Assembly (NCBI GenBank): GCA_028687915.1
Contig: JAQTZF010000001.1
Coordinates: 930,634 to 994,633 of the forward strand
From: Candidatus Daviesbacteria bacterium
GTDB lineage: Bacteria > Patescibacteriota > Microgenomatia > Daviesbacterales > UBA10151
DNA: 64,000 bases
Reading direction: 5' to 3'
In this document: positions 1 to 64,000 of the stretch, piece after piece
Layout: each line of letters starts with the position of its first letter
How positions within the stretch are numbered: the first letter of the stretch is position 1
Notes under the pieces: model-generated
What the model was told of the DNA's origin: nothing
Databases searched by the model: none
The model's input: only the letters and a program-made list of their open reading frames with translations
Program-made: the position numbers and the translations under genes

Positions 1-95
1 ACCGGACAACTAATCTTTAATAATGATAATCCTTCGGGTTTACCTCAAAATAACCAACAATTCATCCTTCCAATCCGGTTTAGATAAATTACTTT

Positions 96-392
96 TTAGC
101 TCTTAGATTTAGAGGACATTTTCTCGTCCATCTTCTCCTGAGCATCCTCCTTTGCAGCTTCAGCTTTTTCTCCTACTTCTGAGGCTGTTTCTTTAACTTT
201 AGAGTAAACCTCTCTTCCTTTTTCTTTTAATTCTCCCATCTTTTCTTGTACCATTTCACGGTTTTTCTCATCAGTTAATTCTACAGCTGCAACCCCCACT
301 GCTGCACCAACAGCTGCTCCTACTAATCCAGCTGCTAAAGGACTCATTCCTTTTCTATTATCACTTACTTGTGAACCTCTTGTATTTGGCAT
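96..392 (-). CDS. YtxH-like small stress-associated protein (Gly/Ala-rich N-terminal helix followed by a Glu/Lys-rich coiled region)
   Basis: 98-aa ORF. Composition and architecture resemble the YtxH/DUF948 general-stress family. No catalytic motif was found. Confidence 0.4.
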   Translation of the reverse strand: MPNTRGSQVSDNRKGMSPLAAGLVGAAVGAAVGVAAVELTDEKNREMVQEKMGELKEKGREVYSKVKETASEVGEKAEAAKEDAQEKMDEKMSSKSKS

Positions 393-399
393 TATGTTA

Positions 400-621
400 T
401 CACCTCCTTCTTCTTGAAAATATTCGTAATAAATCTAAAAGTCCAAATTTAATAGTGTTTTTAAGTTTGTCTATATCTTCTGAAACATCTTCTGCATTCT
501 CAAGAATTAATTTTAGTGTCTTAAGAGACTGTGCTAAATGATATGCAGCATAAGATATGAACCCCGCCAATATCAAAAACCCTGTTCCAAGACTTAAAAA
601 CAAAAAATCTTGTGACGTCAT
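400..621 (-). CDS. Small membrane protein, DUF948-like (N-terminal TM helix plus charged coiled segment)
   Basis: 73-aa ORF lying 8 nt downstream of the previous gene on the same strand. It has a hydrophobic N-terminus followed by an E/K-rich tail. Confidence 0.35.
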   Translation of the reverse strand: MTSQDFLFLSLGTGFLILAGFISYAAYHLAQSLKTLKLILENAEDVSEDIDKLKNTIKFGLLDLLRIFSRRRR

Positions 622-624
622 GCT

Positions 625-1239
625 TTATGCTCCCCCATGATACTCTGCATGATGTTCTGTTCGATGTTTTGCAACATATTCATCCTCTACTGGTAAATTT
701 AACATCTTTACTTCAGTAGCCCCATGCTTTGTAAGCAAATTTTGGACTTCTTCTGCCTTTTCATCTGGTGCGGAAACTGCAAGCAATATTCCACCACTCA
801 TAATCTCTTCTTCGTATTTTCGTGCCTCTTCTTCATGCATTCCCAACCCCATAAGCCCTCCGATAAGTCCACCCGCCACAATCCCTTCAGCCGCCCCTGT
901 AACAGTAGTCGCAACAGCTCCTGTGATACCTAAAGCCCCGGCAATTGGTCCACCTACAAGTAAGGGTCCTACACCAGGAATTGTAAACACACCAAGTCCA
1001 ACTAATAATCCAGCTAAACCACCTAATAACCCACCTGTTGTAGCCCCACTCACAGTTGATCCGGCAACATGGGATGACCTGGTGTCTCCATGTTCATGCC
1101 CCTCTTCCTGAACATGCTTCATTAAAATAGACATACTTTTTGGATCATATCCAAGTTCTTTTAACTCATCAATTATCATAGAAACGTGTTCTTGGGATTT
1201 AAAAATACCTATAACTGTTTCTGTCATTATTCTCACCAC
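625..1239 (-). CDS. General stress protein, YflT/GSP17M-like, with a central glycine-zipper membrane segment
   Basis: 204-aa ORF. The N-terminal block IGIFKSQEHVSMIIDELKELGY resembles DUF1269/YflT. The long G/A/L-rich segment is typical of a Gly zipper. Confidence 0.45.
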   Translation of the reverse strand: MVRIMTETVIGIFKSQEHVSMIIDELKELGYDPKSMSILMKHVQEEGHEHGDTRSSHVAGSTVSGATTGGLLGGLAGLLVGLGVFTIPGVGPLLVGGPIAGALGITGAVATTVTGAAEGIVAGGLIGGLMGLGMHEEEARKYEEEIMSGGILLAVSAPDEKAEEVQNLLTKHGATEVKMLNLPVEDEYVAKHRTEHHAEYHGGA

Positions 1240-1300
1240 CTTCCCTTAATATCAGCCTCAGTTTAAGACAAATATTATATTTTGTCTGTAAGATTTAATA

Positions 1301-1480
1301 CTAATACCTTACCGGATTGCTTTGCTGCACACCTGGAGTCTGGGTATTATTTCCAGATCTTCCCATTCTTGCAAAAACAAAATAATAAATAATTCCATAA
1401 ACAATTGCTCCAATTATTAGATAAATAATAATCCATTGCCAAAGAGGTCTTTTTCCATAACCTGATTTATTTTCTTCCAT
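1301..1480 (-). CDS. Small membrane protein (59 aa), absent from the ORF track
   Basis: ATG at 1478-1480 on the minus strand is preceded by a strong SD, AAAGGAGGTGAAAAAAAT. The product is MEENKSGYGKRPLWQWIIIYLIIGAIVYGIIYYFVFARMGRSGNNTQTPGVQQSNPVRY, with one TM helix. Confidence 0.35.
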   Translation of the reverse strand: MEENKSGYGKRPLWQWIIIYLIIGAIVYGIIYYFVFARMGRSGNNTQTPGVQQSNPVRY

Positions 1481-1518
1481 ATTTTTTTCACCTCCTTTTA
1501 TTTTCTAAGTCTTATATC

Positions 1519-2580
1519 CTAATATTCTTTTCTAAGAATCTTATCGTAAACCCCTTCATATCCATCTACCATATTTTTTACACTAAATTTATTTAGAACA
1601 TATTCCCTGCAATAGCTCCTGTTTATACTTTGAATATTGGCAATTGCCTCTATCATTTCTGAAATATCATTAACTACAAACCCGGATTTTCCATCATCAA
1701 CTACTTCCAGCATTGAACCCAAATTAAATGCCACAACCGGCGTGCCGCATGCCATTGATTCAATAACAGTAAGTCCAAATGGTTCTGGCCAGGTTATGGG
1801 ATGCAAAGAACATAGCGCTTTACTCATTAGCTTGTTTCTTTCTGTTTCATCTACTTCACCAACTAATCTAATTTGATCAGATAATTTGGGTTCCACAAAT
1901 TGTCTAAAATATGAAATATCTTGTAAACTATCTGCTGCTAAATCTATTTTTGCAGCAATTATTAATGGCATGTTTAAATATTGTGCCACCTCAATTGCAA
2001 TATGAACACCTTTTTCCATGGAAATTCTACCTGTAAAAAGTAAATAATCACCTCGTTTTTTGGAAAACGGAAAGTGTGTCATATCTAAACCATGATAAAT
2101 ATTTCCTATAAACTTTAACTTTGGAGCAGAAGCAGCTTGTGCATGAGAAACAGAAACTACAAATGGGTTTTTTAGGTTTTCAAAGACTCTTTTTTCATTT
2201 ACCCCAAATGCCCCATGCATAGTCATCACCACCGGAACCCTGGATAGGTTGGCTGTAGGTAAACTCAGATAACCATTATGGTCATGAATAATATCAAACT
2301 GGTCCTGCAATTGATAAGCATTGCCAATATTTAACAAAGATAAAATATTAGCACCATATACATTATGTAAAACCTTTGACTGGCGAAGTGATTTTGGATA
2401 AATTGAAACAAGTTTAGCAGAAGTAATAGAATCACCACTGGCAAACAAGGTTACCTCATGACCTCGTTTAACAAGCTCTTCAGTCAAAGCATAAATGACT
2501 CTTTCTGTCCCTCCATACTTATTTGGCGGAACTCTTTCTGCAATGTTTGCTAGCTGTGCTATTTTCAATCTTTTTTCCAA
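1519..2580 (-). CDS. Glycosyltransferase family 4 (GT-B, retaining)
   Basis: C-terminal EPFGLTVIESMACGTPVVA motif characteristic of GT4. 353 aa. Confidence 0.8.
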   Translation of the reverse strand: MEKRLKIAQLANIAERVPPNKYGGTERVIYALTEELVKRGHEVTLFASGDSITSAKLVSIYPKSLRQSKVLHNVYGANILSLLNIGNAYQLQDQFDIIHDHNGYLSLPTANLSRVPVVMTMHGAFGVNEKRVFENLKNPFVVSVSHAQAASAPKLKFIGNIYHGLDMTHFPFSKKRGDYLLFTGRISMEKGVHIAIEVAQYLNMPLIIAAKIDLAADSLQDISYFRQFVEPKLSDQIRLVGEVDETERNKLMSKALCSLHPITWPEPFGLTVIESMACGTPVVAFNLGSMLEVVDDGKSGFVVNDISEMIEAIANIQSINRSYCREYVLNKFSVKNMVDGYEGVYDKILRKEY

Positions 2581-2699
2581 TTATTATTATATAGCTTGGT
2601 TTATTGGCTGCCTGTAAGATACATTACTGCGAAAATTTTGATTGTATCTTATAGTGAGGTTGAAAATAATAAATACTATCGGAAGGGGGTGAGTAATTA

Positions 2700-3035
2700 A
2701 TGTATTGGTTAATTGGTATATTAGGTTTGGCATCAATCGCTGCTCCATTTTTACTAAATTATAATGATAATGTTTTTGCTTTATGGACAAACTTAATCTT
2801 TGGAGCGGTATTATTGGTGGCGGCATTACTAGAAGCTTTTGCCGATGATAAGGATACCTGGGAATACTGGGTAGTAGGCATAGCAGGCATAGGAGCAATT
2901 CTTGCTCCGTTTATTTTAGGTTTTAATGCTTTGACTGCAGCATTATGGACAATTGTAGCTATTGGAATAATAACTATAGTTGCAGCAGGCACTAAAATTT
3001 TTCAAAGTGGTTCATCCACAAGGTTAGGTTATTAA
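2700..3035 (+). CDS. Small integral membrane protein, internally duplicated (SPW-repeat-like)
   Basis: Two similar halves: IGILGLASIAAPFLLNYN...ALWTN and VGIAGIGAILAPFILGFN...ALWT. SD GGAAGGGGGTGAG lies 5 nt upstream. Confidence 0.5.
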   Translation: MYWLIGILGLASIAAPFLLNYNDNVFALWTNLIFGAVLLVAALLEAFADDKDTWEYWVVGIAGIGAILAPFILGFNALTAALWTIVAIGIITIVAAGTKIFQSGSSTRLGY

Positions 3036-3074
3036 GCAGGCCCTCAACCTGAGGAAGAAGGGAGGTGAAAAAGA

Positions 3075-3491
3075 ATGGCTAATCAATTAGCACGAAGAGA
3101 CGAGTGGGTTTTCCCCAGAGTAACGCTACCATCGATTTGGGAAGATTTCCTGGAAGGAACAAGATTAGATGCAATTCCAAGTGGTTTATCAGTTTCTGAA
3201 GATGAAAAGAATTTCTATGTAGATGCTTCTATGCCTGGACTAGATCCAAAAGATATAGAAGTAACTTTTGATCGGGGAATATTAATGATCAACGGAGAAA
3301 AAGAAGAGGAGGAAAGGGAAAAGAAATTCTATAGAAAAGCAACAAATCAATTTTCTTATTCAATTGTTGCTCCAGAAAATATAGACAGCAAAGCAGAACC
3401 AAAACTAGTCTATAAAAATGGTGTAATGCATGCAGTATTTGAAAAAACTGCTGCATCAAAACCAAAGAAAATAGCAGTTAAGGCGGAGTAA
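3075..3491 (+). CDS. Small heat-shock protein, Hsp20/alpha-crystallin family
   Basis: Alpha-crystallin domain pattern (FYVDASMPGLDPKDIEVTFDRGILMINGEK ... KNGVMHAVFEK). SD GGAGGTGA upstream. Confidence 0.85.
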   Translation: MANQLARRDEWVFPRVTLPSIWEDFLEGTRLDAIPSGLSVSEDEKNFYVDASMPGLDPKDIEVTFDRGILMINGEKEEEEREKKFYRKATNQFSYSIVAPENIDSKAEPKLVYKNGVMHAVFEKTAASKPKKIAVKAE

Positions 3492-3494
3492 GTA

Positions 3495-4163
3495 ATGGAA
3501 ACATACTTTAGAGATAGGTATGAGGCTGGAAAAAAATTAGCAGGAATACTTAAGCCTCTTAAAAATCAAAAAGTAGTTGTTTATGCATTGCCCCGGGGAG
3601 GAGTGATTATTGGAGCAGAGATTGCCAGAGAATTAGACGCACCTTTCGATCTAATCATAACTAGAAAAATTGGTCATCCTAATTCTTTGGAATATGCAAT
3701 TGGAGCAATTGCTGAAGATGGGCACTCTATATTTGAAAAAGAACAAATTTCAGAGATAGATCCTGATTATATAATTACTGCAGCAGAAAAAGAAAAAGAA
3801 GAAGCAAAAAGACGAAGACAAATTTATTTAGAAGGAAAAAAACCAATAAGCAGTAAAAATAAAATCGCTATTTTAGTTGATGATGGAGTGGCAACAGGAC
3901 TCACTATGAAGATTGCTATAAAAGAATTACAAATGCATTACAAACCAAAAAAAATTATAGTAGCAGTAGGAATTATTTCAGATAGTGTTGCAGATGAACT
4001 TGAAAGTGAAGGTGTAGAGATAATAACGTTAATTAGGGAAAATAACTTTTTGGGTGCTATTGGAGAATATTATCAGGATTTTTCTCCTGTTGAAGATACA
4101 GATGTTATAAAAATAATGAAAGGAGTAAAGATACATGCATCTTTTCCTGTTCAGGCAATTTAA
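3495..4163 (+). CDS. Type I phosphoribosyltransferase-domain protein
   Basis: PRPP-binding loop ILVDDGVATGLTM and N-terminal VVVYALPRGGVIIGAEIA. Starts 4 nt after the hsp20 stop. Confidence 0.7.
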   Translation: METYFRDRYEAGKKLAGILKPLKNQKVVVYALPRGGVIIGAEIARELDAPFDLIITRKIGHPNSLEYAIGAIAEDGHSIFEKEQISEIDPDYIITAAEKEKEEAKRRRQIYLEGKKPISSKNKIAILVDDGVATGLTMKIAIKELQMHYKPKKIIVAVGIISDSVADELESEGVEIITLIRENNFLGAIGEYYQDFSPVEDTDVIKIMKGVKIHASFPVQAI

Positions 4164-5109
4164 GTATTTAATTAAAGACCTAAAAGAATTACCCAATTTA
4201 AATATTGGAAAGTTTGATATTAACCGTTTTCCCAATCAGGAATTATATATAAAACTTTATACAAATGTTGCAAATAAAGAATGTTTAATAATGAGCTCTA
4301 TTACTCCTCCTGAAGAAAATTTATTCTCAACTTTACTTTTATCACATACTTTAAAAAAAGATGGTGCAACTACAATTAGTGCTTTACTTCCTTACCTTGC
4401 TTACACAAGACAAGACAAAGAAAAAAGAGGTGAGAGTTTAGCTGCTGCAAGTGTTGGTGAATTACTACTAACCTCTCATATTAATGAAATTATAACCATA
4501 GATCTACACAGTCATAAGGCAGAAGATTTGTTTCCATTACTAATTCATAACTTATCTACTGCTAAACTTTTTGCTAAAGAAATAAATAAATTAAAACTTA
4601 AAAATCCTACATTTATTGCCCCTGATGAAGGTTCCATCGAAAGAGTTGAAAAAGTAATGGAAGAATTTGGGAAAAAAGCTGAATTAGCTTTTATGAAAAA
4701 GAAAAGGACTACAAGTGGAATTAACTCTATTTTATTTGGACATATAAATAAAGATGTAATTATTATAGATGATATGTTAGATACCGGAAAAACTCTTATA
4801 GCATGTTGTGAAAAACTAAAATTAAAAGGTGCTGAAAATATCTATATTTTTGTGACACATGGTTTGTTTACAGGTAAAGACTGGCAAGATTTATTTAATC
4901 TTAATGTTAAAAATATATATTGCACAAATTCTATTCCAGACGTACAAAATCTAAAATATAAAGGAATAAATATTATTTCAATTAAGCCACTACTGGAAGA
5001 ATACTTTTATCATATAAAAAAACTTAAACAAGAACTAAACCAATTTTATAAGGGGTTTAGAGAAGGCAGAGTTATTGAACCAGAGGAAACACCAATTTTT
5101 GAATTATAA
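4135..5109 (+). CDS. prs: Ribose-phosphate pyrophosphokinase-like (PRPP synthetase family)
   Basis: N-terminal Prs-like domain (FPNQELYIKLYTNVANKECLIMSS, LLPYLAYTRQD) and C-terminal PRPP loop IIIDDMLDTGKTL. Overlaps the upstream gene by 29 nt, so the exact start is uncertain. Confidence 0.65.
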   Translation: MHLFLFRQFKYLIKDLKELPNLNIGKFDINRFPNQELYIKLYTNVANKECLIMSSITPPEENLFSTLLLSHTLKKDGATTISALLPYLAYTRQDKEKRGESLAAASVGELLLTSHINEIITIDLHSHKAEDLFPLLIHNLSTAKLFAKEINKLKLKNPTFIAPDEGSIERVEKVMEEFGKKAELAFMKKKRTTSGINSILFGHINKDVIIIDDMLDTGKTLIACCEKLKLKGAENIYIFVTHGLFTGKDWQDLFNLNVKNIYCTNSIPDVQNLKYKGINIISIKPLLEEYFYHIKKLKQELNQFYKGFREGRVIEPEETPIFEL

Positions 5110-5164
5110 TTTATTCTTATAAGCCATTGACATCATTCCCTATTACAATCTACAGTTATTATAG

Positions 5165-6349
5165 ATGTCAGCTTTTTTCTATAAATTTAAACAGGTATTT
5201 ACTAAAAAGTTATTGTTTGGCTTGTTAATTATAATGATAGTAATTACTACAACCATTGCTGGATTTTATTACAAAAATGGACAGGATTTAACAGCAGTAA
5301 ATTTAATTCTTCAAAAAAAGTTTTTAGATAGTGACCAACAATTATCAACACTAAAAAATACCGACCAGGTTAAAGTAAACAAAGACTTAACTGATGAAAT
5401 TAAAAGAATTAATACAAACTACAAAGAATCTATCTCTTCCTATGAAAAAATTACAGATTTAAAAGTACAAAAAGTAGATACCAGTAAATTAGACCCAGTT
5501 TATGCTAAAGTAGTAAAGTATTTAGCTGATAAAAATTACTCCTCTGCTTCTGCACTAATCACTGATTTAAATTCTCAGATTGAAAAAGCTACCCCCAAGG
5601 TAACTGTCAGTTCACAACCTTCTGCAGCTAATGCACCTCAAAGTAATACACCTCCTGGCTCTGGTTATTTAAGGCAGGTGGTAAACGTTGATGGACAAAA
5701 TTATACAGTTGATATAATTGCTGCAGATTTAAATTCTACAAAAGTTATTGTTGATACTGCATCAGATTCTGATTGCGGCAATAATTGTCCGGTATTACCC
5801 TTGGCAACATACGTTTCCCGTTCAGGGGCTTTTGCCGGAATCAACGGTTCTTATTTTTGCCCTGCTGATTACCCAAGCTGTTCCGGAAAAACTAATTCTT
5901 TTGATACTTTAGTAATGAATAAAAATAAATATTACTTTAACAGCAGCAATAATGTTTACAGCACCATTCCGGCAGCCATCTTTTCAGCTGGTTCAGCCAG
6001 GTTTGTTGGAAGAAGCATGGATTGGGGCAGAGATACAGGAGTAGATGGTGTAATTGCAAACTATCCCCTGCTTGTTTCCGGAGGTAATATTAATTTTACA
6101 GAAGCACCAAATGAACCTAAGTTTGGTGGTAAAGGAGCCAGAAGCTTTATTGGAAATAAAGGAAATATGGTTTATATTGGTTACGTTTACAGTGCTTCTA
6201 TGGGTGAATCAGCCAAAGTCCTTCACGCTCTTGGTTTAACAAATGCTTTAAATATGGACCAGGGCGGTTCAAGTGCTTTGTGGTATGGAGGTTATAAAAT
6301 AGGTCCGGGAAGAAGCGTTCCTAATGCTATTCTTTTTGTCAGGAGGTAA
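5165..6349 (+). CDS. Membrane-anchored phosphodiester glycosidase family protein (NAGPA/DUF2233-like)
   Basis: N-terminal TM helix. C-terminal motifs AGINGSYF and LNMDQGGSSALW resemble the PF09992 family. Confidence 0.55.
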   Translation: MSAFFYKFKQVFTKKLLFGLLIIMIVITTTIAGFYYKNGQDLTAVNLILQKKFLDSDQQLSTLKNTDQVKVNKDLTDEIKRINTNYKESISSYEKITDLKVQKVDTSKLDPVYAKVVKYLADKNYSSASALITDLNSQIEKATPKVTVSSQPSAANAPQSNTPPGSGYLRQVVNVDGQNYTVDIIAADLNSTKVIVDTASDSDCGNNCPVLPLATYVSRSGAFAGINGSYFCPADYPSCSGKTNSFDTLVMNKNKYYFNSSNNVYSTIPAAIFSAGSARFVGRSMDWGRDTGVDGVIANYPLLVSGGNINFTEAPNEPKFGGKGARSFIGNKGNMVYIGYVYSASMGESAKVLHALGLTNALNMDQGGSSALWYGGYKIGPGRSVPNAILFVRR

Positions 6350-6354
6350 ATTAA

Positions 6355-6744
6355 ATGAAATTTAATGACCTAACATCAAAAGAAAAAGAGGTCATCGAAA
6401 ACAAAGGGACTGAACCACCCTTTTCTGGTGAATATAATGACTTTTATAAAAATGGCACTTTTATTTGTAGAAGATGTAATAATCCTCTTTTTTCATCTAA
6501 AGCAAAATTCGATGCAGGGTGTGGATGGCCTTCGTTTGATGAAAGCTTTCCCAATGCAATAAAGCACACATTAGATCCGGATGGTTTAAGAATAGAGGTA
6601 GAGTGTGCAAATTGTGGTGCTCATCTGGGACATGAATTTAAAGGTGAACATTTAACTAAAAAAAATCTTCGGGAATGTGTTAATTCTTTATCAATCCGTT
6701 TTATTCCCGAAAATGAAGAGGCGCCAAAGGTTATATATGAATAA
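6355..6744 (+). CDS. msrB: Peptide-methionine (R)-S-oxide reductase MsrB
   Basis: Two CxxC pairs (CRRC, CANC) and the GCGWPSF and HLGHEF signature motifs of SelR/MsrB. Confidence 0.85.
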   Translation: MKFNDLTSKEKEVIENKGTEPPFSGEYNDFYKNGTFICRRCNNPLFSSKAKFDAGCGWPSFDESFPNAIKHTLDPDGLRIEVECANCGAHLGHEFKGEHLTKKNLRECVNSLSIRFIPENEEAPKVIYE

Positions 6745-6780
6745 GTTAAAAACAACAACCCTTGCAGCATAATTTCAGAA

Positions 6781-6999
6781 ATGAAAATTACAGTGATAGT
6801 TCATCCAAATAGTAAAAAAGAAAGAATAGAAAAAGACCTGCTGGATACTTTGCATGTTTATGTTAATCAACCACCGTTAGAAGGAAAAGCCAACCAAGCC
6901 ACTATTGAAGCTTTGGCATTCTATTTTAAAACTAGTAAATCTAAAGTTACTTTAATTAAAGGATTAAAATCTAAACACAAAATATTTGAAATAGATTAA
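6781..6999 (+). CDS. DUF167/YggU family small protein
   Basis: 72 aa with the PLEGKAN motif typical of UPF0235/YggU. Confidence 0.6.
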   Translation: MKITVIVHPNSKKERIEKDLLDTLHVYVNQPPLEGKANQATIEALAFYFKTSKSKVTLIKGLKSKHKIFEID

Positions 7000-7107
7000 T
7001 ACTTAAAGATATTTATTTCTTCATCTCTACTCTTACCTTCTGATAAATTAATTACATCAAATTATATTGCCTTTTCCTTTATCCAGCCTCATCTGTTAGA
7101 ATACACT

Positions 7108-8268
7108 ATGGTAAAAACAGTGATGATTATCGCCAAACATTTAATATATGGTGGCACAGAAAAATATACATTAAATTTAGTTAACTCTTTAGTAGATAAA
7201 GGAATCTCTGTAGTCCTTGTAACTAGCGGTGGTCCACTAACCTCACACATCTCATCAAATGCTAAAGTTTTTATTACCCCCATAAGTAGAAAATATAGAA
7301 TAAAAGAAATTACTGAAAAAAGAATATTGGAAATAGCCAGAATCTATAAACCACAAGTCATCCACACACAATGCCGAACATCTTTAGTATGCAGTCAACT
7401 TGCGAGAACAACTTTAAGTATTCCTCTTGTTACACATGAACATCATATGTACAACAAAGAAGACTACCCTTTTATAGTAAACGAATTAAATGATGGTGCA
7501 GATAAAATTATAACAATTGGTCCTTACACTGCTAAAGAATTAATAAAAAACGGATTGAAAAAAAATAAAATAATATCAATATTAAATGGTGTAGATGTCC
7601 AAAAAGTACTTCCTGTTACTGAGCAGGAACGTAAATTAGCAAGAAAGTATTTTAATTTTAACGAGAAAGATAAAGTTATTGTTTGTTTATCCAGGGTAGA
7701 ACCAGGAAAAGGAATAGACAAGTTGATTAGAGGTTTTGTCAAAGTTTCAAAACAAATCCCAGAAGCAAAACTGGTAATTGCTGGTGATGATTATTGGGAT
7801 CCTTTAAAAACCGACTTAAATGACATGCGAATTGCTTATAACTTACAAAAAAAGTTATTTCTATTTCCAGGGGAATATAATGTAAGAAAATACCATGCTG
7901 TTGCAGACGTCTTTTGTTATCCAGCAATTGCAAAAGGAATGGCAGTAATGGAAGCAATGGCAGCTGGACTTCCAGTTGTTGGGAGAAAAACTATTAGAAA
8001 GCCACTAGTTGTAGAAAATAATATAAGTGGACTTATGACTAACCCCACATCTTCTTATGTTATAGATCCTGATCAAATTGCAGAAAAATTGATTTATCTT
8101 TTAGAAAGAATTTCTTTAGCAAGAACAATGGGAAAAGCTGCTAGAGAAAGAATTGAAACAAAATTTAATCTGGAGAATGTGGTTAAAAAAATTATGCATA
8201 CTTATGAGGAAACAATATCAATAAGACATCTATCTCCTTCAAGGTTATACAGATATCTAAACCAATAA
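7108..8268 (+). CDS. Glycosyltransferase family 4
   Basis: GT-B C-terminal motif AKGMAVMEAMAAGLPVV. Likely -10 TAGAAT just upstream. Confidence 0.75.
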   Translation: MVKTVMIIAKHLIYGGTEKYTLNLVNSLVDKGISVVLVTSGGPLTSHISSNAKVFITPISRKYRIKEITEKRILEIARIYKPQVIHTQCRTSLVCSQLARTTLSIPLVTHEHHMYNKEDYPFIVNELNDGADKIITIGPYTAKELIKNGLKKNKIISILNGVDVQKVLPVTEQERKLARKYFNFNEKDKVIVCLSRVEPGKGIDKLIRGFVKVSKQIPEAKLVIAGDDYWDPLKTDLNDMRIAYNLQKKLFLFPGEYNVRKYHAVADVFCYPAIAKGMAVMEAMAAGLPVVGRKTIRKPLVVENNISGLMTNPTSSYVIDPDQIAEKLIYLLERISLARTMGKAARERIETKFNLENVVKKIMHTYEETISIRHLSPSRLYRYLNQ

Positions 8269-8282
8269 CACGGTTATATTTT

Positions 8283-9137
8283 TTATATTGTTAAAAGTAC
8301 AAGTCCGGCGAAGCTTAAAGTTGCCCCAAGAATTTTTTTTACCAATGAATCTCTTTCTTTAAGAAAAATAGCTGAAAGGATTACTGTTAAAATTACACTT
8401 GATAAATTTACTGTGGTAATCTGGGAAGAATTAGATCCTGATTGTAATGCTGCAAAAAAAGTTAATGCTGAAACTGAATAAATCACACAAAGAATAATCA
8501 TCTTGATTAAAATATTTTTTTGTAAAAAAACTTTCATCTGCCCAATAGATTTTGGATAAACAATTGCAATTAATATTGGAGGAATAATAAAAGACAAAGA
8601 TACATAAGGGTATAGGTTAAAAGATTGCAAAAGAAGGCGGTCATTTGTAGTAGCAAAACCAAATAATATTGCAGCAATAAAAGCAAAAAGTTCTCCTTTG
8701 TTAAATTGAATTTTAAAATCTTTTAGTGTAACTATTAAAATACCACCTAGTAAAAGCGCAGCTCCAAAAAATTGTCCCAAACTTAAACTTTCTTTTAATA
8801 ATAAAGATGAGGCAAAAACTGTAAAAAGAGCCCTGCTTGTAAATATTACAGAATATTTTGAAGCTTCTATTCTCTTTAATGAATTAAAAATAAATACATT
8901 TGCTAAAGCATAAAAGATTATACCAATAGTTAAATTAAAGATAAGAGGCTTTAGGTCTGGAAGGGACATGTCTGTAATGAAAAAACCAAAAATACCAATT
9001 AGTATTCCAATCAACAGCTGAAAAAATATTGAATAAGCAACAGGGTCACTATCATGATCCTTTAATAAAACTCTTTGTAATAATGTAGAAACAGCAAAGA
9101 AAGTAACACTAATTCCAATTAATATTTGCCAAGGCAT
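8283..9137 (-). CDS. EamA/DMT-family transporter (about 10 TM)
   Basis: Hydrophobicity pattern and two-EamA-repeat layout. 284 aa. Confidence 0.65.
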   Translation of the reverse strand: MPWQILIGISVTFFAVSTLLQRVLLKDHDSDPVAYSIFFQLLIGILIGIFGFFITDMSLPDLKPLIFNLTIGIIFYALANVFIFNSLKRIEASKYSVIFTSRALFTVFASSLLLKESLSLGQFFGAALLLGGILIVTLKDFKIQFNKGELFAFIAAILFGFATTNDRLLLQSFNLYPYVSLSFIIPPILIAIVYPKSIGQMKVFLQKNILIKMIILCVIYSVSALTFFAALQSGSNSSQITTVNLSSVILTVILSAIFLKERDSLVKKILGATLSFAGLVLLTI

Positions 9138-9205
9138 ACATTAATTTATAACATTTTAAATATTTAAATACTACGTCACAAATATACTAAAATAAATAAA
9201 CCAAA

Positions 9206-10186
9206 TTATTTATTAAAATACTCGTATACTGCTTTAGAAATTAAAGCTATTCTATCTTGAGCTCCAGTAGGACTTTCACTTTCAGACATAACCACAATAA
9301 TATAATCCCCTTTTTCAGAAAACACTATCCCGCTATCATGTTTAAACCAACCAATATCTCCTGTTTTATTAGCTAAAATAGCCTGTTCTGGTAAATATTT
9401 TGGTAATCCATCATCAAATGTTTGTGCTTTTAGTATATCCAACATCTCAGCAGTGCTGGCTTGATCAGCTAATTCACCTTTATATAACTTTTCCCAAAAT
9501 GAAGCTATATCAGAGGCACTGGATTTTGGTACATCTGTACCTTTTCCTACTGAAGAAGAGTTAAAGCCATTTTCTTTCAAAAAACTCTCAACAGAAGTAA
9601 CTTTAATTTTATCTGTTAAAAGCAAGGCAGCATAATTGTGGGAAATAGTAATCATCTGCTTTATTGCCTCCGTAACAGTCATATCTATACTGCCACTGGT
9701 TAATTCTGCATCTTCCGGACCAATACCAAATTTATGATTTAAATTCGGAATATCATCTGCTAAAAGTTCATCTTTAGGTAAAGTTCCTTCTTGGATTTTT
9801 TTATAAGCAACTGCCATTACCCATAACTTATAAAGACTTCCTGTTTCATAAAGATTGCTTTCATTCTTAAAATATGATTCACCAGTTTTAAGGTTTTTTA
9901 TTACTACTGAGTAATTCCCCTTGGATCCGGCCAATGCATTTTCTACCACATCCCCCAATGGACTTTTGATAATTTGATTATCCTGATTATTTATATCATT
10001 TGAATTTGCAGAAACAAATGGATCAATTAAACCAGAGGGACTACTCACACTGGCTTTTATAAAGAAGCTTGATATAAAAACTAGTAGACCTCCTACTAAC
10101 ATTAACATTACAAAATTCTGAAGTAATCTTCTCCTCTTCCTTCTTTGTCTTTTTATAAAAAATTTAGTTGCGAGGCGTCGTTCCAT
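9206..10186 (-). CDS. Membrane-anchored class A beta-lactamase-like serine hydrolase
   Basis: SxxK motif (SLYK) and KTG motif (NKTGDIG). Basic/TM N-terminus; the real start may be at the internal Met (MLMLVGG). Confidence 0.55.
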   Translation of the reverse strand: MERRLATKFFIKRQRRKRRRLLQNFVMLMLVGGLLVFISSFFIKASVSSPSGLIDPFVSANSNDINNQDNQIIKSPLGDVVENALAGSKGNYSVVIKNLKTGESYFKNESNLYETGSLYKLWVMAVAYKKIQEGTLPKDELLADDIPNLNHKFGIGPEDAELTSGSIDMTVTEAIKQMITISHNYAALLLTDKIKVTSVESFLKENGFNSSSVGKGTDVPKSSASDIASFWEKLYKGELADQASTAEMLDILKAQTFDDGLPKYLPEQAILANKTGDIGWFKHDSGIVFSEKGDYIIVVMSESESPTGAQDRIALISKAVYEYFNK

Positions 10187-10240
10187 TTTTTACCTTAAAA
10201 CATTCTAGCAGATGTAAAGTTAAAGGGTAAGTTTAAAAAA

Positions 10241-10918
10241 TTAGAATAAGTCCGGAAATGCCAATCTGATGGAATCAGGAACTTTTATTTGGTCAATTGA
10301 ACTCCCAACCATAAAAGCTGCTTTCACCTCTTTAAGCTTATTATTTGGAATAGTTAGCTTAAATTTCTCTCCAGCATTAATTCTTGAATTAACAAAAGAT
10401 TCAGCTTCACCTTTATATCGAAGGTCATCAAATCTCGGCCATTGGCTAAAATCTATATCATTATTGATGAATCCTGCTTCAAATTCCTTATAGATAGCGC
10501 TAGGGAAGAATAAGTTCAATTTAAGCCTCATTAAAGCATCTTTAATTACAAATCTTGGCTCATAGGGATGAGACCCGCTAAAACCTTTTACAAAATATTC
10601 AGCAGGTAAATCCTTGTCCCATTGAAAGTCGAGTATTAGATGATTAGCTGTAGTTTTAAACCTATCACCTAAAGAAAAAGGCTTAACTCTTCTAATATTT
10701 CTATTATATGGATTAAACATTATACTTCCATAAGCAGGCCTATTAAAAAGAATCATATTAAGTACAGGAGAACCTAGTTCTGGTAAAAAATCCTCTGCAT
10801 CTAGTACTATGCTGGATGTTTTACTTCCATGGATATCTGTTTCCATTGGAACACAAAAAGGTGAAAAAGGTTCACCTATTTTAACTCTTAAATGACTTTG
10901 AAACTGGTCTACACTCAT
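10241..10918 (-). CDS. Hypothetical protein (225 aa), no recognisable domain
   Basis: Long ORF with coding-like composition and no motif I can assign. Confidence 0.4.
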   Translation of the reverse strand: MSVDQFQSHLRVKIGEPFSPFCVPMETDIHGSKTSSIVLDAEDFLPELGSPVLNMILFNRPAYGSIMFNPYNRNIRRVKPFSLGDRFKTTANHLILDFQWDKDLPAEYFVKGFSGSHPYEPRFVIKDALMRLKLNLFFPSAIYKEFEAGFINNDIDFSQWPRFDDLRYKGEAESFVNSRINAGEKFKLTIPNNKLKEVKAAFMVGSSIDQIKVPDSIRLAFPDLF

Positions 10919-10998
10919 ATTTATGTTTTAAGTATGTGAAAATATAACCTATAATAAGCTACACTGTCAAGATATCTAAAGAATTAAACAAACAATTA

Positions 10999-11256
10999 TT
11001 ATTGTTGGTAGAAATATTTTAACCAGAGATTTTTAAAAACAGGTAGAGTTAATGTAGAAAGCATAAATCCAATTGCTGGAACAATAGCATTTAACCAGGG
11101 GTTTGAAACATTAATAGCATTAAGATAGAAACCTATAGCTAAATAGGTAAAAATCATCAAAACTATTCTTCTAAATAAACTTGTTTCCCAGGCTTTATCA
11201 ACCTCTGCCTTCTTATTTCTCTCTTTTATTTTTAAAATTTCTTCTTCTATATTCAT
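10999..11256 (-). CDS. Small two-TM membrane protein
   Basis: ORF track gives 10999..11310, but that overlaps the divergent neighbour. The internal ATG (MNIEEEILK) at 11256 removes the overlap. Confidence 0.35.
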   Translation of the reverse strand: MNIEEEILKIKERNKKAEVDKAWETSLFRRIVLMIFTYLAIGFYLNAINVSNPWLNAIVPAIGFMLSTLTLPVFKNLWLKYFYQQ

Positions 11257-11277
11257 ATTAAAAGTATACCAAAAACC

Positions 11278-12270
11278 TTGACAATTATGACCATTAAAAG
11301 TAAATTTCAAACACTAAATATTAAAGATATGAATTTAGAAACAGAAGCAGAAAGAAAAGAAGCATTTGTTAAGGTATACGGTGATAAATATGACTTTATA
11401 ACCAACCCATTTTCCGGACCCCACAAAACAGGGTTTGATCTTTGCACATTCGACACTGAAAATAACTATGCTTTATGGGTGAGCCGTGGTAACAATCCGG
11501 AGCTTCTTGCATACAGAGACTTCGCGATGGACCGAATTTTACCAATTCCTATTCAAAGAAAAAGATATTTTTCAGGTAAAAATTTAAATATGGCTTCCTC
11601 AGAAATTTCTTATCCCCAGGGTGATAACCTTATTGAATGGTACTTTTTGCTTGATCAGGAACAAAAATATTTGTCCTTTAAGAGGATAAATTTAATAATT
11701 TATACCTCCCGAGAGACAGGAAAAATTCCATTAATCAGATGTTCTTCTAGATCACGAGGCAAAGTCCCGGATAACATATTTATAACTAAAGATCCTCCAG
11801 AAAGTATTGTTACAAGTTACCAATCTGCTCCTAAATGGGTAAAAAGAGATGTTCCAAATTCCCTTTTTCTTTGTAAAGCTAATGATGCTCAAAACCCTCT
11901 TATGTTGGTTCATGATAATTATCAAGAAGAGAAACCATTTGGTTCTTTTCACATTGGAGAAAAATTTGAAAACAATGGACTATCAGTTTCTATCGGGCTT
12001 CCCGATAGTTTTCATTTTTTATTATCTATGATAAATAAAAATAGTAATTCTCATTTAGAACTAGATGCTCCCATTATTGGTTATTCTAAATTACATCAAG
12101 CCTTAGAAGGCAATTGGCAGGAATTTGCTTCTTTTCCCAGAAGATACCCTGTTAAATTTCAACTACATAAATCAAAACAAGCAGAGAGGCCTGGTAGAAC
12201 TATATCCAACCTTTTGAGCTTTTTAAAAAGAGCTTCAGCTCAATTGCTTACTAATAAGTTTACTGGTTGA
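11278..12270 (+). CDS. Hypothetical protein (330 aa; alternative start at 11329)
   Basis: No recognisable motifs. The track start overlaps the divergent gene, so the in-frame ATG at 11329 (MNLETEAE) is more plausible. Confidence 0.4.
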   Translation: MTIMTIKSKFQTLNIKDMNLETEAERKEAFVKVYGDKYDFITNPFSGPHKTGFDLCTFDTENNYALWVSRGNNPELLAYRDFAMDRILPIPIQRKRYFSGKNLNMASSEISYPQGDNLIEWYFLLDQEQKYLSFKRINLIIYTSRETGKIPLIRCSSRSRGKVPDNIFITKDPPESIVTSYQSAPKWVKRDVPNSLFLCKANDAQNPLMLVHDNYQEEKPFGSFHIGEKFENNGLSVSIGLPDSFHFLLSMINKNSNSHLELDAPIIGYSKLHQALEGNWQEFASFPRRYPVKFQLHKSKQAERPGRTISNLLSFLKRASAQLLTNKFTG

Positions 12271-12666
12271 GTATCCACCTACTCGTGGTGTAACAATTAT
12301 AACTTTTGCATTAACTAATTTAGCTGCTCTTTTTTTATATTCAATGTTTGAATCCCCTTTGGTAGTAGCAATAAAATCTGGTTTAATTTTTTTTACCAAC
12401 AAATCAAACCTGTTGTTATTCATATTGCTTGGTAATGAAATTACCTCATCTACATATTTTAATGATGATAAAACTTCTGCTCTTATTTTTTGAGAATTTA
12501 TTGGTCTACCCTCACCTTTCATCTGACTTATGCGTTTATCGCTTTCTAATAAAACAATTAATTTATCACCCAAAGCTTTGGCTTTTTTTAAAAATCTAAT
12601 GTGGCCAACATGCAAAATATCAAAACATCCACCCACTAAAACAATTTTTTCTGAAGAGTCTTTCAT
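12235..12666 (-). CDS. Cytidylyltransferase-like nucleotidyltransferase (HIGH-motif class, RfaE-domain-II / TagD-like)
   Basis: GGCFDILHVGHIRFL nucleotidyltransferase signature. 143 aa. Confidence 0.7.
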   Translation of the reverse strand: MKDSSEKIVLVGGCFDILHVGHIRFLKKAKALGDKLIVLLESDKRISQMKGEGRPINSQKIRAEVLSSLKYVDEVISLPSNMNNNRFDLLVKKIKPDFIATTKGDSNIEYKKRAAKLVNAKVIIVTPRVGGYSTSKLISKQLS

Positions 12667-12892
12667 GGCTAAGATTATACAACAAAGCTTACTTCATTTG
12701 CTTTATATCTTATAATATGCTACACTACATGAAGTTGATTTAAAAACTCGAGCTATTCGAAGTATTATTTCCTTTTTTACTGTTGGTTTTTTATACAGTC
12801 GCTATATGGTTAGCAGGATTAAATTTTTGATAGTAGCTCCTAAATCCTGTTAATTAATTTCTCAAGATTTATATTTTTTTCTTCAATCAGAA

Positions 12893-14185
12893 TTGTCCTG
12901 TGCAGTAATGTTTTTATACACAGAACACAGGATAAATCGCAATAAATTTTTTAAAATTATGTATCAAAATCGTTATAATTCAAATAGATCAAATAACAGG
13001 CCTTCTTATGGAGGTTCCTCACGTTACCCAAGAAGACAAAACAGTGGTTATGGTAATCAAGCACGAAAATCCAGCTTAGGCAACAACATCAGCCTATTTA
13101 TTAAAAAAGCAGAACCCTTAATGGAAGAGGTTGGAGAGAATGTTACTCACACCAGTTTTAACGATTTTGAAATAATTGATGCATTAAAACAAAATATCTT
13201 AGCCAAGGGCTATGATGTTCCTACTCCAATTCAAGACCAGGCAATTGATCCAATTTTAGAAGGCAGGGATTTAATAGGATTAGCTAATACCGGAACCGGT
13301 AAAACAGCAGCTTTTTTAATTCCGCTTATTAATAAAATATATAAAGATAGAACACAAGGTGCTTTGATTGTTGTTCCAACCAGGGAATTAGCTGTTCAAA
13401 TTTTAGAAGAATTTAGAAGTTTAACTTTAGATATGAAGATATCATCTGCTTTGGCAATTGGTGGATCAAATTTAGAAAGACAAATCAGAGATGTTAAAAG
13501 AGTACCTCATGTTGTGATTGGAACCCCAGGAAGATTAAAAGATTTGATTGAAAGAAGAGCCTTAGACCTTTCTGATTACTCTACTTTTATCCTTGATGAA
13601 GTAGATTTAATGGTTGATATTGGCTTTATTGCTGATGTTAAATACTTTGTATCTCTTTTACCAGAAGTTAGACAATCACTCTTCTTTTCAGCAACTATCT
13701 CACCAAAGATTCAGGAAATTATCAGGATTTTTGTTAACGACCCAGTAACTATTTCTGTTAAGACCACAGATACATCCAAAAATATTGACCAAGATGTAGT
13801 TTTAGTAGAAAATGGCGCAAAGAAAATCGAGCAATTACATGACCTTTTAATTAAAGATGGTTTTGATAAAGTGTTAATCTTTGGCAGAACTAAAAGGGGT
13901 GTTGAAACTTTAAACAGAGAACTTGAAACCAGAGGATTTAGAGTTGGGGCAATTCATGGTAATAAAACACAAGGGTATAGACAAAGAATATTACAAAGCT
14001 TTAAACAAGATGAAATTCAAATTCTTTTAGCAACAGATGTTGCTGCCAGAGGCTTGGATATTCCAAATGTTTCTCATGTTATAAACTATGAATTACCAGA
14101 AACTTATGAAGATTATATTCACAGAATTGGTAGAACTGGAAGAGCTGGAAAAGTTGGTTCTGCTTTAACTTTTGTCAGCAGATAA
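12893..14185 (+). CDS. DEAD-box ATP-dependent RNA helicase
   Basis: Motifs Q (TPIQ), I (ANTGTGKT), II (DEVD), III (SAT) and VI (HRIGRTGRAG). The N/R/G-rich N-terminus suggests the true start may be the ATG at 12959. 226-nt upstream leader. Confidence 0.85.
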   Translation: MSCAVMFLYTEHRINRNKFFKIMYQNRYNSNRSNNRPSYGGSSRYPRRQNSGYGNQARKSSLGNNISLFIKKAEPLMEEVGENVTHTSFNDFEIIDALKQNILAKGYDVPTPIQDQAIDPILEGRDLIGLANTGTGKTAAFLIPLINKIYKDRTQGALIVVPTRELAVQILEEFRSLTLDMKISSALAIGGSNLERQIRDVKRVPHVVIGTPGRLKDLIERRALDLSDYSTFILDEVDLMVDIGFIADVKYFVSLLPEVRQSLFFSATISPKIQEIIRIFVNDPVTISVKTTDTSKNIDQDVVLVENGAKKIEQLHDLLIKDGFDKVLIFGRTKRGVETLNRELETRGFRVGAIHGNKTQGYRQRILQSFKQDEIQILLATDVAARGLDIPNVSHVINYELPETYEDYIHRIGRTGRAGKVGSALTFVSR

Positions 14186-14187
14186 GA

Positions 14188-14529
14188 TCATTCAATATCC
14201 ATCAATTCAACTTCAAAGATTAGTGTAGCATTTGGTGGAATAACACCACCTGCTCCTGATTCTCCATAAGCTAGGGAGCTTGGAATAGTTAATTTTCTTT
14301 TTCCACCTTTTTTCATACCAATTACACCCATATCCCAACCTTCTATCACCTGTCCTACACCAATTCTGGTTTTAAAGGGATCTCCTCTATCATAAGAGCT
14401 ATCAAATTTTGTACCATTTTCCAAGGTTCCCAGGTAATGAATAGAGATATAATCTCCACCTTTTACTTCTTCCCCTTTCCCCACCTCTATATCTTCTACT
14501 ATTAGTTTTGAATTACTCATATTAATCAA
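14188..14529 (-). CDS. FKBP-type peptidyl-prolyl cis-trans isomerase
   Basis: FKBP core GDYISIHYLGTLENGTKFDSS...GWDMGVIGMKKGGKRKLTIP...ATLIFEVEL. Confidence 0.85.
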   Translation of the reverse strand: MINMSNSKLIVEDIEVGKGEEVKGGDYISIHYLGTLENGTKFDSSYDRGDPFKTRIGVGQVIEGWDMGVIGMKKGGKRKLTIPSSLAYGESGAGGVIPPNATLIFEVELMDIE

Positions 14530-16021
14530 TTATATCAGGTTGATCTTTGGCTTGTGCCTGAGCAAGTTCTGTATCAAGTTCTTGTCCAACTTTATCTAAC
14601 AATGGTTCTTCCTTATGTGAAGTACGCAACGGTATTTCTTTAAGGAAAAGGGTGGAAAAGGAGGCAATACTTAACAGGATTGCTGCAGCTAAAAAAACCG
14701 GAGATAAGGAATTTGCAAAAGCAATATTTTTAGGTAATACTGATAAATTTTTTGAAAGTCCTGAATTTAATAAACTCCCTAAAAGAGCAATTCCTACTGT
14801 TCCTCCAATGCTTCTAAAAAGCTGAATAGAGGAAGTAACTACTCCTAATTTACTGTGTTCAAAAGCATTTTGCACAATAACAGTAAACACAGGCATAGCT
14901 GCCCCCATTCCAAAACCAAGAAAAATCATTCTCAAGGTTAGACTTAATTCTGATGTTTGAGTATTCATTTGTGATAGTAAAACCATTCCAATTGTTGCAA
15001 CAACCAAACCAGCAATGGTAACCATTTTATATCTTCCGGTACTTGATACAATCCTTCCTCCAATAATACCTGTTATCACTTGAGCAATTACCATTGGTGT
15101 CATCAAGCTTCCGGAAGAAACAGCACTAATACCTAAAGCATTTTGCGCAAATAATGGAATATATAAAGCAGCTCCAAACATACCTACTCCAAATAGAAAG
15201 GAAGCAAAAATAGAAACTGAAAAAATAGAATTTTTAAAAAGACTTAGCGGGATTATTGGTTCTTTAGTTCTTTGCTCAATGAAACAAAATATTACTAAAA
15301 AGATAACTGCAAAAATAAGCAATCCAATAATCTGAACAGAGTTCCAGGGATATTCAGTTCCACCCCACACAAGTCCTAAAAGAAGAGTAACCAGACCCAG
15401 AGCAAGTGTTAATGCTCCAAAGTAATCAATTGAACGTTCTTTAATAGAAGGTATAATTTTAGGGATCAAAAAACCAATTGCAAGCAATGCCAAAATACCA
15501 ACAGGAATATTAATATAAAAATTCCACCTCCAGGAAATAGTATCAGTAATAAACCCTCCTAAAATTGGACCAACGATTGAGGCAAGTCCAAAAGTTCCTC
15601 CTAATACTCCCTGCCACTTACCTCTCTCCCGGGGTGTAAAAAGATCTCCTACTATAGCAAAAGCATTTGCCATAATTGCTCCTCCACCAATTCCCTGTAA
15701 ACTACGGAAGACTATCAATTGCATCATGTCTTGGGATAAACCGGAAAGCACTGAACCAAGCATAAAAATAACAATGCCTGCAAAGAAAAACCATTTTCTA
15801 CCATATATATCGGATAATTTTCCATAAATTGGTACAGTCACAGTGGAAGCTAACATGTAAGCTGTAAAAACCCAGGATAAATGATTTAAACCACCAAGTT
15901 CTTTCACAATAGTAGGCATTGCTGTTCCCACAATAGTTGAATCCAAAGCCGCCACAAAGATGGCTAAAAGCACCCCAATCATAATTAAACCTTTTTGTTG
16001 TTTTGAAATATCAGCTAACAT
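14522..16021 (-). CDS. MFS transporter, DHA2 (EmrB/QacA, 14-TM) type
   Basis: 14 predicted TM helices and a GRKW-type motif after TM2. 499 aa. Confidence 0.8.
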   Translation of the reverse strand: MLADISKQQKGLIMIGVLLAIFVAALDSTIVGTAMPTIVKELGGLNHLSWVFTAYMLASTVTVPIYGKLSDIYGRKWFFFAGIVIFMLGSVLSGLSQDMMQLIVFRSLQGIGGGAIMANAFAIVGDLFTPRERGKWQGVLGGTFGLASIVGPILGGFITDTISWRWNFYINIPVGILALLAIGFLIPKIIPSIKERSIDYFGALTLALGLVTLLLGLVWGGTEYPWNSVQIIGLLIFAVIFLVIFCFIEQRTKEPIIPLSLFKNSIFSVSIFASFLFGVGMFGAALYIPLFAQNALGISAVSSGSLMTPMVIAQVITGIIGGRIVSSTGRYKMVTIAGLVVATIGMVLLSQMNTQTSELSLTLRMIFLGFGMGAAMPVFTVIVQNAFEHSKLGVVTSSIQLFRSIGGTVGIALLGSLLNSGLSKNLSVLPKNIAFANSLSPVFLAAAILLSIASFSTLFLKEIPLRTSHKEEPLLDKVGQELDTELAQAQAKDQPDIID

Positions 16022-16165
16022 AATTTGTATTGCAAAGATTTATTGTAACCCAATTTTACAACTTTTGAAAAGAGTATAAATGTAAATAGCCTTACAAGAG
16101 GTAAGAGGAAAAAATACCGGGGATTGAAATTTAGGCAGTAAACATCAATCACACCGGTATAATTT

Positions 16166-16504
16166 TTAGCTAAGCCACATTTTGTGACTGTCATCACCTG
16201 TGGAACAAAAAACACCTTCCCACTTAGTGCCATTCTTTCGGTATCCAGTTCTTCTTTTTGCTGGAGCACCACAAGCTTCACAAGTTGCATTAGAATCAGC
16301 AGTGACTTTTTTTGTGTTGGAAACACCAATCTCTTTACCTTCTGGATTCCAACCTTTTAGTAAAGCTGCTTTTTCAAATGCCTCAAATTTCCGCATTAAT
16401 TTTTCTCCAGAAAAATCTCTAAGAGTAAATAAAAGATGGAAACCTTTTTCAGTTATTATTCTAACCGTCACAGAAGCAGGAGCTTCTGGTAAACTAACAC
16501 TCAT
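16166..16504 (-). CDS. Small protein with C-terminal topoisomerase-type C4 zinc ribbon
   Basis: C-terminus CEACGAPAKRRTGYRKNGTKWEGVFCSTGDD fits the zf-C4_Topoisom pattern (CxxCG...G.F..CS). The track start is TTG at 16567. The ATG at 16504 (MSVSLPEAP) lies downstream of AAGGAGGTGA. Confidence 0.45.
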   Translation of the reverse strand: MSVSLPEAPASVTVRIITEKGFHLLFTLRDFSGEKLMRKFEAFEKAALLKGWNPEGKEIGVSNTKKVTADSNATCEACGAPAKRRTGYRKNGTKWEGVFCSTGDDSHKMWLS

Positions 16505-16625
16505 ATCCTTATCCAAATTTATCACCTCCTTACCTACATATTTAACAATTTCAGACTTTAAGCACAACCAAATAAAACACGAACATTATAGTGAAATTGA
16601 AGCTAAATGTCAACCATTAGAGGTG

Positions 16626-17096
16626 TTATGGATTAAGTAAAACTATGCTTAAATTTAAAATTGTAGCAAATGTTACCCAGGCTAAATAAGGGTAAAGCAA
16701 CAAGGCTGCTGTTTTATTTATTTGTTGAAAATTTTGAATAGTTTTTAAAATTAAAAACCACATTAAAATTATTGTTACCAATCCCCCTATTGGTGAGCGA
16801 TAACCAAAGAAAATAATAGACCAGAATGAGTTTACCCCCAACTGAGCCAGGAAAAGTTTAATCCCCATCTTTTTATTTTTTGCAGTATTTGATTCCCACA
16901 CCAAATATAAAGAAACTCCCATTAAAAAATAAAGAATAGTCCAAACAGGCCCAAAAATAAAGTTAGGAGGGCTAAAGGGAGGTTTGTTTAAAGTAGCATA
17001 CCAGGTTGGGATTGACTGAATAGTAAAAAACGATCCTAAGATACCTGCTCCTTCACAAAGAAGTATCGAAGCAACAAACTTAAATACCTTGGGCAT
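16626..17096 (-). CDS. tspO: TspO/MBR family (tryptophan-rich sensory protein)
   Basis: WYATLNKPPFSPPNFIFGPVWTILYFLMG signature; 5 TM helices. Confidence 0.8.
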   Translation of the reverse strand: MPKVFKFVASILLCEGAGILGSFFTIQSIPTWYATLNKPPFSPPNFIFGPVWTILYFLMGVSLYLVWESNTAKNKKMGIKLFLAQLGVNSFWSIIFFGYRSPIGGLVTIILMWFLILKTIQNFQQINKTAALLLYPYLAWVTFATILNLSIVLLNP

Positions 17097-17105
17097 AGTT
17101 TAATA

Positions 17106-18188
17106 CTAAACTATTATTTTGGATTTTGCACCAATGAAAAAGCTAACCTTTTTAGATTGCTTCTCTGTATTTATAATTTCACTACCTGGACCTATTAAAC
17201 TGGAATCTATTTGATCAGGATAATTCTTAATAAGAACCTCATTCATTAAAATACTATTTTCAATACGGGCTCCCTCAACCTTACTATCACTTGATATTGC
17301 AGTAAAAGGACCAATAAATGAATCTTTAATCATGACATTATCACCTATAACTACCGGTCCTTTAATTTGAGTGTTTTCAATAATACAATTTTTTCCAATA
17401 TGTGCATTATTTTCAATTGTGGTATCAGACCCAACCTCACACTCTATTTTATCTTCAGTTACTTCCCTCTCCAACATAAACTGATTAGCTTCCATCCAAT
17501 CATCAAACTTACCAGGATCCAACCATTTACCTTTATACTCAACCACATCAACCCTCATTCCCTGATCTATCATCCATTGAAATGCAGCTGGAATTTCATA
17601 TTCCCCACGGGCTGAAGGCACAATTGCTTCTGTACCTTTAAAACATTTAAAAAAGTTGCTGTCTCCAAAATATAATCCTGGTACAGCAAAATCGTGTGGA
17701 GGATTTTCCGGCTTTTCAACATATTTGGTTAACCTGCCGCTATCATCAAAATAAGGCACACCCATTCTTTTATTTTCAGAATGATGCAGCATGGTGACCA
17801 AACCATTTGGCTTTTTCTCTTCAAAATAATCTACAGCTTCTTTTATTCCATCAACAAAAATATTATCTCCTAAATGAAATACAAAGCTCTCTCCTGCTAA
17901 AAATTCTTCACAAACTTGTACTATATTAGCTAAACCTATTGGTTTTTCCTGTAAGATATAAGTAATCTTTACTCCCCACCTACTCCCATCACCCAGGATG
18001 CTTTGTGCTTCTTCTAAATACCCTGGATTATAGGTAACACCTATTTCTTTAATCCCTGCTGCAATTACTGTTTCTACAGGATAAAAGATTAAGGGTTTGC
18101 CACCAATAGGAATAAAGTGTTTGTTTAGAGAAAAAGTTAGAGGCTGCATTCTGGTACCCCTGCCTCCTGTTGGAATAATTGCTTTCAT
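17106..18188 (-). CDS. Sugar-1-phosphate nucleotidyltransferase with C-terminal left-handed beta-helix (RmlA/GlmU-like long form)
   Basis: N-terminal GGRGTRMQPLTFSLNKHFIPIGGKPLI motif. C-terminal hexapeptide-repeat region. Confidence 0.75.
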   Translation of the reverse strand: MKAIIPTGGRGTRMQPLTFSLNKHFIPIGGKPLIFYPVETVIAAGIKEIGVTYNPGYLEEAQSILGDGSRWGVKITYILQEKPIGLANIVQVCEEFLAGESFVFHLGDNIFVDGIKEAVDYFEEKKPNGLVTMLHHSENKRMGVPYFDDSGRLTKYVEKPENPPHDFAVPGLYFGDSNFFKCFKGTEAIVPSARGEYEIPAAFQWMIDQGMRVDVVEYKGKWLDPGKFDDWMEANQFMLEREVTEDKIECEVGSDTTIENNAHIGKNCIIENTQIKGPVVIGDNVMIKDSFIGPFTAISSDSKVEGARIENSILMNEVLIKNYPDQIDSSLIGPGSEIINTEKQSKKVSFFIGAKSKIIV

Positions 18189-18274
18189 AAGTTTACTAAA
18201 CTATTTTTGATTATAGTAATGTATTCATAAAATGTCTACAGACCAACTGCTAATTAATTTGATATACTATTTAT

Positions 18275-18640
18275 ATGAGTCCTAAAAAGTTAGCCCGTTC
18301 TTTTCTTTATGCTTTTCAAGGGTTCTATTCAGCAATTAAAACAGAAACTAACTGGGCAATTGGTATAGTGGAAGCTATTTTGGTTATTGTCGCAGGCTTG
18401 TATTTTAATATTACCAGTACAGAATGGGTGCTGGTTATTTTAATCATTGGTGTTGTTTTGTCTTCAGAGCTTTGCAATAGTGCAATCGAAGCAATAGTCG
18501 ACTCATTTGTAACAACAGAACACCCTAAAGCCAAAATTGCTAAAGATTTTGCTGCAGGCCAGTCTGTAATTGTAGTTTTAGCAGCAGCTATTTCCGGGTC
18601 TATAATTTTCCGCCCTTATATTGAGAGTTTATTTAGGTAA
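18275..18640 (+). CDS. dgkA: Diacylglycerol kinase / undecaprenol kinase family (DgkA)
   Basis: SSELCNSAIEAIVD and AKDFAAGQSVIVVLAA motifs of prokaryotic DgkA; 3 TM helices. Confidence 0.8.
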   Translation: MSPKKLARSFLYAFQGFYSAIKTETNWAIGIVEAILVIVAGLYFNITSTEWVLVILIIGVVLSSELCNSAIEAIVDSFVTTEHPKAKIAKDFAAGQSVIVVLAAAISGSIIFRPYIESLFR

Positions 18641-18642
18641 GT

Positions 18643-19158
18643 ATGTTTGACAACAATACACTTTTTTTACAAATATTTGGACTTGCGCGCCAAAATGCCC
18701 TGCTTGATGGTGTTTTCATCTTTGGAGCCAGAGAACTAATTTTTATAATGTACTTTTTAGTTTTTGTACTTATACTTTTAGGAGGACCAAAAGAAAGAAA
18801 AGCCTTTCTTATATTAATTCTTGGATTAATTATCAGTGAAAGTTTTATACAAATTACTCATCTTTTTTTTAATGAACCAAGACCTTATGTGACATTTAAT
18901 TTAATTCCTTTGATACATCATATTCCAAACCCATCTTTTCCTTCTGGACACGCCACATTATCAGCTATAATTGCTTTTGCCTATCTTTTTACCAAATCTA
19001 AATACTCATTATTGTTTGTTTTAACAGCCATTTGGGTAGGTTTTTCCAGAATTTTTGTGGGGGTGCATTATCCTTTAGATGTTTTAGGAGGAATTTTTTA
19101 TGCTCTCTTTTCTATATTTTTAGCTTCAAAGGTTCTTAACAAATTCCTTAACATTTAG
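18643..19158 (+). CDS. PAP2-family phosphatase (undecaprenyl-diphosphatase-like)
   Basis: PAP2 motifs KxxxxxxRP (NEPRPY), PSGH (FPSGHATLS) and SRxxxxxHxxxD (SRIFVGVHYPLDV). Immediately follows dgkA. Confidence 0.75.
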   Translation: MFDNNTLFLQIFGLARQNALLDGVFIFGARELIFIMYFLVFVLILLGGPKERKAFLILILGLIISESFIQITHLFFNEPRPYVTFNLIPLIHHIPNPSFPSGHATLSAIIAFAYLFTKSKYSLLFVLTAIWVGFSRIFVGVHYPLDVLGGIFYALFSIFLASKVLNKFLNI

Positions 19159-19159
19159 G

Positions 19160-19200
19160 TTTGAAGGTTTGAAGTTTGAAGGGGGACGTCTTTTGAGGCT
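19160..19200 (+). repeat. Tandem GTTTGAAG x3 followed by GGGGGACGTCTTTTGAGGCT (copy 1 of a motif repeated at 19758-19780)
   Basis: Read directly: ggTTTGAAGgTTTGAAGTTTGAAGggggacgtcttttgaggct, immediately after the PAP2 stop and 3 nt before the transposase ORF. Confidence 0.6.
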
Positions 19201-19202
19201 AA

Positions 19203-19955
19203 ATGTTACTTGATTCTATATGTCTAATATCAGATAGTATAAAAATGCCTGCCAAAAATTCTATCAAGATATACTGCGAAAATTCTTATTACCATATTTA
19301 CAATCGCGGGGTAGAAAAAAGGCTGATATTCTTGGATGAACAAGATTATAAAGTATTTCTTTCTTATTTAAGGGATTATCTTGTACCAAAAGACGAAAAA
19401 GGGCTTAGAAATATTCTTTCTTCCCCAACCTCTAATTACAAAGAAAAGGCTCAGGCTCTAAAATTAATTCGTCTAAATAATTTTGCAGATGAAATTATTT
19501 TAGTTTCTTATTGCCTTATGCCTAATCACATACATTTTTTAATTAAACAAATATCTAGTAATAGCATTGATAGATTTATGAATTCATTATGTGTCAGATA
19601 TACTATGTATTTTAACCGGAAGTATAAAAGAGTGGGCTCCCTTTATCAGGATGTTTATAAAGCTGTACTTATTGAAAATGATTCACAGCTTTTACACCTT
19701 AGTAAATATATTCACCAAAATCCTCTTAAAAAATTACCCAAATCCAAATTAGCTTCGCAAGGGGACGTCTTACGAGGCTATTATATGCAACCATCATCTC
19801 TTCCTGAATATGATGGGCAAAGACAAACAGAATGGGTACATCCAGAAGAAATATTAGGATTTTTCTCTAAAGAAAATCCCCAACTTTCTTACCAGGCTTT
19901 TGTAGAACAAACAGAGGATCTTCCCCTAATAGAAAATCTAGTTTTAGATTCTTAG
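19203..19955 (+). CDS. IS200-like / Y1 HUH transposase (PF01797-like)
   Basis: HUH motif PNHIHFLI and catalytic-Tyr motif LSKYIHQNP. The start may be the ATG at 19245 (MPAKNS). No TnpB-like partner present. Confidence 0.75.
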   Translation: MLLDSICLISDSIKMPAKNSIKIYCENSYYHIYNRGVEKRLIFLDEQDYKVFLSYLRDYLVPKDEKGLRNILSSPTSNYKEKAQALKLIRLNNFADEIILVSYCLMPNHIHFLIKQISSNSIDRFMNSLCVRYTMYFNRKYKRVGSLYQDVYKAVLIENDSQLLHLSKYIHQNPLKKLPKSKLASQGDVLRGYYMQPSSLPEYDGQRQTEWVHPEEILGFFSKENPQLSYQAFVEQTEDLPLIENLVLDS

Positions 19956-19991
19956 CCTTACAAGACCAGGTCTGGTGAAGCTAAATTAATA

Positions 19992-20642
19992 TTAGTGCTT
20001 TAAAGTGAACATCATCTCCAGTGGAGGCTTGTTTTCTTTAGGAACCAGCAATACTTCACCAGCTCCATTCCATTGATAATCATCACCTCTTTTTTCCTTC
20101 CATGCCTGTTCTAACCTTTTTGGTGAATCCTCAATACCTCTCCAGCAATCAACAAGCCAACCAATATTTATACTTGAAGCCCTGGAAGGATTGGAGTACT
20201 GATCTATAATATCTAACCTGCCATCTTGAGTAGTACCAATATAGGTCATACCTGTCTGCTGATCTTTGAGCAAGGTCACTAATTCCAACTTTTCTAACCC
20301 ACCTTCAATTAAGCCGGAAATAACGCTTCGTTTTAAATATACTATCATCCATGGAAATGTGCTGTTTCTTTCCTTTGCCAGATCACTTTCGTTAATATTC
20401 TGAGAATAATAGTCATCGCGTAAGATTCGACCAAAAAAAGTTTTTGGGTAAGTGGCTACCTCACTATAACGACATGACCAGTTTATTGTGGCTATCCCAC
20501 CAATTTCTGGAAATGCTAAAGGTAGCTTTGGCCCTAAAATAAACTTACCCTTTTCTATTAAATCAAGATCATTATATGAATACATAGGATCATACGGATC
20601 AAAGTAGTTTCCTAATGTAATGTTTAACCTGTTCTCTTTCAT
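19992..20642 (-). CDS. Hypothetical protein (216 aa) convergent with the transposase
   Basis: Long ORF with no recognisable motifs. It has no RuvC or zinc-finger motifs, so it is not TnpB-like. Confidence 0.4.
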   Translation of the reverse strand: MKENRLNITLGNYFDPYDPMYSYNDLDLIEKGKFILGPKLPLAFPEIGGIATINWSCRYSEVATYPKTFFGRILRDDYYSQNINESDLAKERNSTFPWMIVYLKRSVISGLIEGGLEKLELVTLLKDQQTGMTYIGTTQDGRLDIIDQYSNPSRASSINIGWLVDCWRGIEDSPKRLEQAWKEKRGDDYQWNGAGEVLLVPKENKPPLEMMFTLKH

Positions 20643-20683
20643 TACTAGGAATTATAACAATAAACTCGGTTTTTACAATTATC

Positions 20684-21946
20684 CTAAGAGTTGAGGATTT
20701 TTTCAAAAGCAGCTTTGTTTTTTAGAGGAGCAATAATCTGTAAGTTAAAGTTTTCTTTTTTAAATAATTCTTTAGCAACTGCCTGTATATCTTCTTTAGT
20801 AATCTTATCTATTTTTTTCAAATACTCATCAAATGTTTCTAACTCTCTATCTAAAATAAAACTTACCCCAAAATGTTCTGCCAAAAAGTTGGTTGATTCA
20901 GACCTTAAAGCAATTCTTCCTCTTTCCATTTCCTTGGCTTTAGCTAATTCCTCATCTGTTACTTTCTCCATAACAGTTCTAAGTAATTCTGCTTTAATTA
21001 CCTCTAGTCCCTCTTCTATCTTTTCCAGCTTTAATCCACTGTAAACAGCAAAAAAACCAGTATCCAAATATGATTGATGTGCAGCAGAAATATGATAGGC
21101 TAAACCTCTTTTTTCTCTGATTTCACTAAATAACCTGGAAGACATTCCCTCCCCCAAAATCACTCCCAAAACTCTGGCTGCATAACGCTTGCTATCATCT
21201 CTGCTATAACCTTTTACTCCTAAAATTAAATTAGCCTGATCTGTTTTTTTATAAAAGATATTAATTTTAGGTTTTGTTTGTATACTTGGCTTAAATGGAA
21301 GATATGTTGAATTTTTATTTACAGGCATATCGGAAAAATATTTATTAGCAATTTCCTCAATATTTTTGGGCAATTTTCCTACAAACAAAACTGCCATATT
21401 GGAAGAGTTATATAAAGATTTTAAGTAATTCACAAAATCTTCCTTTTTTAATGCTTTAACAGTGGACTCATCTCCTCCAATGTCCCATCCGATAGGTTGG
21501 TCACCAAACTGTAAGGCTTCATATAAATCCCAAATATATCTGGTAGGATTATCTTTGTACATCCTGAGCTCTTCAACAATGACTCCTTTTTCTTTTTCAA
21601 TTTCATCTTCAGATAATAAAGGTTCAGAAACCATGGAAGATAACATGTCACTGGCCAACTCAATATGCTTCGTAGCAGATTTTATCCAATAAAAAGTATA
21701 TTCTTTATCAGTTCCTGCATTGTTAACTGCTCCAATACCATCAACCAAATTAGCAATTACTTTAGCTGAAGGATACTTTGCTGTTCCTTTAAAAGCCATG
21801 TGTTCAACAAAATGGGATAAGCCATTAATTTGTTTGCTTTCATATCTGGAACCAGCTCCAATAGCCACCATGCTTGTTACAGAATCTAAGTGAGGTAAAT
21901 CAATTGTGATTAGAGTCAAACCATTTTTTAAAGTCGTGAGTTTATA
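20684..21946 (-). CDS. Peptidase M16 (pitrilysin/insulinase-like zinc protease)
   Basis: Inverted zinc-binding motif HFVEHMAFKGT (HxxEH). Track start 21991; the internal ATG at 21946 (MYKLTTLKNG) avoids overlap with the divergent gene. Confidence 0.8.
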   Translation of the reverse strand, partial: YKLTTLKNGLTLITIDLPHLDSVTSMVAIGAGSRYESKQINGLSHFVEHMAFKGTAKYPSAKVIANLVDGIGAVNNAGTDKEYTFYWIKSATKHIELASDMLSSMVSEPLLSEDEIEKEKGVIVEELRMYKDNPTRYIWDLYEALQFGDQPIGWDIGGDESTVKALKKEDFVNYLKSLYNSSNMAVLFVGKLPKNIEEIANKYFSDMPVNKNSTYLPFKPSIQTKPKINIFYKKTDQANLILGVKGYSRDDSKRYAARVLGVILGEGMSSRLFSEIREKRGLAYHISAAHQSYLDTGFFAVYSGLKLEKIEEGLEVIKAELLRTVMEKVTDEELAKAKEMERGRIALRSESTNFLAEHFGVSFILDRELETFDEYLKKIDKITKEDIQAVAKELFKKENFNLQIIAPLKNKAAFEKILNS

Positions 21947-22041
21947 CATCTGAATCAATTTTACCAAATTTAGCTTCATTGAACAAGACATGCATTCAAA
22001 ATTTGATTATTTTTGACTTTCTGTTACAATCTTTCCCTGAT

Positions 22042-22632
22042 ATGATAGACAACAAAGAAAAATTACAGCTTCTCTTTCAAGAATTTCCAGCTCCAGCTGG
22101 GGAAATACCAGAATTCTTAGCTGAAGATCTGATAACTAATGGCATCAGTGATGCTCTCTGGAATAATTACGTGTATTATTTTTATGATAATCTCCTGGAC
22201 TTAAACCAACGCGCTCCCCTATGTTCTGAAGAGTTTCCTCGCTTTATCAGCAATCTTAATAGTTTACTTGTACCAGCTTGCACCACCCAATTTCACAAAG
22301 ATTATGCTCAAAGATTAGCTATTATATGCTATGGCTATGGTGTTAATCAGGCTAACCCAAATGATTTTGTAGCATCAGCAGATCTGTACCAATTACTGGG
22401 ATTAGATAAAACAAAAAGTAGTATTTATACTCCAAGAGGTGCTAGAAGAACTGAAACTAAAGCTTATGAAATCAGATTAATCGAGGAAAAACAAAGATTT
22501 TTTAATACTGGCCTTCAACAAGGTAAAATACTACCCCCTGAGAAAACATTGGAACAAGCAAGATTAAGGCTGCACCCCTGGGAAGAACAAATTCAACAAG
22601 TTCACCATGTTTCAGTAACCAAATATCAATAA
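22042..22632 (+). CDS. Hypothetical protein (about 196 aa from the ATG at 22042)
   Basis: ORF with no assignable domain. Its 3' end overlaps the rarA stop by 7 nt. Confidence 0.35.
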   Translation: MIDNKEKLQLLFQEFPAPAGEIPEFLAEDLITNGISDALWNNYVYYFYDNLLDLNQRAPLCSEEFPRFISNLNSLLVPACTTQFHKDYAQRLAIICYGYGVNQANPNDFVASADLYQLLGLDKTKSSIYTPRGARRTETKAYEIRLIEEKQRFFNTGLQQGKILPPEKTLEQARLRLHPWEEQIQQVHHVSVTKYQ

Positions 22633-23861
22633 TATTTTTTACCCTTAAGTTTTACCGGTAACAAATCTTCCTTAGAATATTTTTGATAACCATCTCCATA
22701 ACCTAAGTTTTTCATTAACTTTGTAGGAGCATTCCTTAAATTCATAGGTATAGGTAGAGCACCAAAATTTTTAACATCATCCAGTGCTTTAAAATATGCC
22801 TCATAAGCAGACCTGTCTTTTTTAGCTACACTCAAATATACAACCCCATGGGCTAAATTAATCTGACATTCTGGATACCCAATTGTTTCTACTGCCTTAA
22901 ATACTTCATTTGCTACCACTAAAGCAGTTGGTTGGGCCTGCCCAATATCTTCTGAAGCAAAAATTACCATACGTCTTGCAATGAATTTTGGATCTTCCCC
23001 TGCACTTATCATCCTGGCCAAATAATAAAGAGCTGCATCAACGTTGGAAGCTCTCATAGATTTTATAAAAGCAGAAATAGTATTGTGATGTTCTTCTCCA
23101 TGTTTATCATAAGATAGAACTCTTTCCTGCAAAGCCTCAACAATTAATTCCTTAGTAATTATTATTTTGTCATCCTGAGGCTTTGCCGAAGGATCTCGAG
23201 ATTCTTCACTGCGTTCAGAATGACAAACAGACAAAACTGCAATTTCCAAAACATTTAACACTATTCTGGCGTCCCCATTTGAGGCTTCTATTAATAAATC
23301 TAAAGCTTCTGGTAAAACCTTAACTTTAAAGTTTCCCAAACCTTTTTCTTTATCCTTAAGTGCACGGTTTACTATCTCTTCTATATCTTCCCTTTCTAAA
23401 GACTTTAAAGTTAAAACCCTGGTTCTGGATAATAAGGGATTAATAATTTCAAAACTTGGGTTTTCTGTGGTAGCCCCAATTAAAGTAATTAAACCATTTT
23501 CCACATAAGGTAAAAAGGCATCTTGTTGGGCTTTATTAAATCTGTGAATTTCATCAATAAAAACTACAGTCTTTTTGGGAAACATAGGATTATGTTCAGC
23601 TATAACTTTTTCAAAAAGTTTTTTAACTTCAGCTATTCCTGTAGAAACTGCAGAAAACTCTACAAAATCTGCCTCTATTTCAGAAGCAATCACTCTGGCT
23701 AGTGTTGTTTTACCAACTCCTGGAGGACCCCAAAAAACCATGGAAAATAATTGGTTATTTTTAATAGATTTATAAAGGAGATTATCTTCAGACAGAATAT
23801 GTTTTTGACCAATATATTCTGCTAAATATTTAGGACGCATTCTATCTGCAAGAGGAATCAT
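22626..23861 (-). CDS. rarA: Replication-associated recombination protein A (RarA/MgsA), AAA+ ATPase
   Basis: N-terminal MRPKYLAEYIGQKH, Walker A GPPGVGKTTLA, Walker B VVFIDEIHRFNK, and C-terminal MgsA_C region (AALYYLARMISAGEDPKFIARR). Contains a 19-aa in-frame insertion encoded by a palindromic element. Confidence 0.85.
   Translation of the reverse strand: MIPLADRMRPKYLAEYIGQKHILSEDNLLYKSIKNNQLFSMVFWGPPGVGKTTLARVIASEIEADFVEFSAVSTGIAEVKKLFEKVIAEHNPMFPKKTVVFIDEIHRFNKAQQDAFLPYVENGLITLIGATTENPSFEIINPLLSRTRVLTLKSLEREDIEEIVNRALKDKEKGLGNFKVKVLPEALDLLIEASNGDARIVLNVLEIAVLSVCHSERSEESRDPSAKPQDDKIIITKELIVEALQERVLSYDKHGEEHHNTISAFIKSMRASNVDAALYYLARMISAGEDPKFIARRMVIFASEDIGQAQPTALVVANEVFKAVETIGYPECQINLAHGVVYLSVAKKDRSAYEAYFKALDDVKNFGALPIPMNLRNAPTKLMKNLGYGDGYQKYSKEDLLPVKLKGKKYY
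23169..23224. repeat. 56-nt imperfect palindromic (MITE/REP-like) element inserted in-frame within rarA
   Basis: GTCATCCTGAGGCTTTGCCGAAGGATCTCGAGATTCTTCACTGCGTTCAGAATGAC. The two arms are near reverse complements around a central ATCTCGAGAT and translate to CHSERSEESRDPSAKPQDD. Confidence 0.7.
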
Positions 23862-23911
23862 AAACCTACTATACCCAAATCAAATCCGAAGGTCAAGAAT
23901 TAATTATAATT

Positions 23912-24637
23912 TTAGAATTTTAAAATATTAGATCCATTTAATCCTCGTGGTTTTAATACTTCATCTATTGATATCCAAGCATCACTTTCTGGAATTATTA
24001 AGTATGATGATTCATAAATTTGCTGCACTGCAGCTGCCCCATGATGTTTTACTTCCTCATCAATTTCATAGTTTTTAACCAATGGAGCTTTTAATGCTAT
24101 TTTACTTGTACTATCTTCATATTTTTCCCAATCATGATTATTCATTGGGTGCCCGGAAAGACATCTATTAAAATCAAAATAATCCCTTAAATGTTTTGTG
24201 GCAGCTACAGCCTTGCAAGTATCAACAAGATTACAAAAAGACAACTCTTTATTTCTATTTCTTTTGCTTAACTTGCTGGAAGGATAAGGCCATGATAAAA
24301 AACCTCTCGCCATTTTATCGATATCAGTCACCCCAAACCTATCAAGCTCAATACACCCGCTTAACAAATCATCAACCTTCAGACTACCATCTTCAAGTCT
24401 TTGGGGCTGGCATTGCAAAGGAAGGCAATATTCAGAAGCTAAGTTGGCTTCTATAATTCTGTTATGAAGACAAAAAGGCACCAAAAATAATTCTGTATTC
24501 AAGGTAATTGTTTTTAAAGCTTCCAAGCTTAAATCTTCAAAATGTGGCCACGAATAATTTGTTAATGCAGTCCAAACCTTTAAATCTTCTTTTGCTTCTA
24601 AAGGATATTTTAAAGTAAGTTTTTCTAAATCTACCAT
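23912..24637 (-). CDS. Hypothetical protein (241 aa)
   Basis: Long ORF between rarA and cysS with no recognisable motifs. Confidence 0.4.
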   Translation of the reverse strand: MVDLEKLTLKYPLEAKEDLKVWTALTNYSWPHFEDLSLEALKTITLNTELFLVPFCLHNRIIEANLASEYCLPLQCQPQRLEDGSLKVDDLLSGCIELDRFGVTDIDKMARGFLSWPYPSSKLSKRNRNKELSFCNLVDTCKAVAATKHLRDYFDFNRCLSGHPMNNHDWEKYEDSTSKIALKAPLVKNYEIDEEVKHHGAAAVQQIYESSYLIIPESDAWISIDEVLKPRGLNGSNILKF

Positions 24638-24676
24638 AGCCCGATTATATATATCTATAAGATAAAATCAAGAAGG

Positions 24677-26059
24677 TTAAACAGGTTTAAGTTTTGAACC
24701 AGTGGCAGTATCTTCTATTTCAAATCCTAATTTTTTAATTTCATGTCTTAACTCATCTGATTTTTTAAAGTCACCAGAAATTCTTGCATTCTCCCGATGG
24801 TTTAAAAGTTCTTGAACTTTTTCTGGAATTTCCAGTGGCTTACCAACATATTTTTCCAGACCCAATCCTAAAATTTTATCCATCTCTAAAATAGTTGCTG
24901 CTTTTTCTGAGGAAGGTATGTCAGATTTTATTAACTCCCACATGGCTGCTAGTGCCTGAGGGGTATTCATGTCATTATTGGCAGCCTCAAGAAATTTCTG
25001 CCAAAATTGGCTATTAACTAGTTTAGGGCTATCCCACGCTCTAATCTCAGAAATTATGTTGTTTAAAGCGTGGCTAGATGCAGTCAAAGATTCGTATGTA
25101 AAATTTAGGCTATCGCGATAATGAGCAGTCAAAATTAAATATCTAAAAGCTATTGGATCAAACCCTTTCTCTACTAGATCATCAATCGTATAAAAATTCT
25201 TTTTTGATTTTGACATTTTTTCCCCATCCACAATCAAGAAGTTATGATGAACCCAATATTTTGAAAACTGTTTTTCTGTTGCTGCTTCGCTTTGAGCAAT
25301 TTCATTGGTGTGATGGACAGGAATATGATCAATCCCACCTGTATGAATGTCCAAAGTCTCTCCTAGATATTCCATGGACATAGCAGAACATTCTATATGC
25401 CATCCGGGAAAGCCTTCTCCAAATGGAGACGGCCATTTCATTACATGACTGGCAAATCTGCCCACAGTAAAAAACCATAGTGCAAAATCCTGCGGATTTT
25501 TTTTGTTTGGATCTATCACCACATTCTCTCTTACCCCAACTTGTTTTTCTTCGAGTTTTTGACCGCTTAATTTTCCATAATCTGAAAACTTACTAATATC
25601 AAAATAGACTGCATGTTCAGTTGTGTAAGTAAAACCTTTCTCCTGTAATTTCTCAAGTAATTTAATCTGCTCGTTTATGTGTTCTGTAGCACGGGCAACA
25701 ATATTTGGCCTTTCTATATTTACAACCTCTGTTGATTTAAAAAAATAATCCTCAAAAAATCTGGCAGTTTGTTCTGGAGTTAGGTTTCTATCTTTTGCAC
25801 CTTTTTCCAGCTTATCATCACCCTCATCTGAATCAGATGTTAAGTGCCCCACATCTGTAATATTCATAACATGATTTACTTCAAATCCATTAACCTCTAA
25901 AAGACGATGTAAAATATCATCCCCAATATATTTTCTAAGATGTCCAATGTGTGTGTAATCATAAACAGTTGGACCACAGGTATACATCCCAACCTTAGGT
26001 GGATTAATTGGTTCAAAGTCTTCTATTTTTCTGGTTAATGTATTGTATAAATGTAGCAT
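24677..26059 (-). CDS. cysS: Cysteine--tRNA ligase
   Basis: HIGH motif ([10 protein letters not shown]), KMSKS motif (KMSKSKKN) and zinc-binding Cys pattern. 460 aa. Confidence 0.9.
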
Positions 26060-26096
26060 ATTCTTAAAATCCTAAATCTGTATTCCTAAATCTTTC

Positions 26097-26540
26097 TTAA
26101 CCTCCTACCCCACTCTTTGATTCTGTTTTTCTTTCAGCTCTTTCAAGAGCAGTTATATCAGCTGATTTTTGATTTTTTTCCTGTAAATCCTGCATCTCTT
26201 CCTGTTTTTCTACCTGTTCTTCCTGCTCTTTTGTTTCCTCTTCCTGTTTTTTTTGTAACCTAACTTGTGCTATTTCTTCTTCAATTTTTTCATATCTGGC
26301 AATTGTCTGTTGGGCTTCCTGTAATTTAGCAGCATCTTCTTGCTGTCTTTTTACTTGATCTGCTTGTTGTTGTCTTAATACCTGAGGATCTTGTGGTGGG
26401 GGCTTGGGAGTTGATGCAACAGCAGTAACCCCTTCTTCTATTGCCTGCCCAACCTGATCTTTAACTGGTTCCACCAAAGCCTCACCAACATCTTGGGCAA
26501 ACTGTCCTATTCCTGCTTTAATTCCTTGTCCATCACTCAT
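26097..26540 (-). CDS. Gln/Glu-rich coiled-coil protein (low complexity)
   Basis: 147 aa, strongly biased Q/E/K composition after a short Gly/Ala-rich N-terminus. Confidence 0.35.
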   Translation of the reverse strand: MSDGQGIKAGIGQFAQDVGEALVEPVKDQVGQAIEEGVTAVASTPKPPPQDPQVLRQQQADQVKRQQEDAAKLQEAQQTIARYEKIEEEIAQVRLQKKQEEETKEQEEQVEKQEEMQDLQEKNQKSADITALERAERKTESKSGVGG

Positions 26541-26644
26541 GTGAATAGTATACCAAATTAACCTAATTGCTAATTGACCTAATTTCTAAATAAATCCCAA
26601 TTATGTTGTTTAGATTAATTACAAATTAGAAATTAGAAATTTAT

Positions 26645-27241
26645 TTAATACTTTCTTCTACCTTCCAAAGCCCTGGTTAGCGTAGTTTCATCAGCATATT
26701 CTATATCTGAACCAACCGGTAAACCTCTGGCAATTCGGGTAACAGAAACCCCTAAAGGAGAAATAAGTCTTTCAATATACATAGCAGTTGCTTCCCCTTC
26801 CATGGTTGGATTAGTTGCTAAAATTATTTCTTTAACTGTGCCATCTTTTAAACGGGGTAAAAGCTCACGGATATGTAATTCATCTGGTCCAATATTTTCC
26901 AGAGGTGAAATCCTGCCATGCAAGACATGGTATAAGCTTTTAAAATTAGCCCTCTCAAGAGCTAAAACATCCAGGGGATCTTCTACCACTGCAATAATGG
27001 AACTATCCCTGGAGGTATCTGAACAAATTTCACAAGGAGATTGTTCTGAAATATTAAAACAAGTCTCACAAATAACTGTTTTTTCTTTAAGATCTATTGC
27101 TGCTTTTGCCAAAGCTTCTGCTTCTTCTTTAGGAGCATGGAGAAGATGATAAACAAGTCTTTGAGCAGTTTTAGGACCCACACCAGGAAGCCTTTCAAAA
27201 GCTTCAATTAAATTTTGCACAACTTTAGGAACTGTAGCCAT
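26645..27241 (-). CDS. recR: Recombination protein RecR
   Basis: HhH motif LPGVGPKTAQRL, C4 zinc finger CETCFNISEQSPCEIC, and Toprim domain. The start at MATVPK (27241) matches RecR N-termini better than the track start at 27259. Confidence 0.85.
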   Translation of the reverse strand: MATVPKVVQNLIEAFERLPGVGPKTAQRLVYHLLHAPKEEAEALAKAAIDLKEKTVICETCFNISEQSPCEICSDTSRDSSIIAVVEDPLDVLALERANFKSLYHVLHGRISPLENIGPDELHIRELLPRLKDGTVKEIILATNPTMEGEATAMYIERLISPLGVSVTRIARGLPVGSDIEYADETTLTRALEGRRKY

Positions 27242-27262
27242 ATGTGCGTATTTTAACATTTG

Positions 27263-27298
27263 TTGACAATAATTAGATAGGGATATATTGTATATATA
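27263..27298 (+). promoter_or_regulatory. Putative sigma70-like promoter (TTGACA at 27263-27268; TATTGT at 27286-27291 or TATATAAT at 27291-27298) abutting the ATG at 27299
   Basis: Read directly from the recR / surface-protein divergent region. The -10 lies too close to the ATG for an SD, which suggests a leaderless transcript. Confidence 0.35.
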
Positions 27299-27961
27299 AT
27301 GCCCAATAAATTTGAAAAAGGATTTATTCCACCAGTCATAATTATTTTACTCACAATAATTGGTATTTCTGGTATATTAATCATTAAAAACCTTCCCGCT
27401 AATCAATCAGGATCTTTATCAGACAGCACATTTACTGCAAACTACAGTCAGACCACATCTACTCCTACCTCAACTCCTTCTTTAGCAAAAACTAAATCTC
27501 CAACCCCTACCCCAACCACAAAAGCTACTTCAACCCCAACTCCAACAAGCTCTAATAATACAAACAACCCAACTTCCACTCCAACACCAACTCAAACTGC
27601 TACCTCTACTCCTACACCCACAATAAATACTCCCTCTGTTCGAATAACCTCACCTAATGGAGGCGAAACTATTAAAGTCGGAGATACTGTTCATATTACA
27701 TGGGAAGCAACCGGAACTTTTAGTGAATTCATTCTTCAAAGTGTAAGTATTTATAATAATACAGAGAGTGGATTTAATATCGGCTCAATTACCAATCCGA
27801 ATGCCAAATCTATGGATTGGGTTGTTAATATAGGAAATGCTACTACCCCAAGACAGGCCAAATTTTCTATTACTGCCAATAAATGGCCGCGTTATATTGG
27901 AGATACTGAAGCAACTCAAAAAACAGATTCTTCGGATAATTACTTTACTATTACTAGGTAA
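27299..27961 (+). CDS. Membrane-anchored surface protein: prepilin-like N-terminus (KGFIPP), T/P-rich linker, Kre9/KNH-like C-terminal domain
   Basis: N-terminal MPNKFEKGFIPPVIIILLTIIGISGILII, a long TPTPT-rich linker, and a C-terminal domain containing ITSPNGGETIKVGDTVHITWEATG. Confidence 0.5.
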   Translation: MPNKFEKGFIPPVIIILLTIIGISGILIIKNLPANQSGSLSDSTFTANYSQTTSTPTSTPSLAKTKSPTPTPTTKATSTPTPTSSNNTNNPTSTPTPTQTATSTPTPTINTPSVRITSPNGGETIKVGDTVHITWEATGTFSEFILQSVSIYNNTESGFNIGSITNPNAKSMDWVVNIGNATTPRQAKFSITANKWPRYIGDTEATQKTDSSDNYFTITR

Positions 27962-27963
27962 AC

Positions 27964-28242
27964 TTACATTCCTGGAATACCGAGGCCACCCATCATGGGT
28001 TTCATTTCATCAGCAGCTACTTTTTGAGATTGTTTTAGAGCCTCATTAACTGCTTCTGTAATTTTTTCAAAATTTGAATCTCCTGCAATAGAAACTACTT
28101 TTTGATCAGCTGTCATAACTACAATCACACCTTTGTGTTCCACAGTGATTTTAATTTGAGCAAGCTTTTTTTGTATTTCCATGGCCTGATCTCTCATCTT
28201 TTTAAGATCACCAAGTTGTTTGAAGTTATCCATTAATCCCAT
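27964..28242 (-). CDS. ybaB: Nucleoid-associated protein YbaB/EbfC
   Basis: 92 aa; the DUF149 pattern (KQAQ(M/L)Q..., ...GGLGIPGM C-terminus). Confidence 0.8.
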   Translation of the reverse strand: MGLMDNFKQLGDLKKMRDQAMEIQKKLAQIKITVEHKGVIVVMTADQKVVSIAGDSNFEKITEAVNEALKQSQKVAADEMKPMMGGLGIPGM

Positions 28243-28296
28243 ATGTTGATATTATATTTGGAAGTTAACAGTAAGGCAAGAGTTAGGATGCTAAAG

Positions 28297-29181
28297 TTAC
28301 CTTTGACAAGCTCCTACATTCTCATTAGGTATCAAAGGCAAGTCAACATTAACTGAAGATTGATTACTATTTAAAGCAAGAGTTGGTTCTGTAAAATAAG
28401 GATTTGATTTATATCCAGGTGGAACTGGTGAAAAACCAGGAGAAAGTGACACGTAACTGTTAGATTGCACATTTTGAGAAAAACTATAATTACCGTTACT
28501 ATCAGTATTAACAGTGGTTGAAGCAGATGTTTGAGTGTTATCAATGGTTACAGTTGCATTAGCAACTCCTTTTTCACTTGGTTCAGGAACACCATTACAA
28601 TTTATATCTTCATAGACTTTTCCGGTTAACCTAACAGTAGTCCCGGAAGGCACTGTTAAACTTTTACTACAAATATCTGTGTAAGTCCCGTCAGAACCTT
28701 GTACTTGCAATTTAGCAGTATACGTTCCGGCTTGAGGGTAGGTATGTTCCATCTGCCCATTTGATTGTTTAAGATCAGTATCCCAACTTCCATTTCCTTC
28801 AAAATCCCATTTAGCTCCTGTTAAATAAGCATTGTTATGTGAAGTGAAACTAGCTACTAAGGTTACTAATAATGGATCGCTACTAATTCCACCCATTTTT
28901 CCATAAACTACTTCAACACCACAGGTATTTTTCTGGACAGAAAAAGTTGGAGCTTTAGTTGAAGTGGGAGTTGGTGTTGAAGTTTGAGATTTAGATTTTG
29001 TAGGAGATATTGTTGATGTAGGAGAATTTTTTGTTTGAGCACTGCTGCTTGCCTGAAATGGAGTATTAGTAGTGGTTTGTGGTTGATTAAAAGGAATATT
29101 TTTTATAACTAAAAAAGAGGAGATACCAATTACTGCCAACAAAATTATAACAATTGGAGGAATAAAACCTTTTTGGTACAT
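28297..29181 (-). CDS. Membrane-anchored surface protein: KGFIPP N-terminus, S/T-rich linker, PKD domain plus SdrD-B/CnaB-like domain
   Basis: N-terminal MYQKGFIPPIVIILLAVIGISSFLVIKNIP is paralogous to the 27299 gene. PKD signature WDFEGNGSWD...HTYPQAGTYTAKLQV. B-type domain GKVYEDINCNGVPEPSEKGVANATVTI...TDSNGNYSF. Confidence 0.55.
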   Translation of the reverse strand: MYQKGFIPPIVIILLAVIGISSFLVIKNIPFNQPQTTTNTPFQASSSAQTKNSPTSTISPTKSKSQTSTPTPTSTKAPTFSVQKNTCGVEVVYGKMGGISSDPLLVTLVASFTSHNNAYLTGAKWDFEGNGSWDTDLKQSNGQMEHTYPQAGTYTAKLQVQGSDGTYTDICSKSLTVPSGTTVRLTGKVYEDINCNGVPEPSEKGVANATVTIDNTQTSASTTVNTDSNGNYSFSQNVQSNSYVSLSPGFSPVPPGYKSNPYFTEPTLALNSNQSSVNVDLPLIPNENVGACQR

Positions 29182-29236
29182 ACTATTAGTTTAACAATAC
29201 CAGTCGTTAAGTCAATATATGTTAGGAGGAGTATTT

Positions 29237-29695
29237 TTAAGTTTGATGGCCTAACATCAAGTCATTATATTTCTTAACCATACCTCTATACCTATCAAAA
29301 TCAGGCATATGAACTGCTCCCAGGTGATCTTTTTTTGAACATTCCCACATTCCTATTTCAGGCACAAGATAAATATTACCTTTACTGCCAAAACTATAAG
29401 AACCGGGTTCCCAACGCAAAGATCTATGACATGTAAAACACTTGGGTGCAGGCGCTTCCGGTTCTGGTGATGCTTTAAAATCTGAAAAAAGTACAATATG
29501 ACGGCTTGGATCTTTTAGTTCAACTGGTATATCTGCTAAATGAAGTTTGTGTGCAACAGTTCTTAAACCTAGACTTTTTTCTACCAAAAATGCTTCAAGT
29601 TTTGATTGGGGTGTTTCTCGTACCTCGGTCACATTACAGTCAGCTCTTTTAATAACAATAATTTTGGATTCTGTTTTTTCCAAATCAAGACTCAT
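29237..29695 (-). CDS. Hypothetical protein (152 aa) with a Cys/His cluster
   Basis: CFTCH...WEC...H pattern suggests a small metal-binding fold, with no confident family assignment. Confidence 0.4.
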   Translation of the reverse strand: MSLDLEKTESKIIVIKRADCNVTEVRETPQSKLEAFLVEKSLGLRTVAHKLHLADIPVELKDPSRHIVLFSDFKASPEPEAPAPKCFTCHRSLRWEPGSYSFGSKGNIYLVPEIGMWECSKKDHLGAVHMPDFDRYRGMVKKYNDLMLGHQT

Positions 29696-29727
29696 AATTT
29701 AAAATTATAGCACTATCATACTACAAC

Positions 29728-30552
29728 TCAACTTTTAATATTTACTGCTTCTACTACATTTTCCATCAAAGAAATAACAGTCATTGGACCAACACCACCT
29801 GGAACCGGGGTAATTCTGGAAGCTTTATGAGCAACAGATTCAAAATCCACATCCCCTACTACTTTTCCATCTACTTTTTCAGCTCCTACATCTATTACGA
29901 TTACATTGTCTTTTACCATATCTCCAGTAATTAACCCTGGAACACCTGTAGCTGAAATTAATATATCAGCTTGTAAAGTACATTCTTTTAAATTAGTAGT
30001 TTTAGTATCACACACTTCCACATTAGCGTTCATTTTTCTTAAGCTTTCTGCTACTGGTTTTCCTACTAAATTACTAGCTCCTACTACTACCACTTTTTTG
30101 CCTTCAACAGAAATATTTTCATCTTCCAAAATAGAAATAACAGATCTGGCTGTAGCTGATAAAAATTTTCCTTTAGTGGTTAGACCATCAACATCTTTTT
30201 CTCCATCAATAAGCTCCAATAATTCACTATCATTTTTGCCTTTTAAAAATTCTTCAGGTAAAGGCAATTGAACCATAATTCCATCCACACTTTCATCCTG
30301 ATTTAGCTCTTCTATTTTAGAACAAACAACTTCCCACTCGACAAGTGGGGAAGCTAAATGAATTGGTTGGAAGTTGATTCCAATCTCAATAGCTTTTTTT
30401 TGCTTGATGTTAGTATATAAAACAGAAGGAGCGTCTTCTCCTATCAAAAAAGAAACCACTTTTGGGGTTTTATTTAAAGTTTTTATAACTTCTTCTAATT
30501 TTTGCTGTCTTAAGAGGGCAAGCTTTCTGCCATCGATTATGTTATCTTCCAT
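29728..30552 (-). CDS. folD: Bifunctional methylene-THF dehydrogenase / methenyl-THF cyclohydrolase
   Basis: VQLPLP motif and NAD(P)-binding GASNLVGKPVA and TGVPGLITGDMVK motifs. Confidence 0.85.
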   Translation of the reverse strand: MEDNIIDGRKLALLRQQKLEEVIKTLNKTPKVVSFLIGEDAPSVLYTNIKQKKAIEIGINFQPIHLASPLVEWEVVCSKIEELNQDESVDGIMVQLPLPEEFLKGKNDSELLELIDGEKDVDGLTTKGKFLSATARSVISILEDENISVEGKKVVVVGASNLVGKPVAESLRKMNANVEVCDTKTTNLKECTLQADILISATGVPGLITGDMVKDNVIVIDVGAEKVDGKVVGDVDFESVAHKASRITPVPGGVGPMTVISLMENVVEAVNIKS

Positions 30553-30599
30553 GGCTATATCTTATGCTATTTGAGGCTAAAAAACAAATATAGGATTAG

Positions 30600-31889
30600 T
30601 TAATTTATCCCTGGAACAGGGAACTTTTCTGCAAATGTTTTTATTTCTGCTCTAATAATTTTTAAGTTTTTATTTGTGTGTAACTTTTTCTTAGTTTCTT
30701 TTAAGAAATCTTTTCTTAAATCCTGTTCCTGTGGTAAATCTAATCCTCTTATTTCTTCCAAAGCCCTTTTTATCCAACCAGCAATTTTAATCATATCTTT
30801 TTCCTTCATTCCTCTGGTGGTTAAAGCAGGAGTACCTAGTCTTATCCCAGAAGGATAAAAAGGAGAGGCAGGTTCACCAGGAATAGTATTTTTATTTACA
30901 GTAATACCTGCTTCTTCCAAAGCATATTGAGCCTGATAACCCATTCCATAACCATAACTGGTCAAAGGCATTAGTACCAGATGAACTTCTGAGGTTGTAT
31001 CTAATTCTTTTGCCAAAACAGCAGCATTTTTTGCAACTTGAGCAGCATATTTTTTAAAAGAAGGCTGTAAAGCTTCTTCTAGAGATACTGCAATAGCAGC
31101 AGTTTGATGATTATGAGGTCCACCCTGTAAACCTGGAATAATTGCTCTTTCAATTTTAGATTTAATTTCCGGATCTTTTTTTAAGCCTCTTTCAGTCACC
31201 ATTACCATAGCTCCTCTTGGACCCCTTAAAGTTTTATGAGTTGTGGTTGTAATAATATCAGCAAAGGGGGCAGGAGATTCATGTACTCCTCCTACAATTA
31301 AACCTGCAATATGAGCAATATCTGCAACCAATGTTGCCCCAACTTTATCTGCAATTTTTCTAAATTTTTTATAATCTAGTTTATAGGGATAAGCTGTTGT
31401 TCCTGCCCAAATTAATTTTGGTTTATGTTTTAGTGCTAAAGCTTCTAGCTCTTCAAAATCTATTTTCCAGTCTTTACCAACATTATAATTAACTGCTTTA
31501 TAAAAAATACTGGAAAAACTTAAATTAGCTCCATGGGTTAAATGCCCTCCTGAAGAAAGAGCTAACCCCATTACGGTATCCCCTGGACTACATACAGCCA
31601 TGGTTACAGCCATATTGGCAGGGGAACCGGAATAAGATTGGACTAAAGCAACCGGCACATTAAATAACTTTTTAGCCAAATCAACTGCATAATTTTCTAT
31701 TTCATCAATCACTTCATTCCCACCATAATACCTTCTGCCAGGAAAACCTTCAGAATATTTATTTGTGAGTATTGAACCAAGTGCTTTTAAAACATCTGAG
31801 GACACATAGTTTTCAGACGGAATCATCTCCAAGCCTGTAACTTGTCTTATCTTTTCTTTTTCAATTAAAGGAAACACCTTGCTTGCCAT
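30600..31889 (-). CDS. glyA: Serine hydroxymethyltransferase
   Basis: PLP-lysine motif TTTTHKTLRGPRG and N-terminal LEMIPSENYVS. Confidence 0.9.
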   Translation of the reverse strand: MASKVFPLIEKEKIRQVTGLEMIPSENYVSSDVLKALGSILTNKYSEGFPGRRYYGGNEVIDEIENYAVDLAKKLFNVPVALVQSYSGSPANMAVTMAVCSPGDTVMGLALSSGGHLTHGANLSFSSIFYKAVNYNVGKDWKIDFEELEALALKHKPKLIWAGTTAYPYKLDYKKFRKIADKVGATLVADIAHIAGLIVGGVHESPAPFADIITTTTHKTLRGPRGAMVMVTERGLKKDPEIKSKIERAIIPGLQGGPHNHQTAAIAVSLEEALQPSFKKYAAQVAKNAAVLAKELDTTSEVHLVLMPLTSYGYGMGYQAQYALEEAGITVNKNTIPGEPASPFYPSGIRLGTPALTTRGMKEKDMIKIAGWIKRALEEIRGLDLPQEQDLRKDFLKETKKKLHTNKNLKIIRAEIKTFAEKFPVPGIN

Positions 31890-31931
31890 AATTTTTACTA
31901 TCTTAATTCATTAATCTTAAATCGTAAACAA

Positions 31932-33509
31932 CTAGTTTATAGTTTCTGAATTAAAGATTTCTGCAGCGATTCTGACAATCTCATCATCAGCTGCTACTTC
32001 TATATTAGATACCTCTTCTCTTTGAACAGGTCTTTTTCCTAAAGCAGTAGCAACCTTAATTTGTCTGCCTAAAATATCTGAAAAAACAGACTCCAATAAA
32101 TCTCTTGATTTTGCAGACTCTAAAATTCTCTGATGAAAAGCATAAGGCACTTCCACTACCACGCTGCTTTCTCCACATTCCAAAATCTTTGATGAACGCA
32201 TCAAAGCTTCAAGTGAAAAGTTATATGCTTTAACAGTTTCCAAAATATAATTCCATCGTTCTGCAATTTTTTGGAGGTCAGAAGAATCTGGATTATCAGA
32301 GTCTTGGAGTGTCTGAGTATCGGCAATTTCAGGTTCACCAACCTGCTGCTCCACCAGCTCTCTGACTTTCTGACTTTCTGTCTCTTGCTGAAGATCGTCA
32401 GATCGCAAGCTCTGCTTATCTGATCTCACCTGCTTCTCTACTCCACAGCTTTCAACTAAAGCAATTTCCAAAGGTAAAATTGGAATTGAAGTATACCTGG
32501 CCTGTTCTAAACTAGTTTGAATGTTATTGATGATAAAAACCACCTGATCAGTTTCAAAACTTGCTGCGATATCACAAAGTTGTTGATATTTTTCTTCACT
32601 ATTTTCTGCTTTAACAAATCTTTCTCCTAATCCATTTTTTATATATAAAATTTGCCTGAGACTATCTAAAAGAGATAATGTTAATTCTTTAATATTTATT
32701 CCAGTTTGAATCTGCTCATTCAACTTATCTAAAACATCAGATGATTTTTTTAGAGAAATACTTTTTAATAGATTTAATGTTTGGCTAAAATCTCCAGAAC
32801 CCAATCCTTCAAGTACTATCTTACTATCAATTTTTTTAAAAGAAGACAATTGGTCTAAAAATTTAATTGCATCACGAAAACTCCCTCCAGCTTTTTTAGC
32901 AAGTGTTAATACTGCCTCTTCATCAATTTCAATCTCTTCTAATGCAGCTGCTTTTTTTATTAACTCTGCAGCTTCTGTGACTGTTGCTTGTTTAAAATCA
33001 ATCCGCGTTACCCGGGATAAAATAGTTGCAGGAATCTTTTGGACTTCCGTAGTCGCTAAAATAAAAATAACATGACTAGGGGGCTCTTCTAGGGTTTTTA
33101 AAAGGGCATTAAATGCATCCCCCGAAAGCATGTGCACCTCATCAATTATGTAGACCTTTTTCTTTAAAGAAGATGCTGCAAGTTTAATAGTATCTTTTAA
33201 ATTTCTAATATCTTCTATACCACGATTGGATGCTGCATCCATTTCAATCACATCCATGTTGGTGCCTTGGGTGATTGATAAACAAGCATCACATCTATTA
33301 CAAGGAATCACACCCTCCTTTGCCTCACAATTAACCATCTTGGCTAAGATTCTGGCAGTAGAAGTTTTACCAGTTCCACGGGGTCCACAAAAAAGATAAG
33401 CATGAGCTAATTTTTGGGCCTTAAAAGCAGATAGTAATGAATTTTTTGCAGTCTGTTGACCAATTAATTCATCAAGGGTTTGTGAGCGATATTTCCTGTA
33501 GAGAACCAT
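31932..33509 (-). CDS. dnaX: DNA polymerase III subunit gamma/tau
   Basis: Walker A GPRGTGKTS, zinc module CNRCDAC, and SRC/sensor motifs (ILATTEVQKIPATILSR). Confidence 0.85.
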   Translation of the reverse strand: MVLYRKYRSQTLDELIGQQTAKNSLLSAFKAQKLAHAYLFCGPRGTGKTSTARILAKMVNCEAKEGVIPCNRCDACLSITQGTNMDVIEMDAASNRGIEDIRNLKDTIKLAASSLKKKVYIIDEVHMLSGDAFNALLKTLEEPPSHVIFILATTEVQKIPATILSRVTRIDFKQATVTEAAELIKKAAALEEIEIDEEAVLTLAKKAGGSFRDAIKFLDQLSSFKKIDSKIVLEGLGSGDFSQTLNLLKSISLKKSSDVLDKLNEQIQTGINIKELTLSLLDSLRQILYIKNGLGERFVKAENSEEKYQQLCDIAASFETDQVVFIINNIQTSLEQARYTSIPILPLEIALVESCGVEKQVRSDKQSLRSDDLQQETESQKVRELVEQQVGEPEIADTQTLQDSDNPDSSDLQKIAERWNYILETVKAYNFSLEALMRSSKILECGESSVVVEVPYAFHQRILESAKSRDLLESVFSDILGRQIKVATALGKRPVQREEVSNIEVAADDEIVRIAAEIFNSETIN

Positions 33510-33589
33510 AAGCAGCTATTAGTCTACATTTTTCAAAGAAGAGATGAAAGATAGTAAATTGGATTACAATCCTGAGCGTAGTCGAAGGG

Positions 33590-33979
33590 TTAGTCGTGAT
33601 GGATGCCCAATAAATGGGTAGTTCCGTGAGTCACCAAAAAATTAACTTCATCTTCAATTGATTTTCCATCTAAGGACGCGTCTTCTATAGCCTGAGGATA
33701 TGAAATAACAATAGATCCTAAACGTAAAATATTATCAGGAAAAGCAATAAATCCTGTACCATTTCCTTCTTCTAAACAAAATGATAAAACATCTGTCGTT
33801 TTATCAATCCCGCGGTATTTTTTATTTAATTCATGCATTTTTCTGTCCCCCACTACAGATACTTCAACTTCTACATGACTGGTGACTTTATGTTGAGCTA
33901 GTACATCAATAACAGCATCCTGAACTGCAGCGCGATTAACTTCATATCTGGGATCTGATGTAATAATTACGTTAACCAT
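33590..33979 (-). CDS. ybeY: Endoribonuclease YbeY (rRNA maturation factor)
   Basis: C-terminal metal-binding motif HGTTHLLGIHHD (HxxxHxxGxxH) and upstream DVLSF. Confidence 0.85.
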   Translation of the reverse strand: MVNVIITSDPRYEVNRAAVQDAVIDVLAQHKVTSHVEVEVSVVGDRKMHELNKKYRGIDKTTDVLSFCLEEGNGTGFIAFPDNILRLGSIVISYPQAIEDASLDGKSIEDEVNFLVTHGTTHLLGIHHD

Positions 33980-34438
33980 TTAACCTTGACCTAACTTTTC
34001 TTTAACTAACATAGAAATTCTTGAACCATCTGCAGAACCTTTTACTTTACTCATAACAATACCAATTACCTTACCCATATCACTTATTCCAGTGGCACCT
34101 GTTTGGGAAATTGCTTCATCAATCATTATTTTTAATTCCTCATCTGATAATTGTTTGGGTAAATATTGCGACAATATTTCTGCCTCATTTTCTTCTTTTA
34201 ATGCACTCTCTTCTCTGCCGCCCTGTCTAAAACCATCTGCAGCTTCTTTTCTCTTTTTCACTTCTTTTTGGATAACTGTGATTATTTCTTCATCAGAAAG
34301 TGGTTTATCTTCACCCTCATTTTTCTTAATTTGAACATAACGAATTTCTGATAAGAGAAGCCTTAAGGTATTAACCTTGGCTTCGTTTTTATCAAGTTGC
34401 GATTGCCTTAAATCTTGTTGTAGATCTTCAAATAACAT
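33980..34438 (-). CDS. GatB/YqeY domain protein
   Basis: N-terminal LKEAMKAKD-like pattern (DLRQSQLDKNEAKVNTLRLLLSEI) and C-terminal GKVIGIVMSKVKG. Confidence 0.75.
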   Translation of the reverse strand: MLFEDLQQDLRQSQLDKNEAKVNTLRLLLSEIRYVQIKKNEGEDKPLSDEEIITVIQKEVKKRKEAADGFRQGGREESALKEENEAEILSQYLPKQLSDEELKIMIDEAISQTGATGISDMGKVIGIVMSKVKGSADGSRISMLVKEKLGQG

Positions 34439-34635
34439 TAGCTGTTAAAACTCCTGGCCCTCATAATTTTTCTAAGGCGGGTAGCTCTTCTTTCTTGTCT
34501 TTTTTCAGAATCACTTTTATGATATTCACGATCTCGATATTCCTGAATGACGTTTTCTAGTGCTACTTTTTTTTGAAATTTACGAATTACAGCATCGGTA
34601 GTATCTTTTGGTCCTTTACGAACTATTATTGACAT
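34438..34635 (-). CDS. rpsU: 30S ribosomal protein S21
   Basis: 65 aa, basic, with the conserved ...EKRQERRATRLRKIMRAR tail. Confidence 0.85.
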   Translation of the reverse strand: MSIIVRKGPKDTTDAVIRKFQKKVALENVIQEYRDREYHKSDSEKRQERRATRLRKIMRARSFNS

Positions 34636-34642
34636 TTTTGTT

Positions 34643-34661
34643 GCGTTTTTTAATAAAACGC
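34643..34661 (-). promoter_or_regulatory. Perfect 7-bp hairpin (GCGTTTT-TTAAT-AAAACGC) between the rpsU SD and start codon
   Basis: On the minus strand: AAAAGGAGGTG...(hairpin)...AACAAAA-ATG. The SD is about 36 nt from the ATG unless the hairpin folds. Confidence 0.4.
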
Positions 34662-34720
34662 TATAAATGACACCTCCTTTTACTTTGTTGGATAATTGTA
34701 CTACTTTTTTGTAAGAGAAT

Positions 34721-35749
34721 CTAGGCCGCTAAATTTGAAACCAATGTTTTAAGCTTATCGAGTGTTTTAATTTGTCTTAAACTATGCTTTAAATGCAATC
34801 TTGGTTCTTCTTGTTCAAATTGCGCTTTCATCCTGGCATCCTGAATTTTATCAACTTCTGCTTGTAATTCCGGGTCTGTAACTTCAACACCTTCTAATCT
34901 GGCAACTTCTGATAAACCAAGCTCCATTTTTACATTCTTTTCTGCTTGTACTTTCCATTCTTCTTTTAAACTTTCAATCGTTTTGTTTTGGCCTTTTAAA
35001 TAATCTTCAAGTAACAATCCCATATCTGCCACTCTTTTTTGAAGTTGCACTAACATCCTGTTTAATTCATCTGTAACTAATATTTCTGGAACATCAACAG
35101 TAGTAATTGCTTCAACTTGTTGCAAAATTAATTCTTCATAATCTAATTCATTATTATATTTTGCTTCATTTTCCAAGTCTGCTTTTAATTTTGTTTTTAA
35201 ATCAGCTAAGCTTAAAGCACCTACTGCTTTGGCAAAATTATCATCAGGCGTTTCTGAAACCGGGGTAACTGGTGTACCAACTGAAGGCTGTCTGGTTTTC
35301 CACCTCTTAAACATTTCTTCAATCATTTTATTTACATCTTCATCAGTAATAACTTTTGGAGCAGGTTTTGAAACCTTAATACCTTTGTAATTTCCCACAG
35401 TTATTTGTGGTTTTTGAGTAACAAGAGCTTTAAAGACAAGTGGTTGTCCTTTTGCAAAAGAAACAAGTTGATATTTAGGATAATCAATAGGAACTACGTT
35501 GCTTCCTTGTAATGCTTCAACCAAAGCTTGTGGCATCACAATCTTAAAAAATTCATCATTTAATTTTGTACCAAGATTTTGTTCTGCCATAGCAGGGGGG
35601 ACCTGACCTTTTCTAAAACCAGGCAGTTCAAGTTCTGCTGTTAGATGTTGCAAGGCTTCGTTCCATTTTGGTTCTAAATCTGCCCATGGAACTGTCACAG
35701 AAATTTCAACAACAGATTTTGGTTGATTTACAATATTTTTAGTAACCAT
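34721..35749 (-). CDS. tig: Trigger factor (short form, apparently lacking the FKBP PPIase domain)
   Basis: N-terminal ribosome-binding signature GFRKGQVP. Only 342 aa, and no FKBP-type core recognisable. Confidence 0.75.
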   Translation of the reverse strand: MVTKNIVNQPKSVVEISVTVPWADLEPKWNEALQHLTAELELPGFRKGQVPPAMAEQNLGTKLNDEFFKIVMPQALVEALQGSNVVPIDYPKYQLVSFAKGQPLVFKALVTQKPQITVGNYKGIKVSKPAPKVITDEDVNKMIEEMFKRWKTRQPSVGTPVTPVSETPDDNFAKAVGALSLADLKTKLKADLENEAKYNNELDYEELILQQVEAITTVDVPEILVTDELNRMLVQLQKRVADMGLLLEDYLKGQNKTIESLKEEWKVQAEKNVKMELGLSEVARLEGVEVTDPELQAEVDKIQDARMKAQFEQEEPRLHLKHSLRQIKTLDKLKTLVSNLAA

Positions 35750-35841
35750 ATCTTGTGTAATTTAACAGAAATTAATAATAAAATCAATCAGAAAACCAAT
35801 TAATTGACATAAAAGTAAAACATGATAATATATTTTCAACC

Positions 35842-36270
35842 ATGAGCAACCGCACAGAAACTATTAAAATATGTTTAAATGATGAGGGAGAAGGTGAAGC
35901 AGCAAATAAATTAGTGGCCATATTGCCTCCTACTGAACAGAGAATTTACCTTGGTAAACCAGAAAGTTCTCTTCAAAATATAAAGGCTTTAAGTAAAATC
36001 AATGCTGTCAAAACCCTTCCTCTCTGCGGTGCCTCAGCTTTGACTCTTATTGATGGTGTGGTTAGATTTGGAACTGCTTTAACTACTCCTGACTGGTTGA
36101 CATTCATAGGAGCAGGAACAGAAATTGGAGTAAGTATTGGGGCAGGGATTCTTAGTTATGGATATTATCTAAGACACGAGAATATACTTTACAGTATTGA
36201 AGTTGCTTTAACAAATAAAATTAAAACCAGTCTTTTACAAAACCTTGACCAACACCCTTCTATAGATTAG
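35842..36270 (+). CDS. Hypothetical protein (142 aa)
   Basis: ORF divergent from tig with no motifs assigned. Confidence 0.35.
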   Translation: MSNRTETIKICLNDEGEGEAANKLVAILPPTEQRIYLGKPESSLQNIKALSKINAVKTLPLCGASALTLIDGVVRFGTALTTPDWLTFIGAGTEIGVSIGAGILSYGYYLRHENILYSIEVALTNKIKTSLLQNLDQHPSID

Positions 36271-37511
36271 CTTTTAGCCAGTAATTTAAGTAGATCTTCT
36301 AAACTCATAAATTCTGTGGTTTTTTCATTCCTTTTCTTAACTTCTAATTTACCTTCAGTCTTTTTAGAGATAACTATTCTATAAGGGATACCTACTAAAT
36401 CAGCTGTAGCAAATTTTTCTCCAGCTGAAACATCTACTCTATCATCAAATAGAACCTCTATTCCTTCTGTTTGTAATTGTTTATAAACTTTTTCTGCTTC
36501 TGATTTGATATTTTCTTCACTTTGATCTAAACCTATCAGATGAATCTTAAAAGGGGCCACACTCTCTGGCCAAATAATTCCTTTCTCATCATTAAATTTT
36601 TCTACAATTACTCCCATCACCCTGGAGATTCCCAAGCCATAACAACCCATGATAGGAAAGGATTTTTTTCCTTCTCTATCTAAGAAAGAAAGATTAAAGT
36701 CTTTTCCATATTTTTGACCCAGATCAAAAACATTACCTACTTCTGATGCTTTTGCTTGGTCCAATTTACCCCCACACCTTGGGCATGGATCACCGACCTT
36801 CATTTTGGCAATTTCGACATTTACACAAAAATCACAATCTGAACAATATAAAATATCATCCTCTCCTGCATCAGTTAAAACCATAAACTCATAGGAAATT
36901 TTTTCGGAAAAGCTACCACCAGAAGCTTCTGTTACTTTTGCTGTTAAACCAAGTTTTTCATAAATTTTTAAATATGATTTTTTAACAGTTTCATAATATT
37001 TCAAAAAATCTTCCTGTGTTTCATGAAAGCTATACATGTCTTTCATATAAAATTCTCTCCCTCTTAATATTCCTGACTTTGCCCTAAGTTCATCTCTAAA
37101 TTTCCAGTGAATTTGATAAACAGAAAGCGGTAAATCTTTATATGTATTAACCCTGCTCATTACCAAAGGAGTAACAACTTCTTCCTCACTTTGGCCCAAA
37201 GCATATTCTTTTTCTGTTCTGCTGTTAATTTTAAATAATACATCAATTTTTCCCCAGCCACCTGTTGTTTCCCAAATTGATTTAGGATGTAAAATAGGCA
37301 TTAAAACTTCCTGGCCTTCCACTGCATCCATTTCTTCTCTGACAATTTGTTCAATCTTGTTAAGAACTCTTAAACCTAAAGGCAAATAGCTGTAAACTCC
37401 AGCCATAAGCTGATCAACAAATCCAGCCTGAGTTAGTAGTTTATGATTTATAGTTTCAGCTTCTTTTGGAGGCTGTCTTAATGTCTTAGAAAAAAGTTTT
37501 GAATATTTCAT
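36267..37511 (-). CDS. proS: Proline--tRNA ligase, bacterial type without INS editing domain, with zinc-ribbon insertion
   Basis: N-terminus aligns to bacterial ProRS (KLLTQAGFVDQLMAGVYSYLPLGLRVLNKIEQIVREEM). Class II motifs present. 414 aa. Inserted CSDCDFC...CPRCGG cluster. Confidence 0.85.
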   Translation of the reverse strand: MKYSKLFSKTLRQPPKEAETINHKLLTQAGFVDQLMAGVYSYLPLGLRVLNKIEQIVREEMDAVEGQEVLMPILHPKSIWETTGGWGKIDVLFKINSRTEKEYALGQSEEEVVTPLVMSRVNTYKDLPLSVYQIHWKFRDELRAKSGILRGREFYMKDMYSFHETQEDFLKYYETVKKSYLKIYEKLGLTAKVTEASGGSFSEKISYEFMVLTDAGEDDILYCSDCDFCVNVEIAKMKVGDPCPRCGGKLDQAKASEVGNVFDLGQKYGKDFNLSFLDREGKKSFPIMGCYGLGISRVMGVIVEKFNDEKGIIWPESVAPFKIHLIGLDQSEENIKSEAEKVYKQLQTEGIEVLFDDRVDVSAGEKFATADLVGIPYRIVISKKTEGKLEVKKRNEKTTEFMSLEDLLKLLAKS

Positions 37512-37539
37512 ATTAGTATTCTACCTCATTTCCCTATAA

Positions 37540-38547
37540 TTATGGTATTGATGTTGCAGAAGGAGTTCCAGAGCTACTGGTTGCTTCCCTTTCTACTAAT
37601 ATCTCAAAAGCAGACTGGCTCTTAACCTTATGACTGCTTGTAGGTGAGGGTGTTAAAGTTTGGGTGGGAACTGATGCAGATGTGGTTTGCCCTGACTGTA
37701 CTGGATTGGTGGGTGAAGCAGGAGGATTAGAATTTACTGAAAAGTTTCCTGCCCCATTGTTTTGTGCAGCTAAATTTGCAAGCCTTCTTTGCAACTCTGC
37801 AAGTACTGTATCACAAGCAGATAAATTACTGGCAGAACATTGTCCAATAAGATTAGGGTCACATTGCAAGTTTAGATTCCAGTCTGCAGATACAACTACT
37901 TTCTCTATTCCATCACAAGAATTTGTATATTCAGTGATTAAAAGAAGATGAGTATTTTGATAATTTGTAAAACCTGTTGTTCCACCACATTGTGAGTAGT
38001 CTCTGGAAGTAACTGTACATTGTGCAGGAGTAGAAGTTGGGATTGGGGTTGGTGATATAGTGGGAGCTTGTGAAATAGATGGTATAGGAGTCACAGATAC
38101 AGTTGTAGTAGTAGAAACACTTTGTTTAGTCTTAGAGGTTTTTGATACTTGTTGTAAATTTTGTCTATAAGTTGTTATTTGTTTTGATAAATCATTTGCC
38201 AACTTCTTTTTCAAAGCCGGGTCTGAAACACTATTTATATCTGCACTGGCGTTTGCTGTTGCACTAAGCATTTCTACGAGTGATGCATTAGCCTGCGTTT
38301 GGTCTGTGTTATTTCTTTCCAAAACTGTAATTGCTTCTTTAAAGCGTCTATTAGACAGATCCGTTTTAAAATATGCTGCTGTGATGGGATTAAACGAAAG
38401 AATGCTTTGCAAAACTCCTTCCATACCTCGCTTAACCGGATAAGCAGTGTCCCCTGGGTTTGCATTTTGAGAAGCTAAAATTAAAGTAGTTGGAAAAGCC
38501 AGAACAATAATCACAACTAAAAAAATCTTACTTAATATTCCCCACAT
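37540..38547 (-). CDS. Secreted/anchored S/T/P-rich protein with Cys-rich central domain
   Basis: N-terminal signal/anchor helix, two T/P-rich linkers, and an 8-Cys central domain. Confidence 0.45.
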   Translation of the reverse strand: MWGILSKIFLVVIIVLAFPTTLILASQNANPGDTAYPVKRGMEGVLQSILSFNPITAAYFKTDLSNRRFKEAITVLERNNTDQTQANASLVEMLSATANASADINSVSDPALKKKLANDLSKQITTYRQNLQQVSKTSKTKQSVSTTTTVSVTPIPSISQAPTISPTPIPTSTPAQCTVTSRDYSQCGGTTGFTNYQNTHLLLITEYTNSCDGIEKVVVSADWNLNLQCDPNLIGQCSASNLSACDTVLAELQRRLANLAAQNNGAGNFSVNSNPPASPTNPVQSGQTTSASVPTQTLTPSPTSSHKVKSQSAFEILVEREATSSSGTPSATSIP

Positions 38548-38595
38548 ACTATATTAATCATAGACTAAATAATTCAAAAAACAAGAAAAATTAGT

Positions 38596-39726
38596 TTAAG
38601 GAATAAGTTTGCGGATATCAGAGAATGTAACTAATACAATAAAAATCAACAAAATAATCATACCTATTGTATGAACAGATTTTTCGAAATTTGCATTTAC
38701 TTTTTTTCGTGTAATAAATTCTATTGCTAAAAAGAATAATCTACCTCCATCAAGCGCTGGCCAAGGTAAAATATTTATCACTGCAAGATTTAGGGATAAT
38801 AAAGCAATTAAGTTTAGATAAGGTAAAAATGGATTTTTTGTTTCTAATACTGATCCTGCGAGTTGTGTAATACCAACTGGTCCTGAAACTGTCTGGGAAA
38901 TTGGAGTTATACTTTTTGTGTTAATTGAAGAACCAATTAAGTTTCCAAATATTTGAAAAGAATAAAGAGTAAAATTATAGCTGTGAGTCAAACCGGAAGC
39001 TAACTTTTGTAATGGTGTTGTATAAGTTAAATTAGCAATAGTCACAGTTCCTAAAGAAACACCCAACGGACCTTCACCTTTTGGAGGATTTGTTCTTGGA
39101 ACTACTTCAATCTGCCTTGCTGAATCTTCTGTATCAACTACTGTTAAAGTAATCGCTTCTCCAGAATTCTTTTGCACCTGGCCAATAAAATTTTCTGCAT
39201 TATCAATTGGCGCATCATTTAATTTTATAATTCTATCCCCTTGCTTAATGCCAACCATGTCAGCAGGCGATTTTTTAGACACATCTCCAACTAATACAAC
39301 TGTTTCATTAATTTGGTTAGCACCGATAAATTTAAACGGAAAAAAGAGTGGAATCTCTTCCTGAAAACCCTTACCAGCTAAGACAATCCAAAATAATAAT
39401 ACTGCCAGTAAAAAGTTCATTACCACTCCAGCCACAACAATCATCATTCTTTGTAGTACAGGTTTGGAGCCAAATGAGCGGGAATCTTTTAAGATATTGC
39501 TGTCAGTTTCATCTTCACCAAACAGCCTTACAAAGCCACCGATAGGCAAAAGGTTTAAAGAAACTATTGTTTCACCAACTTTTTTACTAAATAATTTTGG
39601 AGGAATACCAAAACCAAATTCTTCCACCTTAACCCCAAATTTTTTGGCCACAATAAAATGTCCAAATTCATGAATAAGAACCAAACTTAACAAAGTTAGG
39701 ATAAAAACTATCGCTGTTATAATCAT
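38596..39726 (-). CDS. rseP: RIP zinc metalloprotease RseP (site-2 protease, M50)
   Basis: HEFGHFIVAKKFG (HExxH) in TM1, a PDZ domain, and a C-terminal LDGG motif. Confidence 0.85.
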   Translation of the reverse strand: MIITAIVFILTLLSLVLIHEFGHFIVAKKFGVKVEEFGFGIPPKLFSKKVGETIVSLNLLPIGGFVRLFGEDETDSNILKDSRSFGSKPVLQRMMIVVAGVVMNFLLAVLLFWIVLAGKGFQEEIPLFFPFKFIGANQINETVVLVGDVSKKSPADMVGIKQGDRIIKLNDAPIDNAENFIGQVQKNSGEAITLTVVDTEDSARQIEVVPRTNPPKGEGPLGVSLGTVTIANLTYTTPLQKLASGLTHSYNFTLYSFQIFGNLIGSSINTKSITPISQTVSGPVGITQLAGSVLETKNPFLPYLNLIALLSLNLAVINILPWPALDGGRLFFLAIEFITRKKVNANFEKSVHTIGMIILLIFIVLVTFSDIRKLIP

Positions 39727-39733
39727 ATAGAAA

Positions 39734-40288
39734 CTAGAGTTCTGTGAGCTCTTTTACTTTATCTTTTCCTAATTCTTCAATAAATACCGTTGATTTTTCA
39801 ATTAATTCTTGTAAAATTTTCTCTCGTCTTTGCCACTCATCTTCCCCAAAAACATCTGCTTCTTTTTCTTGCTCCCATTTAGCTCTGATATCTTGTCTAA
39901 TTTGTCTAAAATTAATTTTTGTTTCTTCTTTTTTAAGATGTACAACTTTAATTAGTTCCTCACGTCTTTCTGCTGTTAAAGGAGGAATTGGTAATCTGAT
40001 AATTGCTCCTTCAAATGAAGGATTTAAACCTAAGTTTGCTTCCTGAATGGCTTTAACAACATTATGCACAATAGAAGCATCCCAAACTTGTACAGTTAAA
40101 AGATTTGGTTGTGGTGCAGAAATATTTGCCACTTCCAATAATTTTAATCTTGTGTCATAAGCTTCTACTGGAATGTTTTCAATAAATGCTGGATTTGCCC
40201 GACCAACTCTAATAGAGGATAGTTCGTGCTTTAAATGTTCAATCGCTGATTGAATTGATGTGTTTGCTTCGTTTAATACTGGATCCAT
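39734..40288 (-). CDS. frr: Ribosome recycling factor
   Basis: 184 aa, with a typical RRF pattern across its length. Confidence 0.9.
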   Translation of the reverse strand: MDPVLNEANTSIQSAIEHLKHELSSIRVGRANPAFIENIPVEAYDTRLKLLEVANISAPQPNLLTVQVWDASIVHNVVKAIQEANLGLNPSFEGAIIRLPIPPLTAERREELIKVVHLKKEETKINFRQIRQDIRAKWEQEKEADVFGEDEWQRREKILQELIEKSTVFIEELGKDKVKELTEL

Positions 40289-40737
40289 TATTCGCCTAGT
40301 TCAATTCTAGCAAATTTTCCAATCTGAATGTTCTCCCCAACTTTACCAATCACTGATTTAACTAAAGCATCAATTGTTTGTGAAGGATCCCGGACATAAT
40401 CTTGTTTTAATAATTTTTCTGTATTTTCAGGATTCATGGATGCAATTTGCAAGGCTATTTCATGAGCTAAATTCTTAAAAGCTTCTGTTTTGGCTACAAA
40501 GTCTGTCTCACAAAGAAGATCTACAACAACTCCAACTTTACCTGCATGTGAATAAACTTCGACTAATCCAGCTTTAACTTCTCTGTCTGCTTTTTTGGCT
40601 GCTTTATCAAAACCTTTTTGTTTGATGATTTCGAGGGCTTTTTTGTAGTCACCTTTTGACTCTGTGAGGGCTTCTTTACAGTCAGCAATTCCAGCTCCTG
40701 TTTCTTCTCTTAACTTTTTTAAATCCTCAATATTCAT
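40288..40737 (-). CDS. tsf: Elongation factor Ts (short form)
   Basis: N-terminal LRE(E)TGAGI(A)DCKEAL UBA-like motif. 149 aa. Its stop overlaps the frr start. Confidence 0.8.
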   Translation of the reverse strand: MNIEDLKKLREETGAGIADCKEALTESKGDYKKALEIIKQKGFDKAAKKADREVKAGLVEVYSHAGKVGVVVDLLCETDFVAKTEAFKNLAHEIALQIASMNPENTEKLLKQDYVRDPSQTIDALVKSVIGKVGENIQIGKFARIELGE

Positions 40738-40746
40738 ATGAGTATT

Positions 40747-41598
40747 TTAAACTATTCTTTCAGAATCTAACACTGCCTTTTTCTCAACTTCTTCTTCTGC
40801 TGCTGCTACTTCTTCAGCAATGTTTGGAGCTACAACCTCTTCTTGCTTCTCAGATTCTTCTTGTTTTTTCAAAGCAATTTTACCAGCAGATTTTAATCCT
40901 TCTGCATAAGCATCAGCAATTGCTTCTGTAATAATTTGGATTGATTTAGAAGCATCATCATTAGCTGGAATTGGATGATTAATTAATAACGGGTTTGAGT
41001 TTGTGTCACAAATTCCTACAATTGGTAAATCAATTCTGATAGCTTCTGCAACTGCTGTACTTTCAGCTACTGTATCAATAATAAAAATAGCATCTGGTAA
41101 TCTATCAAATTTAGCAATACCACCTAATTCATTCTCAAACTTAACTAACTTTTTACTAATTAAAAGTTGTTCTTTTTTTGTGTAATGAGTTAATTCACCT
41201 TTTTCTTGTTTATCTTTAAGATCTAAAAGTTTTTTGATATTTTTTCTGACTTCATCAAAATTAGTTAAAAATCCACCTACCCAACGATAAGTTACATATG
41301 GAGCTCCTGCTCTTTCAGCAAGTTCCTTAACTATTGGCTGAGCCTGCTTTTTAGTACCAAGAAAAAGTAAAACTTTTCCTTCTTTACCTAATTTTTCAAC
41401 ATAATCAATTGCTTCTTTCAGCTTCTTTTCAGATTTTCCCAAATCTATAATATGAACACCATCTCTGACACCATAAATATATTGCTGCATTTTTGGGTGA
41501 CCACGTCGAACTTGATGCCCGAAATGGACACCTGCTTCTAACAATTCTTGTAAGGTTGGTACTTTTGACATGTTTTCCTTCAACTTCTCTACTATCAA
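40747..41598 (-). CDS. rpsB: 30S ribosomal protein S2
   Basis: LLEAGVHFGHQ N-terminal signature and a C-terminal acidic extension. Confidence 0.9.
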   Translation of the reverse strand: MIVEKLKENMSKVPTLQELLEAGVHFGHQVRRGHPKMQQYIYGVRDGVHIIDLGKSEKKLKEAIDYVEKLGKEGKVLLFLGTKKQAQPIVKELAERAGAPYVTYRWVGGFLTNFDEVRKNIKKLLDLKDKQEKGELTHYTKKEQLLISKKLVKFENELGGIAKFDRLPDAIFIIDTVAESTAVAEAIRIDLPIVGICDTNSNPLLINHPIPANDDASKSIQIITEAIADAYAEGLKSAGKIALKKQEESEKQEEVVAPNIAEEVAAAEEEVEKKAVLDSERIV

Positions 41599-41740
41599 CG
41601 AATTCAGGAAAACCTAAATAGTAGATGCTTGATGTGGGTATTTTAGCAATATTTCTTTAATATGACAATAGTGAAGTATGGAACAGCGGTTTGACTAACA
41701 GTTATCAATTATCTATAATCTATAGGCTTAAATTTTAAAT

Positions 41741-42466
41741 ATGGCAAAAGAATGTTTAGCAATTCCAACCGAAATATTAGTTCAGGAAAATATCCTTCCG
41801 GCAAAGCGGAAAAATAAAGCTTTATATATTCCCTTATCCACTATTGGTGGTGTTGAAACTATTTATAATTTAACAGCACAATATGGAGAATACAGAGATA
41901 GAGAAGGTGAACAACCAGTTGAAAAAGATCCTAATTTTCAGCAATTAATTATGTATGCTTTTGTACTTAGAGATAGAAGTTTTTTAGCTTATCAAAGAGG
42001 AAGTCACAAAGAAGGAAATTATGATGAGAGTAGATTAGAAGGTAAGATTTCACTAGGATTAGGAGGTCATATTGAACGCAGTGATTTAACTTTAGAAGAC
42101 TCGCTATATAGAGAAATTGATGAAGAGGCTGAAATATGGATTAATAATGAGCCAATTAATTTTAGACATTCAGATCCTGAATTGGGACCTAAAATTTGGT
42201 CTATGAAAAACTACATTGATATTACTCCTGTAGGTTTGATTAAAGATGAAAGAGATTCGGTTGGAAAAGTTCATTTAGGAATTGCCTGTAGATTAACTAC
42301 AAAACTTAAACAAGCAGATATCAGAGTAAAAACAGGTAGAGAAAGTGTTAGCTACCGGTACCTAACCCCAAAAAAATATCAGCAATTAGTTGAATCCCAT
42401 AAATTAATACCAGAAGGATGGAGTGATATTGTTTTTAGAAATGAAATCTTAACTCCTATCAAATAA
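41741..42466 (+). CDS. Putative Nudix-like hydrolase (divergent Nudix box)
   Basis: LGLGGHIERSDLTLEDSLYREIDEEAEI approximates the Nudix box GX5EX7REUXEEXGU, with non-canonical spacing and G to E in the last position. Confidence 0.4.
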   Translation: MAKECLAIPTEILVQENILPAKRKNKALYIPLSTIGGVETIYNLTAQYGEYRDREGEQPVEKDPNFQQLIMYAFVLRDRSFLAYQRGSHKEGNYDESRLEGKISLGLGGHIERSDLTLEDSLYREIDEEAEIWINNEPINFRHSDPELGPKIWSMKNYIDITPVGLIKDERDSVGKVHLGIACRLTTKLKQADIRVKTGRESVSYRYLTPKKYQQLVESHKLIPEGWSDIVFRNEILTPIK

Positions 42467-44725
42467 TTCAGTACGGCTTAAAGGATTTGGTTCTTTATCC
42501 AATTTTAGACCTGAAAGATAAGGATCTGATTTTGCAATTAGTTGGTTTGCTTTATAAGATAAATCCCGATAATTAATATGACCACCATTCCTAGCTCTTA
42601 AGTGAGTTAAATAAAGTGATTGCTTTGGATCTCCATGCATCCATATATCTGTTTGATGAGCTAATGGTAATAAGTTTAAAACAAAAGAGTAATCAATAGA
42701 ATCTCCATACTTATTATTTACATCATCCACAAACTTATAAAGTTTTTCATAATAATCATCCAAATCCTGTTCAAACTTTTTAGCTATTTTTTCAAATTTA
42801 GGTACTTCTGTAAGATACAATGGTAAACCAAAACCACAACTCATTACTTGCAAAGCTGTATCTATAGTCCAACGTTCTCCATAAATTAAAGGAATAGGAA
42901 TAAATCTTTTATTGGCTCTGTGTCTATTCCAATCACGGACTTCTCCCATAAAACAATTAAGTTCTAATGTCATTCCAGAAGTTCCTGCCCAAAGTGGTAA
43001 TTCCTGATTATGATTGTGTCCTTCAAATAAAATTTCACTAATTTTCTTTTTTATGTTTGGTGTTTGGTTATTAACCCAGTCCAATAATTTCTTCCTATTT
43101 AAACCTGGCCAAATAGTCAAAAGGTATTGAGCAACCATTTTATCTCCTTCGGAGTATTTTTCTGATAACAAGTTAACACCTTGTTTTACTTTTCCTTTAA
43201 GCTTTCTATTAATAGGAACTTCTTCTAAGAAGTTTGTTTCATTTGTTATAAAATTTCGTAAACTTACAATACTATTGTTTGTTATTAATGAAGCCTCACT
43301 GTGTCTGATTAAACTTGGAGCCTCTGCTTTAAATTCTAAACTTTTTTCAATTTCTTTTAATGGAGTAAATAATTGCTCTATTTGAAAACCAACACGATGA
43401 TAAAAAGGAATAGGAGAGCTCTTTAATTGTGAAATTATTCTGGACCAATCTCTTGCAGAAGTATCAAGAGATAAGCCACTACATGCTCCCAGTGGCAAAA
43501 AGAATCTTACACAATCCATAACCCTTGAATTTAAAGCTCCTTTGTCATTATCTCCCGGTTTATAGAATTTTTCAAAAGCCGCCAAAATCTGATCTTTATG
43601 GGAAGCATAAAGATCCAGAGCGAGTTTACCAAAAGACTGATATGTATCTTCCAAATTTGCTAATTCTTCTGATGGAAAATCATCTGGTAAATAATTTCTA
43701 ATTGGATGCAAAGCAGCATCTTTAAATTTTGATTGGTATCTGCTTGATTTCTCCTGACCCGCATTTACTGCAGCATTGTTAAATAATGCTAAACATAAAT
43801 GCATCGGGGTATTATGTGTACTAATTTCCAGGTGAGCCATATCCCCTACAGATTTATGTCCATAATTTCTAAACATTTCATCAAGTTTTTGATCTGGATC
43901 TACACCCTTTTCCCCCATTTCATACATTATTTCCCAGGGAGCTCCAGGAGCTCTGGAATGCCTGGCTCCGGCCCAAGCTCTATGAGCTGCAGTTCTATTC
44001 TTTGAATTGGCAATGGTGGTTGTAATTACCACCCCTGTGATTTTATCCTCTAAACAAACAAGCCTCAACCCTGTGTCTTTTTCCGAATAAACAAACCATT
44101 TAAAGTCATCTTTTTCCAGCTCTTTCTCAGGTTGTGGATTCTTTAAAAAACTATCAGTAACTAAATTTATAATATCTAAATGTACTTCTTCCGGAGTTCT
44201 TGTGGCATAAACTTTTTTCCAACCATATCTGGCTCCTAGTTCTAGATGTATTCGCTGACCCTTTTCCCAAATCTCATCATCTGCTTCATTGCGATGATTT
44301 TTTTCTATACCGCTTACAAATCTTTCTCCATGTAATAAAATTGCTAAATCTTCTTTTAATAATTTTTTATTTATTTTCTCCAAAGCCTCAAGGGGTACAC
44401 CCCAGGTCATACCCCATGCTACTCCTGTACCAGTATAATCTTCTGCTAATACCCACTTACCTGCATTTAAATATGACTTAAGTTTTGGTTCAAAATCTGC
44501 TCTATTTTGAGCATAAAGTTTTTGCAAATCTAAATCTGGCATTTTTAAACCCTCTCGCAAAACTGCATTTATTTTTGGTCCGGTTGGTTTTAAATCATAA
44601 ATTGGATATTTTAAGCGGATAGTCTTAATACCTTTTTCCTGTAAGGATTTTTCAAGTAATTCAACTTGTTTTGATTTACCTAAATTATTTGCTCCGTATA
44701 AAACAATAAATTTACCTTTTTTCAT
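42449..44725 (-). CDS. thyX: Fusion protein: N-terminal Tmk-like P-loop kinase domain plus two tandem ThyX (Thy1, flavin-dependent thymidylate synthase)-like domains
   Basis: P-loop LYGANNLGKS with Tmk-like layout. ThyX-like domain 1 (about aa 200-430) has HKSVGDMAHLEISTH...AGQEKSSRY and RVMDCVRFFLPLG...SARDWSRI, keeps S..RY but has NNA in place of RHR. ThyX-like domain 2 (about aa 560-758) has TLELNCFMGEVRDWNRHR and LNLLPLAHQTDIWMHGDPKQSLYLTHLRA, keeps RHR but lacks SxRY. By-eye alignment to T. maritima ThyX. Confidence 0.55.
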   Translation of the reverse strand: MKKGKFIVLYGANNLGKSKQVELLEKSLQEKGIKTIRLKYPIYDLKPTGPKINAVLREGLKMPDLDLQKLYAQNRADFEPKLKSYLNAGKWVLAEDYTGTGVAWGMTWGVPLEALEKINKKLLKEDLAILLHGERFVSGIEKNHRNEADDEIWEKGQRIHLELGARYGWKKVYATRTPEEVHLDIINLVTDSFLKNPQPEKELEKDDFKWFVYSEKDTGLRLVCLEDKITGVVITTTIANSKNRTAAHRAWAGARHSRAPGAPWEIMYEMGEKGVDPDQKLDEMFRNYGHKSVGDMAHLEISTHNTPMHLCLALFNNAAVNAGQEKSSRYQSKFKDAALHPIRNYLPDDFPSEELANLEDTYQSFGKLALDLYASHKDQILAAFEKFYKPGDNDKGALNSRVMDCVRFFLPLGACSGLSLDTSARDWSRIISQLKSSPIPFYHRVGFQIEQLFTPLKEIEKSLEFKAEAPSLIRHSEASLITNNSIVSLRNFITNETNFLEEVPINRKLKGKVKQGVNLLSEKYSEGDKMVAQYLLTIWPGLNRKKLLDWVNNQTPNIKKKISEILFEGHNHNQELPLWAGTSGMTLELNCFMGEVRDWNRHRANKRFIPIPLIYGERWTIDTALQVMSCGFGLPLYLTEVPKFEKIAKKFEQDLDDYYEKLYKFVDDVNNKYGDSIDYSFVLNLLPLAHQTDIWMHGDPKQSLYLTHLRARNGGHINYRDLSYKANQLIAKSDPYLSGLKLDKEPNPLSRTELFDRS

Positions 44726-45156
44726 TTGTGACCTGTACTACCAAAACCTCCCCTATCAGTTTTTTTTATCTCATCAACTTCTTCCCATTCTGCGATTTCA
44801 ACTGGTACAAAAATACCCTGACCAATTCTTTCTCCTCTTTCTACTACAGTTTCTTCATCAGTAATATTGTAAACAGCTAAGTTATATTCATCAGTTGGAC
44901 CACAAAAATCCTGATCACCAATCCCCACCCCATTTGCCTTAATTAATCCTTTCTTAAAAGGAGCTGAGCTTCTTAGTGTAATTAAAAACATATAACCTTT
45001 TGGAGTTCCAATAATTATATTTGTTGGAATTTTCACCAAAGTTTTAGGAGGAACTACAGTTGTAATTCTGGCATACAAATCACAACCCACTGAACCATCT
45101 GTTTGATATTTTGGTAAGGGCAGTTCTTTATCAATCCGCGTAATTTTAACTTTCAT
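44722..45156 (-). CDS. dut: dUTP diphosphatase
   Basis: dUTPase motifs (DGSVGCDLYA, RSS, GxIDxDYRG-like FKKGLIKANGVGIGDQDF). Its stop overlaps the start of the downstream fusion gene. Confidence 0.85.
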   Translation of the reverse strand: MKVKITRIDKELPLPKYQTDGSVGCDLYARITTVVPPKTLVKIPTNIIIGTPKGYMFLITLRSSAPFKKGLIKANGVGIGDQDFCGPTDEYNLAVYNITDEETVVERGERIGQGIFVPVEIAEWEEVDEIKKTDRGGFGSTGHK

Positions 45157-45221
45157 AATTTTGTCCTCAAAATTTCAAGCTTTGCTTAAGACCGGAGGTC
45201 GCAAGCTTTGCTTATTTCAAA

Positions 45222-45851
45222 CTATTTTTTAAAGTTTTTCCAATACTGGCTTGCCATTGGTTTTGGGTTTTTTGAAAATTCATTAATATATTTACTTTTT
45301 AAAGCTGCACTACCATAACAATTTTCTGCTTCACAAGTAAGTGCAGAAAATCTAACTTGACCAATTGGCATGTCTGGATAAATTAAAAGTGGCTGGTCAG
45401 TAAGATTAGTAATTTCTAAAGTAACATGACCAGAAAATCCCGGATCAATAAAACCTGCTGTTGCATGAATAACAAGTCCCAATCTACCTAAGCTACTTTT
45501 TCCTTCTACATTTGCTAAAAGTTGTGATGGTAAATGAAGCCATTCTGAAGTTACTCCTAAAATAAATTCATGTGGATGTAACATACCTCCTTTATTTAAA
45601 TCCAAAACCTCATATTCCAAATACTGATCAACAGGTTTTTTTAAATCTATCACTGCATCTTTATTTCTGCGTCTCGCAAAAACCATTATTGTCTTTGCTA
45701 AGTGAAGATCAATTGAAGATGGTTGAATATTCAAATCTTTATTAGGCTTAACTTCTAAATACCCTTCTTTTATTGCTAACTTAATATCTCTATCAGATAA
45801 TACAGCTCCGCCTTGTTGTAGAAAAGTTAAATTTTTATTATTCATACTCAA
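45222..45851 (-). CDS. dcd: dCTP deaminase
   Basis: N-terminal LSDRDIKLAIKEG and QPSSIDLHL; C-terminal trimeric dUTPase-like fold motifs. Confidence 0.85.
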   Translation of the reverse strand: MSMNNKNLTFLQQGGAVLSDRDIKLAIKEGYLEVKPNKDLNIQPSSIDLHLAKTIMVFARRRNKDAVIDLKKPVDQYLEYEVLDLNKGGMLHPHEFILGVTSEWLHLPSQLLANVEGKSSLGRLGLVIHATAGFIDPGFSGHVTLEITNLTDQPLLIYPDMPIGQVRFSALTCEAENCYGSAALKSKYINEFSKNPKPMASQYWKNFKK

Positions 45852-45887
45852 TTTATTAAACTAATTTAGACAGTCTGAGATATTTTT

Positions 45888-46457
45888 TCAAGTAGTCAAT
45901 TTAGTTAAAATATCATTCAGCTTTTGTTGGAACTCTTCTGGTGTGCCTTCATTAATAATATGGAACTCTGCTCTTTCCATACATTTTTCAACATTCATTC
46001 CGAAATTTTCTGAATCATTCTTCTCTGCTTCTAAAAAGCTTTCCCAGGTAATTGGATCAGATCTTCCATCTAAAGCTCTTTGCTTTATTCTTTCAAATCT
46101 TATTTTTTGATCAGCCTCTATTGCAACAAGGTGAAAATTTGGTAATTTTTGTAAGTATTCTATTTCACCTAAACTGCGTACCCCATCAATTATGGCTTTT
46201 TCTGTATGCTGTTCTTTTATAATTTCCCAAGCCCTGCTAGCTAAAATTGACGACCCAAATTTTTCTCTTAATTCTCCTCCGGTTTCTGCTAATCGTTCGC
46301 GGGTTATATCTAAACCTCTTTTTTTAATTTCTTCCCTGATTTGGTCAGAAAGCGAAAAAGAAACAAATCCATGCTTTTCTACTAAATATTTAGCAGCTTC
46401 TCCTTTACCTGAACAAATCTGTCCTACAAACCCGATGACTATTTTAGAATTACTCAT
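45888..46457 (-). CDS. P-loop nucleoside/nucleotide kinase (dephospho-CoA-kinase/dNMP-kinase-like fold)
   Basis: Walker A GFVGQICSGKGEAAKYL and lid-like RxxxR/GRSD motifs. Its start overlaps the pyrG stop, suggesting translational coupling. Confidence 0.5.
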   Translation of the reverse strand: MSNSKIVIGFVGQICSGKGEAAKYLVEKHGFVSFSLSDQIREEIKKRGLDITRERLAETGGELREKFGSSILASRAWEIIKEQHTEKAIIDGVRSLGEIEYLQKLPNFHLVAIEADQKIRFERIKQRALDGRSDPITWESFLEAEKNDSENFGMNVEKCMERAEFHIINEGTPEEFQQKLNDILTKLTT

Positions 46458-48064
46458 TTCTTAATTTTACTGGCAGCTTTAACAAATCCTGTAAATAAAG
46501 GATGCGGTTGCAAAGGACGGGATTTTAATTCTGGATGAAATTGAGTTCCAATAAAAAATGGATGGTCTTTTAATTCTATAATTTCAACTAATTTACCATC
46601 AGGTGAAGTCCCTGCAATAACCAAGCCATTATTTTCCAGTTCCTGCTTATATTTATTATTAAACTCATATCGGTGACGGTGACGTTCACTAATTCTTTGT
46701 TTTCCATAAAGGCTTTTTGATATTGTTTTATTTTGCAAAACACAATCCCACGCCCCAAGTCTCATAGTCCCACCATAATTTTTTTCCAACAACTTTTTTT
46801 CTTGGTCTGGCATGATATGGATAACTGGATATTTGGTCTTAGAATTTATTTCTGTGGTATTTGCATTTGTAAAATCTAAGACATTTCTGGCAAATTCTAC
46901 TACTGCCAATTGCATTCCATAACATAATCCAAGGTAGGGAATTTTGTTTTCTCTACAATATTTAATTGTTTCTATTTTTCCTTCAATATCCCTTGAACCA
47001 AATCCACCTGGAACAATAATCCCTTGAAAATTTTTTAATAGACTTATATCTTTTTCAACTTTCCCTGCATCAATCCATTCTATTTCAGGTTTATATCCTA
47101 CTGTGTAGGCAGCATGTTTAAGTGCTTCAATTACTGAAATATATGCATCAGACAAAACACCATTACCACTGGAAAAATACTTTCCAACAATTCCAATTTT
47201 TATAGGTACTTTTGCAATTTCAACACTATGGACAAATTCCCGCCATTTTGCCAAATCCGTCTTTTTCCTTTTCAAATTTAATTTTTCTAAAATCCTATCT
47301 GTCAATTTACAAGCTTCAAAATTTAATGGTACTTCATAAACATTTTTTACATCAGGCGCTGGAATAATATCCTCTGGTTCTATTCCAGTATTAAAAGATA
47401 ATCTTTTAGCACGGGGAGCATCTATAGATTCTGTTGATCTTGCAAGTAAAATATCAGGCTGAATACCAACGGAATGTAAATCACGAACAGACATTTGAGC
47501 TGGCTTGCTCTTCATCTCACCTAAAAATGATGGTACTGGCAAATATGTTACATGAATATGTACAACTTCATTTTGTTTTTTAAGTTTTAATAGCCTATTT
47601 GCTTCAAGAAATAATACATTTTGATATTCACCAGTAGTTCCACCAATTTCTACAACAACTATGTCTGCATTATTAGCTTTCCCAGCCAATTGAATGCGTT
47701 CAATAATTTCCTGAGTTACATTATGAATATCAACATAGTCTCCCTCATATTCCAGGTTTCGTTCTTTTTGGATAACTGTTAAATAAATACTTCCTTGGGT
47801 AGCAATATTTGTGGAATTTAAACTTTCACCTAAGTATCTTTCATAATGCCCTAAGTCTTGGTCAGCTTCTTTACCATCATCAAGAACAAATGTTTCACCA
47901 TGAGCAAGCGGATTCATAGTTCCTGCATCAACATTTAAATAAGGATCCATTTTTAAAGGGACTACTTTATAACCAGCTGCTTTTAAAAGAAGGGCTATGG
48001 AAGCAGTTGCAATTCCTTTTCCTATTCCAGATATCACACCACCACTAACAAAAATATATTTCAT
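46454..48064 (-). CDS. pyrG: CTP synthase
   Basis: N-terminal synthetase domain (FVSGGVISGIGKG) and C-terminal GATase (GLCYGMQL, HPE). Confidence 0.9.
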   Translation of the reverse strand: MKYIFVSGGVISGIGKGIATASIALLLKAAGYKVVPLKMDPYLNVDAGTMNPLAHGETFVLDDGKEADQDLGHYERYLGESLNSTNIATQGSIYLTVIQKERNLEYEGDYVDIHNVTQEIIERIQLAGKANNADIVVVEIGGTTGEYQNVLFLEANRLLKLKKQNEVVHIHVTYLPVPSFLGEMKSKPAQMSVRDLHSVGIQPDILLARSTESIDAPRAKRLSFNTGIEPEDIIPAPDVKNVYEVPLNFEACKLTDRILEKLNLKRKKTDLAKWREFVHSVEIAKVPIKIGIVGKYFSSGNGVLSDAYISVIEALKHAAYTVGYKPEIEWIDAGKVEKDISLLKNFQGIIVPGGFGSRDIEGKIETIKYCRENKIPYLGLCYGMQLAVVEFARNVLDFTNANTTEINSKTKYPVIHIMPDQEKKLLEKNYGGTMRLGAWDCVLQNKTISKSLYGKQRISERHRHRYEFNNKYKQELENNGLVIAGTSPDGKLVEIIELKDHPFFIGTQFHPELKSRPLQPHPLFTGFVKAASKIKK

Positions 48065-48205
48065 AATTTCAATTACAAAACTTAAAATTGAAATTTCAAG
48101 CTCTGCTTATATAAACAATTTGGAGAATCCTAAAATGGGTAGTTTTTTAGGCCCTAACTATAATTACTGTTTTTGGGGTTTGATGTCAATGGGGATAATT
48201 AAAAA

Positions 48206-48490
48206 TTATGAAAAAAGGCTTAACCGACTAGGGTGCATTCCCTTAATCTGATTTTCAGCAGCCTCACGTTGCATCTGTGCTTTAATCTTAGCTGCTTCTA
48301 CAGGATCTACACTTTCTATTTGTGGTAGTCGCGGACAAAAATCATTTACTCTAGAGTGCAAAGTTGTAGGGCTGTTTGCATCATCTGTTATCATCTTTCT
48401 CTCTTTACCAAAGATATCATCAAACCCTGTTTCATTGGCAGAACCTGAAGAATCGCCGCTTGCTTCATAACCTAATGAATTTTCTATCAT
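48206..48490 (-). CDS. Hypothetical small protein (94 aa) between topA and pyrG
   Basis: Co-directional and tightly spaced after topA, with no motifs assigned. Confidence 0.3.
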   Translation of the reverse strand: MIENSLGYEASGDSSGSANETGFDDIFGKERKMITDDANSPTTLHSRVNDFCPRLPQIESVDPVEAAKIKAQMQREAAENQIKGMHPSRLSLFS

Positions 48491-48523
48491 TAATTAATTG
48501 ATAGTATATCCCGTAGTATCTTG

Positions 48524-50503
48524 TCAACTATCTGCTTTTTTGGGTTTCGTCCATGAAGCAAACTTACAATTTGGCCAATTTCTACATCCATAAAAAGGCC
48601 TGCCTTTTTTAGTTTTTCTCATTACTATCTCACCACCACAATCAGGACAAATAGCATCAACAGCCTGTTCATAACTTTCTGTATGTTTACAATCCGGAAA
48701 ACCAGAACACGCTAAAAACTTACCAAATTTACCAAACTTAATCACTAACTTCTTACCACATTCAGGACAATCTTTATCTGTTTCTTCAGCAATAACTTTT
48801 ACTCTCTCAGCTTCTCCTTCTACTTTTTCTAACTTTTCAGCAAAGGGCTTATAAAAACTGGAAATAATTGGTTTCCATTGTTTCTCACCAGTAGCAATAG
48901 AATCGAGATTATCTTCCATCTCTGCAGTAAAAGTATAATCAAAAATATCTGGGAAATATTTCATTAAAAAATTATTTACAGTTATCCCAAGCTCAGTTGG
49001 AAAAAATTTCTTTTCTCTTTTTTCAACATAATATCTATCCTGAATAGTAGATAAAATAGGTGCATAAGTTGAAGGTCTGCCAATACCCAACTCTTCCAAC
49101 TTTTTAATTAAAGAAGCCTCATTAAATCTGGGAGGTGGTTCTGTAAAATGCTGGTTTGGTAAAAGTGTAAGCAAACTTAAGCTTTCATTCTCTTTTAATT
49201 CTGGTAATGATTGTGAATCTTTTTCTCCTTCTTCTTCCTCTTCTATAACTTTTCCAAAAACTTTTAACCACCCATCAAATTTAATAGTACTTCCAGTTGC
49301 TCTAAACAAATATGAGCTTGCAGCAGTTACATCCACCGAAGTTTGATCCATCACAGCTTCGCTCATTTGAGAAGCCATCATTCTTTTCCAAATAAGTTCA
49401 TATACCCTTATATAATCGCGTGTCATCCCCTCTGATGTTTTTAAAGTTTCACCAGTCACATTTATATTAGTAGGTCTGATTGCCTCATGAGCTTCCTGAG
49501 CTACTTTTGATTTTGTTTTATAAACTCTGGCAGATTGTGGCACATAATTTTTTCCAAAATTTGTTTCAATATAACTTCTGGCTTGAGATATAGCTTGAGT
49601 AGATAAATTAACTGAATCTGTTCTCATATAGGTAATTAACCCATGCTCATATAATGTTTGAGCAATCATCATTGTTTTTTTAGCACTCATGCCTAAACGA
49701 TTAGATGATGTTTGCTGTAAAGTTGAGGTGGTAAATGGAGGAGCGGGAAATTTTCTAACTTCTTTTTTGGCAATTCTTGAAATTTTATATTCTGCTGCTT
49801 CTAAGGCTTTAACATGATTATTTGCTTCGATTTGATTATTTATTACTAATTTTTTACCATCTTTTTCAATGAGGTTTGCAATAAAATGTCCTGCACCGGA
49901 CTTAAGGTCTGCTTCAATGGACCAATATTCAACAGCTTTAAATGCATTTACTTCTGCTTCACGCTCTACAATTAAACGTAATGCAACAGACTGAACTCTT
50001 CCCGCAGATAATCCGGATTTAACTTTTCTCCATAAGAGAGGGGATAATTTATAACCTACTATTCTATCTAAAACTCTTCTGGCTTGTTGGGCATCTACCA
50101 ACCTTAAGTCAACTTCTCTGGGATCCTCAAAAGCCTCCTTAATAGCACTTTCTGTAATTTCATGAAAAGCTACCCGGGATGTAGGAATCTTTGCCATTCC
50201 CTTGCTTTCTGTTAAAAGATACTGCAAATGCCAGGCAATTGCTTCTCCTTCACGGTCAGGGTCTGTTGCTAACCATAAATTTTCTGCTGTTTTAGCAATT
50301 TTTTTTAACTCATTAACTTTTTTAACTTTATCTCTTGGAACAACATATTTTGGTTCAAAATTATTTTCGGTGTCAATTCCTAATTCTGATTTTGGTAAAT
50401 CTCTGATATGACCCATTGAAGCTTCCACGCGATAATCGCTTCCAAGATATTTGGAAAGAGTTCTGGCTTTGGTTGGTGACTCAACAATAACTAAATTTTT
50501 CAT
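48524..50503 (-). CDS. topA: DNA topoisomerase I
   Basis: Toprim (IVESPTKA), catalytic Tyr region (LITYMRTDS), and two C-terminal C4 zinc ribbons (CPECGKKLVIKFGKFGKFLACSGFPDC; CPDCGGEIVMRKTKKGRPFYGCRNWPNC). Confidence 0.9.
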   Translation of the reverse strand: MKNLVIVESPTKARTLSKYLGSDYRVEASMGHIRDLPKSELGIDTENNFEPKYVVPRDKVKKVNELKKIAKTAENLWLATDPDREGEAIAWHLQYLLTESKGMAKIPTSRVAFHEITESAIKEAFEDPREVDLRLVDAQQARRVLDRIVGYKLSPLLWRKVKSGLSAGRVQSVALRLIVEREAEVNAFKAVEYWSIEADLKSGAGHFIANLIEKDGKKLVINNQIEANNHVKALEAAEYKISRIAKKEVRKFPAPPFTTSTLQQTSSNRLGMSAKKTMMIAQTLYEHGLITYMRTDSVNLSTQAISQARSYIETNFGKNYVPQSARVYKTKSKVAQEAHEAIRPTNINVTGETLKTSEGMTRDYIRVYELIWKRMMASQMSEAVMDQTSVDVTAASSYLFRATGSTIKFDGWLKVFGKVIEEEEEGEKDSQSLPELKENESLSLLTLLPNQHFTEPPPRFNEASLIKKLEELGIGRPSTYAPILSTIQDRYYVEKREKKFFPTELGITVNNFLMKYFPDIFDYTFTAEMEDNLDSIATGEKQWKPIISSFYKPFAEKLEKVEGEAERVKVIAEETDKDCPECGKKLVIKFGKFGKFLACSGFPDCKHTESYEQAVDAICPDCGGEIVMRKTKKGRPFYGCRNWPNCKFASWTKPKKADS

Positions 50504-50598
50504 AACTACTTTATTAAGGCTACTGGTAGTTTACCAGTCTTGTCAAGCTTTTTGGGGATTGACACTGGTTTAAGAAACCCTGTAAAGTATTTAAGATT

Positions 50599-51024
50599 AT
50601 GGCAATTATAGAACAACGAGCTGTCTCAAAAGTTACTTTTATCGAACAAAGTCTTCAACCAGTTACAGATACTTCAAAAATAACAGATTTAATTGTCATT
50701 AAAAGAGGAGAAACACCATTTGATTTAGTACTTCTTATGTCTTTTAATAGAAATGCTCCTTTTTGTCTTCCGCCATCAGATAGTGATGAATCCTTCAGAG
50801 CTACCTTTAATTTAATGGAAGAAAGAGATGTAACCATGTACTCTCCAAGAGATCAACGACTTTTTCAAATAGATACCCCTATTTTTCAGCATACATACTT
50901 AGGAACCGGGAAATATACAGAACTACTAGCTTCACGAAAAGCTAGAAAAAGGGCTTTAATCGAAAAAATTGCCCGAAATATAAATTCCATACGAGCCTTA
51001 AAAGAAAGTACTCCAGTTCGATAG
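50599..51024 (+). CDS. Hypothetical protein (141 aa)
   Basis: Divergent from topA; TTGACA-like -35 at 50559. No motifs assigned. Confidence 0.35.
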   Translation: MAIIEQRAVSKVTFIEQSLQPVTDTSKITDLIVIKRGETPFDLVLLMSFNRNAPFCLPPSDSDESFRATFNLMEERDVTMYSPRDQRLFQIDTPIFQHTYLGTGKYTELLASRKARKRALIEKIARNINSIRALKESTPVR

Positions 51025-51029
51025 AATAG

Positions 51030-53546
51030 TTAAATCAACACTTGTTGGTCTAAAATAATTTTTTCTCCCTTTGGAACTTTGCCTTCTAAAATCATGACAG
51101 AAAGTCTAGCTTCTAAAGTATCCTGAATTAAGCGTCTTAAGGGTCTGGCTCCCATAACCTGGTCAAAACCTTTCTCAGCTAACTTTGCAATTAGGTCTTC
51201 TGAAAAATCAACAATATATCCCTGAAGTTTTAGTTGTTCTTTTAAAGAGGCAAGTTTTAAAATAACAATTTTTTGTAAATCCGCTTTTGATAAAGGCTTA
51301 AAAATAACAGTGGCATCAAATCTGTTTAAAAGTTCCGGAGTATATACTTTCATAAGTTCTTCTTTAACCAAAGGTTGTATTTGTTCAACTGTTTTCCCTT
51401 GCTGTAAATTTTGAGCAATAGTTAGGCTGGCAGCGTTTGAAGTGGCAATAATAATAGTATTACTAAAATCAATAACTCTTCCTTTACCATCAGTTAATCT
51501 TCCATCATCAAAAACCTGCAAAAATAAATTCAGGATATTTTTATCTGCTTTTTCAAACTCATCAAGCAAAATTAAAGAAAAAGGCTTTGTTCTTATAACA
51601 TCAGTAATTAATCCTTCATTAAACTCATCACCAATTAATCTTTTTATAGCATCAGTATTTTGAAACTCCGACATATCCAACCTTAAAAAATTTCCTTTTT
51701 CCAGAAAATAAGTTTCAGATAAAATTTTAGCTAGTTCTGTCTTACCAACACCAGTAGGACCTACAAAAAGGAATGACCCAATTGGTTTTTGTTGTTCTCT
51801 TAATCCTGCAGTTGCACGGCGCAATGTACTTGCAATAGTAGTCACAGCTTCTTCCTGATCTATAAATCTCTGATGAATTGTTTCCTCAAGGTTTAGTACC
51901 TGCTTTTTTGCTTCTACAGACGAATCTCCAACTGGAATTTTAACAGACGATTGGATAGTTTTTTCCACCACATTTTTTGTTATCCATCCATTAGTCTGAT
52001 TTACCTGACTTTGTTTAAATAGATGGATGGCTGAGTCTGGCAATACCCGGTCATGAATATACCTTTGTGAAAGATCAGCCATCTCACGAATAGCCAGCAT
52101 TGTGGTTTGAATTTTTGCTTTGCGTGAATAATCAATACTTCTGTCTTGTAAAATTTTTATAGTATCCTCAAGTGAAGCAGGAGGCAAATCAACTCTGGTG
52201 AAATTTCTTAAAAAAGCACTATTTCTTTCTAAAACCCTTGAATAATTTACAGGTTCTGTTGTAGTAATAAATTGTATTTTAGAAGATTCAATAAAAGGTA
52301 ATAACAGGGACAACAAGTTTAAACTAGCACCAGCTTCACCCAAACCAAAATTTTGAATTTCATCAACATAGATAATAATATTTCCAGAATAATTTGCTTC
52401 ATCAAAAATAGTTTTTAATTTTTCAGCCAATTCCCCTTGTTCCTTAATTCCAGATAACAGCCTGGTAAAGTCCAATGAAACTATTCTTTTGGTGGTTAAA
52501 GCAGGTGGAGCATCCCCAGCCACAATAATCTTAGCCAAGAATTTCACAAGAGCTGCTTTACCACTTCCAGGCTCAGCCACTAAAATTACATTTCTCCCTT
52601 CAGACAAAGACAATGTATTTATTACTTGAGATACTACTTCTTTTCTGCCTACAAAATCAGCAATATTTTCTGTAGTGGCTTGTTTTGTAAAATCATCACA
52701 TACAGAATCCAAAGTAGGCGTTGGTGTTCCTAACCAACCTCGATTTACACCTCTTAAATGATGTACAGCAAAATCTTCATCCCAAAATGGAATCATTCTC
52801 CATCTATCAGCTTTCTTTTGTAAGTAATCCAAAGTATCTATGAAGTCCTTTGTAGAAAGATTCATTTTCATAAGTTCATTTTCAATTTCTGGTATTGATA
52901 AAATAATACTGACAAAAAATATATCTTCAGTTAGATATGGCGCTTTGATTTGCTTAGCTATATCCCAAGCCTTTTGATTAATTGATACTTCTGAATAATC
53001 TTTTGGGAAATTAATAAAATCTTTTGGTGTTTTTTCCAAACTTACTAAAAATTGTCTTACGTTTTCACTTTTTAAAAGAAACATTAACTCAACATTCTTT
53101 TTGGAAACTTTACTACTTTGCCAAATATCTTCAACACGCTTTATCTGCCAAACCTTTTTTAAAGGATGAGCTAATATATGAAAACCAAATAAAATTAAAC
53201 CAGAGAAGAAAAAAAGTTTTAACAAAAGACCAAGTTCATTATTAATTAAAAAACAAACTACAGGCAAGGTAAACCAAATGATTGCAATAACAAAAACTAA
53301 AATAACTACACAAACAAATGCAAATAAACCTAATAATATTCTGGAAAGTCGAAATAAAATACTAAGCATTCTTCCGGTAATACTGGCATCATGGAACAGG
53401 GGAACAAATAATAATTTAAACATTAACTTTATGGCAAAATCTTCTTCTAATAATAAGAAGAGATTCTTTAAAGTACGCAAGAAAAACACTAAACTTTCAG
53501 GATACCAAAAACTTATTAAACGTATGGGCAGATAGGCAAGTTTCAT
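51030..53546 (-). CDS. Membrane-anchored ClpA/ClpB/ClpC-like double-ring AAA+ ATPase
   Basis: About 130-aa N-terminal region with 3-4 TM helices, a Clp_N-like repeat region, D1 (Walker A EPGSGKAALV, Walker B IIIYVDEIQ) and D2 (Walker A GPTGVGKTELAK, Walker B LILLDEFEKAD, ClpB-like GSFLFVGPTGVGKTE). Confidence 0.7.
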   Translation of the reverse strand: MKLAYLPIRLISFWYPESLVFFLRTLKNLFLLLEEDFAIKLMFKLLFVPLFHDASITGRMLSILFRLSRILLGLFAFVCVVILVFVIAIIWFTLPVVCFLINNELGLLLKLFFFSGLILFGFHILAHPLKKVWQIKRVEDIWQSSKVSKKNVELMFLLKSENVRQFLVSLEKTPKDFINFPKDYSEVSINQKAWDIAKQIKAPYLTEDIFFVSIILSIPEIENELMKMNLSTKDFIDTLDYLQKKADRWRMIPFWDEDFAVHHLRGVNRGWLGTPTPTLDSVCDDFTKQATTENIADFVGRKEVVSQVINTLSLSEGRNVILVAEPGSGKAALVKFLAKIIVAGDAPPALTTKRIVSLDFTRLLSGIKEQGELAEKLKTIFDEANYSGNIIIYVDEIQNFGLGEAGASLNLLSLLLPFIESSKIQFITTTEPVNYSRVLERNSAFLRNFTRVDLPPASLEDTIKILQDRSIDYSRKAKIQTTMLAIREMADLSQRYIHDRVLPDSAIHLFKQSQVNQTNGWITKNVVEKTIQSSVKIPVGDSSVEAKKQVLNLEETIHQRFIDQEEAVTTIASTLRRATAGLREQQKPIGSFLFVGPTGVGKTELAKILSETYFLEKGNFLRLDMSEFQNTDAIKRLIGDEFNEGLITDVIRTKPFSLILLDEFEKADKNILNLFLQVFDDGRLTDGKGRVIDFSNTIIIATSNAASLTIAQNLQQGKTVEQIQPLVKEELMKVYTPELLNRFDATVIFKPLSKADLQKIVILKLASLKEQLKLQGYIVDFSEDLIAKLAEKGFDQVMGARPLRRLIQDTLEARLSVMILEGKVPKGEKIILDQQVLI

Positions 53547-53908
53547 TATTTTACTCTAATCAAATTTCCTTTTTGATCAAGCTCGACAAAATGTTTAGCT
53601 CGACCCTCAATATATGCCTGACATTGGTTCTTAGGCAAATCATCAGCTGTAATCCTTGGGTTATGTACAATATCAGCCACCCAACCAGGAATTAAATCAT
53701 TTGTTAAACACGAACCATTTTCCAGATCTATCCCTTTTGACTGCTCTTTATACAAGCTAATAGCAGCAGAAACAGCTTTATCAACTTCTGGTGAATTTCC
53801 TTGTTTATAAATAAAAGTATTATCTCTTAAAAAAAGCATTACACCAAAAGATGTAATAATAATCACTAATAACACTATCCAAAATAGTACCTTTTTATTT
53901 GATAACAT
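53546..53908 (-). CDS. Small N-terminally anchored membrane/periplasmic protein (120 aa)
   Basis: Single N-terminal TM helix. Its stop overlaps the start of the Clp-like ATPase, so the two are probably co-expressed. Confidence 0.4.
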   Translation of the reverse strand: MLSNKKVLFWIVLLVIIITSFGVMLFLRDNTFIYKQGNSPEVDKAVSAAISLYKEQSKGIDLENGSCLTNDLIPGWVADIVHNPRITADDLPKNQCQAYIEGRAKHFVELDQKGNLIRVK

Positions 53909-53920
53909 TACCTTATCTTA

Positions 53921-55009
53921 TCAAATTTTTGTATAGTTTCCTCCACCCAAATTTTTTACTACACCCTGAATCTCTAACTTTACTAAACTAGAAGAAATAA
54001 TAGCTGCAGAGAGCTTTAAATTTCTGCATAATTCATCTACATGCTGGTTTTCATTTTCCAAAGCATCATAAATTTTCTGCTCTATCTCTGATAATTTAAT
54101 ATCACTCCTAGTTCCTAAATCTAAATTCTTAAGTCCTTTTATACCCAACTCTTCCAGTATTTCTGATGGTTCTGTTACCAGCCTTGCCCCTTGTTTAATT
54201 AAAGCAGAAGGGCCTTTTGATAATTCTGAGGTAATTGGTCCTGGAATAGCAAAAACTTCTCTTCCCTGATCCAAAGCTAATTTAGCAGTAATTAATGAAC
54301 CTGAATTCTCTGCAGCCTCTGTAACAAGCGTTGCTTGTGATAGACCTGAAATAATTCTATTGCGGGCAGGAAAATTTCCAGGAAGAGATTGTTCAGAGGG
54401 AGCAAATTCAGACATAACTGCACCAAATCCATCAGCAATATTTTTTGCGAGTGAAATATTCTCTGAAGGAAAAATATTTTTTAATCCCCCGCCTAATATT
54501 GCTAAAGTCCTACCTTTAGCCTTAATCACAGCTTTATGTGCACAAGTATCAACTCCATGGGCTAAGCCTGAAACAATAGTTAAGCCAGCATTAGATAATT
54601 CTGTAGCAAATTTTTCTGTAATAACTGTGCCATAACCACTTATTTTTCTGGTTCCTACAATAGCTAAACAATTTTTATCTGCTGGTAATAAATCCCCAAG
54701 ATAATATAAAACAATTGGTGGATCATAAATTTCTTTTAAAAGTTTTGGGTATTTATCATCAAATATAGTTAAATATTTAATACCAGATTTTAAGATCCCT
54801 TCAACATATTTTTCCGGATCTAAAGTTTTTCTTGCATTTACCAAATTAGAGACAACTGATTGAGGAATTCCTCTTGTTAAAATTTCTTTTTCATTCAATT
54901 CCCAAATAACTTTTGGGTCTTCAAAATAATCTAATAAATTTTTTAATCTAATTGGTCCTAATCCATGAACAGAATGTAAAGCAAGTAGATAGGGCAGATT
55001 ATTTTTCAT
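53921..55009 (-). CDS. dprA: DNA processing protein DprA (Smf)
   Basis: Rossmann-like DprA core (GLAHGVDTCAHKAV...ILGGGL...RNRIISGLS) and a C-terminal winged-helix domain. Confidence 0.85.
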   Translation of the reverse strand: MKNNLPYLLALHSVHGLGPIRLKNLLDYFEDPKVIWELNEKEILTRGIPQSVVSNLVNARKTLDPEKYVEGILKSGIKYLTIFDDKYPKLLKEIYDPPIVLYYLGDLLPADKNCLAIVGTRKISGYGTVITEKFATELSNAGLTIVSGLAHGVDTCAHKAVIKAKGRTLAILGGGLKNIFPSENISLAKNIADGFGAVMSEFAPSEQSLPGNFPARNRIISGLSQATLVTEAAENSGSLITAKLALDQGREVFAIPGPITSELSKGPSALIKQGARLVTEPSEILEELGIKGLKNLDLGTRSDIKLSEIEQKIYDALENENQHVDELCRNLKLSAAIISSSLVKLEIQGVVKNLGGGNYTKI

Positions 55010-55011
55010 TT

Positions 55012-56877
55012 TTATTCTCCTAATATTTTTGCTGAGGCAGATGCAAAGTGAACCCCACCAAAATCACTCAAATGATTTTTATCCGGACTAAAGTACCAGG
55101 TGAAAATATCTTTTACAACCGGAGCTGAAACATTTGATCCTTCCCCTCCTTTTTCCAGTAAAACTGTAGCAGTTAATTGGGGATTATCTATTGGAGCATA
55201 TGAAGTATACCAAGCCTGTGTTTTACCAACCTCCCCTGTTTCTGCAGTTCCTGTTTTACCTGCTGTAGGAATAGTAAAACCAAAAAATGGCCAGGCTGTA
55301 CCTTGTGATTGCGGAACCCTTGATAAACCTGACTTAACCAAATCAATATCTGCTTTTTTAAAGATATTATTCACAAGTGGATCATATTTGAATTGTTTAA
55401 TAATTTGGTTATCAGCTTTACTAATAAAATCTACAACACTTGGACGAAGGAGTGTACCGCTGTTTGCAATAAAAGAAGTTTCAGATAATATTTGTAAAGG
55501 AGTCACCAGTACAAACCCCTGACCAATTGCCATATGCAAACTATCACCTGGATACCAAACATCACCAATATTTTTTTGCTTCCAAGCACCATCCGGAATT
55601 AAACCATCTGCTTCACCTGGTAAATCTATCCCTAACTTTTTACCCATCCCTAATTTTTTGGCTGTATCTCCTAAAGTTTTTTCACCAACCAGCGCTCCTA
55701 ATTGATAAAAGAAAATATCATTTGACCTTTCCAAAGCTTTTACCACATCAACCATTCCATCTGTTTTTCCAGAAGAAATAAAATACCAATTAGCAAAACT
55801 CCAGGTATCAATTTTCATTACCCCTGTATCTTCTATTTGTGTACTACCAGTAATTTTACCTGATGATAATCCTGCTAAAGCTGAGGCAATTTTAAATGTA
55901 GACCCGGGGGCATAAGTACCAGAAATTGCTCTATTTAGAAGGGGTGAATTTGGATCATTAAAATAATTACTAATCAAATTATTTTTTCCTGGATCAGTAA
56001 AAGCATTATTATCATAAGAGGGAATAGAAACCATTGCCAAAATTTGGCCGTTATTTGGGTTTTGCACAATAGCTGCACCACAACAAATTTTTTCCTTATT
56101 TATTGCAGTACTTAAATACTGATATGTTGCCTTTTGTAAGTCTAAATCAATACTTAAATGGACATTCTGACCAGGAATTGGCTCAACTCTACCCAAAGTT
56201 CGAAGCTTATTACCGGATGCATCTATTTCAATAATTTCTGCTCCATCAATTCCTTTAAGTACAGATTCATAAACTTGTTCTACTCCAGACCTTCCAATGC
56301 GGTCTCCTAATTTATAATTTTTATTTTGGGTGTCTTTTAGTTCATCCTCAGAGATTTGGCCCACATACCCCAACACATGAGAAATAGCTTCACCTTGTGG
56401 ATAACGCCTAATCGAATCAATTTCCAGTTTATTTAAGCTGGGATCTTGTTTTGCCTCAAACATTAAGGATTCATCCCTCGTTATAATATTTTTACCAATT
56501 CTAAATCCGGGAGTATTTTCTGCCAAAACTTTATTATTTCTATCATATATAACACCACGGTGGGCATGGATAACCTTCAGTTGAATTCTATTAGAGTCTG
56601 CCCTTTGCTTATTTTCTGCTCCCATTACCACTTGTAGGTGAAACAATCTAAAAAAGATGCCGGCAAAAATTATCATCATTATGCTGGCTAAAATAGCTAG
56701 TCTCCAGGGAGAATGGGTCCTGACATCATCATCTTCTAAATTATAATTTGGTATAAAAGTATCAGCCCATTCATCATCATTGTTTATTTTATGACGCTTA
56801 AAATGACCAAAAGGGTGAGTAACTTTAAATACTTCATCTTTAAAAGCATAACCTAACTTTTTTTGCTTTATTCTCAT
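55012..56877 (-). CDS. mrdA: Penicillin-binding protein 2 (class B transpeptidase)
   Basis: N-terminal TM helix, dimerisation domain, and transpeptidase motifs STFK (GSTFKIA), SxN and KTGTAE. Confidence 0.85.
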   Translation of the reverse strand: MRIKQKKLGYAFKDEVFKVTHPFGHFKRHKINNDDEWADTFIPNYNLEDDDVRTHSPWRLAILASIMMIIFAGIFFRLFHLQVVMGAENKQRADSNRIQLKVIHAHRGVIYDRNNKVLAENTPGFRIGKNIITRDESLMFEAKQDPSLNKLEIDSIRRYPQGEAISHVLGYVGQISEDELKDTQNKNYKLGDRIGRSGVEQVYESVLKGIDGAEIIEIDASGNKLRTLGRVEPIPGQNVHLSIDLDLQKATYQYLSTAINKEKICCGAAIVQNPNNGQILAMVSIPSYDNNAFTDPGKNNLISNYFNDPNSPLLNRAISGTYAPGSTFKIASALAGLSSGKITGSTQIEDTGVMKIDTWSFANWYFISSGKTDGMVDVVKALERSNDIFFYQLGALVGEKTLGDTAKKLGMGKKLGIDLPGEADGLIPDGAWKQKNIGDVWYPGDSLHMAIGQGFVLVTPLQILSETSFIANSGTLLRPSVVDFISKADNQIIKQFKYDPLVNNIFKKADIDLVKSGLSRVPQSQGTAWPFFGFTIPTAGKTGTAETGEVGKTQAWYTSYAPIDNPQLTATVLLEKGGEGSNVSAPVVKDIFTWYFSPDKNHLSDFGGVHFASASAKILGE

Positions 56878-56885
56878 TCTAAAAA

Positions 56886-57338
56886 TTATTTGCTATTAAC
56901 TTTTAACTTTATATCTTTATGAACAATAAATCTTTCTTCCCATAATAAAACCATAAAATATATTGGAATTATTAAAATTATTTGAACTGGAATTTGACCT
57001 AAATTAATATTTGACCCTAACATTAAAGCTCGTGCTAACTGGTCTGCAAGAAGTGAAACAGCAGCAACAGGTATCAAAATTAATGGATGTGTTACAAACT
57101 GAAATCTTCTAAATATATGAATTACTAATACAATTATTAAATAGATAATACTTAAACTACCTAAAGGATATCCTGCTAAAAAAGATAACACTAAACCAAA
57201 AATAAAAGCTAAATAATAATTTTCTTTTTCTGTAACAACAAAAGATCTGGAAACCAGTATTAACAACACCAAATTAAAAGGCAAAAAAGCTTCCTGTAAA
57301 AAGCTAAATAGTATTAAAATAAAAATTAAAGGTATCAT
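56886..57338 (-). CDS. mreD: Rod shape-determining protein MreD
   Basis: 150-aa polytopic membrane protein located between mreC and pbp2. Assigned mainly by position and topology. Confidence 0.55.
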   Translation of the reverse strand: MIPLIFILILFSFLQEAFLPFNLVLLILVSRSFVVTEKENYYLAFIFGLVLSFLAGYPLGSLSIIYLIIVLVIHIFRRFQFVTHPLILIPVAAVSLLADQLARALMLGSNINLGQIPVQIILIIPIYFMVLLWEERFIVHKDIKLKVNSK

Positions 57339-58120
57339 CTAATTAAAAAAACAGTATCTAAATCTACTAACTTAAAAATAGGTTCTACTTTAGCCTGCTT
57401 AAAAATTTCATTTTGTCTTTCTAATACTGCTGTTACTTTTCCTAAAACTAATCCCTTTGGTAATTTTCCTTCAGTACCCTCTGAATAAACTAAATCACCA
57501 ACATTAACTATTTCTTCATGTAAGATTTTATCCATTAACATTTCTGATCCAAATTGTCCTTGTAAAATCCCTTTAGCTCTGCCTAAAGAACCCTGTGAAA
57601 AGGCAGCTATTTTAGATTCCGGATCTGTAGCCATTATCACTTGAGCAGTTTTTGGTGTAACATTTTTTGTTTGTCCCAAATAATTATCTTTATAAACTAC
57701 TGCCTGTTGTTCGATAACCCCATCATTTAAGCCCTTGTCTAAAATCACATAACGTTCAACTCCTAAAACTCTGGCTGGCATTAAGTCAAAGGTTTGTGGA
57801 TTTAATTTGTTATATTGATCAACTAAATCCTCATTATCTTTAACTTTTTTTTGTAAAGCTGCATTTTCAGCAGCAATCAGAGCTAGTTGTTGCTTTAAAG
57901 CATTATTTTCTAAAGATGCTTTTCTGGCATTAACAATAAAATTAAATTGTTTTTTAAAATTAGTGCTGTTTTTATAAAGACCATATTGGACAGGAGTAGT
58001 TAAGGTTTGCAAAATACTTTTGGGGAAATTTAAGGCTCCCAAGCGATCAAAAACAAAAAGAAAGACAGAGCAAATAATTAAAATTATAAAAAGTTTGAAG
58101 TCTAATAAAATAATTTTCAT
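57335..58120 (-). CDS. mreC: Rod shape-determining protein MreC
   Basis: N-terminal TM helix, coiled coil (LKQQLALIAAENAALQKK) and C-terminal beta-rich domain. ATG start at 58120. Confidence 0.75.
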   Translation of the reverse strand: MKIILLDFKLFIILIICSVFLFVFDRLGALNFPKSILQTLTTPVQYGLYKNSTNFKKQFNFIVNARKASLENNALKQQLALIAAENAALQKKVKDNEDLVDQYNKLNPQTFDLMPARVLGVERYVILDKGLNDGVIEQQAVVYKDNYLGQTKNVTPKTAQVIMATDPESKIAAFSQGSLGRAKGILQGQFGSEMLMDKILHEEIVNVGDLVYSEGTEGKLPKGLVLGKVTAVLERQNEIFKQAKVEPIFKLVDLDTVFLIR

Positions 58121-58161
58121 CAAGGCTAATATACCATATTTAGCATGGTTATATCAGCCTT
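58120..58161 (-). promoter_or_regulatory. 42-nt imperfect hairpin abutting the mreC start codon
   Basis: CAAGGCTAATATACCATATTTAGCATGGTTATATCAGCCTTG has outer arms CAAGGCTAATATA / TATATCAGCCTTG (one mismatch) and an inner CCAT/ATGG stem. Confidence 0.4.
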
Positions 58162-58218
58162 GCGAGTTGATTAAATCAAGATTATCAGGATTAGTTGTTT
58201 TTTAAGCGATCTCTAAAT

Positions 58219-58839
58219 TTATACAACACCTTGTTCAACTAACACTTCTGCTAAACAATTTTTTACCATACCAACATCCTGCCATTCTCTAATCAATTCC
58301 CCTGATTCAGATTTTGTTTCATATAAAAAACGTTCTGAAGGTGCCTTTGAGGGGACTTTTCTTCCTGTAATTTTATCTATAATTCTATTCATTACTCCTC
58401 TTTCCTTAATTGCTAAACAAGCTATCCATAAACGAGGTCGCTCCATATTTGTCAGTTCTCGTCCTACAGAATCTGAAATAAAAGCTTTTGAAATTAATCT
58501 AACTGTATAATTTTTACCAAAAGCACGTAACCTTTTTGCATAGCTATATTCAATCACATCAATAAAACGATCATCATTTATAACATCACAAATATCGCTA
58601 TCTTCTGAAAATTTCCCTAAACCATCAAGGTGATCTCTATTAACTTCTGCAAAAAGATTATCTATAGTACTTTCATCTAACATTGCCTTGCACTGTGCTA
58701 GTGTTTTGCCTTGTCGGATTGTCTTCTTTAAACACTCATTAGCCAACATTAATCCTTCAGCACTAAATGGGCGTTGAGGTTGCTCAACTCTGCTATTACC
58801 TCTATTTTTTACTTCTTTAATTGCTTCTCTTAAACTCAT
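58219..58839 (-). CDS. Hypothetical protein (206 aa) inserted between mreB and mreC
   Basis: ORF with no assignable domain. Confidence 0.4.
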   Translation of the reverse strand: MSLREAIKEVKNRGNSRVEQPQRPFSAEGLMLANECLKKTIRQGKTLAQCKAMLDESTIDNLFAEVNRDHLDGLGKFSEDSDICDVINDDRFIDVIEYSYAKRLRAFGKNYTVRLISKAFISDSVGRELTNMERPRLWIACLAIKERGVMNRIIDKITGRKVPSKAPSERFLYETKSESGELIREWQDVGMVKNCLAEVLVEQGVV

Positions 58840-59033
58840 AAATATTTACATGTTAGATGTATAAAAGTTTATATTCTAGTTGAGAATTATTGTCAATAGT
58901 TTTACTTAATCCACCTGTGCTGTACACTTTTCAGATGGACAGTAAATTCCAGTGATATTTATATTTAGCCAGAGTAACCCTTTTTTGTATTTTAAAAATT
59001 GACTTTTTTAAGCCGATAGCTTATTTTTATGTT

Positions 59034-59591
59034 ATGTTTGACGAAAGAAAATATATAGAAAAGACGCCAAAAATGAATTTTACATACCCTGATTGGTGGC
59101 ATAGTCATGGTATGAAATTACATCTGAACCGAGCAGAGACAAATCTTGAACAAGTAACATTAGGTAGTTCAACTACAAGATTAATTATTTCCAGAAACGA
59201 AGATTCTCTTAATTTACCATGGAATATTCAATGGGCAGTCCTACATTTTTATGGTGAAACTGCAGCAGGTAATAGAAAAGTGAATCATGAAACACTTTTA
59301 ACTGCTTTTGGATTTAATAACGGAACTCCACAAGGATCAGAGTGGCTTATTAATAAATATGGCGGAACCTGTGCAGAACAAGGAGCTTTTCTTAGATATA
59401 AACAATTCTTAAACATCCCTTGCCCTGGTACTGGCAATGATGGAGATCCTAACCTTTCACTTTTTTTAGATACTAATATTCAACAAGCAGTCTTAAATCT
59501 TATGCCAAATGAGTATGTTTTAAAATTAAGAGGACAAATCGGAAAATATTTACTTTTACCATCAACTCCTACTGGGAGTAAATTATTTTAA
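59034..59591 (+). CDS. Hypothetical protein (185 aa), opposite strand within the mre cluster
   Basis: ORF with no assignable domain. It ends 9 nt before the mreB stop on the other strand. Confidence 0.4.
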   Translation: MFDERKYIEKTPKMNFTYPDWWHSHGMKLHLNRAETNLEQVTLGSSTTRLIISRNEDSLNLPWNIQWAVLHFYGETAAGNRKVNHETLLTAFGFNNGTPQGSEWLINKYGGTCAEQGAFLRYKQFLNIPCPGTGNDGDPNLSLFLDTNIQQAVLNLMPNEYVLKLRGQIGKYLLLPSTPTGSKLF

Positions 59592-59600
59592 GATGTTGGT

Positions 59601-60656
59601 TTACCTTAATCCTCCTGTCACCTTGACTCTGGACAGGAGATCTAAATCATCTAAAACTCTTCCACAACCTCTGACTACTGTAGTTAAAGGATCTTCTGCT
59701 ACATAAACAGGCATCTTTGTTTCTTCAGCTATTTTTTTATCTAAACCCTTTAAGAGCGAACCTCCACCAGTAATAGCAACCCCTCTTTCTAAAATATCAG
59801 AAACCAACTCTGGTGGTGTTTCTTCCAAAACTTCTGAAAGAGCTGTTACTATCTGATTAACAGTACCTGATAATGCTTCTCTAATTTCAACTGATGAAAT
59901 TTTAATTGATTTTGGTAAACCTGTTGATAAATCTCTTCCGCGAACAACAGTTTCTTTTTCTTCTTTTTGGGGGATAGCTGAACCAACTTCTATCTTTATA
60001 TTTTCTGCAGTTCTGTCACCAATTAACATTCCATATCTCATCTTCATATAGTTAATGATGTCTGCATCCAGTTCATCACCAGCAACCCGAAGAGATCTGT
60101 TTAAAACCATACCGCCAAGTGAAATCACAGCAATTTCTGTGGTTCCCCCACCAATATCCATAATCAAATTCCCTTCTGGTTCTTCAATAGGTAAACCAGC
60201 TCCAATAGCAGCTGCCATAGGTTCTTCAATTAGATAACATTGCCTGGCACCAGCAGATAAAGCTGCATCCTGCACAGCCCTTCTTTCTACTTCTGTAACC
60301 CCAGAAGGAATACCAACCACCACACGAGGTTTAGGAATTTTAGGAAATTTAAACCCATCTCCATGTTGTTTATGAACCAGCTGAATAAAATGACGCAACA
60401 TAGCTTCTGTGGTATCAAAATCTGAAATAACTCCATCACGAAGAGGTCTAACTGCTTCTATTGCTAAAGGTGTTCTACCCAACATTCTTTTAGCTTCACT
60501 TCCTATTGCTAAAACTTGTTTACTTTTTTTATGGATTGCAACAACAGATGGTTCACGAATTAAAATACCTTTTCCTTTAACCAACACCAAAGTATTAACT
60601 GTACCCAAATCTATACCAATATCGTGGGAAACAAGCTGCCAAAATTTGTCAAACAT
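59601..60656 (-). CDS. mreB: Rod shape-determining protein MreB (actin-like ATPase)
   Basis: Actin-fold phosphate-1/2 and adenosine motifs (GIDLGTVNTLV, DIGGGTTEIAVIS, GVAITGGGSLLKGLD). Confidence 0.9.
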   Translation of the reverse strand: MFDKFWQLVSHDIGIDLGTVNTLVLVKGKGILIREPSVVAIHKKSKQVLAIGSEAKRMLGRTPLAIEAVRPLRDGVISDFDTTEAMLRHFIQLVHKQHGDGFKFPKIPKPRVVVGIPSGVTEVERRAVQDAALSAGARQCYLIEEPMAAAIGAGLPIEEPEGNLIMDIGGGTTEIAVISLGGMVLNRSLRVAGDELDADIINYMKMRYGMLIGDRTAENIKIEVGSAIPQKEEKETVVRGRDLSTGLPKSIKISSVEIREALSGTVNQIVTALSEVLEETPPELVSDILERGVAITGGGSLLKGLDKKIAEETKMPVYVAEDPLTTVVRGCGRVLDDLDLLSRVKVTGGLR

Positions 60657-60756
60657 TTCAAGGTTGAGTGTACCAGAGACGCTTCCAAATCACAATGATA
60701 TTTGGTAGCATAAGCTATCAGTCTTCAGTATCGTTTCACTGTCAGCTTTCAGACTG

Positions 60757-60784
60757 TCTGACGACTGATGACTGACGACTGATG
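60757..60784 (+). repeat. Tandem 14-nt repeat (CTGACGACTGATGA x2) overlapping the ligase start codon, within a GACTGA/CAGTC-rich divergent intergenic region
   Basis: Read directly: ...tcagtcttcagtatcgtttcactgtcagctttcagactgtCTGACGACTGATGACTGACGACTGATGACTACAAG. Confidence 0.5.
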
Positions 60785-62956
60785 ACTACAAGAATCCTTA
60801 CAATTTCATTCTATATTCTTTTCTTTTTTACCCCGCTTTTTTGGTCACCTTATAATTTTGAACTTTTTGAATACAACAAAATGATGTTGGTGTATTTGCT
60901 AACTGTAATTATTACAACTGCCTGGATTTGGGAAATGATTTCAAAAAAAACTTTAATTTTAAAATCTACACCTTTAGATATTCCAATCTTACTTTTTTTA
61001 GGGGCAAATATTTTATCAACTATTTTTTCTATTGATCAGCATGTATCAGTATGGGGATATTATTCAAGATCTAATGGGGGACTCATTTCCATTATTTCTT
61101 ACACTATTTTATATTTTGCCTTTGTTTCAAACTTTACATCTGAATATGCAATTAAATTCTTAAAAGCAGCTGTATTTGGAGGTGTAATTGTTGCCTTATA
61201 TGCTATTCCAGAACATTTTGGAGTCTCCCCTTCCTGTGTAGTTTTAACCAACCAGCTCAGTGACAGTTGCTGGGTACAGGATGTTCAGACACGGGTCTTT
61301 GCCACATTAGGCCAGCCTAACTGGCTGGCAGCATATTTGGCAATGTTAATTTTCCCAGCCTTTTATTTCTTACTTACCAATACCAAAAAATCATTCTTTA
61401 ATCTTAACTCTTTATTCTTAATTCTGTTTTATATGGCTTTCACTTTCACCTATTCCAGAGGTGCAACTTTAGGATTACTAGGTGGAATGATAATATTTGT
61501 TGGTCTATTATTCTTCGAGGCCATCAAAGGTGGACGAGAAGTAAATACAAGTTCTCACTTTGTTCGAACAATAAAATCAAGTTTTCATGTTCTCGCTAGC
61601 ACTCGAACAATAAAATCAGTGCTGCTTATTCTTATATCTTTTGTAATCATTAATTTATTTTTTGGATCTGCTTTAACCAGCTTTAAATTATTATCAAAGT
61701 TTGCTCCACCTCCAAGAGGGGGGATAATTACACAAGTCCCAACAAGCGGAACTCAGCTGGAAAATGGCGGGACAGAATCTGGAGTGATTAGGTTAATAGT
61801 TTGGAAGGGAGCATGGGAAATATTTTTACATTATCCAATATTGGGAACAGGTGTTGAAACTTTTGCTTATTCTTATTATCAATTCCGCCCACAGGAACAT
61901 AATTTAGTTTCAGAATGGGATTTTCTTTATAACAAAGCACATAACGAATTTTTAAATTATCTGGCAAACACCGGTTTAGTAGGATTTTTAAGCTATATGG
62001 CCTTAATTTTAACTTTCATTTATTGGTCAGTTAAGAAAATCATTTTTTCCAAATCTGATAACTTGATTCTAATTATTATTTTAGCCTCAATCATCAGTTA
62101 TCATATTCAAAATTTCTTTGGTTTTTCTGTGGTAATAATCGCAGTCTTTTTCTATCTTTTCCCAGCAATAGCATTTATTACCACAAACTCAGTAAAACCA
62201 TTTGTATTGCCTAAACAATTCTTAATTCTATATAAAAAATCCTTATATACTAAGCTTGCAAAAACTGTTGTAATTACTATCTCCCTTTTATTTATCTTTA
62301 CTTTAATTAGGTATTATTGGGCTGATACTTATTTTGCTACTGGTAACAGTGCAAATGACTCAGGTAATCCAGGAAGAGCATATAATCAAATATATCAAGC
62401 AACTTATCGTAAAATTATATTTGGCTTAATCCCCTTTGGAAACACAAATGAACCTTATTACCACTCAGAACTTGCTTATTCAGCAGCTGCTTCTGCAGTA
62501 GCTTTAGCAGAAGAGGATGCCACAATCAGTGCTACATTAAAAGAAGAAGCAATAGAAGAAACTCAGAATGTTCTAAAAAATAACCCAAAGAATACTTCTT
62601 TTTATAGAACAGCTATTAGAACATATTACTTAATTTCTACATTGGATCCAAACTACACCCAAAAAACTTTAGATGTTTTAGATACTACTATTAAGTTAGC
62701 TCCAACTGATGCCAAACTAGTTTATAACAAAGCAATTATTTTAGGACAAGAGCCAGGTAAGAGCAAAGAAGCAATCGCAAGCTTAGAAAAAGCAATTGAG
62801 TTAAAACCAAATTACAGAGATGCGTATTACACATTAGGATTGTTTTATTTTGAGAATAATCAAAAACAAAAAGCTATCGAACAAATGAAAAAAGTTTTAC
62901 AACTAATCCCAAATGATCCAGAAGCATTAGAAAAGCTAAAAGAATGGGGTCAATGA
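60782..62956 (+). CDS. O-antigen ligase (Wzy_C) family polytopic membrane protein with C-terminal TPR repeats
   Basis: Wzy_C signature region (YNKAHNEFLNYLANTGLVGFLSYMALI) within about 12 TM helices. C-terminal TPR units (EKAIELKPNYRDAYYTLGLFYFENNQKQKAIEQMKKVLQLIPNDPEAL). Confidence 0.7.
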   Translation: MTTRILTISFYILFFFTPLFWSPYNFELFEYNKMMLVYLLTVIITTAWIWEMISKKTLILKSTPLDIPILLFLGANILSTIFSIDQHVSVWGYYSRSNGGLISIISYTILYFAFVSNFTSEYAIKFLKAAVFGGVIVALYAIPEHFGVSPSCVVLTNQLSDSCWVQDVQTRVFATLGQPNWLAAYLAMLIFPAFYFLLTNTKKSFFNLNSLFLILFYMAFTFTYSRGATLGLLGGMIIFVGLLFFEAIKGGREVNTSSHFVRTIKSSFHVLASTRTIKSVLLILISFVIINLFFGSALTSFKLLSKFAPPPRGGIITQVPTSGTQLENGGTESGVIRLIVWKGAWEIFLHYPILGTGVETFAYSYYQFRPQEHNLVSEWDFLYNKAHNEFLNYLANTGLVGFLSYMALILTFIYWSVKKIIFSKSDNLILIIILASIISYHIQNFFGFSVVIIAVFFYLFPAIAFITTNSVKPFVLPKQFLILYKKSLYTKLAKTVVITISLLFIFTLIRYYWADTYFATGNSANDSGNPGRAYNQIYQATYRKIIFGLIPFGNTNEPYYHSELAYSAAASAVALAEEDATISATLKEEAIEETQNVLKNNPKNTSFYRTAIRTYYLISTLDPNYTQKTLDVLDTTIKLAPTDAKLVYNKAIILGQEPGKSKEAIASLEKAIELKPNYRDAYYTLGLFYFENNQKQKAIEQMKKVLQLIPNDPEALEKLKEWGQ

Positions 62957-63240
62957 AAAAGATTGGCCAGATTATAGACAATCAAAAACATCCGGACAGA
63001 CCTAAAAATCTATCAACTGAATTTCAGGTTTATGGAGTTTATTTGGCGGAAGAATTAAATGATACCAAACATTATTCCTTGTATATTAAATTAGCAAAAG
63101 TTACTCCCAGGGCTTTACTTGATGAAGCTTTAACTTATACAAAAGGTTATCTGAATGCTAAAAATAAAGGCAAGGTTTTTATGTGGAAGCTCAAACAGCT
63201 TAAAACTGAGCTTTTACTTAGAACTAAAATTTCTGATTAG
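62944..63240 (+). CDS. Hypothetical small protein (98 aa)
   Basis: Overlaps the ligase stop; no motifs assigned. Confidence 0.3.
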   Translation: MGSMKKIGQIIDNQKHPDRPKNLSTEFQVYGVYLAEELNDTKHYSLYIKLAKVTPRALLDEALTYTKGYLNAKNKGKVFMWKLKQLKTELLLRTKISD

Positions 63241-63918
63241 AGTACCTCGTTTAGAAGCCCTATAGCGCTGAATAGATGTGGGCACAAAAGGCCTGATAGA
63301 GCCAGCATTAACTAAACTATGTTGGTGATTTTGTTTATCAATATGAACTACAACAGGTGAATGTGCAACTGATTCTGAATCTACAGGCTGAAAATGTACA
63401 ACAAACATTCTTTCATTTTCAAAATCTGGATCAACCTTAGTAAAAATCGCTTTACTACCTGCAAAATTACTACGCAATCCTAAATCAATTTGTTTTTGCA
63501 GTTGTTCAGGTGTTAAGGGAATACCTCTTAATGAAAGTCCATACTGACGAGGTAAAACCAAACCACCTTTTACCACAATAGCTTCATGGGAACGTTTTTT
63601 ATCACACAATCGAACAGCTTCAGGCTGAAAAGATCTAATCAAGCGGTGTTGAAATGCTTTAAAACCACGACGGTAACGAGAAATCTGATGAATATCAATT
63701 CTTTCTTCACTAATTAAACTTAAATTTGCCTGTTTATCACGAATATTTAATAGGTGAGGAGTCCAAAATCTTTGTTTTCCACCCTCAATATGAAAGATCC
63801 CATTTGGATTAAGACAAGCTTTATCTCCATAGACTTCTATTTCATCTGTTAATGAAGCTTGTACAGCCAAGGCCTCTCCTGGATGAAATCCATTAATATA
63901 TGAATAGATTTCTGACAT
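63214..63918 (-). CDS. Hypothetical protein (234 aa)
   Basis: Long ORF, His/Arg-rich, no family assigned. Confidence 0.4.
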   Translation of the reverse strand: MSEIYSYINGFHPGEALAVQASLTDEIEVYGDKACLNPNGIFHIEGGKQRFWTPHLLNIRDKQANLSLISEERIDIHQISRYRRGFKAFQHRLIRSFQPEAVRLCDKKRSHEAIVVKGGLVLPRQYGLSLRGIPLTPEQLQKQIDLGLRSNFAGSKAIFTKVDPDFENERMFVVHFQPVDSESVAHSPVVVHIDKQNHQHSLVNAGSIRPFVPTSIQRYRASKRGTLIRNFSSK

Positions 63919-64000
63919 AGTAAAAAGGATTATAGTTTTTTTCTCAGGTTTGTCAAACTATAAAACCCCAGAAATTGGAAAATTGAACCTAAATTTGATA

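Follow-up and report, generated by a model that had tools for sequence, protein, structure and literature searches.

A probable gene-less doublet of Ssn-associated hairpin repeats, in-frame and tolerated in a surface loop of RarA from a Candidatus Daviesbacteria genome

How does a housekeeping gene come to carry a hairpin-forming palindrome within its open reading frame, and from what kind of element might that palindrome derive? The question is raised by rarA (mgsA) in the window, by which is meant the whole 64-kb stretch of DNA analysed here. The gene occupies 22626-23861 on the minus strand and is a 411-aa ORF with matches to the Pfam models AAA, AAA_assoc_2 and MgsA_C. Its product is 100% identical to P0001, the replication-associated recombination protein A of a Candidatus Daviesbacteria MAG, and matches E. 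coli MgsA (PDB 3PVS) with E = 2e-99. The first-pass annotation had placed a 56-nt imperfect palindrome in-frame in this gene at 23169-23224, and the sequence, the arms and the ORF bear this out: the element leaves the reading frame unbroken and contains no stop codon, and the codons that derive from it, 213-231 of RarA (23169-23225, minus strand), translate as CHSERSEESRDPSAKPQDD. Its G+C content is 28/56, or 50%, against 34% in the surrounding 2 kb. We consider it about 80% probable that the element is MITE-like, a pair of Ssn-associated hairpin repeats joined as a doublet without a gene, and that it lies in-frame in a loop of RarA that tolerates it.

The element reads GTCATCCTGAGGCTTTGCCGAAGGATCTC followed directly by GAGATTCTTCACTGCGTTCAGAATGAC. 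Its annotated extent is correct for these 56 nucleotides, but pairing reaches three bases further, such that the full imperfect palindrome (23166-23227, no strand assigned) consists of the doublet plus a TTT/AAA extension of the outer stem and folds through arms at 23166-23178 and 23215-23227. With the flanking TTT/AAA included, these outer arms, TTTGTCATCCTGA and TCAGAATGACAAA, are 13 nt long and 92% complementary; GAAGGATCTCG and CGAGATTCTTC make up the central inner palindrome. What had been described as a single palindrome is indeed palindromic, but is composed of two different hairpin units in inverted orientation. Unit A, GTCATCCTGAGGCTTTGCCGAAGGATCTC (23169-23197, plus strand), has a GTC head; its stem, ATCCT/AGGAT, encloses GA...GA and, within these, a GGC-TTT-GCC mini-hairpin, and is followed by C. 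Unit B (23198-23224, minus strand) reads GTCATTCTGAACGCAGTGAAGAATCTC in the sense of the rarA mRNA. The two abut tail to tail, which generates a central TCTCGAGA. The plan of the units is GTC, a 5-bp stem beginning with AT (ATTCT or ATCCT), GA, an inner hairpin, GA, the return of the stem (AGAAT/AGGAT) and C(TC); their interiors differ, and each contains TGA in one of its three frames. RNA folding, proposed at the outset as a check, gives -22.7 kcal/mol in mRNA sense (z = -3.3), a stability that 0 of 200 shuffles equal; for the DNA fold z = -2.3.

The window holds one doublet only, in that a pattern search, a generic GTC-hairpin-ATC detector and an inverted-repeat listing found no second unit in the 64 kb. 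No unit outside rarA occurs in some 46 kb of DNA from the closest three relatives (L001, L002, L003), and a blastn search of PLSDB plasmids with the 76-nt region, too short a query for the purpose, returned no match. Further copies, the counting of which had been proposed as a check, are absent from the window, but units of the family occur elsewhere, both in other candidate-phyla-radiation (CPR) loci, where GTCAT-hairpin units are abundant, and in the public viral contigs of IMG/VR. Scanning the latter with GTCATYCTGAR-N8-16-GAAGRATC found at least 163 units in at least 120 stretches. Among the matches listed, the units share head and tail and vary in their inner hairpins (for example GGCGAAGCC or CGAGCGCAGCGAGTC), and their consensus, GT CAT TCT GAG CGC AGC GAA GAA TC, gives HSERSEES in the second frame; the earlier suggestion of a widespread palindromic family with this translation thereby proved right. 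For 54 of the 163 units among the matches listed, an inverted second unit lies no more than 110 nt downstream, with spacers of 2-60 nt, and the doublet is therefore a common form of the repeat.

The family was identified by matching the unit-head sequences in the full text of Chenal et al. 2025 (PMC11893778). In that work the Neisseria NTS is CGTCATTCCCGCGMAVGCGGGAATCYRG, which contains the older dRS3 repeat, and the wider class is that of the Ssn-related motifs (SRM) (PMC11893778). SsnA, a 94-aa single-domain GIY-YIG protein, binds the hairpin as single-stranded DNA only and makes its cut upstream, at a distance of a few bases; cutting depends on the three bases that precede the palindrome, and for binding the C that follows it is the most important base (PMC11893778). 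An ssn gene typically has its motifs on either side, in an insertion-sequence-like SRM-ssn-SRM architecture, and the clusters described are intergenic and mainly from Pseudomonadati; neither Patescibacteria nor coding-sequence insertions are mentioned in the paper (PMC11893778). The two units of the rarA element fit this construction. Both start TGTCAT, in agreement with the SRM head (H-GTC-W-Y directly 5' of the palindrome), and in both a short imperfect hairpin is followed directly by C (ATTCT...AGAAT-C and ATCCT...AGGAT-C), so that they share with NTS, dRS3 and SRM the HGTCAT head, the short hairpin and the C after the stem. They differ in their A/T-richer stems (ATTCT/AGAAT, ATCCT/AGGAT), the tandem GA and the inner mini-hairpin. 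Because of these A/T-richer stems, units A and B fail the published expression, HGTCWYN(0-2)YYVSBRHN(0-5)WNVSBRGN(0-2)RNCYNB, which has no match anywhere in the window. A unit flanking the nuclease genes of a Daviesbacteria-like locus (L135) also fails it, and one from the rarA insert of L287 passes. The window units thus represent a sub-family outside the published SRM consensus, for which Patescibacteria and the coding context are new to the description of the family.

The connection to a nuclease comes from related CPR genomes, in which inverted pairs of such units surround a single-domain GIY-YIG gene of about 90 codons that is homologous to Neisseria SsnA. In the patescibacterial locus L158, a 91-aa GIY-YIG ORF (L158 2425-2700) is flanked by the unit types of the window. 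One side of this cassette reads GTCATCCTGAG...GAAGGATCTC and includes GTCATCCTGAGTCCACCAGAGGCGGACGAAGGATCTC, which is of the type of unit A; the other side reads GAGATTCTTCACTGATCGTTCAGAATGAC, the reverse complement of TTTGTCATTCTGAACGATCAGTGAAGAATCTC, and from the latter unit B differs solely by a 2-nt indel, with a TTT prefix common to both. L135 contains two ssn-type cassettes, one with the unit A-type GTCATCCTGAGCGAAGTCGAAGGATC on both sides, 1.6 kb downstream of rarA. In L143, several GTCAT-hairpin units lie downstream of a GIY-YIG gene, and none was detected upstream. The L135 and L143 proteins match Pfam GIY-YIG with E = 7e-14 to 3e-17; against NCBIfam, the only match of the CPR GIY-YIG proteins was a sub-threshold one to a group I intron endonuclease. 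A Neisseria gonorrhoeae homologue, encoded by a gene with four canonical NTS around it, shares 39-57% identity with the CPR nucleases: 56.7% with the L143 protein, over 96% of the length of the latter, and 39% (E = 2e-19) with the L158 protein. In related CPR genomes the SsnA homologues flanked by the two unit types measure 91-111 aa. A search with the L158 protein returned 1018 homologues, several from named Daviesbacteria and most on short contigs, as expected for repeats. The window itself holds no ssn homologue by tblastn and, in this as in the lack of any other copy, departs from the NTS/SRM arrangement.

The rarA element has inverted ends, which match those on the two sides of the L158 ssn cassette, and no gene lies between them. 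Since ssn genes in CPR relatives stand between units of these two types, the element can be called MITE-like, as two ssn cassette ends minus the gene. The "MITE" half of the earlier MITE/REP-like label thus holds, but the REP half does not, for reasons considered below. The rarA copy would have arisen by the joining of two cassette ends, with the gene absent, and the direction of change presumably ran from cassette to doublet; an Ssn-type nuclease is the putative agent of mobilisation. Ssn nucleases have been demonstrated to cut near the hairpins, but are not known to transpose them. Judged by its architecture and its association with ssn, the rarA element is a member of the NTS/SRM family and not of the REP/RAYT elements.

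That the element is an insertion emerges from its distribution among relatives. When the 120 closest RarA proteins were aligned, a comparison that the first-pass annotation had proposed as a check, the peptide of the insert was found in P0002 (90% identity) only. The corresponding DNA, L001, has the same doublet with two substitutions, both of them synonymous and located in unit loops, and the stems are kept. P0004, P0005 and P0010 (about 77-82% identity) have a short linker without the insert, and L003, the DNA of P0004, is accordingly free of the element. P0003 (86%) has a different sequence at this position, and at the same place in its DNA, L002, lies an unrelated palindrome, TACACACCGGGAGTCACTCCCGATGTGTA. 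The claim of a tolerated, in-frame insertion of a mobile palindrome is in keeping with these insert-free orthologues, and neither of the two observations that were named at the outset as speaking against it was made in the sense then intended. The 19 added residues that had been claimed are correct as a count of element-derived codons, but relative to the nearest insert-free orthologues the net lengthening is 13-15 residues. No target-site duplication is present at the 15 junction pairs examined. By comparison of these sequences the element is an insertion, not ancestral sequence. It would have entered the loop before this genome and one close relative diverged, and what is now found in rarA may be a relic from the ancestor that the genome has in common with L001.

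The site of entry is a place at which RarA can accommodate extra residues. The insert had been assigned to a variable linker between the lid and the MgsA_C domain; it does lie in a variable loop, as in E. coli MgsA, but the AAA_assoc_2 (lid) model covers residues 177-270, and the insert is therefore a loop inside the lid region rather than strictly a linker between lid and MgsA_C. It stands opposite gaps in the variable loop of E. coli MgsA, at approximately residues 219-231 (stretch ADMAEVDDSGKRV), after the sensor-2 helix. In an AlphaFold2 model built with 40 homologues (mean pLDDT 77), residues 219-229 have pLDDT below 50 and are situated between a helix (198-220) and a strand (233-235); on this model the insert probably forms a hydrophilic, disordered surface loop of 19 residues. 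Conservation of the frame suggests that the insert is translated. A candidate tryptic peptide for the insert-bearing RarA is SEESRDPSAKPQDDK. The insert is tolerated by RarA in this variable loop, and appears to be neutral. After insertion, both frame and openness would have been preserved, leaving a translated 19-residue loop that the protein tolerates.

The same loop has been occupied in many related RarA genes. An extra segment is present at this position in 30 of the 120 closest proteins, and at least 24 of these inserts, counted by eye, end in a translation of ...ATGAC (xND, xHD, xYD, GMT). They are of many kinds, namely VIATP...PRNDK, VILNSFQDP...VQHDK, HPELVSGS...VRHDK and VIPAKAGIH...SGMT, and in a neighbour-joining tree from which the linker was masked they are scattered among insert-free sequences, with neighbours bearing different kinds. 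Inserts were confirmed at the DNA level in eight loci (L285-L289, L212, L214, L136). Seven start with GTCAT, end with ATGAC and are inverted doublets of different unit sub-families; the eighth, in L136, is a single unit ending in ATGAC. The left unit of the L287 insert, GTCATTCCCGCGAAAGCGGGAATC, is literally the Neisseria NTS core, and it is this unit that matches the published SRM expression. A different palindrome, CACTCCSGGAGTGKGT, from other RarA loops, has 12 IMG/VR matches, which is estimated to be about chance level, and its membership of a dispersed family is not supported. All of the approximately 160 rarA loci found at the DNA level give one uninterrupted in-frame alignment. Given the TGA in one frame of each unit, the open-frame inserts must therefore be a selected subset. 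Insertions are also found at a second RarA site, after residue 90-93 (about 10 of the 120 proteins), at a third near residue 393 (3/120), and in dnaX of L147. In a sample of 48 loci taken regardless of inserts, the loop had 0.96 insert events per kb (3 events), as compared with 0.35 in non-ORF sequence (13) and 0.015 in other ORFs (9). The density in the loop is near the intergenic density, and tolerance is therefore enough to explain the recurrence. The likeliest reading is that the loop is one of the few places in rarA where insertions survive selection, and the occupation of the same loop by other units of the superfamily would follow from the scarcity of such places.

Recurrence could also mean that the loop is a preferred integration target, whether by virtue of a local DNA feature, such as the TTGTCT of its Val-Leu-Ser codons, which is similar to the head of the units, or the AAA Lys codon, or of a resident element that attracts replacements. 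We regard this as unlikely, although several observations are in its favor: 30 of 120 proteins have inserts at the loop, whereas the second site has some 10 and the third has 3; the right junctions always abut AA(A/G/T) of the same conserved Lys codon; palindromes other than the GTCAT type occupy the same loop in more distant lineages; and the density in the loop is about three times the intergenic one. That excess, however, amounts to 3 observed events where about 1 would be expected at the intergenic rate in the unbiased sample (Poisson P ~0.1). Moreover, the left ends are spread over about nine codons, two other RarA loops and dnaX accept inserts too, and the junctions examined have no common target motif, just as they have no target-site duplication. 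It is doubtful, too, that the RarA lid loop in Daviesbacteria and other CPR bacteria is a true hot spot, at which hairpin elements are targeted or are retained through an acquired role of the hairpin or peptide; if it were, such a role could connect RarA at the single-stranded DNA of stalled forks with the cutting of single-stranded hairpins by Ssn. Co-option of the hairpin in its own right, as a DNA or RNA structure that regulates rarA, a cut site for Ssn by which the recombination of incoming rarA DNA is limited, or a functional peptide, seems improbable. The copies of the element in the window and in L001 have 56/58 positions in common, with 17 of the 19 third codon positions conserved, as against 58% identity at rarA third positions, and the confinement of both substitutions to loops leaves the stems intact. 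But about 90 nt upstream of the element are unusually conserved as well in this comparison, and the conservation of the element is therefore only a hint of constraint on the hairpin. Close relatives lack the element or carry unrelated units, the insert is modelled as disordered, a terminator and promoter scan gave no signal at the element, and an Rfam scan of rarA at E <= 10 returned chance-level matches only.

Three further readings concern the nature of the element itself. REP sequences have a head of the GTAG type and are extragenic by definition. The inverted hairpin doublet is REPIN-like, and L003 has a Y1_Tnp gene of 239 aa at 3.4 kb from rarA, which would suit a REP/REPIN mobilised by a RAYT, a Y1 tyrosine transposase. 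The head of the element is GTCAT, however, no GTCAT hairpins lie beside the L003 Y1_Tnp gene, and the genes flanked by these units encode GIY-YIG proteins; on these grounds the REP/RAYT identity, which we hold to be very improbable, was rejected. The likeness to REP/REPIN-RAYT systems extends to inverted hairpin doublets and to a nuclease gene, domesticated or selfish, that stands between repeats of its own; the difference is one of head (GTAG against GTCAT) and of enzyme (Y1 HUH against GIY-YIG). An ancestral linker or a chance palindrome is scarcely credible. E. coli MgsA is variable at the same position, as this reading would have it, but the segment is absent from orthologues at 77-81% identity, its composition is foreign to the surroundings, both its halves match a dispersed repeat family, and shuffles of the window give an expectation of 0.00 for its combination of GTCATYCTGA head and GAAGRATCTC tail. 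Equally hard to credit is the intron-like removal of the insert from the RNA, which would leave it untranslated. Nothing speaks for this directly, apart from a strong hairpin in the mRNA. The roughly 160 rarA loci are all open through the insert, which a spliced element would not need, and the TGA in one of the three unit frames implies that open frames reflect selection; nor is there a match to an Rfam family.

If the element is, as we favor, a gene-less doublet of Ssn-associated hairpins, it combines features of several known systems. Palindromes inserted in-frame are in themselves familiar from earlier work, beginning with the Rickettsia palindromic elements (RPE), which Ogata et al. in 2000 are said to have described as "selfish DNA in protein-coding genes". 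RPEs are reviewed in PMC10969869. Like them, the rarA element is a palindromic repeat that sits in-frame and without a stop in a housekeeping gene, adds a segment in a surface loop and is missing from orthologues. It is shorter, at 56 nt as compared with about 100-150 bp, units of its types stand on either side of ssn genes in related genomes, and the same RarA loop has been struck repeatedly across orthologues. RPEs are not known to have an associated nuclease. The resemblance to bacterial MITEs, such as Correia elements and the QMITEs of Coxiella (PMC5896051), lies in a short, non-autonomous form with inverted ends that resembles an autonomous element minus its gene, and some MITEs likewise extend ORFs in-frame. 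The rarA element differs from these in having no target-site duplication and in that a small nuclease, rather than a DDE transposase, is its putative partner.

Together, these comparisons would tie peptide motifs that litter metagenomic protein predictions (HSERSEES, PRNDK, VIPAKAGI and similar ones) to a defined repeat superfamily, the founding members of which have a characterised nuclease as partner, and would add CPR bacteria and IMG/VR contigs to the known range of the superfamily. Such inserts are not homologous between orthologues, and should therefore be masked in annotation and phylogenomics. The repeated, independent occupation of one RarA loop amounts to a natural experiment on insertion-tolerant sites in proteins. 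Hairpin repeats of this kind can turn into coding sequence of housekeeping genes (rarA, dnaX).

GTCAT-type hairpin units enter RarA at more than one position. A second site, past residue ~90-93 in the numbering of the window protein, in the stretch from the Walker A helix region to the Walker B strand, holds such units in about 10 of the 120 closest homologues aligned, and a third, near residue 393, holds inserts in 3 of the 120. These additional sites are represented by the related loci L147 (9156-9232) and L136 (4729-4763) and by the homologues P0019, P0071, P0020 and P0056. An in-frame doublet of the GTCATTGCGAG type, translated as MSLRGVETTKQSQIAALPAVARNDD, also lies in dnaX, encoding DNA polymerase III gamma/tau (L147, 837-907; also L235), and the housekeeping genes affected therefore include more than RarA.

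The RarA loop that holds the window insert is also occupied in other lineages by palindromes that are not of the GTCAT type. These linker sequences are TACACACCGGGAGTCACTCCCGATGTGTA (L002/L125/L205), CACTCCCGGAGTG-N17-CACTCCGGGAGTG (L167, L257, L261, L263 and L267), AAGGTCTGACCTTTCGAAAAAAGGTCAGACCTT (L148/L236) and ACACCCCAGGGGTGT (L126). No further copies of them were found in the retrieved loci, and the frequency of one of the motifs in IMG/VR is about that expected by chance. In the related locus L288 one RarA-loop unit (10628-10701; GTCATCCTGAACTCGTCCTTCGGCAGGCTCAGGACCTGCCAGACCGTGAGTGTAGCCGAACGGTTTCAGGATC) carries a second hairpin within the loop of the first, an arrangement suggesting that one element has inserted inside another.

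The order cysS, small ORF, rarA, M16 peptidase is conserved among Daviesbacteria-like loci (window 20684-26059; L001, L002, L003, L286, L288 and L289), and the related loci also carry, upstream, recR and another gene for an M16 peptidase. Plus-strand GC skew is negative across the window and the genes from 20.7 to 26.1 kb are on the minus strand, which together point to the minus strand as the probable leading strand. In an 80%-identical relative (L003/L004), a Y1_Tnp gene (PF01797; 239 aa; 12021-12740, minus strand) lies 3.4 kb from rarA; because no GTCAT hairpins adjoin this gene, it seems to be unrelated to the rarA element.

Beyond these genomes, four canonical NTS repeats surround an unannotated ssnA homologue in L302 (NZ_CP119142.1, 1881319-1882388), part of a 2.17-Mb Neisseria gonorrhoeae replicon classed as a plasmid in PLSDB. 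Among the IMG/VR matches listed, at least 15 viral contigs (L010, L011, L013, L014, L025, L032, L034, L050, L055 and others) share the identical unit GTCATTCTGAGGAGCGCCATTTACACGAAGAATC with identical flanks. They apparently represent a single phage lineage, sampled repeatedly, and show that putative phage genomes also harbour GTCAT-type units.

Follow-up and report, generated by a model that had tools for sequence, protein, structure and literature searches.

A thymidylate kinase-like protein fused to a tandem ThyX whose active-site motif is divided between two diverged halves

Canonical ThyX (FDTS) is of interest as a target for drugs, and its mechanism is puzzling: its active site is assembled from three monomers (PMC11940539, PMC9931769) and, as the three chains that build each site are identical, the share of each one is difficult to tell apart. 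The roles of the subunits have been described for the enzymes of M. tuberculosis and H. pylori (PMC6514825). In a full-text literature search, no paper turned up that describes a ThyX in tandem form or with a split motif; we found no solved structure or paper on such a double-ThyX, and the same search gave no study of activity, cofactor or oligomer for any of its members, the best existing annotation being that of 'thymidylate synthase' in phage records and in PHROG 36506. The module comprises 471 clusters at 50% identity, from CPR bacteria, DPANN archaea, Ktedonobacteria and cyanophages, and is thus a widespread yet apparently unstudied enzyme form. Here, we describe one of its members, fused to a kinase-like domain in the very small genome of a CPR bacterium, Candidatus Daviesbacteria.

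The window, i.e. the whole 64-kb stretch of DNA that was analysed, contains at positions 42449–44725 (minus strand, as for all features given below) an uninterrupted ORF of 758 codons plus stop. Its product is identical to the NCBI entry 'MAG: hypothetical protein PHQ59_05250 [Candidatus Daviesbacteria bacterium]', a naming that fits with the ThyX part matching no thymidylate synthase model of NCBIfam at E≤1. The protein is composed of a Tmk-like P-loop head (aa 1–193; 44147–44725) followed by two ThyX-fold halves, half 1 (aa ~204–480; 43286–44116) and half 2 (aa 481–758; 42452–43285). This three-part layout had been proposed in an earlier note made from the sequence alone, and Pfam searches bear it out: Thymidylate_kin (PF02223) matches aa 11–185 with 45.4 bits (cutoff 27) and Thy1 matches two stretches with a total of 35.7 bits (cutoff 24.8). 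The kinase match and the two Thy1 stretches expected in that note were thus recovered, whereas neither half taken alone reaches the Thy1 cutoff (23.4 bits, E=5.7e-5, for half 1 and 17.5 bits for half 2). The motifs that it had pointed out were located at aa 11–18 (GANNLGKS), aa 327–330 (SSRY), aa 316–319 (N-N-A-A, replacing RHR) and aa 597–603 (RDWNRHR). Both halves have the same fold as canonical ThyX and can be aligned collinearly with each other (hhalign E=4.8e-4), which points to an internal duplication. A profile built on half 2 only retrieves solved ThyX sequences from the PDB (PBCV-1 ThyX, E=4e-6); against the single T. maritima ThyX sequence the half-profile HMMs match weakly (E=0.01 and 130, PDB-size Z), so that this last comparison serves to set the register only.

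The complete ThyX motif, RHR-x7-S(-x-R-Y), is present in neither half and becomes whole only when both are considered. Conservation was counted in 32 diverse relatives sharing 23–57% identity. In half 1, the dUMP-binding and catalytic half, the RHR position is occupied by F-N-N-A-A (aa 315–319; 43769–43783), the motif being lost and the position variable across the family. The serine loop is kept as G-Q-E-K-S-S-R-Y-Q (aa 323–331; 43733–43759), where Q324, E325, S327, R329 and Y330 are equivalent to N85, E86, S88, R90 and Y91; Q, S and R are found in 32/32 relatives, E in 27/32 and Y in 26, with F in 6. C-V-R-F-F-L-P-L-G (aa 405–413; 43487–43513) carries R407, the equivalent of T. maritima R147 that contacts the dUMP phosphate (R in 30/32). 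At the positions equivalent to N85, S88, R90 and R147, half 2 is hydrophobic or deleted. Half 1 also holds a second, FAD-binding set of residues: Y-G-H-K-S (aa 288–292; 43850–43864), in which H290 and S292 align with T. maritima H53 and T55 on the FAD side and are kept in 32/32 and 31/32 relatives, and S-A-R-D-W (aa 423–427; 43445–43459), in which R425 corresponds to R165 of T. maritima and R190 of M. tuberculosis (FAD; R in 28/32). Equivalents of H53, T55 and R165 are conserved (28–32/32) in half 1 only.

Half 2 shows the reciprocal pattern. Its R-D-W-N-R-H-R-A-N-K-R-F motif (aa 597–608; 42902–42937) keeps the R74, Q75 and RHR equivalents (R601 32/32, H602 29/32, R603 31/32, D598 32/32) and has lost the Ser88 loop, removed by a 6-residue deletion that is followed by an invariant G-R-F; R607-F608 may be what remains of R90-Y91. 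The C-terminal motif T-H-L-R-A-R-N-G-G-H-I-N-Y-R (aa 707–720; 42566–42607) contains R710, the equivalent of T. maritima R174, and probably H716 as that of H178; R710 and G714 are present in 32/32 relatives and R720 in 31/32. The RHR and R174 equivalents, conserved in 29–32 of the 32 sequences in half 2, are not conserved in half 1. The recovery of solved ThyX sequences by the half-2 profile, together with a motif split that is invariant or nearly so in 32 relatives, argues against a chance resemblance. The reciprocal retention and loss that the earlier note had read in this one protein is therefore a property of the family and not the decay of a single gene. The same partition is seen in gp020 of Ma-LMM01, a cultured cyanophage.

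How these residues could be brought together depends on the subunits that contribute to a site. The earlier note had assumed that each dUMP site is built from two chains, but the canonical site takes three subunits (PMC6514825, PMC11940539). With respect to these, half 2 would give the R-H-R that binds FAD and dUMP and the R174 equivalent, corresponding to the 'subunit A' role, and half 1 would give the Q-E-x-S-x-R-Y for dUMP binding and catalysis and the R147 equivalent, corresponding to the 'subunit C' role. Half 1 would also fill the 'subunit B' role, in which a third subunit binds FAD, through its H-x-S and R165 equivalents. A single site would thus need half 1 at two different positions, and for this reason the protein should have to dimerise. 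The resulting dimer would be a pseudo-tetramer made of two copies of each half, with two complete sites, two dead sites and one FAD per chain; the R-F that is invariant in half 2 suggests that the 'dead' sites may keep some role. In this scheme, as in the earlier note, the number of sites is halved, and one chain would not suffice to complete a site, as half 1 is needed in two positions. Our main reading, to which we give a probability of roughly 0.6, is that the protein is bifunctional and that two chains pair to form a pseudo-tetramer, in which the usual four active sites are reduced to two. It could be objected that the tandem is functional as a single chain, i.e. as a monomeric pseudo-dimer that has one active site and does not need to form a pseudo-tetramer: the AlphaFold model of the two halves is compact and confident (predicted pTM 0.92), and single-chain derivatives of oligomeric enzymes exist in the pathway, such as the herpesvirus dUTPase. 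We judge this distinctly unlikely, because half 1 is the only half to conserve the residues of the 'B' role (H290, S292, R425) and those of the 'C' role (S327, R329, Y330, R407), and these belong to two positions around one flavin of the three-subunit site, so that a single chain has too few copies of half 1.

Further support for the bifunctional reading comes from the gene context. The fusion is the last gene of the string pyrG-kinase-dcd-dut-fusion, formed by a probable pyrG (CTP synthase; 46454–48064; translation read by eye, and found in the same position, also as an ORF translation, in the independent assembly L025), a small P-loop nucleotide-kinase-like gene of the same operon (45888–46457; AAA_17 / PRK08356-like), dcd (dCTP deaminase; 45222–45851; TIGR02274, 159.7 bits) and, directly upstream, dut (dUTPase; 44722–45156), whose stop codon shares 4 bp with the ATG of the fusion. 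Nearby, folD (29728–30552) and glyA/SHMT (30600–31889), which together span 29728–31889, account for the supply of 5,10-methylene-THF, the carbon donor of ThyX. Within the 64-kb window of this 1.1 Mb genome, neither a second tmk nor a thyA or a canonical thyX was found. In Woesebacteria the order is dcd...thyX2-ndt-tmk-tdk-glyA-folD, and among 43 distant CPR genomes dcd, glyA and folD occur within 8 kb of the double-ThyX gene in 29, 28 and 26 cases, respectively; the genes that surround it in Ktedonobacteria are uninformative. A downstream NUDIX-like ORF, considered as a part of the system, was dropped, being not conserved in the L001 assembly and replaced by a different, unassigned ORF in L025. 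The operon and the nearby glyA and folD point to dTMP and dTDP synthesis, and the dUMP to dTMP to dTDP logic put forward in the earlier note agrees with them. The double-ThyX would convert dUMP into dTMP with a reduced pyridine nucleotide and with CH2-THF, provided through the glyA and folD of the window, and the head, as a member of a Tmk subfamily, would most likely turn dTMP into dTDP; we infer both catalytic activities, and with them any substrate channelling. The same context bears on the possibility that the double-ThyX methylates a substrate other than dUMP (UMP, as PolB does in polyoxin synthesis, dCMP or a modified-base step) and is not the thymidylate synthase of the cell. We regard it as quite improbable: in half 1 every ThyX residue for dUMP binding and catalysis is invariant, the gene directly follows dcd and dut, the makers of dUMP, and adjoins tmk and tdk in relatives, its linkage to glyA, folD and dcd is seen in the majority of the distant CPR loci, and the window holds no second thymidylate synthase.

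The substrate of the kinase head is not certain, owing to two features: where Tmk has D-R-Y, with the catalytic Arg, the head reads A-E-D-Y (aa 94–97; 44435–44446) and has no Arg, and the score with the equivalog model TIGR00041 (36.5 bits) is far under the 83.25 cutoff. The P-loop GANNLGKS (aa 11–18; 44672–44695) fits G-x4-G-K-S/T and has no Arg; as candidates for the basic residues that serve the transition state, R135 (G-E-R-F) is conserved in at least 90% of the subfamily and R145 (N-H-R-N-E) in most of it. These features, together with the second small kinase gene in the operon, would be compatible with a head that is not a dTMP kinase but phosphorylates another nucleotide or, as a module without catalytic activity, binds nucleotides or has a regulatory function. 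We find this doubtful. The head belongs to a large, CPR-specific subfamily of stand-alone Tmk-like proteins of ~195 aa, in which E, D and Y are each at least 90% conserved and EDY is accompanied by ~40 other conserved positions, indicating that the domain is under selection. All significant matches of its family profile in the PDB are thymidylate kinases (best E=2.7e-28), and the head keeps the aromatic residue at the F72 position and N-R at aa 74–75, the latter presumably a thymine contact by comparison with R76 of human TMPK. Moreover, in L001 a canonical bacterial-type tmk occupies the operon slot of the head, which suggests that it is functionally equivalent to the EDY-type kinase. A tblastn match of E. 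coli ThyA to the kinase-head region (E=4.6e-4) was rejected as spurious, this region being solidly Tmk. The fusion is Rosetta-stone evidence for a joint function of the double-ThyX synthase and the Tmk-like proteins of EDY type in CPR bacteria.

The junction between head and half 1 lies at FLKNPQPEKEL (aa 194–203; 44117–44146). In the unfused relative L085, whose Tmk is 86% identical, the tmk stop codon stands at this place, followed by a spacer of 36 nt and by the start of thyX. Compared with this form, the junction shows an in-frame deletion of several codons, unlike the slip of a single base, and it offers no in-frame start codon from which a separate thyX could begin. The fusion is recent and came about, in one Daviesbacteria-like lineage, through an in-frame deletion between two adjacent genes that took out the tmk stop, the spacer and the thyX start. 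An artefact of assembly or sequencing that joined two neighbouring genes could be suspected, given that a collection of 5.8 billion sequences holds a single identical protein and that the genes are separate in close relatives. This explanation is hardly credible, and effectively refuted, in view of the type of junction and of L025, an independent assembly that encodes, in the same operon, a 759-aa fusion orthologue about 81% identical to ours. A metagenome scan for the junction gave 27 matches, 0 of which encoded the fusion protein. The fusion with Tmk is thus rare, being present here and in one other assembly, L025. The earlier note knew of no characterised Tmk plus double-ThyX protein; only the fusion is rare, the double-ThyX itself being not unusual, since it forms a large family.

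The double-ThyX seems to be the thymidylate route in CPR bacteria, DPANN archaea and Ktedonobacteria, all large groups of which little is understood. As automatic annotation mostly labels it 'hypothetical protein' in those groups, metabolic reconstructions may wrongly score thymidylate synthase as absent. A more ambitious joint reading would make the tandem ThyX an obligately asymmetric 'half-of-sites' FDTS, with two FAD and two sites per dimer, never characterised and serving as the sole thymidylate synthase of many CPR bacteria, DPANN archaea, Ktedonobacteria and some cyanophages, and its partner kinase a new dTMP kinase variant lacking the DRY Arg; we give this combination slightly less than an even chance. 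If true, the fused protein would be a ready-made single-polypeptide system to study synthase and kinase. A natural enzyme in which the three roles are divided between two halves would open the way to role-specific mutagenesis, to spectroscopy with one flavin per chain and to half-site tests.

Among known systems, the closest is canonical ThyX/FDTS (PF02511; T. maritima TM0449, 1O26; M. tuberculosis, 2AF6; PBCV-1 A674R, 4FZB), which has the fold common to both halves and the same pathway context, and whose set of FAD- and dUMP-binding residues is complete when the two halves are pooled. It differs in that its chains of ~220–250 aa, each with a full RHR-x7-S-x-R-Y, form a homotetramer whose four sites are identical and take three subunits each, whereas the double-ThyX is one chain of ~560 aa with two copies that have diverged and share the motif between them, and is predicted to be a dimer with two sites. 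The double-length 'thymidylate synthase' of cyanophages (Ma-LMM01 gp020, YP_851034, and MaMV-DC; PHROG 36506), on which we found no biochemical or structural study, has the same tandem and motif split; gp020 is about 28% identical to the fusion over 92% of its double-ThyX part, and differs in having 491 aa, no kinase head and an annotation by homology only. The head shares its P-loop, layout, N-R and LID region with thymidylate kinases (PF02223), especially those of eukaryote type (P. falciparum, 2YOF; human, 1E2D), and departs from them in the conserved EDY that replaces DRY, in the P-loop without Arg and in its fusion to ThyX. Two unrelated folds offer conceptual precedents only: protozoan DHFR-TS, in which consecutive thymidylate enzymes are fused so that sequential steps occur on one polypeptide, and herpesvirus dUTPase, a single-chain derivative of an oligomeric enzyme with duplication and complementary motif loss, which leaves fewer sites that are asymmetric. 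Finally, the ThyX of Chlamydia trachomatis, which we take to be ~529 aa long, would also be of double length. This enzyme is an experimentally active FDTS that has been used in assays (PMC3498832), and, if it belongs to the split-motif family, the tandem form has already been proven to be catalytically active.

On the minus strand of the window (42449–44725), a single unbroken ORF of 758 codons encodes a protein made of a Tmk-like head (residues 1–193, 44147–44725) followed by two ThyX-like halves (residues 204–480 and 481–758). The identical NCBI entry, which lies on a 1.10-Mb contig of a Candidatus Daviesbacteria MAG, is annotated as a "hypothetical protein". An earlier note had read a kinase and two Thy1 repeats in this product, and the Pfam scan of the whole protein bore this out, with a Thymidylate_kin match over residues 11–185 (45.4 bits) and a Thy1 match in two stretches (35.7 bits summed). 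Scanned singly, the halves scored 23.4 bits (residues ~279–433) and 17.5 bits (residues ~585–735), both slightly below the Pfam Thy1 cutoff of 24.8 bits, and no NCBIfam ThyX model matched the protein. The translated ORF also carries every motif of that first reading in its place, namely the P-loop GANNLGKS (residues 11–18), N-N-A-A at the RHR position of half 1 (residues 316–319), SSRY in half 1 (residues 327–330) and RDWNRHR in half 2 (residues 597–603). No single domain of the tandem contains the complete RHR-to-S motif.

In ThyX, three monomers meet at every active site (PMC11940539, PMC9931769). In the enzymes of M. tuberculosis and H. pylori, subunit A provides the RHR motif and R199 to FAD and dUMP, subunit B provides S71 and R190 to FAD, and subunit C provides S105, R107 and Y108 to dUMP and the reactive centre (PMC6514825). 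The equivalents in T. maritima ThyX, which served as numbering reference (sequence checked against 1KQ4/1O26), are R78–80 and R174 for role A, T55 and R165 for role B, and S88, R90 and Y91 for role C. These positions were counted in 32 family members that are 23–57% identical to the window protein. The A-role residues are kept in half 2 only (R601 and R710 in 32/32, H602 in 29/32, R603 in 31/32) and the C-role residues in half 1 only (Q324, S327 and R329 each in 32/32, E325 in 27/32, R407 in 30/32, and Y330 as Y in 26 members and F in 6). Half 1 is likewise the only one to keep the B-role residues (H290 in 32/32, S292 in 31/32, R425 in 28/32); the equivalent positions of the opposite half are variable, hydrophobic or deleted. 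In the HMMER alignment, half 2 has a 6-residue deletion precisely at the Ser88 loop and its invariant G-R-F (R607) aligns to Q-R-Y; half 2 may thus have retained a relic of R90–Y91. The reciprocal loss proposed in the earlier note, with SxRY in half 1 only and RHR in half 2 only, therefore extends across the 32 relatives, and the conservation pattern indicates that the degeneracy of the halves is a conserved design and not decay.

The family defined by the double-ThyX module is large and old, and most of it is unannotated. When 1.84 billion cluster representatives were searched exhaustively with HMMER, 471 clusters were returned, 134 of them at E<=1e-30; nearly all are 500–620 amino acids long and matched from end to end. 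The ThyX of C. trachomatis, a possible further member, is about 529 amino acids long. It is an active enzyme (PMC3498832). Among species-representative genomes, carriers were found in CPR bacteria (Woesebacteria, Dojkabacteria, Pacebacteria and other lineages), in DPANN archaea (Nanoarchaeota, Woesearchaeota) and in cultured Ktedonobacteria (Dictyobacter, Thermosporothrix, Ktedonobacter). The family is also present in one jumbo phage and in the cultured cyanophages Ma-LMM01 (gp020, 491 amino acids) and MaMV-DC, both annotated as "thymidylate synthase", and PHROG 36506 is the corresponding phage family (E=6e-44). NCBI names the double-ThyX proteins "hypothetical protein", and we found no published description of the tandem split-motif architecture in the literature searched. 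The Ktedonobacteria proteins (loci L006–L022, L030 and L033) are 53–56% identical to the CPR protein, a high value for such distant phyla that suggests horizontal transfer; a similar grouping of CPR and Chloroflexi was reported for the dCTP deaminase clade Dcd2 (PMC10733785). One 144-kb contig (L087, CAZDZR010000001.1) has a 529-amino-acid double-ThyX among PhoH, NblA, tail-collar, Acb5 and RecA-like genes, neighbours that suggest a cyanophage genome which was binned as a MAG. Several MAGs titled "uncultured Gammaproteobacteria", "Pseudomonadales" or "Saccharibacteria" carry CPR-type genes (L025, L024, L036, L038, L040, L041, L045 and similar loci).

The gene context supports a role in thymidylate synthesis. 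The fusion gene ends a one-strand string with minimal spacing, pyrG - small P-loop kinase - dcd - dut - fusion, its ATG overlapping the dut stop codon; family-library scans identified dut, dcd and the small kinase, and pyrG was named from its translation by reading alone. The genes glyA and folD, whose product is 5,10-methylene-THF, are found ~11 kb from the fusion, and the 64-kb window contains no other tmk, no thyA and no canonical thyX. Synteny links the locus to Woesebacteria, whose gene order reads dcd ... thyX2 - nucleoside deoxyribosyltransferase - tmk - tdk - glyA - folD - ... rpsB - tsf - frr, thyX2 denoting the double-ThyX gene. Across 43 distant CPR genomes, dcd (29/43), glyA (28/43) and folD (26/43) occur within 8 kb of the gene; the Ktedonobacteria loci showed no informative gene linkage. 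The small P-loop kinase (45888–46457, minus strand; AAA_17, NCBIfam PRK08356-like, 97.6 bits) keeps its position in the related loci L025 and L085 and is possibly a (d)NMP kinase; its sequence further resembles the kinase-like N-terminal portion of NF041025, the "anti-phage dCTP deaminase" model (E=2.8e-14). Convergent with the fusion and overlapping its 3' end by 18 bp is a 241-amino-acid ORF (41741–42466, plus strand) with a NUDIX match of 17.3 bits, below cutoff; at this position L025 has a 205-amino-acid ORF with no Pfam match, and the ORF downstream in locus L001 shows no similarity to that of the window. Between rpsB and frr, a 149-amino-acid ORF (40288–40737, minus strand) is a putative tsf by synteny with the Woesebacteria locus alone; the gene at this position encodes 156 amino acids with an EF_TS match in Woesebacteria and 150 amino acids in locus L086. 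A typical bacterial EF-Ts is about twice as long as the 149-amino-acid ORF, and if the latter is tsf, a truncated EF-Ts may be usual in this group. The window has a GC content of 30–37%, nearly all its genes between 29 and 57 kb are on the minus strand, and its GC skew is negative in almost all 2-kb bins from ~8 kb on; it probably lies inside one replichore.

The head is Tmk-like and non-canonical. It belongs to a large CPR group of stand-alone Tmk-like proteins of ~195 amino acids, up to 87% identical to it, and the only solved structures matched by the profile of this subfamily are thymidylate kinases, the best being that of Plasmodium (E=2.7e-28). It keeps the P-loop, which has no Arg, and the N-R thymine-binding motif; at the DRY position E-D-Y is conserved instead, and against TIGR00041 the head scores far below the cutoff. 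Besides E-D-Y for D-R-Y, the subfamily is marked by the signatures K-Y-P-I-Y-D-L-x-P-T-G-P and G-E-R-F-x-x-G-I-E-x-x-H-R-N-E. This conservation argues for a functional domain. A tblastn match of E. coli ThyA to the second half of the head (44123–44482 on the minus strand; E=4.6e-4, 25% identity over 133 amino acids) was rejected as spurious, the region being solidly Tmk.

In a word-indexed search, the window protein alone had both domains on one polypeptide, none of the top 150 double-ThyX cluster representatives is long enough to include a kinase head, and a junction-sequence scan of metagenome contigs revealed no further fused copies. The fusion is real, recent and rare. An independent assembly labelled Gammaproteobacteria (L025) has, in the same operon, a gene for a 759-amino-acid orthologue that is ~81% identical; since this operon is Daviesbacteria-like, such taxonomic labels look unreliable. 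L085, whose Tmk is 86% identical to the window head, has the same operon, in which tmk ends with TAA and is followed after 36 nt by a separate thyX2. Alignment of the DNA reveals that, in the fused lineage, the stop codon, the spacer and the opening codons of thyX2 are missing, which gives an in-frame join with no in-frame start codon for a separate thyX left at the junction. In the CPR relative L086, a 236-amino-acid ORF without Pfam match (2334–3044 of that locus) separates tmk from thyX2. L001 has a thyX2 that is 78% identical, and its tmk slot (474–1142) is occupied by a bacterial-type tmk with only 25% identity to the window head; one Tmk type seems to have displaced another in situ within a conserved operon. 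The operon position and this replacement by a canonical tmk argue for a dTMP kinase. The fusion itself is a minor event, specific to its lineage and of the Rosetta-stone type.

Taken together, the sequence data point to a bifunctional Tmk-like/ThyX-like protein, whose synthase part belongs to a tandem form of flavin-dependent thymidylate synthase that is widespread and uncharacterised and divides the active-site roles between its halves in a conserved way; it is predicted to act like ThyX despite failing the single-domain motif test. One full site would consist of one half 2 (role A) and two differently placed copies of half 1 (roles B and C). Since a chain contains only one half 1, the smallest active assembly should be a dimer of tandem chains, i.e. 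a pseudo-tetramer. In a D2 layout with the half-2 copies occupying positions A and D and the half-1 copies positions B and C, two of the four canonical sites would be complete, each half 1 acting as B for one site and as C for the other, and the remaining two would have neither RHR nor the serine loop. We thus predict that each chain binds one FAD and that each dimer has two sites. The halved number of sites agrees with the earlier note; its picture of a site built from two chains is refined, three monomers being involved in each (PMC11940539, PMC9931769). The enzyme class and the pathway are ordinary; what merits experimental study is the natural asymmetric design, the EDY kinase and the breadth over CPR, DPANN, Ktedonobacteria and phages. 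The same split is found in Ma-LMM01 gp020, whose half 1 contains GQERSTRYQ and whose half 2 contains RDFNRHR and LRSRVGGHINYR, and compared with canonical ThyX the tandem is predicted to follow a different quaternary logic.

Follow-up and report, generated by a model that had tools for sequence, protein, structure and literature searches.

Do five adjoining genes of a Candidatus Daviesbacteria MAG (CPR, Microgenomates; 1.1-Mb genome) form one operon for the supply of dTMP and dTDP, as the first-pass annotation had proposed, and are the two least familiar proteins encoded there, a 189-aa kinase and a 758-aa fusion, genuine members of that pathway? In the window, by which we mean the whole 64-kb stretch of DNA analyzed, ORF calls bear out the five co-directional genes between positions 42449 and 48064, all on the minus strand and in the order pyrG, kinase, dcd, dut, and fusion (Table 1), as well as the 4-nt overlaps that had been read at two of their junctions: the stop codon of pyrG and the start codon of the kinase share an ATGA (46454-46457), and so do the stop of dut and the start of the fusion (44722-44725). 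The kinase and dcd are separated by 36 nt when dcd is read from the TTG at 45851 (209 aa), or by 42 nt when it is read from the ATG at 45845 (207 aa), which appears the likelier start because the orthologue in a second genome (L001) and the gene call on contig L007 begin there. Judged from these distances, the packing is tight enough for translational coupling, and the five genes are probably co-transcribed as a single mRNA.

The description of the cluster as a compact, coupled operon agrees with this packing and with the search for internal signals, which returned no convincing sigma-70 promoter or intrinsic terminator inside the cluster (39 promoter-like matches versus 39.5 expected from shuffles), but it must be tempered by the 65-nt spacer between dcd and dut, where a conserved hairpin/Shine-Dalgarno cassette could split the operon. 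The hairpin (MFE -17.3 kcal/mol, z -1.7) is not significant alone; a near-identical cassette stands upstream of an unrelated gene in contig L045, and the cassette is absent from L001 and from the related locus L008, in which dcd and dut overlap or are 6 nt apart. Ahead of the cluster, a promoter-like site falls within the 141-nt orf94-pyrG spacer, and a clearer one (TTGACA-17-TATATT) precedes pyrG both in L001 and in another Daviesbacteria, L009, whose copy of the 18-nt leader motif lies downstream of its pyrG promoter.

Table 1. Positions in the 64-kb window of the genes, protein domains, and sequence elements discussed, with the matches on which each call rests.
Feature	Position	Strand	Evidence
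folD (29728-30552) and glyA (30600-31889)	29728-31889	-	tblastn with Woesebacteria GlyA (59% identity) and FolD; Pfam THF_DHG_CYH
Nudix-fold-like gene, 241 aa, outside the operon	41741-42466	+	PDB 3e57 (TM1382) E=1e-4; phrog_8902 E=3e-22
Tmk-ThyX fusion, 758 aa	42449-44725	-	Thymidylate_kin aa 11-185; Thy1 aa 279-433
Second ThyX-fold domain, aa ~501-758 plus stop	42449-43225	-	40-sequence profile against solved ThyX
First ThyX-fold domain, aa ~201-500 (boundary approximate)	43226-44125	-	Pfam Thy1 (PF02511) 35.7 bits (cut-off 24.8), aa 279-433
Fusion junction/linker, aa ~196-207 (...FLKN-PQPEKEL...)	44105-44140	-	Comparison with unfused L008
Thymidylate-kinase-family domain, aa 1-195	44141-44725	-	Pfam Thymidylate_kin (PF02223) 45.4 bits (cut-off 27)
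dut, trimeric-type dUTPase, 144 aa	44722-45156	-	Pfam dUTPase 65.1 bits (cut-off 22)
dcd-dut spacer	45157-45221	-	Hairpin 45176-45214; second 18-nt motif copy 45170-45187; GAGGA ribosome-binding site
dcd, dCTP deaminase	45222-45851	-	TIGR02274 159.7 bits (cut-off 92.8); Pfam DCD 149 bits
P-loop NMP-kinase-like protein, 189 aa, UPF0200-related	45888-46457	-	Pfam AAA_17/AAA_18
pyrG, CTP synthase, 536 aa	46454-48064	-	TIGR00337 674 bits (cut-off 462.75); Pfam CTP_synth_N and GATase
18-nt motif AAGCAGAGCTTGAAATTT in the pyrG 5' leader	48091-48108	-	Identical 18-mer in the L009 pyrG leader
Promoter-like site 5' of pyrG, TTGACA-18 nt-AATTAT	48160-48189	-	10/12 consensus matches; consensus match only

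The enzyme set from CTP synthase to thymidylate kinase, and with it a route from dCTP to dTDP, had been proposed from the letters alone; Pfam and NCBIfam models identify the genes and the route exists on paper, although the "ThyX" part turned out to be a tandem of two domains and the Tmk part scores below the NCBI dTMP-kinase cut-off. PyrG, 77% identical to its L001 orthologue, also exceeds the cut-off of NF003792 (681 bits), whereas Dut falls just under those of NCBIfam (101.6 vs. 103 and 100 vs. 102.55 bits), with all five dUTPase motifs readable in its sequence. The chemistry, dCTP to dUTP to dUMP to dTMP, is that of the dcd-dut route of Gram-negative bacteria, and what differs is that the window genes are gathered in one probable operon. 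Just beyond the fusion, the adjoining Nudix-like gene had been taken as divergent; it lies on the plus strand and ends within the 3' end of the fusion (18-nt overlap, 42449-42466), and is therefore convergent. It is also weakly Nudix-like, scoring 17.3 bits against a Pfam NUDIX cut-off of 21.1 with only a box-like segment (REIDEEAEI), and it is no conserved partner of the cluster, being absent from this position in L001, L008, and L009. The genes glyA and folD, 11-13 kb away from the operon, could be functionally linked to it through the supply of methylene-tetrahydrofolate.

Over its full length, the 189-aa kinase can be aligned with the UPF0200/'AdkA-like' archaeal proteins, such as Sulfolobus SSO1041 (3h0k and 3lw7 in the PDB, E=4e-14), and with the kinase domain of anti-phage dCTP deaminases, as seen with the kinase parts of the PADLOC dCTPase model (E=6e-22) and of NF041025 (52.8 bits, E=3e-14, vs. 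a cut-off of 400). It scores below every curated cut-off, including that of the UPF0200/PRK08356 family (NF006226, 97.6 vs. 189 bits), to which it is homologous while lying outside the curated family, and its invariant residues are G17, K18, R64, R94, R123, and R127, with R41 nearly so. Relatives in other bacteria are fused to a C-terminal dCMP-deaminase domain, as are the anti-phage dCTP deaminases; the window kinase, in contrast, stands alone in a probable housekeeping operon, paired with a dUTPase-fold Dcd and not with a zinc deaminase. We found in the literature no biochemically assigned substrate for any member of UPF0200 or of the anti-phage dCTP deaminase kinase domains. That the kinase could supply a missing (d)CMP/UMP step had been suggested at first reading, and a pyrimidine (d)NMP, namely (d)CMP and/or UMP, is a plausible predicted substrate that the present comparisons somewhat strengthen.

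It could be argued instead that this protein is a dephospho-CoA kinase (a CoaE analogue), or another small-molecule kinase merely sitting in the operon, given that two of its relatives were automatically named 'dephospho-CoA kinase' by JGI, that its L009 orthologue resembles CoaE weakly, with a score under the threshold (20.7 bits vs. a cut-off of 27), and that its solved relatives, SSO1041/UPF0200, have no assigned function. We regard this as improbable. The window kinase has no CoaE match in Pfam (PF01121) or NCBIfam at E<=0.01, so that the family models do not support the dephospho-CoA kinase that had been named beforehand as the refuting case; it is matched better by the models of adenylate, UMP-CMP, and archaeal CMP kinases, by the phage 'dNMP kinase' phrog_139 (E=7e-15), and by the anti-phage kinase part; and, besides the dCMP deaminase fusions of other bacteria, it adjoins a cytosine deaminase (Dcd or dCMP deaminase) in every Daviesbacteria locus seen.

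The C-terminal ~560 aa of the fusion are a tandem of two ThyX-fold domains and not a plain ThyX. Canonical ThyX is a homotetramer of ~220-250-aa subunits whose active sites are shared by three subunits (PMC5954106; PMC6514825). Each half of the window module has the same fold as Thermotoga maritima TM0449, M. tuberculosis ThyX, and PBCV-1 A674R, and the reaction expected, dUMP to dTMP, is also the same, whereas the window chain differs in holding two such domains, in its conserved residues, and in being fused to Tmk. Aligned by hhalign with PBCV-1 ThyX, the first domain gives E=8.8e-5 and the second E=8.5e-9, and the 40-sequence profile finds, over the second, 2cfa of PBCV-1 (E=2.4e-10) and 2af6/3gwc of M. 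tuberculosis. The ThyX signature RHR...S-x-R-Y is split between them: the first domain conserves H290, S292, S327-x-R329-Y, R401, D404, and R407 and lacks the RHR triad, its register being ambiguous in hhalign, while R601-H602-R603 and R710, with an LR...H motif, are kept in the second, which has no S-x-R-Y. The AF2 model of the whole region is confident (pLDDT 93.7, pTM 0.92), and its best 50 Foldseek matches in the PDB are all ThyX or PolB, with probability 1.0 and target-normalized TM-scores of 0.52-0.68.

Full-length relatives of this module are also found. Microcystis phage LMM01 has a 491-aa 'thymidylate synthase' that matches the region structurally from end to end (E=1.5e-27, TM-score 0.77/0.87), and phrog_36506, of the same annotation, is a match in sequence (E=2e-43). 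The phage protein belongs with the 500-530-aa bacterial 'ThyX' to the same HMM family as the window ThyX, a long-ThyX family of 850 clusters; its distant members, to which JGI gives the name ThyX, contain two Thy1 stretches. Chlamydial ThyX, ~530 aa long, is enzymatically active. Those distant members score 35-52 bits against the NCBIfam thyX model (TIGR02170, cut-off 87.9), and the window protein and its close relatives have no match to it at E<=1; the ~576-aa subfamily of Microgenomates and Ktedonobacteria, annotated as hypothetical and 23-31% identical to long ThyX members (25% to the LMM01 protein), has no NCBIfam match at all. From these likenesses and from its setting the tandem module is predicted to be a thymidylate synthase.

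A flavin-dependent pyrimidine C5-methylase or hydroxymethylase of related kind, with a different nucleotide (UMP or dCMP) as its substrate, for instance in the making of modified bases or of a secondary metabolite, would be in line with the silence of the NCBI model, with the lack of the RHR triad in the first domain, with the presence of PolB, a UMP/dUMP methylase, among the structural matches, and with the uninformative neighbors of the long ThyX gene in Ktedonobacteria. Such a change of substrate is nevertheless decidedly improbable, as the module directly follows dut, the producer of dUMP, and either adjoins tmk, the consumer of dTMP, or is joined to it in one chain; moreover, a ThyA-family gene occupies the exact thyX slot in L009, the long thyX clusters with tmk, tdk, glyA, and folD in Woesebacteria, and the phage homologues are annotated as thymidylate synthases.

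Comparative synteny, which had been proposed as a check, found the dTMP-supply cluster kept at its locus in related genomes, with genes replaced in place. The five genes recur in L001 with the order and overlaps of the window (proteins 48-83% identical), and variant clusters occur in L008, L009, L045, L048, and L002; for that reason the arrangement is not due to chance. At the same locus, L009 carries pyrG, a 267-aa gene, dCMP deaminase, kinase, dut, tmk, and the ThyA-family gene, the dCMP deaminase thus replacing dcd beside the kinase. Woesebacteria have, between topA and rpsB, dcd, two unrelated genes, the long thyX, a nucleoside deoxyribosyltransferase, tmk, tdk, glyA, and folD, and on three CPR-like metagenome contigs (L045, L048, and L050) the long thyX is found together with pyrG, dcd, dut, tmk, or glyA. 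Since related loci keep dTMP-supply genes in such varied forms, the reading of the cluster as a dTMP/dTDP supply is well supported. In model bacteria such as E. coli these genes are scattered, and in comparison with them the arrangement is unusual, as had been claimed for bacteria in general; among Microgenomates, however, it is the rule to find a dTMP cluster between topA and rpsB. The pathway, in short, is ordinary, and its arrangement is uncommon and lineage-specific.

Could the cluster be instead a mobile, phage-derived, or anti-phage nucleotide-depletion module? The resemblance of the kinase to the anti-phage deaminases might suggest so, and long ThyX, dNMP kinases, and the Nudix-like phrog_8902 are all carried by phages. 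The chance of this is very slim, given that the composition of the cluster matches that of the surrounding genome (GC 0.33), that core genes flank it and its slot between topA and rpsB-tsf-frr is shared by several Microgenomates genomes, and that no integrase or other mobility gene was found near it. The kinase, besides, falls far short of the defence family and has no fused deaminase, and the enzymes make up a biosynthetic series and not a depletion device.

The N-terminal part of the fusion resembles Tmk (PF02223, TIGR00041) in its P-loop, in its overall alignment to solved thymidylate kinases (E=8e-11 against those of the PDB), and in its position beside dut and a thymidylate synthase gene. 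It differs from Tmk in belonging to a CPR-specific subfamily, otherwise a CPR-wide stand-alone family of ~196 aa, in the form of the P-loop (G-x-N-N-L-G-K-S; GANNLGKS at aa 11-18), in its fusion to ThyX, and in an EDY at aa 95-97 that stands in place of DR(Y/H/F), lacks the motif arginine, and is kept across the subfamily; the Woesebacteria Tmk (L002) has NRF there. Its score with TIGR00041 (36.5 bits) is far below the cut-off of 83.25.

The fusion itself is genuine and was made by an in-frame deletion of ~100 nt. In L008, where the order is kinase-dcd-dut-tmk (196 aa) followed, after a 35-nt gap, by the long thyX, the two genes are separate, and the deletion took away the stop codon of tmk, this gap, and ~22 codons from the N-terminal end of thyX. 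Close relatives do have a separate 196-aa tmk, 86-87% identical, but that the genes are really separate here too, with a stop codon lost as an artefact of sequencing or assembly, is scarcely credible, for the junction is a deletion and no point change, recurs in L001, a genome obtained in a different study with a 759-aa orthologue of only 83% identity, and is found on a separate Logan contig with an identical ORF. The protein is also identical to PHQ59_05250 of a Daviesbacteria MAG, hypothetical in the standard annotation. The event is recent, and the pairing of a synthase with a kinase is rare, with no Tmk-sized extension in any of the 150 best representatives of the 850-cluster long-ThyX family. 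The bifunctional DHFR-TS of protozoa is a precedent for the fusion of consecutive dTMP-cycle enzymes; the logic of joining sequential enzymes is shared, while there a reductase and a synthase are joined.

Taken as a whole, it is quite probable that the cluster is a housekeeping pyrimidine-deoxynucleotide operon working as follows, all the catalytic activities being predictions. A polycistronic mRNA would probably start from the promoter-like site 5' of pyrG, and the ATGA overlaps would couple the translation of the kinase to that of pyrG, and of the fusion to that of dut. PyrG would make CTP from UTP; once ribonucleotides have been reduced, a step for which the cluster has no gene, Dcd would turn dCTP into dUTP and Dut would turn dUTP into dUMP, while the kinase most likely phosphorylates salvaged (d)CMP and/or UMP, feeding the CTP/dCTP pool. 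The tandem ThyX module would then methylate dUMP to dTMP in a reaction that, by analogy with canonical ThyX, would depend on flavin and on methylene-tetrahydrofolate, which could come from GlyA and FolD, and the Tmk domain would yield dTDP. By removing the tmk stop, the spacer, and the non-conserved thyX N-terminus, the deletion placed two consecutive enzymes in one polypeptide, between which channeling may occur.

A bolder version, which we consider unlikely in its entirety, would hold jointly that the fusion is a working bifunctional dUMP-to-dTDP enzyme with its active-site residues divided between the two ThyX domains, a dimer of it mimicking the ThyX tetramer with half of the catalytic sites, and that the UPF0200-type kinase is a pyrimidine NMP kinase standing in for PyrH/Cmk in Microgenomates. 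The latter role would be consistent with the lack of pyrH between tsf and frr, where it is usually found.

These findings do not overturn known biochemistry. They indicate that the predicted thymidylate synthase of the present genome, and of many Microgenomates and Ktedonobacteria, is labeled "hypothetical protein" and is invisible to the NCBI thyX model, and automated metabolic reconstructions may therefore overlook dTMP synthesis in them. The in-place swaps between Dcd and dCMP deaminase, and between the long ThyX and a ThyA-like gene, suggest functions for unrecognized genes from their context. Because several subunits contribute to the active sites of ThyX, a covalent duplicate whose domains are unequal is a test of the number of sites required. 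Finally, the kinase gives a testable lead on an orphan UPF0200-like P-loop family that also provides anti-phage dCTP deaminases with their kinase domain, and the PyrH/Cmk stand-in role, if true, would be the first function for this orphan family.

The five genes between topA and rpsB are best read, on the strength of sequence comparison, as a predicted housekeeping operon for the supply of dTTP precursors. The first-pass annotation had described co-directional genes with 4-nt overlaps at the pyrG/kinase and dut/fusion junctions, and this was confirmed, all five being minus-strand ORFs with ATGA stop/start overlaps at those two places, spacers of 36-42 nt between kinase and dcd and of 65 nt between dcd and dut, and a GC content of 0.33, like the remainder of the window. 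Family models agree with the identities claimed for pyrG, dcd and dut (the last above the cut-off in Pfam only). The claim of a Tmk-ThyX fusion stood as regards its two domain families, but its ThyX part is a tandem and not a plain ThyX. For dcd, the ATG at 45845 is the likelier start than the TTG at 45851, giving way to the former, because the orthologue in the syntenic contig L001 and the gene call on contig L007 use that same start.

Features of the dTTP-supply cluster and its surroundings (window positions)
Feature	Position	Strand	Remarks
pyrG, CTP synthase	46454-48064	-	536 aa; 674 bits against TIGR00337
P-loop kinase	45888-46457	-	189 aa
dcd, dCTP deaminase	45222-45851	-	TTG start; 159.7 bits, cut-off 92.8
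dut, dUTPase	44722-45156	-	144 aa; Pfam 65 bits, NCBIfam just below cut-off
Tmk-ThyX fusion	42449-44725	-	758 aa; Thymidylate_kin aa 11-185 and Thy1 aa 279-433, both above Pfam cut-offs
A-E-D-Y	44435-44446	-	Fusion aa 94-97, in place of DR(Y/H/F), arginine missing
Nudix-like ORF	41741-42466	+	NUDIX score below Pfam cut-off
Operon promoter candidate	48189-48160		TTGACA-18-AATTAT, in the spacer upstream of pyrG
18-nt motif, first copy	48091-48108		pyrG leader
18-nt motif, second copy	45170-45187		Upstream of dut
12-nt motif core copy	32406-32417
dcd-dut cassette	45157-45221		Hairpin, 18-nt motif, GAGGA, ATG
Terminator-like hairpin	41791-41816	-	Operon strand, within the Nudix-like gene
Promoter-like site for rpsB	41640-41668	-	Immediately downstream of the hairpin
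94-aa ORF	48206-48490		Between topA and pyrG
250-aa ORF	19203-19955		IS200-like Y1 transposase domain
glyA and folD	29728-31889		Adjacent; 11-13 kb from operon
tsf and frr	39734-40737		Abutting; base 40288 shared

Comparative synteny, which the first-pass annotation had suggested as a check, gave a recurring dTMP-supply cluster in related loci (L001, L008, L009 and L002-L004). In L001, the one locus listed by a single-sequence scan of genome contigs, topA is followed by pyrG, kinase, dcd, dut and then the fusion gene (759 aa), and three of the junctions are 4-nt overlaps. Its synteny with the window extends over 10 kb, at protein identities of 48-83% (topA 75%); it was deposited as "uncultured Gammaproteobacteria" (CAZDEH010000021.1) and was probably mis-binned. 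The 758-aa fusion of the window has exactly the sequence of PHQ59_05250, annotated as "hypothetical" in a MAG of Candidatus Daviesbacteria (CPR, Microgenomates). In the Daviesbacteria-type locus L008, pyrG, kinase, dcd and dut are followed by a separate 196-aa tmk (86% identical), a 35-nt gap and a long thyX, and in the Woesebacteria loci L002-L004 the same slot holds dcd, two unrelated genes, long thyX, a nucleoside deoxyribosyltransferase gene, tmk, tdk, glyA and folD. The topA-rpsB interval of L009, another Daviesbacteria locus, contains pyrG, a 267-aa gene, a dCMP deaminase gene, kinase, dut, tmk and a ThyA-family gene (243 aa; Pfam 26.9 bits against 24.3); compared with the window, L009 5339-9596 has dCMP deaminase replacing Dcd beside the kinase and the ThyA-family gene in the position of long ThyX. 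Among the comparative evidence, this apparent in-place replacement speaks most strongly for the long ThyX as the thymidylate synthase here. A published analysis notes that Patescibacteria can acquire thymidylate synthase genes (thyA) horizontally (PMC12455944). Two genes of the L009 cluster, of 267 and 163 aa, had no Pfam match, and it is speculation on our part that the latter occupies the position expected for the dihydrofolate reductase partner of ThyA. Because the cluster recurs between topA and rpsB across these loci, it is a conserved feature of the lineage. Among 55 metagenome loci encoding long ThyX that were fetched for context, the gene is linked to pyrG, dcd, dut, tmk or glyA in the three that are CPR-like; the many Ktedonobacteria-like loci have none of the tested dTMP-pathway genes near it, and the gene neighbours in a Dictyobacter locus and in another contig, examined directly, were uninformative.

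The long ThyX belongs to a large and poorly annotated family. The 119 other homologues among the matches listed all align only to the last ~74% (73-75%) of the fusion; they are proteins of ~565-604 aa, 53-78% identical, from Woesebacteria, Ktedonobacteria and Dictyobacter, mostly named "hypothetical", a label explained by the failure of the NCBIfam thyX model to match this subfamily (the Ktedonobacteria and Dictyobacter relatives are all annotated so, with no NCBIfam match). An exhaustive profile search gave 850 clusters, mostly of 500-650-aa proteins. With shallow alignments, a profile from 20 near relatives matched no ThyX structure in the PDB, the AF2 model was poor (pLDDT 67) and gave no Foldseek match, and comparing the two halves by hhalign gave no significant alignment; all three tests succeeded once a deeper alignment of 40 sequences of distant members was built. 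In the second half the new profile finds ThyX proteins of known structure (PBCV-1 2cfa, E=2.4e-10; M. tuberculosis 2af6 and 3gwc), the first half being covered by Pfam Thy1. PBCV-1 ThyX aligns to both halves (E=8.8e-5 and 8.5e-9, respectively), and the last motif can be aligned between the first half and the second (E=6e-5). Distant members carry two Thy1 stretches and bear the JGI name ThyX. The corresponding AF2 model (pLDDT 93.7, pTM 0.92) has as its best 50 PDB matches only ThyX or the ThyX-like methylase PolB; the best viral match, over the full length, is a 491-aa thymidylate synthase of Microcystis phage LMM01 (E=1.5e-27, TM-score 0.77/0.87), and phrog_36506 "thymidylate synthase" is also matched (E=2e-43). 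Taken together, the profile, structure and alignment evidence therefore shows a tandem of two ThyX-fold domains.

The two domains conserve different residues: H290, S292, S327-x-R329-Y, R401, D404 and R407 in the first, which has no RHR triad, and R601-H602-R603 with R710 in the second. In canonical ThyX, three subunits of a homotetramer form each active site (PMC5954106, PMC6514825), whereas the window protein has both ThyX folds in one chain with the residues unequally split between them, from which we would only infer a covalent pseudo-dimer whose halves have specialised. No description of a two-domain ThyX was found in the literature. Microgenomates long ThyX is 53-57% identical to Ktedonobacteria and Dictyobacter proteins (L005, L006 and most of L011-L065), comparable with its identity to those of Woesebacteria (57%). 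Sequence comparison suggests that long ThyX may have been transferred between Chloroflexota and CPR.

As for the N-terminal 195 aa, they belong with the Tmk-like proteins of ~196 aa that stand alone and form a family across the CPR (472 matches), and the nearest relatives (86-87% identical) are unfused. Compared with L008, an in-frame deletion took the tmk stop codon, the 35-nt spacer and ~22 poorly conserved N-terminal thyX codons, joining ...FLKN to PQPEKEL... An artefact is ruled out by the identical junction in L001 (fusion 83% identical) and in a separate Logan contig. The fusion is rare by the searches made: among 5.8 billion proteins no other listed match covers both parts, and none of the 150 best long-ThyX family representatives is extended by a segment the size of Tmk. 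Metagenomes scanned for the junction peptide gave no match, so that the fusion appears limited to two genomes. No usable description of Tmk-ThyX fusions or of CT632 was found in the literature. The A-E-D-Y replacement is characteristic of this CPR subfamily (~196 aa; Daviesbacteria, Shapirobacteria, Uhrbacteria and others), and the Woesebacteria Tmk adjoining long thyX keeps NRF. The domain scores below the NCBI dTMP-kinase cut-off; its constant position beside dut and a thymidylate synthase gene supports its prediction as a dTMP kinase.

The 189-aa kinase matches only generic P-loop models in Pfam. Over its whole length it aligns with SSO1041, an uncharacterised UPF0200 protein of archaea (E=4e-14), with NF006226 (below cut-off), with the kinase portion of the anti-phage dCTP deaminases and with phage kinase families, including phrog_139 "dNMP kinase" (E=7e-15); adenylate, UMP-CMP and archaeal CMP kinase models match weakly, and CoaE models in Pfam and NCBIfam did not match at E<=0.01. 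Among its relatives the P-loop G17-K18 and R64, R94, R123 and R127 are invariant and R41 nearly so, arginines which by position we take to be those of the NMP site and lid of NMP kinases. A cytosine deaminase (Dcd or dCMP deaminase) adjoins the kinase in every Daviesbacteria locus seen, and in other bacteria a relative is the N-terminal part of a fusion to dCMP deaminase. Five such proteins (P0132, P0133, P0135, P0137 and P0138; ~330 aa, two shorter or partial) have a UPF0200-like kinase and a C-terminal zinc dCMP deaminase, unlike the longer architecture of the anti-phage dCTP deaminase model (~437 positions), and the contexts examined (L066, L067) were ordinary and uninformative. Our best guess is a predicted pyrimidine (d)NMP kinase. 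The usual position of pyrH is between tsf and frr. Here those genes abut without it, and it is likewise missing from the slot in L002 and L009, which may be relevant to the role of the kinase. No pyrH, cmk, adk, ndk or coaE was found among 20 mostly kinase-sized window ORFs scanned or among the ten ORFs flanking the operon, and the UMP kinase may be located elsewhere or replaced. Nothing usable on UPF0200 or on UMP kinase in CPR was found in the literature.

The operon lies among core genes, with rpsB, tsf, frr and rseP on one flank (further out a tRNA synthetase gene and those for trigger factor, YqeY and YbeY) and topA, a ClpB-like ATPase gene, DprA, PBP2 and MreC on the other. Elsewhere in the window, a 250-aa ORF carries a transposase domain. 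The 94-aa ORF beside pyrG matched none of the families in Pfam, NCBIfam or PHROGs, lacks a counterpart in L001, and may not be a genuine gene. The Nudix-like gene, thought at first pass to be divergent, is in fact convergent, overlapping the stop end of the fusion by 18 nt. Its closest relatives include T. maritima TM1382 (PDB 3e57, uncharacterised; E=1e-4), it also matches the phage family phrog_8902 (function unassigned; E=3e-22), and it has no counterpart at the corresponding position of L001, L008 and L009; we leave it out of the system. Transcription reading through from the operon would be antisense to the entire gene. A terminator-like hairpin on the operon strand lies within the gene, and the promoter-like site for rpsB comes just downstream of the hairpin.

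Promoter-like matches were in no excess (39, against 39.5 in shuffled sequence), and a scan for terminator-like matches gave none convincing. The 18-nt motif AAGCARAGCTTGAAATTT is present in the pyrG leader and again before dut, with an identical copy in the pyrG leader of L009 (3610-3627); in the pyrG 5' leaders of these two Daviesbacteria the 18-mer stands alone. It was rejected as a promoter, since the L009 copy is downstream of a clear promoter and the dut copy is 13 nt before the start codon; the copy of its 12-nt core inside a coding region was for that reason treated as chance. The dcd-dut cassette recurs nearly verbatim upstream of an unrelated gene (MKILITGGAGF...) in the CPR-like metagenome contig L045 (10040-10113), where changes in the hairpin preserve most base pairs. 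By itself the hairpin does not stand out statistically (z = -1.7), no RNA family known to Rfam was matched over 41000-49000, the cassette included, and neither L001 nor L008 has the cassette. A portable element, for processing or as a 5'-UTR, is one possible reading of it. Because it could be a processing or attenuation site, a single uninterrupted operon transcript is only likely.

In the proposed pathway, PyrG would convert UTP to CTP and, after a reductase step that has no gene here, Dcd would convert dCTP to dUTP, Dut would yield dUMP, the tandem ThyX would form dTMP and the fused Tmk dTDP, while the accessory NMP kinase would feed the nucleotide pool and glyA-folD, a pair that belongs to the thyX cluster in Woesebacteria, would supply methylene-THF. 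The pathway itself is textbook and the novelty is its arrangement: a lineage-specific operon with apparent in-place gene replacement, a rare Tmk-ThyX fusion, membership of a large, poorly annotated double-domain ThyX family, and an orphan kinase in a suggestive gene context.

Follow-up and report, generated by a model that had tools for sequence, protein, structure and literature searches.

Two uncharacterised genes in a variable mreB-mreC spacer of Candidatus Daviesbacteria, upstream of a predicted mreC promoter

The window, meaning the whole 64-kb stretch of DNA that was analysed, derives from a Candidatus Daviesbacteria genome (Patescibacteria/CPR) with a GC content of 33%. Four genes of the mre locus lie on its minus strand. 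The mreB gene (59601–60656) encodes a protein of 351 aa that matches Pfam MreB_Mbl at 1.6e-142, mreC (57335–58123) matches Pfam MreC at 1.4e-27, and pbp2/mrdA (55012–56877) carries a Transpeptidase domain (2.6e-61) together with PBP_dimer. The mreD gene (56886–57338), for which Pfam gave no match, was assigned by its position and by its conservation in tblastn searches. Together, mreD and pbp2/mrdA form one operon-like run downstream of mreC (55012–57338, minus strand). Conservation of the start region indicates that mreC likely begins at the ATG at 58120, three nucleotides inside the TTG at 58123 given in the ORF finder list.

The gap between mreB and mreC measures 1477 bp and contains two open reading frames, ORF185 (185 aa, 59034–59591, plus strand) and ORF206 (206 aa, 58219–58839, minus strand). 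The gene order and strand reported for mreB, mreC, mreD and pbp2 in an earlier note on this DNA agree with both the ORF listing and the Pfam assignments, and the two ORFs lie in the gap at the positions and on the strands it gave. A 42-nt hairpin noted at the mreC start was likewise located, at 58121–58162, and exceeds chance expectation. The GC content of both ORFs is like that of their surroundings and the composition is uniform over the region, which rules out a compositional island.

Neither ORF had been credited with a recognisable domain, and searches of Pfam, PHROGs, PADLOC and NCBIfam returned no match for either at E<=1. The same kind of search, run on all members of both families, gave no meaningful match. 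The remote-homology check that had been called for was carried out on both proteins using PDB sequence profiles and Foldseek, again without a match. No paralogue of either ORF was found inside the window. The two families were also absent from viral sequence sets (PHROGs and IMG/VR scans for both, and a BFVD fold search for ORF185), and a phage or prophage origin is thereby ruled out. A defence or toxin-antitoxin pair is not indicated, since PADLOC, Pfam and NCBIfam gave no match and the two genes show no conserved pairing. No Pfam or NCBIfam match to a known MreB or MreC partner (RodZ, MreD, RodA and others) was obtained, and the structural models of both proteins are those of soluble alpha/beta proteins.

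ORF185 has 58 homologues of 145–200 aa in Patescibacteria metagenomes, and 116 loci encoding a relative were recovered from the metagenome contigs scanned. Alignment of the family yields the motif LNIPCPGTGxDGDPN, with LNIP-PGTG-DGDPN-S invariant, and a nearly invariant PxWWHxHG (P-W-H-HG). The start at 59034 is backed by N-terminal homology with P0004. The AF2 model (pLDDT 89.2, pTM 0.82) comprises two consecutive four-strand-plus-helix units followed by a C-terminal tail that is non-conserved and of low pLDDT. Neither the PDB, searched with Foldseek and sequence profiles, nor BFVD yielded a significant match, the best Foldseek matches being weak (E 0.07–0.5, TM 0.17–0.25). A consensus scan identified a promoter-like site at 58999–59027 on the plus strand (TTGACT-17 nt-TATTTT), which is the putative ORF185 promoter. 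Its -10 box ends 6 nt 5' of the ATG, a leaderless-type geometry. At the other end of the gene, the scan detected a terminator-like hairpin with a T-run (59565–59589, plus strand) within the last ORF185 codons, in the DNA that encodes the C-terminal tail. ORF185 and mreB are convergent, their stop codons lying only 9 nt apart.

The convergent arrangement recurs in locus L009, where an ORF185 homologue of 52% identity likewise faces mreB. A general link between ORF185 and mreB was considered and ruled out, as mreB was found within 6 kb of an ORF185 homologue in 1 of 80 metagenome loci. No conserved partner gene of ORF185 emerged from about 83 loci, and a Pfam census of the neighbours was heterogeneous. 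Direct neighbours of the family include RecG, ComM, ComFC-like, DprA and RecA genes, in perhaps six independent contexts.

ORF206 belongs to a rare, fast-evolving and uncharacterised family of which five clusters are known. A word-index search returned only the protein itself, and its provisional status as an orphan was dropped when an exhaustive HMMER search found four relatives (P0060–P0063), which align end to end at 28–49% identity. Its AF2 model has a pLDDT of 84.6 and a pTM of 0.73, and neither Foldseek nor sequence profiles found a match in the PDB. ORF185 and ORF206 are accordingly treated as members of two real, unrelated and uncharacterised families, each with a confidently predicted fold that is unmatched among the structures searched.

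The surroundings of mreB were compared across the lineage. A search for MreB relatives in one genome per species yielded 80 loci, each taken with flanks of 10 kb. All Daviesbacteria share the order O-antigen-ligase-like gene, mreB, spacer, mreC-mreD-pbp2-dprA, and the window MreB is 72–96% identical to the MreBs of the Daviesbacteria loci. The length of the mreB-mreC gap ranges from 53 bp to 8.9 kb over 44 related Daviesbacteria loci. It falls below 0.3 kb in only 2 of these 44, and the two genes stand 0.7–8.9 kb apart in 42 of the 44 species genomes. Spacer ORFs were clustered and Pfam was run on the cluster representatives. A PyrE-like phosphoribosyltransferase was identified in 38 of the 44 loci, the OMP decarboxylase PyrF in 34, the dihydroorotate dehydrogenase PyrD in 32 and the dihydroorotase PyrC in 14; a HAD hydrolase is often present as well. 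The mreBCD unit had been described as very rarely interrupted. In Daviesbacteria its interruption between mreB and mreC is the rule, because the spacer usually holds pyr genes, and this DNA is a variable spacer and not an operon junction. None of pyrD, pyrC, pyrE and pyrF was found in the 64-kb window; the rest of the genome could carry them. A literature search returned nothing specific on mre gene order or leaderless transcription in CPR bacteria.

The closest relative of the window is locus L014, whose MreB and MreC are 96% and 88% identical at the amino acid level and whose mreB is 83% identical at the nucleotide level. Its mreB-mreC gap is 221 bp and lacks both ORF185 and ORF206. The synteny comparison proposed earlier was extended to the other MreB-anchored loci, and no relative of either ORF was detected by tblastn or HMM search in any of L014–L093. 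Loss in L014 and gain in the window are both compatible with the indels that distinguish the two loci.

Relatives of ORF206 were found behind mreB in other material. Two short contigs, L094 and L095, were recognised as mreB-downstream spacers of relatives, which brings to three the related lineages with an ORF206-family gene 3' of mreB (the window, L094 and L095). In L095 the order is mreB 3' end, a TTGACA promoter, a 384-aa gene, the ORF206 homologue, pyrE, pyrF and the mreC promoter and start, the last two being identical to those of the window. In L094 the mreB 3' end is followed by the same promoter as in L095, a 219-aa gene, the ORF206 homologue and a short element, termed E and described below. 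The promoter-like site of ORF206 in the window (58868–58896, minus strand; TTGACA-17 nt-TATAAA) is homologous to this promoter, which in L095 and L094 comes directly after the authentic stop codon of mreB.

Immediately ahead of that site, the window carries a decayed duplicate of the mreB 3' end. This 48-nt stretch (58902–58949, minus strand) corresponds to the last ~14 codons of the gene, with a 6-nt insertion and a 1-nt deletion. It repeats 59601–59642 and was aligned with the genuine 3' ends of mreB from L095, L014 and L009; within it, direct repeat D3 shares 17 of 20 nt with 59599–59618. Additional copies of the MreB C-terminus occur elsewhere, with 3 forward and 0 reverse matches in 244 kb of spacers. 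L014 and L080 have copies of VTGGLR* 3' of mreB, and in L181 a 30-nt fragment of the MreB C-terminus (RVKVTDGLR) sits beside an ORF185 homologue in a locus without mreB itself. A 42-nt duplicate in L014, taken as mreB-derived over its whole length, was trimmed to the last ~6–7 codons, its 5' part being a separate GC-rich motif that is found elsewhere. No mosaic or recombination signal was detected inside mreB. The window spacer contains no recombinase or integrase gene, its only genes being ORF185 and ORF206, neither of which has a recombinase domain.

In the window, then, the pseudo-3' end at 58902–58949 is followed by the promoter at 58868–58896 that now stands ahead of ORF206, and this order suggests that ORF206 once lay directly behind mreB. 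ORF206 would be the older resident, using the promoter normally found 3' of the mreB stop. The ORF185 module would have been inserted later, upstream of the old end and together with a fresh mreB 3' end, by a Campbell-type or site-specific single crossover. Displaced in this way, the old 3' end would have been left to decay as the 48-nt direct repeat. It is from the repeat, and from it only, that we infer a single-crossover insertion of the ORF185 module at the mreB 3' end. The window spacer holds two independent single-gene modules where most members have pyr genes, each with its own promoter-like site.

Element E is a 34-nt sequence (58193–58226, plus strand) with the consensus TTGTATTTTTTAA[GC]CGATCGCTGATTTTATACAA that overlaps the ORF206 stop codon. 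By eye, its symmetry is limited to 6-bp terminal arms and a CGATCG centre. A degenerate copy (E2, 58985–59033, plus strand), with a TTTTTTAAGC core and matching repeat D16, is located at the ORF185 start and was recognised by by-eye comparison with the copies in L181 and L014. Elsewhere, E occupies the corresponding position in L014, follows the L094 homologue of ORF206, precedes the L095 one and is also present in L009, and L181 has three copies that bracket two small genes. Codons reading 'SFV*' in L014 were examined as an ORF206 remnant and set aside, the same bases belonging to element E. Over ~2 Mb of fetched loci, E is confined to these modules, the window having one copy and one degenerate copy; none was found in viral contigs.

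The two families did not co-occur in any of about 95 loci outside the window. Other members of the ORF206 family follow rarA (L096) or neighbour BrnT/BrnA and comEC (L097–L100). From these scattered contexts, the lack of co-occurrence and the absence of both genes from L014, it follows that ORF185 and ORF206 are likely dispensable accessory modules, housed in a spacer that varies across the lineage, rather than components of the Mre machinery. The earlier note had suggested, among other possibilities, a small mobile insertion that now uncouples mreB from mreCD. Its accessory-insertion component comes close to the evidence, and both ORFs are indeed lineage-restricted and without a function in the databases; the uncoupling component does not hold, for reasons given with the mreC promoter below.

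Whether the insertion was also mobile in its own right is a separate matter. The modules could be mobile cassettes of a dedicated site-specific system, with a recombinase encoded elsewhere that would integrate single-gene circles, the mreB 3' end as attachment site and E copies as boundaries. Such a system would explain why the ORF185 module stands between direct repeats of the mreB 3' end, why the ORF185 homologue in L181 is accompanied by RVKVTDGLR in the absence of mreB and is bracketed by E, why additional VTGGLR* copies occur 3' of mreB in L014 and L080, and why E, over 2 Mb of loci, is confined to these modules. It is nonetheless unlikely. The spacer has no integrase, E does not form an attC-like hairpin, and the cassettes are in mixed orientation with a promoter-like site each. 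Most Patescibacteria homologues of ORF185 occupy unrelated sites that have no mreB fragment, the L014 and L080 copies adjoin the GC-rich hairpin motif that is also found elsewhere, and homologous recombination between relatives accounts for the same repeats.

A bolder form of this idea is offered as speculation and is improbable. A cassette system not described before would use the mreB 3' end as its attachment site, and its E-bounded cargo would include ORF185, ORF206 and a 105/117-aa gene. For excision and re-integration, the modules would depend on a trans-acting recombinase or, following DNA uptake, on loop-out and loop-in through homology, and each integration would leave a copy of the last MreB codons behind. 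ORF185, given the repeated proximity of its family to recG, comM, comFC, dprA and recA, could be a new DNA-uptake or recombination factor of new fold; these neighbours are no more than a weak hint of such a tie.

On the other side of the spacer, a promoter was predicted immediately upstream of mreC (58128–58157, minus strand). It consists of an extended -10 element, TGGTATATT, containing TATATT at 58128–58133, and a weak -35 box, CTGATA, found by scan at 58152–58157. In the window, 7 nt separate the -10 box from the ATG at 58120, a leaderless-type geometry. The pattern TGnTAnnnT, mostly as TGGTATATT, was observed 7–14 nt 5' of the mreC start in 40 of 46 loci compared to 2 of 46 control windows, and a TTGTCAA-type -35 box often accompanies it. 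Across Daviesbacteria, the mreC-mreD-pbp2 run is thus predicted to have its own promoter, with a conserved extended -10 element at the start codon, and the geometry of this promoter points to an mRNA that probably has little or no leader. Since this predicted promoter is present across the group, the separation of mreB from mreCD expression would be ancestral and the two ORFs not its cause, contrary to the proposal that the insertion now uncouples them. Nor does the locus correspond to a contiguous, co-transcribed mreBCD operon, given the gap of 1477 bp and, as judged by sequence, the presence of a separate mreC promoter.

The hairpin coincides with this promoter. It is a 42-nt inverted repeat (I23; 58121–58162, minus strand) with a predicted folding energy of -24.3 kcal/mol (z = -6.9), and 0 of 200 shuffled sequences folded as well. 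The 3' arm consists of the conserved -10/start region of mreC, and its last bases are the TTG that precedes the mreC ATG at 58120. The 5' arm, which is a near-copy of that region in inverted orientation, was found only in this genome by cross-locus comparison. The equivalent regions in L014 and L095 fold like shuffled sequence (z = 0.3 and 0.8, respectively). The stem is A+U-rich, its tail is AUGAAAAU, and no U-tract follows it on the 3' side; the terminator scan does not list it. An Rfam search of the spacer gave a chance-level match only, and no family fits the hairpin. With an A+U-rich stem, no U-tract and no conservation, it does not resemble an intrinsic terminator or attenuator. The hairpin is therefore read as an inverted duplication of the mreC promoter/start region that is young and specific to this genome.

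A regulatory role of the hairpin in mreCD-pbp2 expression, whether as an RNA attenuator, terminator or translational occluder or as a DNA operator, is quite unlikely. The stem is very stable (z = -6.9) and the hairpin covers the mreC promoter from the -35 box to the start codon, and in RNA read through from ORF206 the bases just 5' of the AUG would be buried. L014 and L095, however, lack the 5' arm while sharing the promoter, and the stem lacks a U-tract and goes unlisted by the terminator scan. The promoter geometry, moreover, implies that the mRNA starts at about the ATG. An mreC mRNA starting there would exclude the hairpin, which would be present only in ORF206 read-through RNA. The attenuator function raised in the earlier note is accordingly disfavoured, the structure being unconserved at the equivalent L014 and L095 positions. 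Read as a local duplication, the hairpin at most possibly insulates the mreC promoter from ORF206 read-through.

The position of ORF206 invites a further explanation, namely that it serves, alone or with ORF185, as a lineage-specific accessory of MreB/MreC elongation, kept near mreB for co-regulation. It lies between mreB and mreC on the same strand as both, a gene of its family follows mreB in each of the window, L094 and L095, and the promoter it uses is the one immediately 3' of the mreB stop. Against this, ORF206 is missing from L014 and from all 80 MreB-anchored loci, and its family also occurs at rarA (L096) and at BrnT/BrnA with comEC (L097–L100). Its members are only 32–49% identical, whereas the window MreB is 72–96% identical to other Daviesbacteria MreBs, and the protein has no transmembrane segment and no known Mre-interacting domain. 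Such a role is very unlikely, and the cell-shape accessory function first suggested for the two genes is unlikely as well: L014 does without both, ORF185 is near mreB in 1 of 80 loci, and kin of ORF206 reside at rarA and BrnT/BrnA. Neither ORF shows a specific tie to Mre, with the exception of ORF206 kin behind mreB in three lineages, a position that may stem from a functional link as well as from common descent.

That both ORFs are decaying leftovers without function, as the loss or original lack of both in L014 and the spacer scars (pseudo-3' end and degenerate E copy) might suggest, is the least probable reading of all, because both are long and intact in a genome of 33% GC, align over their full length with homologues that keep invariant motifs, are predicted to fold confidently and have promoter-like sites.

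These results have no direct bearing on a major open question. They correct an assumption carried over from model bacteria, in that mreB and mreCD in Daviesbacteria are, by sequence, separate transcription units; arguments from gene order in the rod complex are therefore unsuited to these organisms. They also define two conserved protein families with confident predicted folds and no known structural relatives, and they describe a small recombination hotspot whose recognisable scars could help in following gene flux through reduced genomes of uncultured organisms.

At the level of predicted structure, the topology of ORF185 is like that of the beta-beta-beta-beta-alpha repeats of the PUR-alpha/PC4/Whirly type, and homologues of PUR-alpha and PC4 are among its weak top Foldseek matches. 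With TM-scores of 0.2–0.25, rmsd of 11–15 A, E-values of at least 0.025 and no sequence signal, the resemblance is a lead only.

At the level of the modules, two kinds of system offer comparisons. Integron cassettes and the pdif modules of Acinetobacter are small gene modules bounded by short recombination sites. The window is alike in having single-gene modules with a recurring short boundary element, E. It differs in that no intI or Xer gene is nearby, E lacks an attC- or dif-type architecture, and the modules are divergent and in mixed orientation with their own promoter-like sites. Islands at the 3' ends of tRNA and tmRNA genes supply their target with a new 3' end and leave a direct repeat behind. 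The window has variable content between conserved flanks and a direct repeat of a 3' end, and presence/absence polymorphism was likewise observed; no integrase or recombinase gene was found. It further differs from such islets in its protein-coding target, in its single small genes of 0.6–0.7 kb and in its normal composition.

At the level of the locus, the window is like the canonical mreBCD-mrdAB cluster in the order and orientation of mreB, mreC, mreD and pbp2. Daviesbacteria differ from it in the variable spacer behind mreB, usually with pyr genes, and in the predicted promoter that mreC has of its own.

The spacer between mreB and mreC is the site of pyrimidine-biosynthesis genes in most Daviesbacteria (comparison loci L015-L081). 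Its content there comprises pyrD, pyrC, a pyrE-like gene and pyrF, sometimes accompanied by pyrB and a HAD hydrolase gene, as exemplified by L036:5889-11100. The corresponding spacers are reduced or empty in the subclade of the window, and none of the pyrimidine-biosynthesis genes of the relatives' spacers was seen within the 64-kb window.

The 34-nt element E, with the sequence TTGTATTTTTTAA[GC]CGATCGCTGATTTTATACAA, is confined to the termini of the small accessory genes in this spacer hotspot. Copies are located in the window at 58193-58226 and 58985-59033, in the closest relative, L014, at 11120-11156, and in L181 at 50-88, 428-464 and 1281-1315. Additional copies are found in L094 (1398-1451), L095 (~1290-1325) and L009 (~470-505). 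A gene family encoding 105-117-aa proteins precedes the homologues of ORF185, the 185-aa spacer gene, in L009 (590-943) and L181 (110-427). Its member in L024 (11435-11740, minus strand) is directly downstream of mreB, so the family is one more of the shuffled genes that reside in this hotspot.

A second, GC-rich motif of 17-18 nt, (C)CTGAGCGAAGTCGAAGG, is repeated across several Daviesbacteria, possibly representing a small mobile hairpin element. It occurs intergenically just 3' of mreB and also as an in-frame 'PERSRR' insert inside pyrF (L038:~13254, L071:~14108 and L074:~10749); its other positions are L014:11066-11089, L080:11066-11175 and window 33569-33590.

On the other side of mreB, the spacer separating it from an O-antigen-ligase-like gene (window 60657-60781) is also variable among relatives, its length lying between roughly 60 bp and roughly 5 kb by tblastn coordinates in L014-L093. 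Short tandem-like repeats (gactgatgactgacgactgatgact; window 60740-60790) lie immediately 5' of this 724-aa gene and span its start. Just past this O-antigen-ligase-like/TPR gene are two more ORFs of 98 aa (62944-63240, plus strand) and 234 aa (63214-63918, minus strand), neither with a significant match in Pfam, PHROGs, PADLOC or NCBIfam.

At the starts of both ORF185 and mreC (window 59022-59034 and 58120-58133), a -10-like box ends 6-7 nt 5' of the start codon and a Shine-Dalgarno sequence is absent. This geometry suggests that leaderless transcripts may be common in the organism.

Genes of natural transformation and recombination, namely recG, dprA, comM, comFC-like genes and, once, recA, repeatedly adjoin members of the ORF185 family (L001, L163, L156/L165, L123/L154/L175, L011-L013 and L107). 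Across these few and partly non-independent contexts, such adjacency is more frequent than we would expect by chance.
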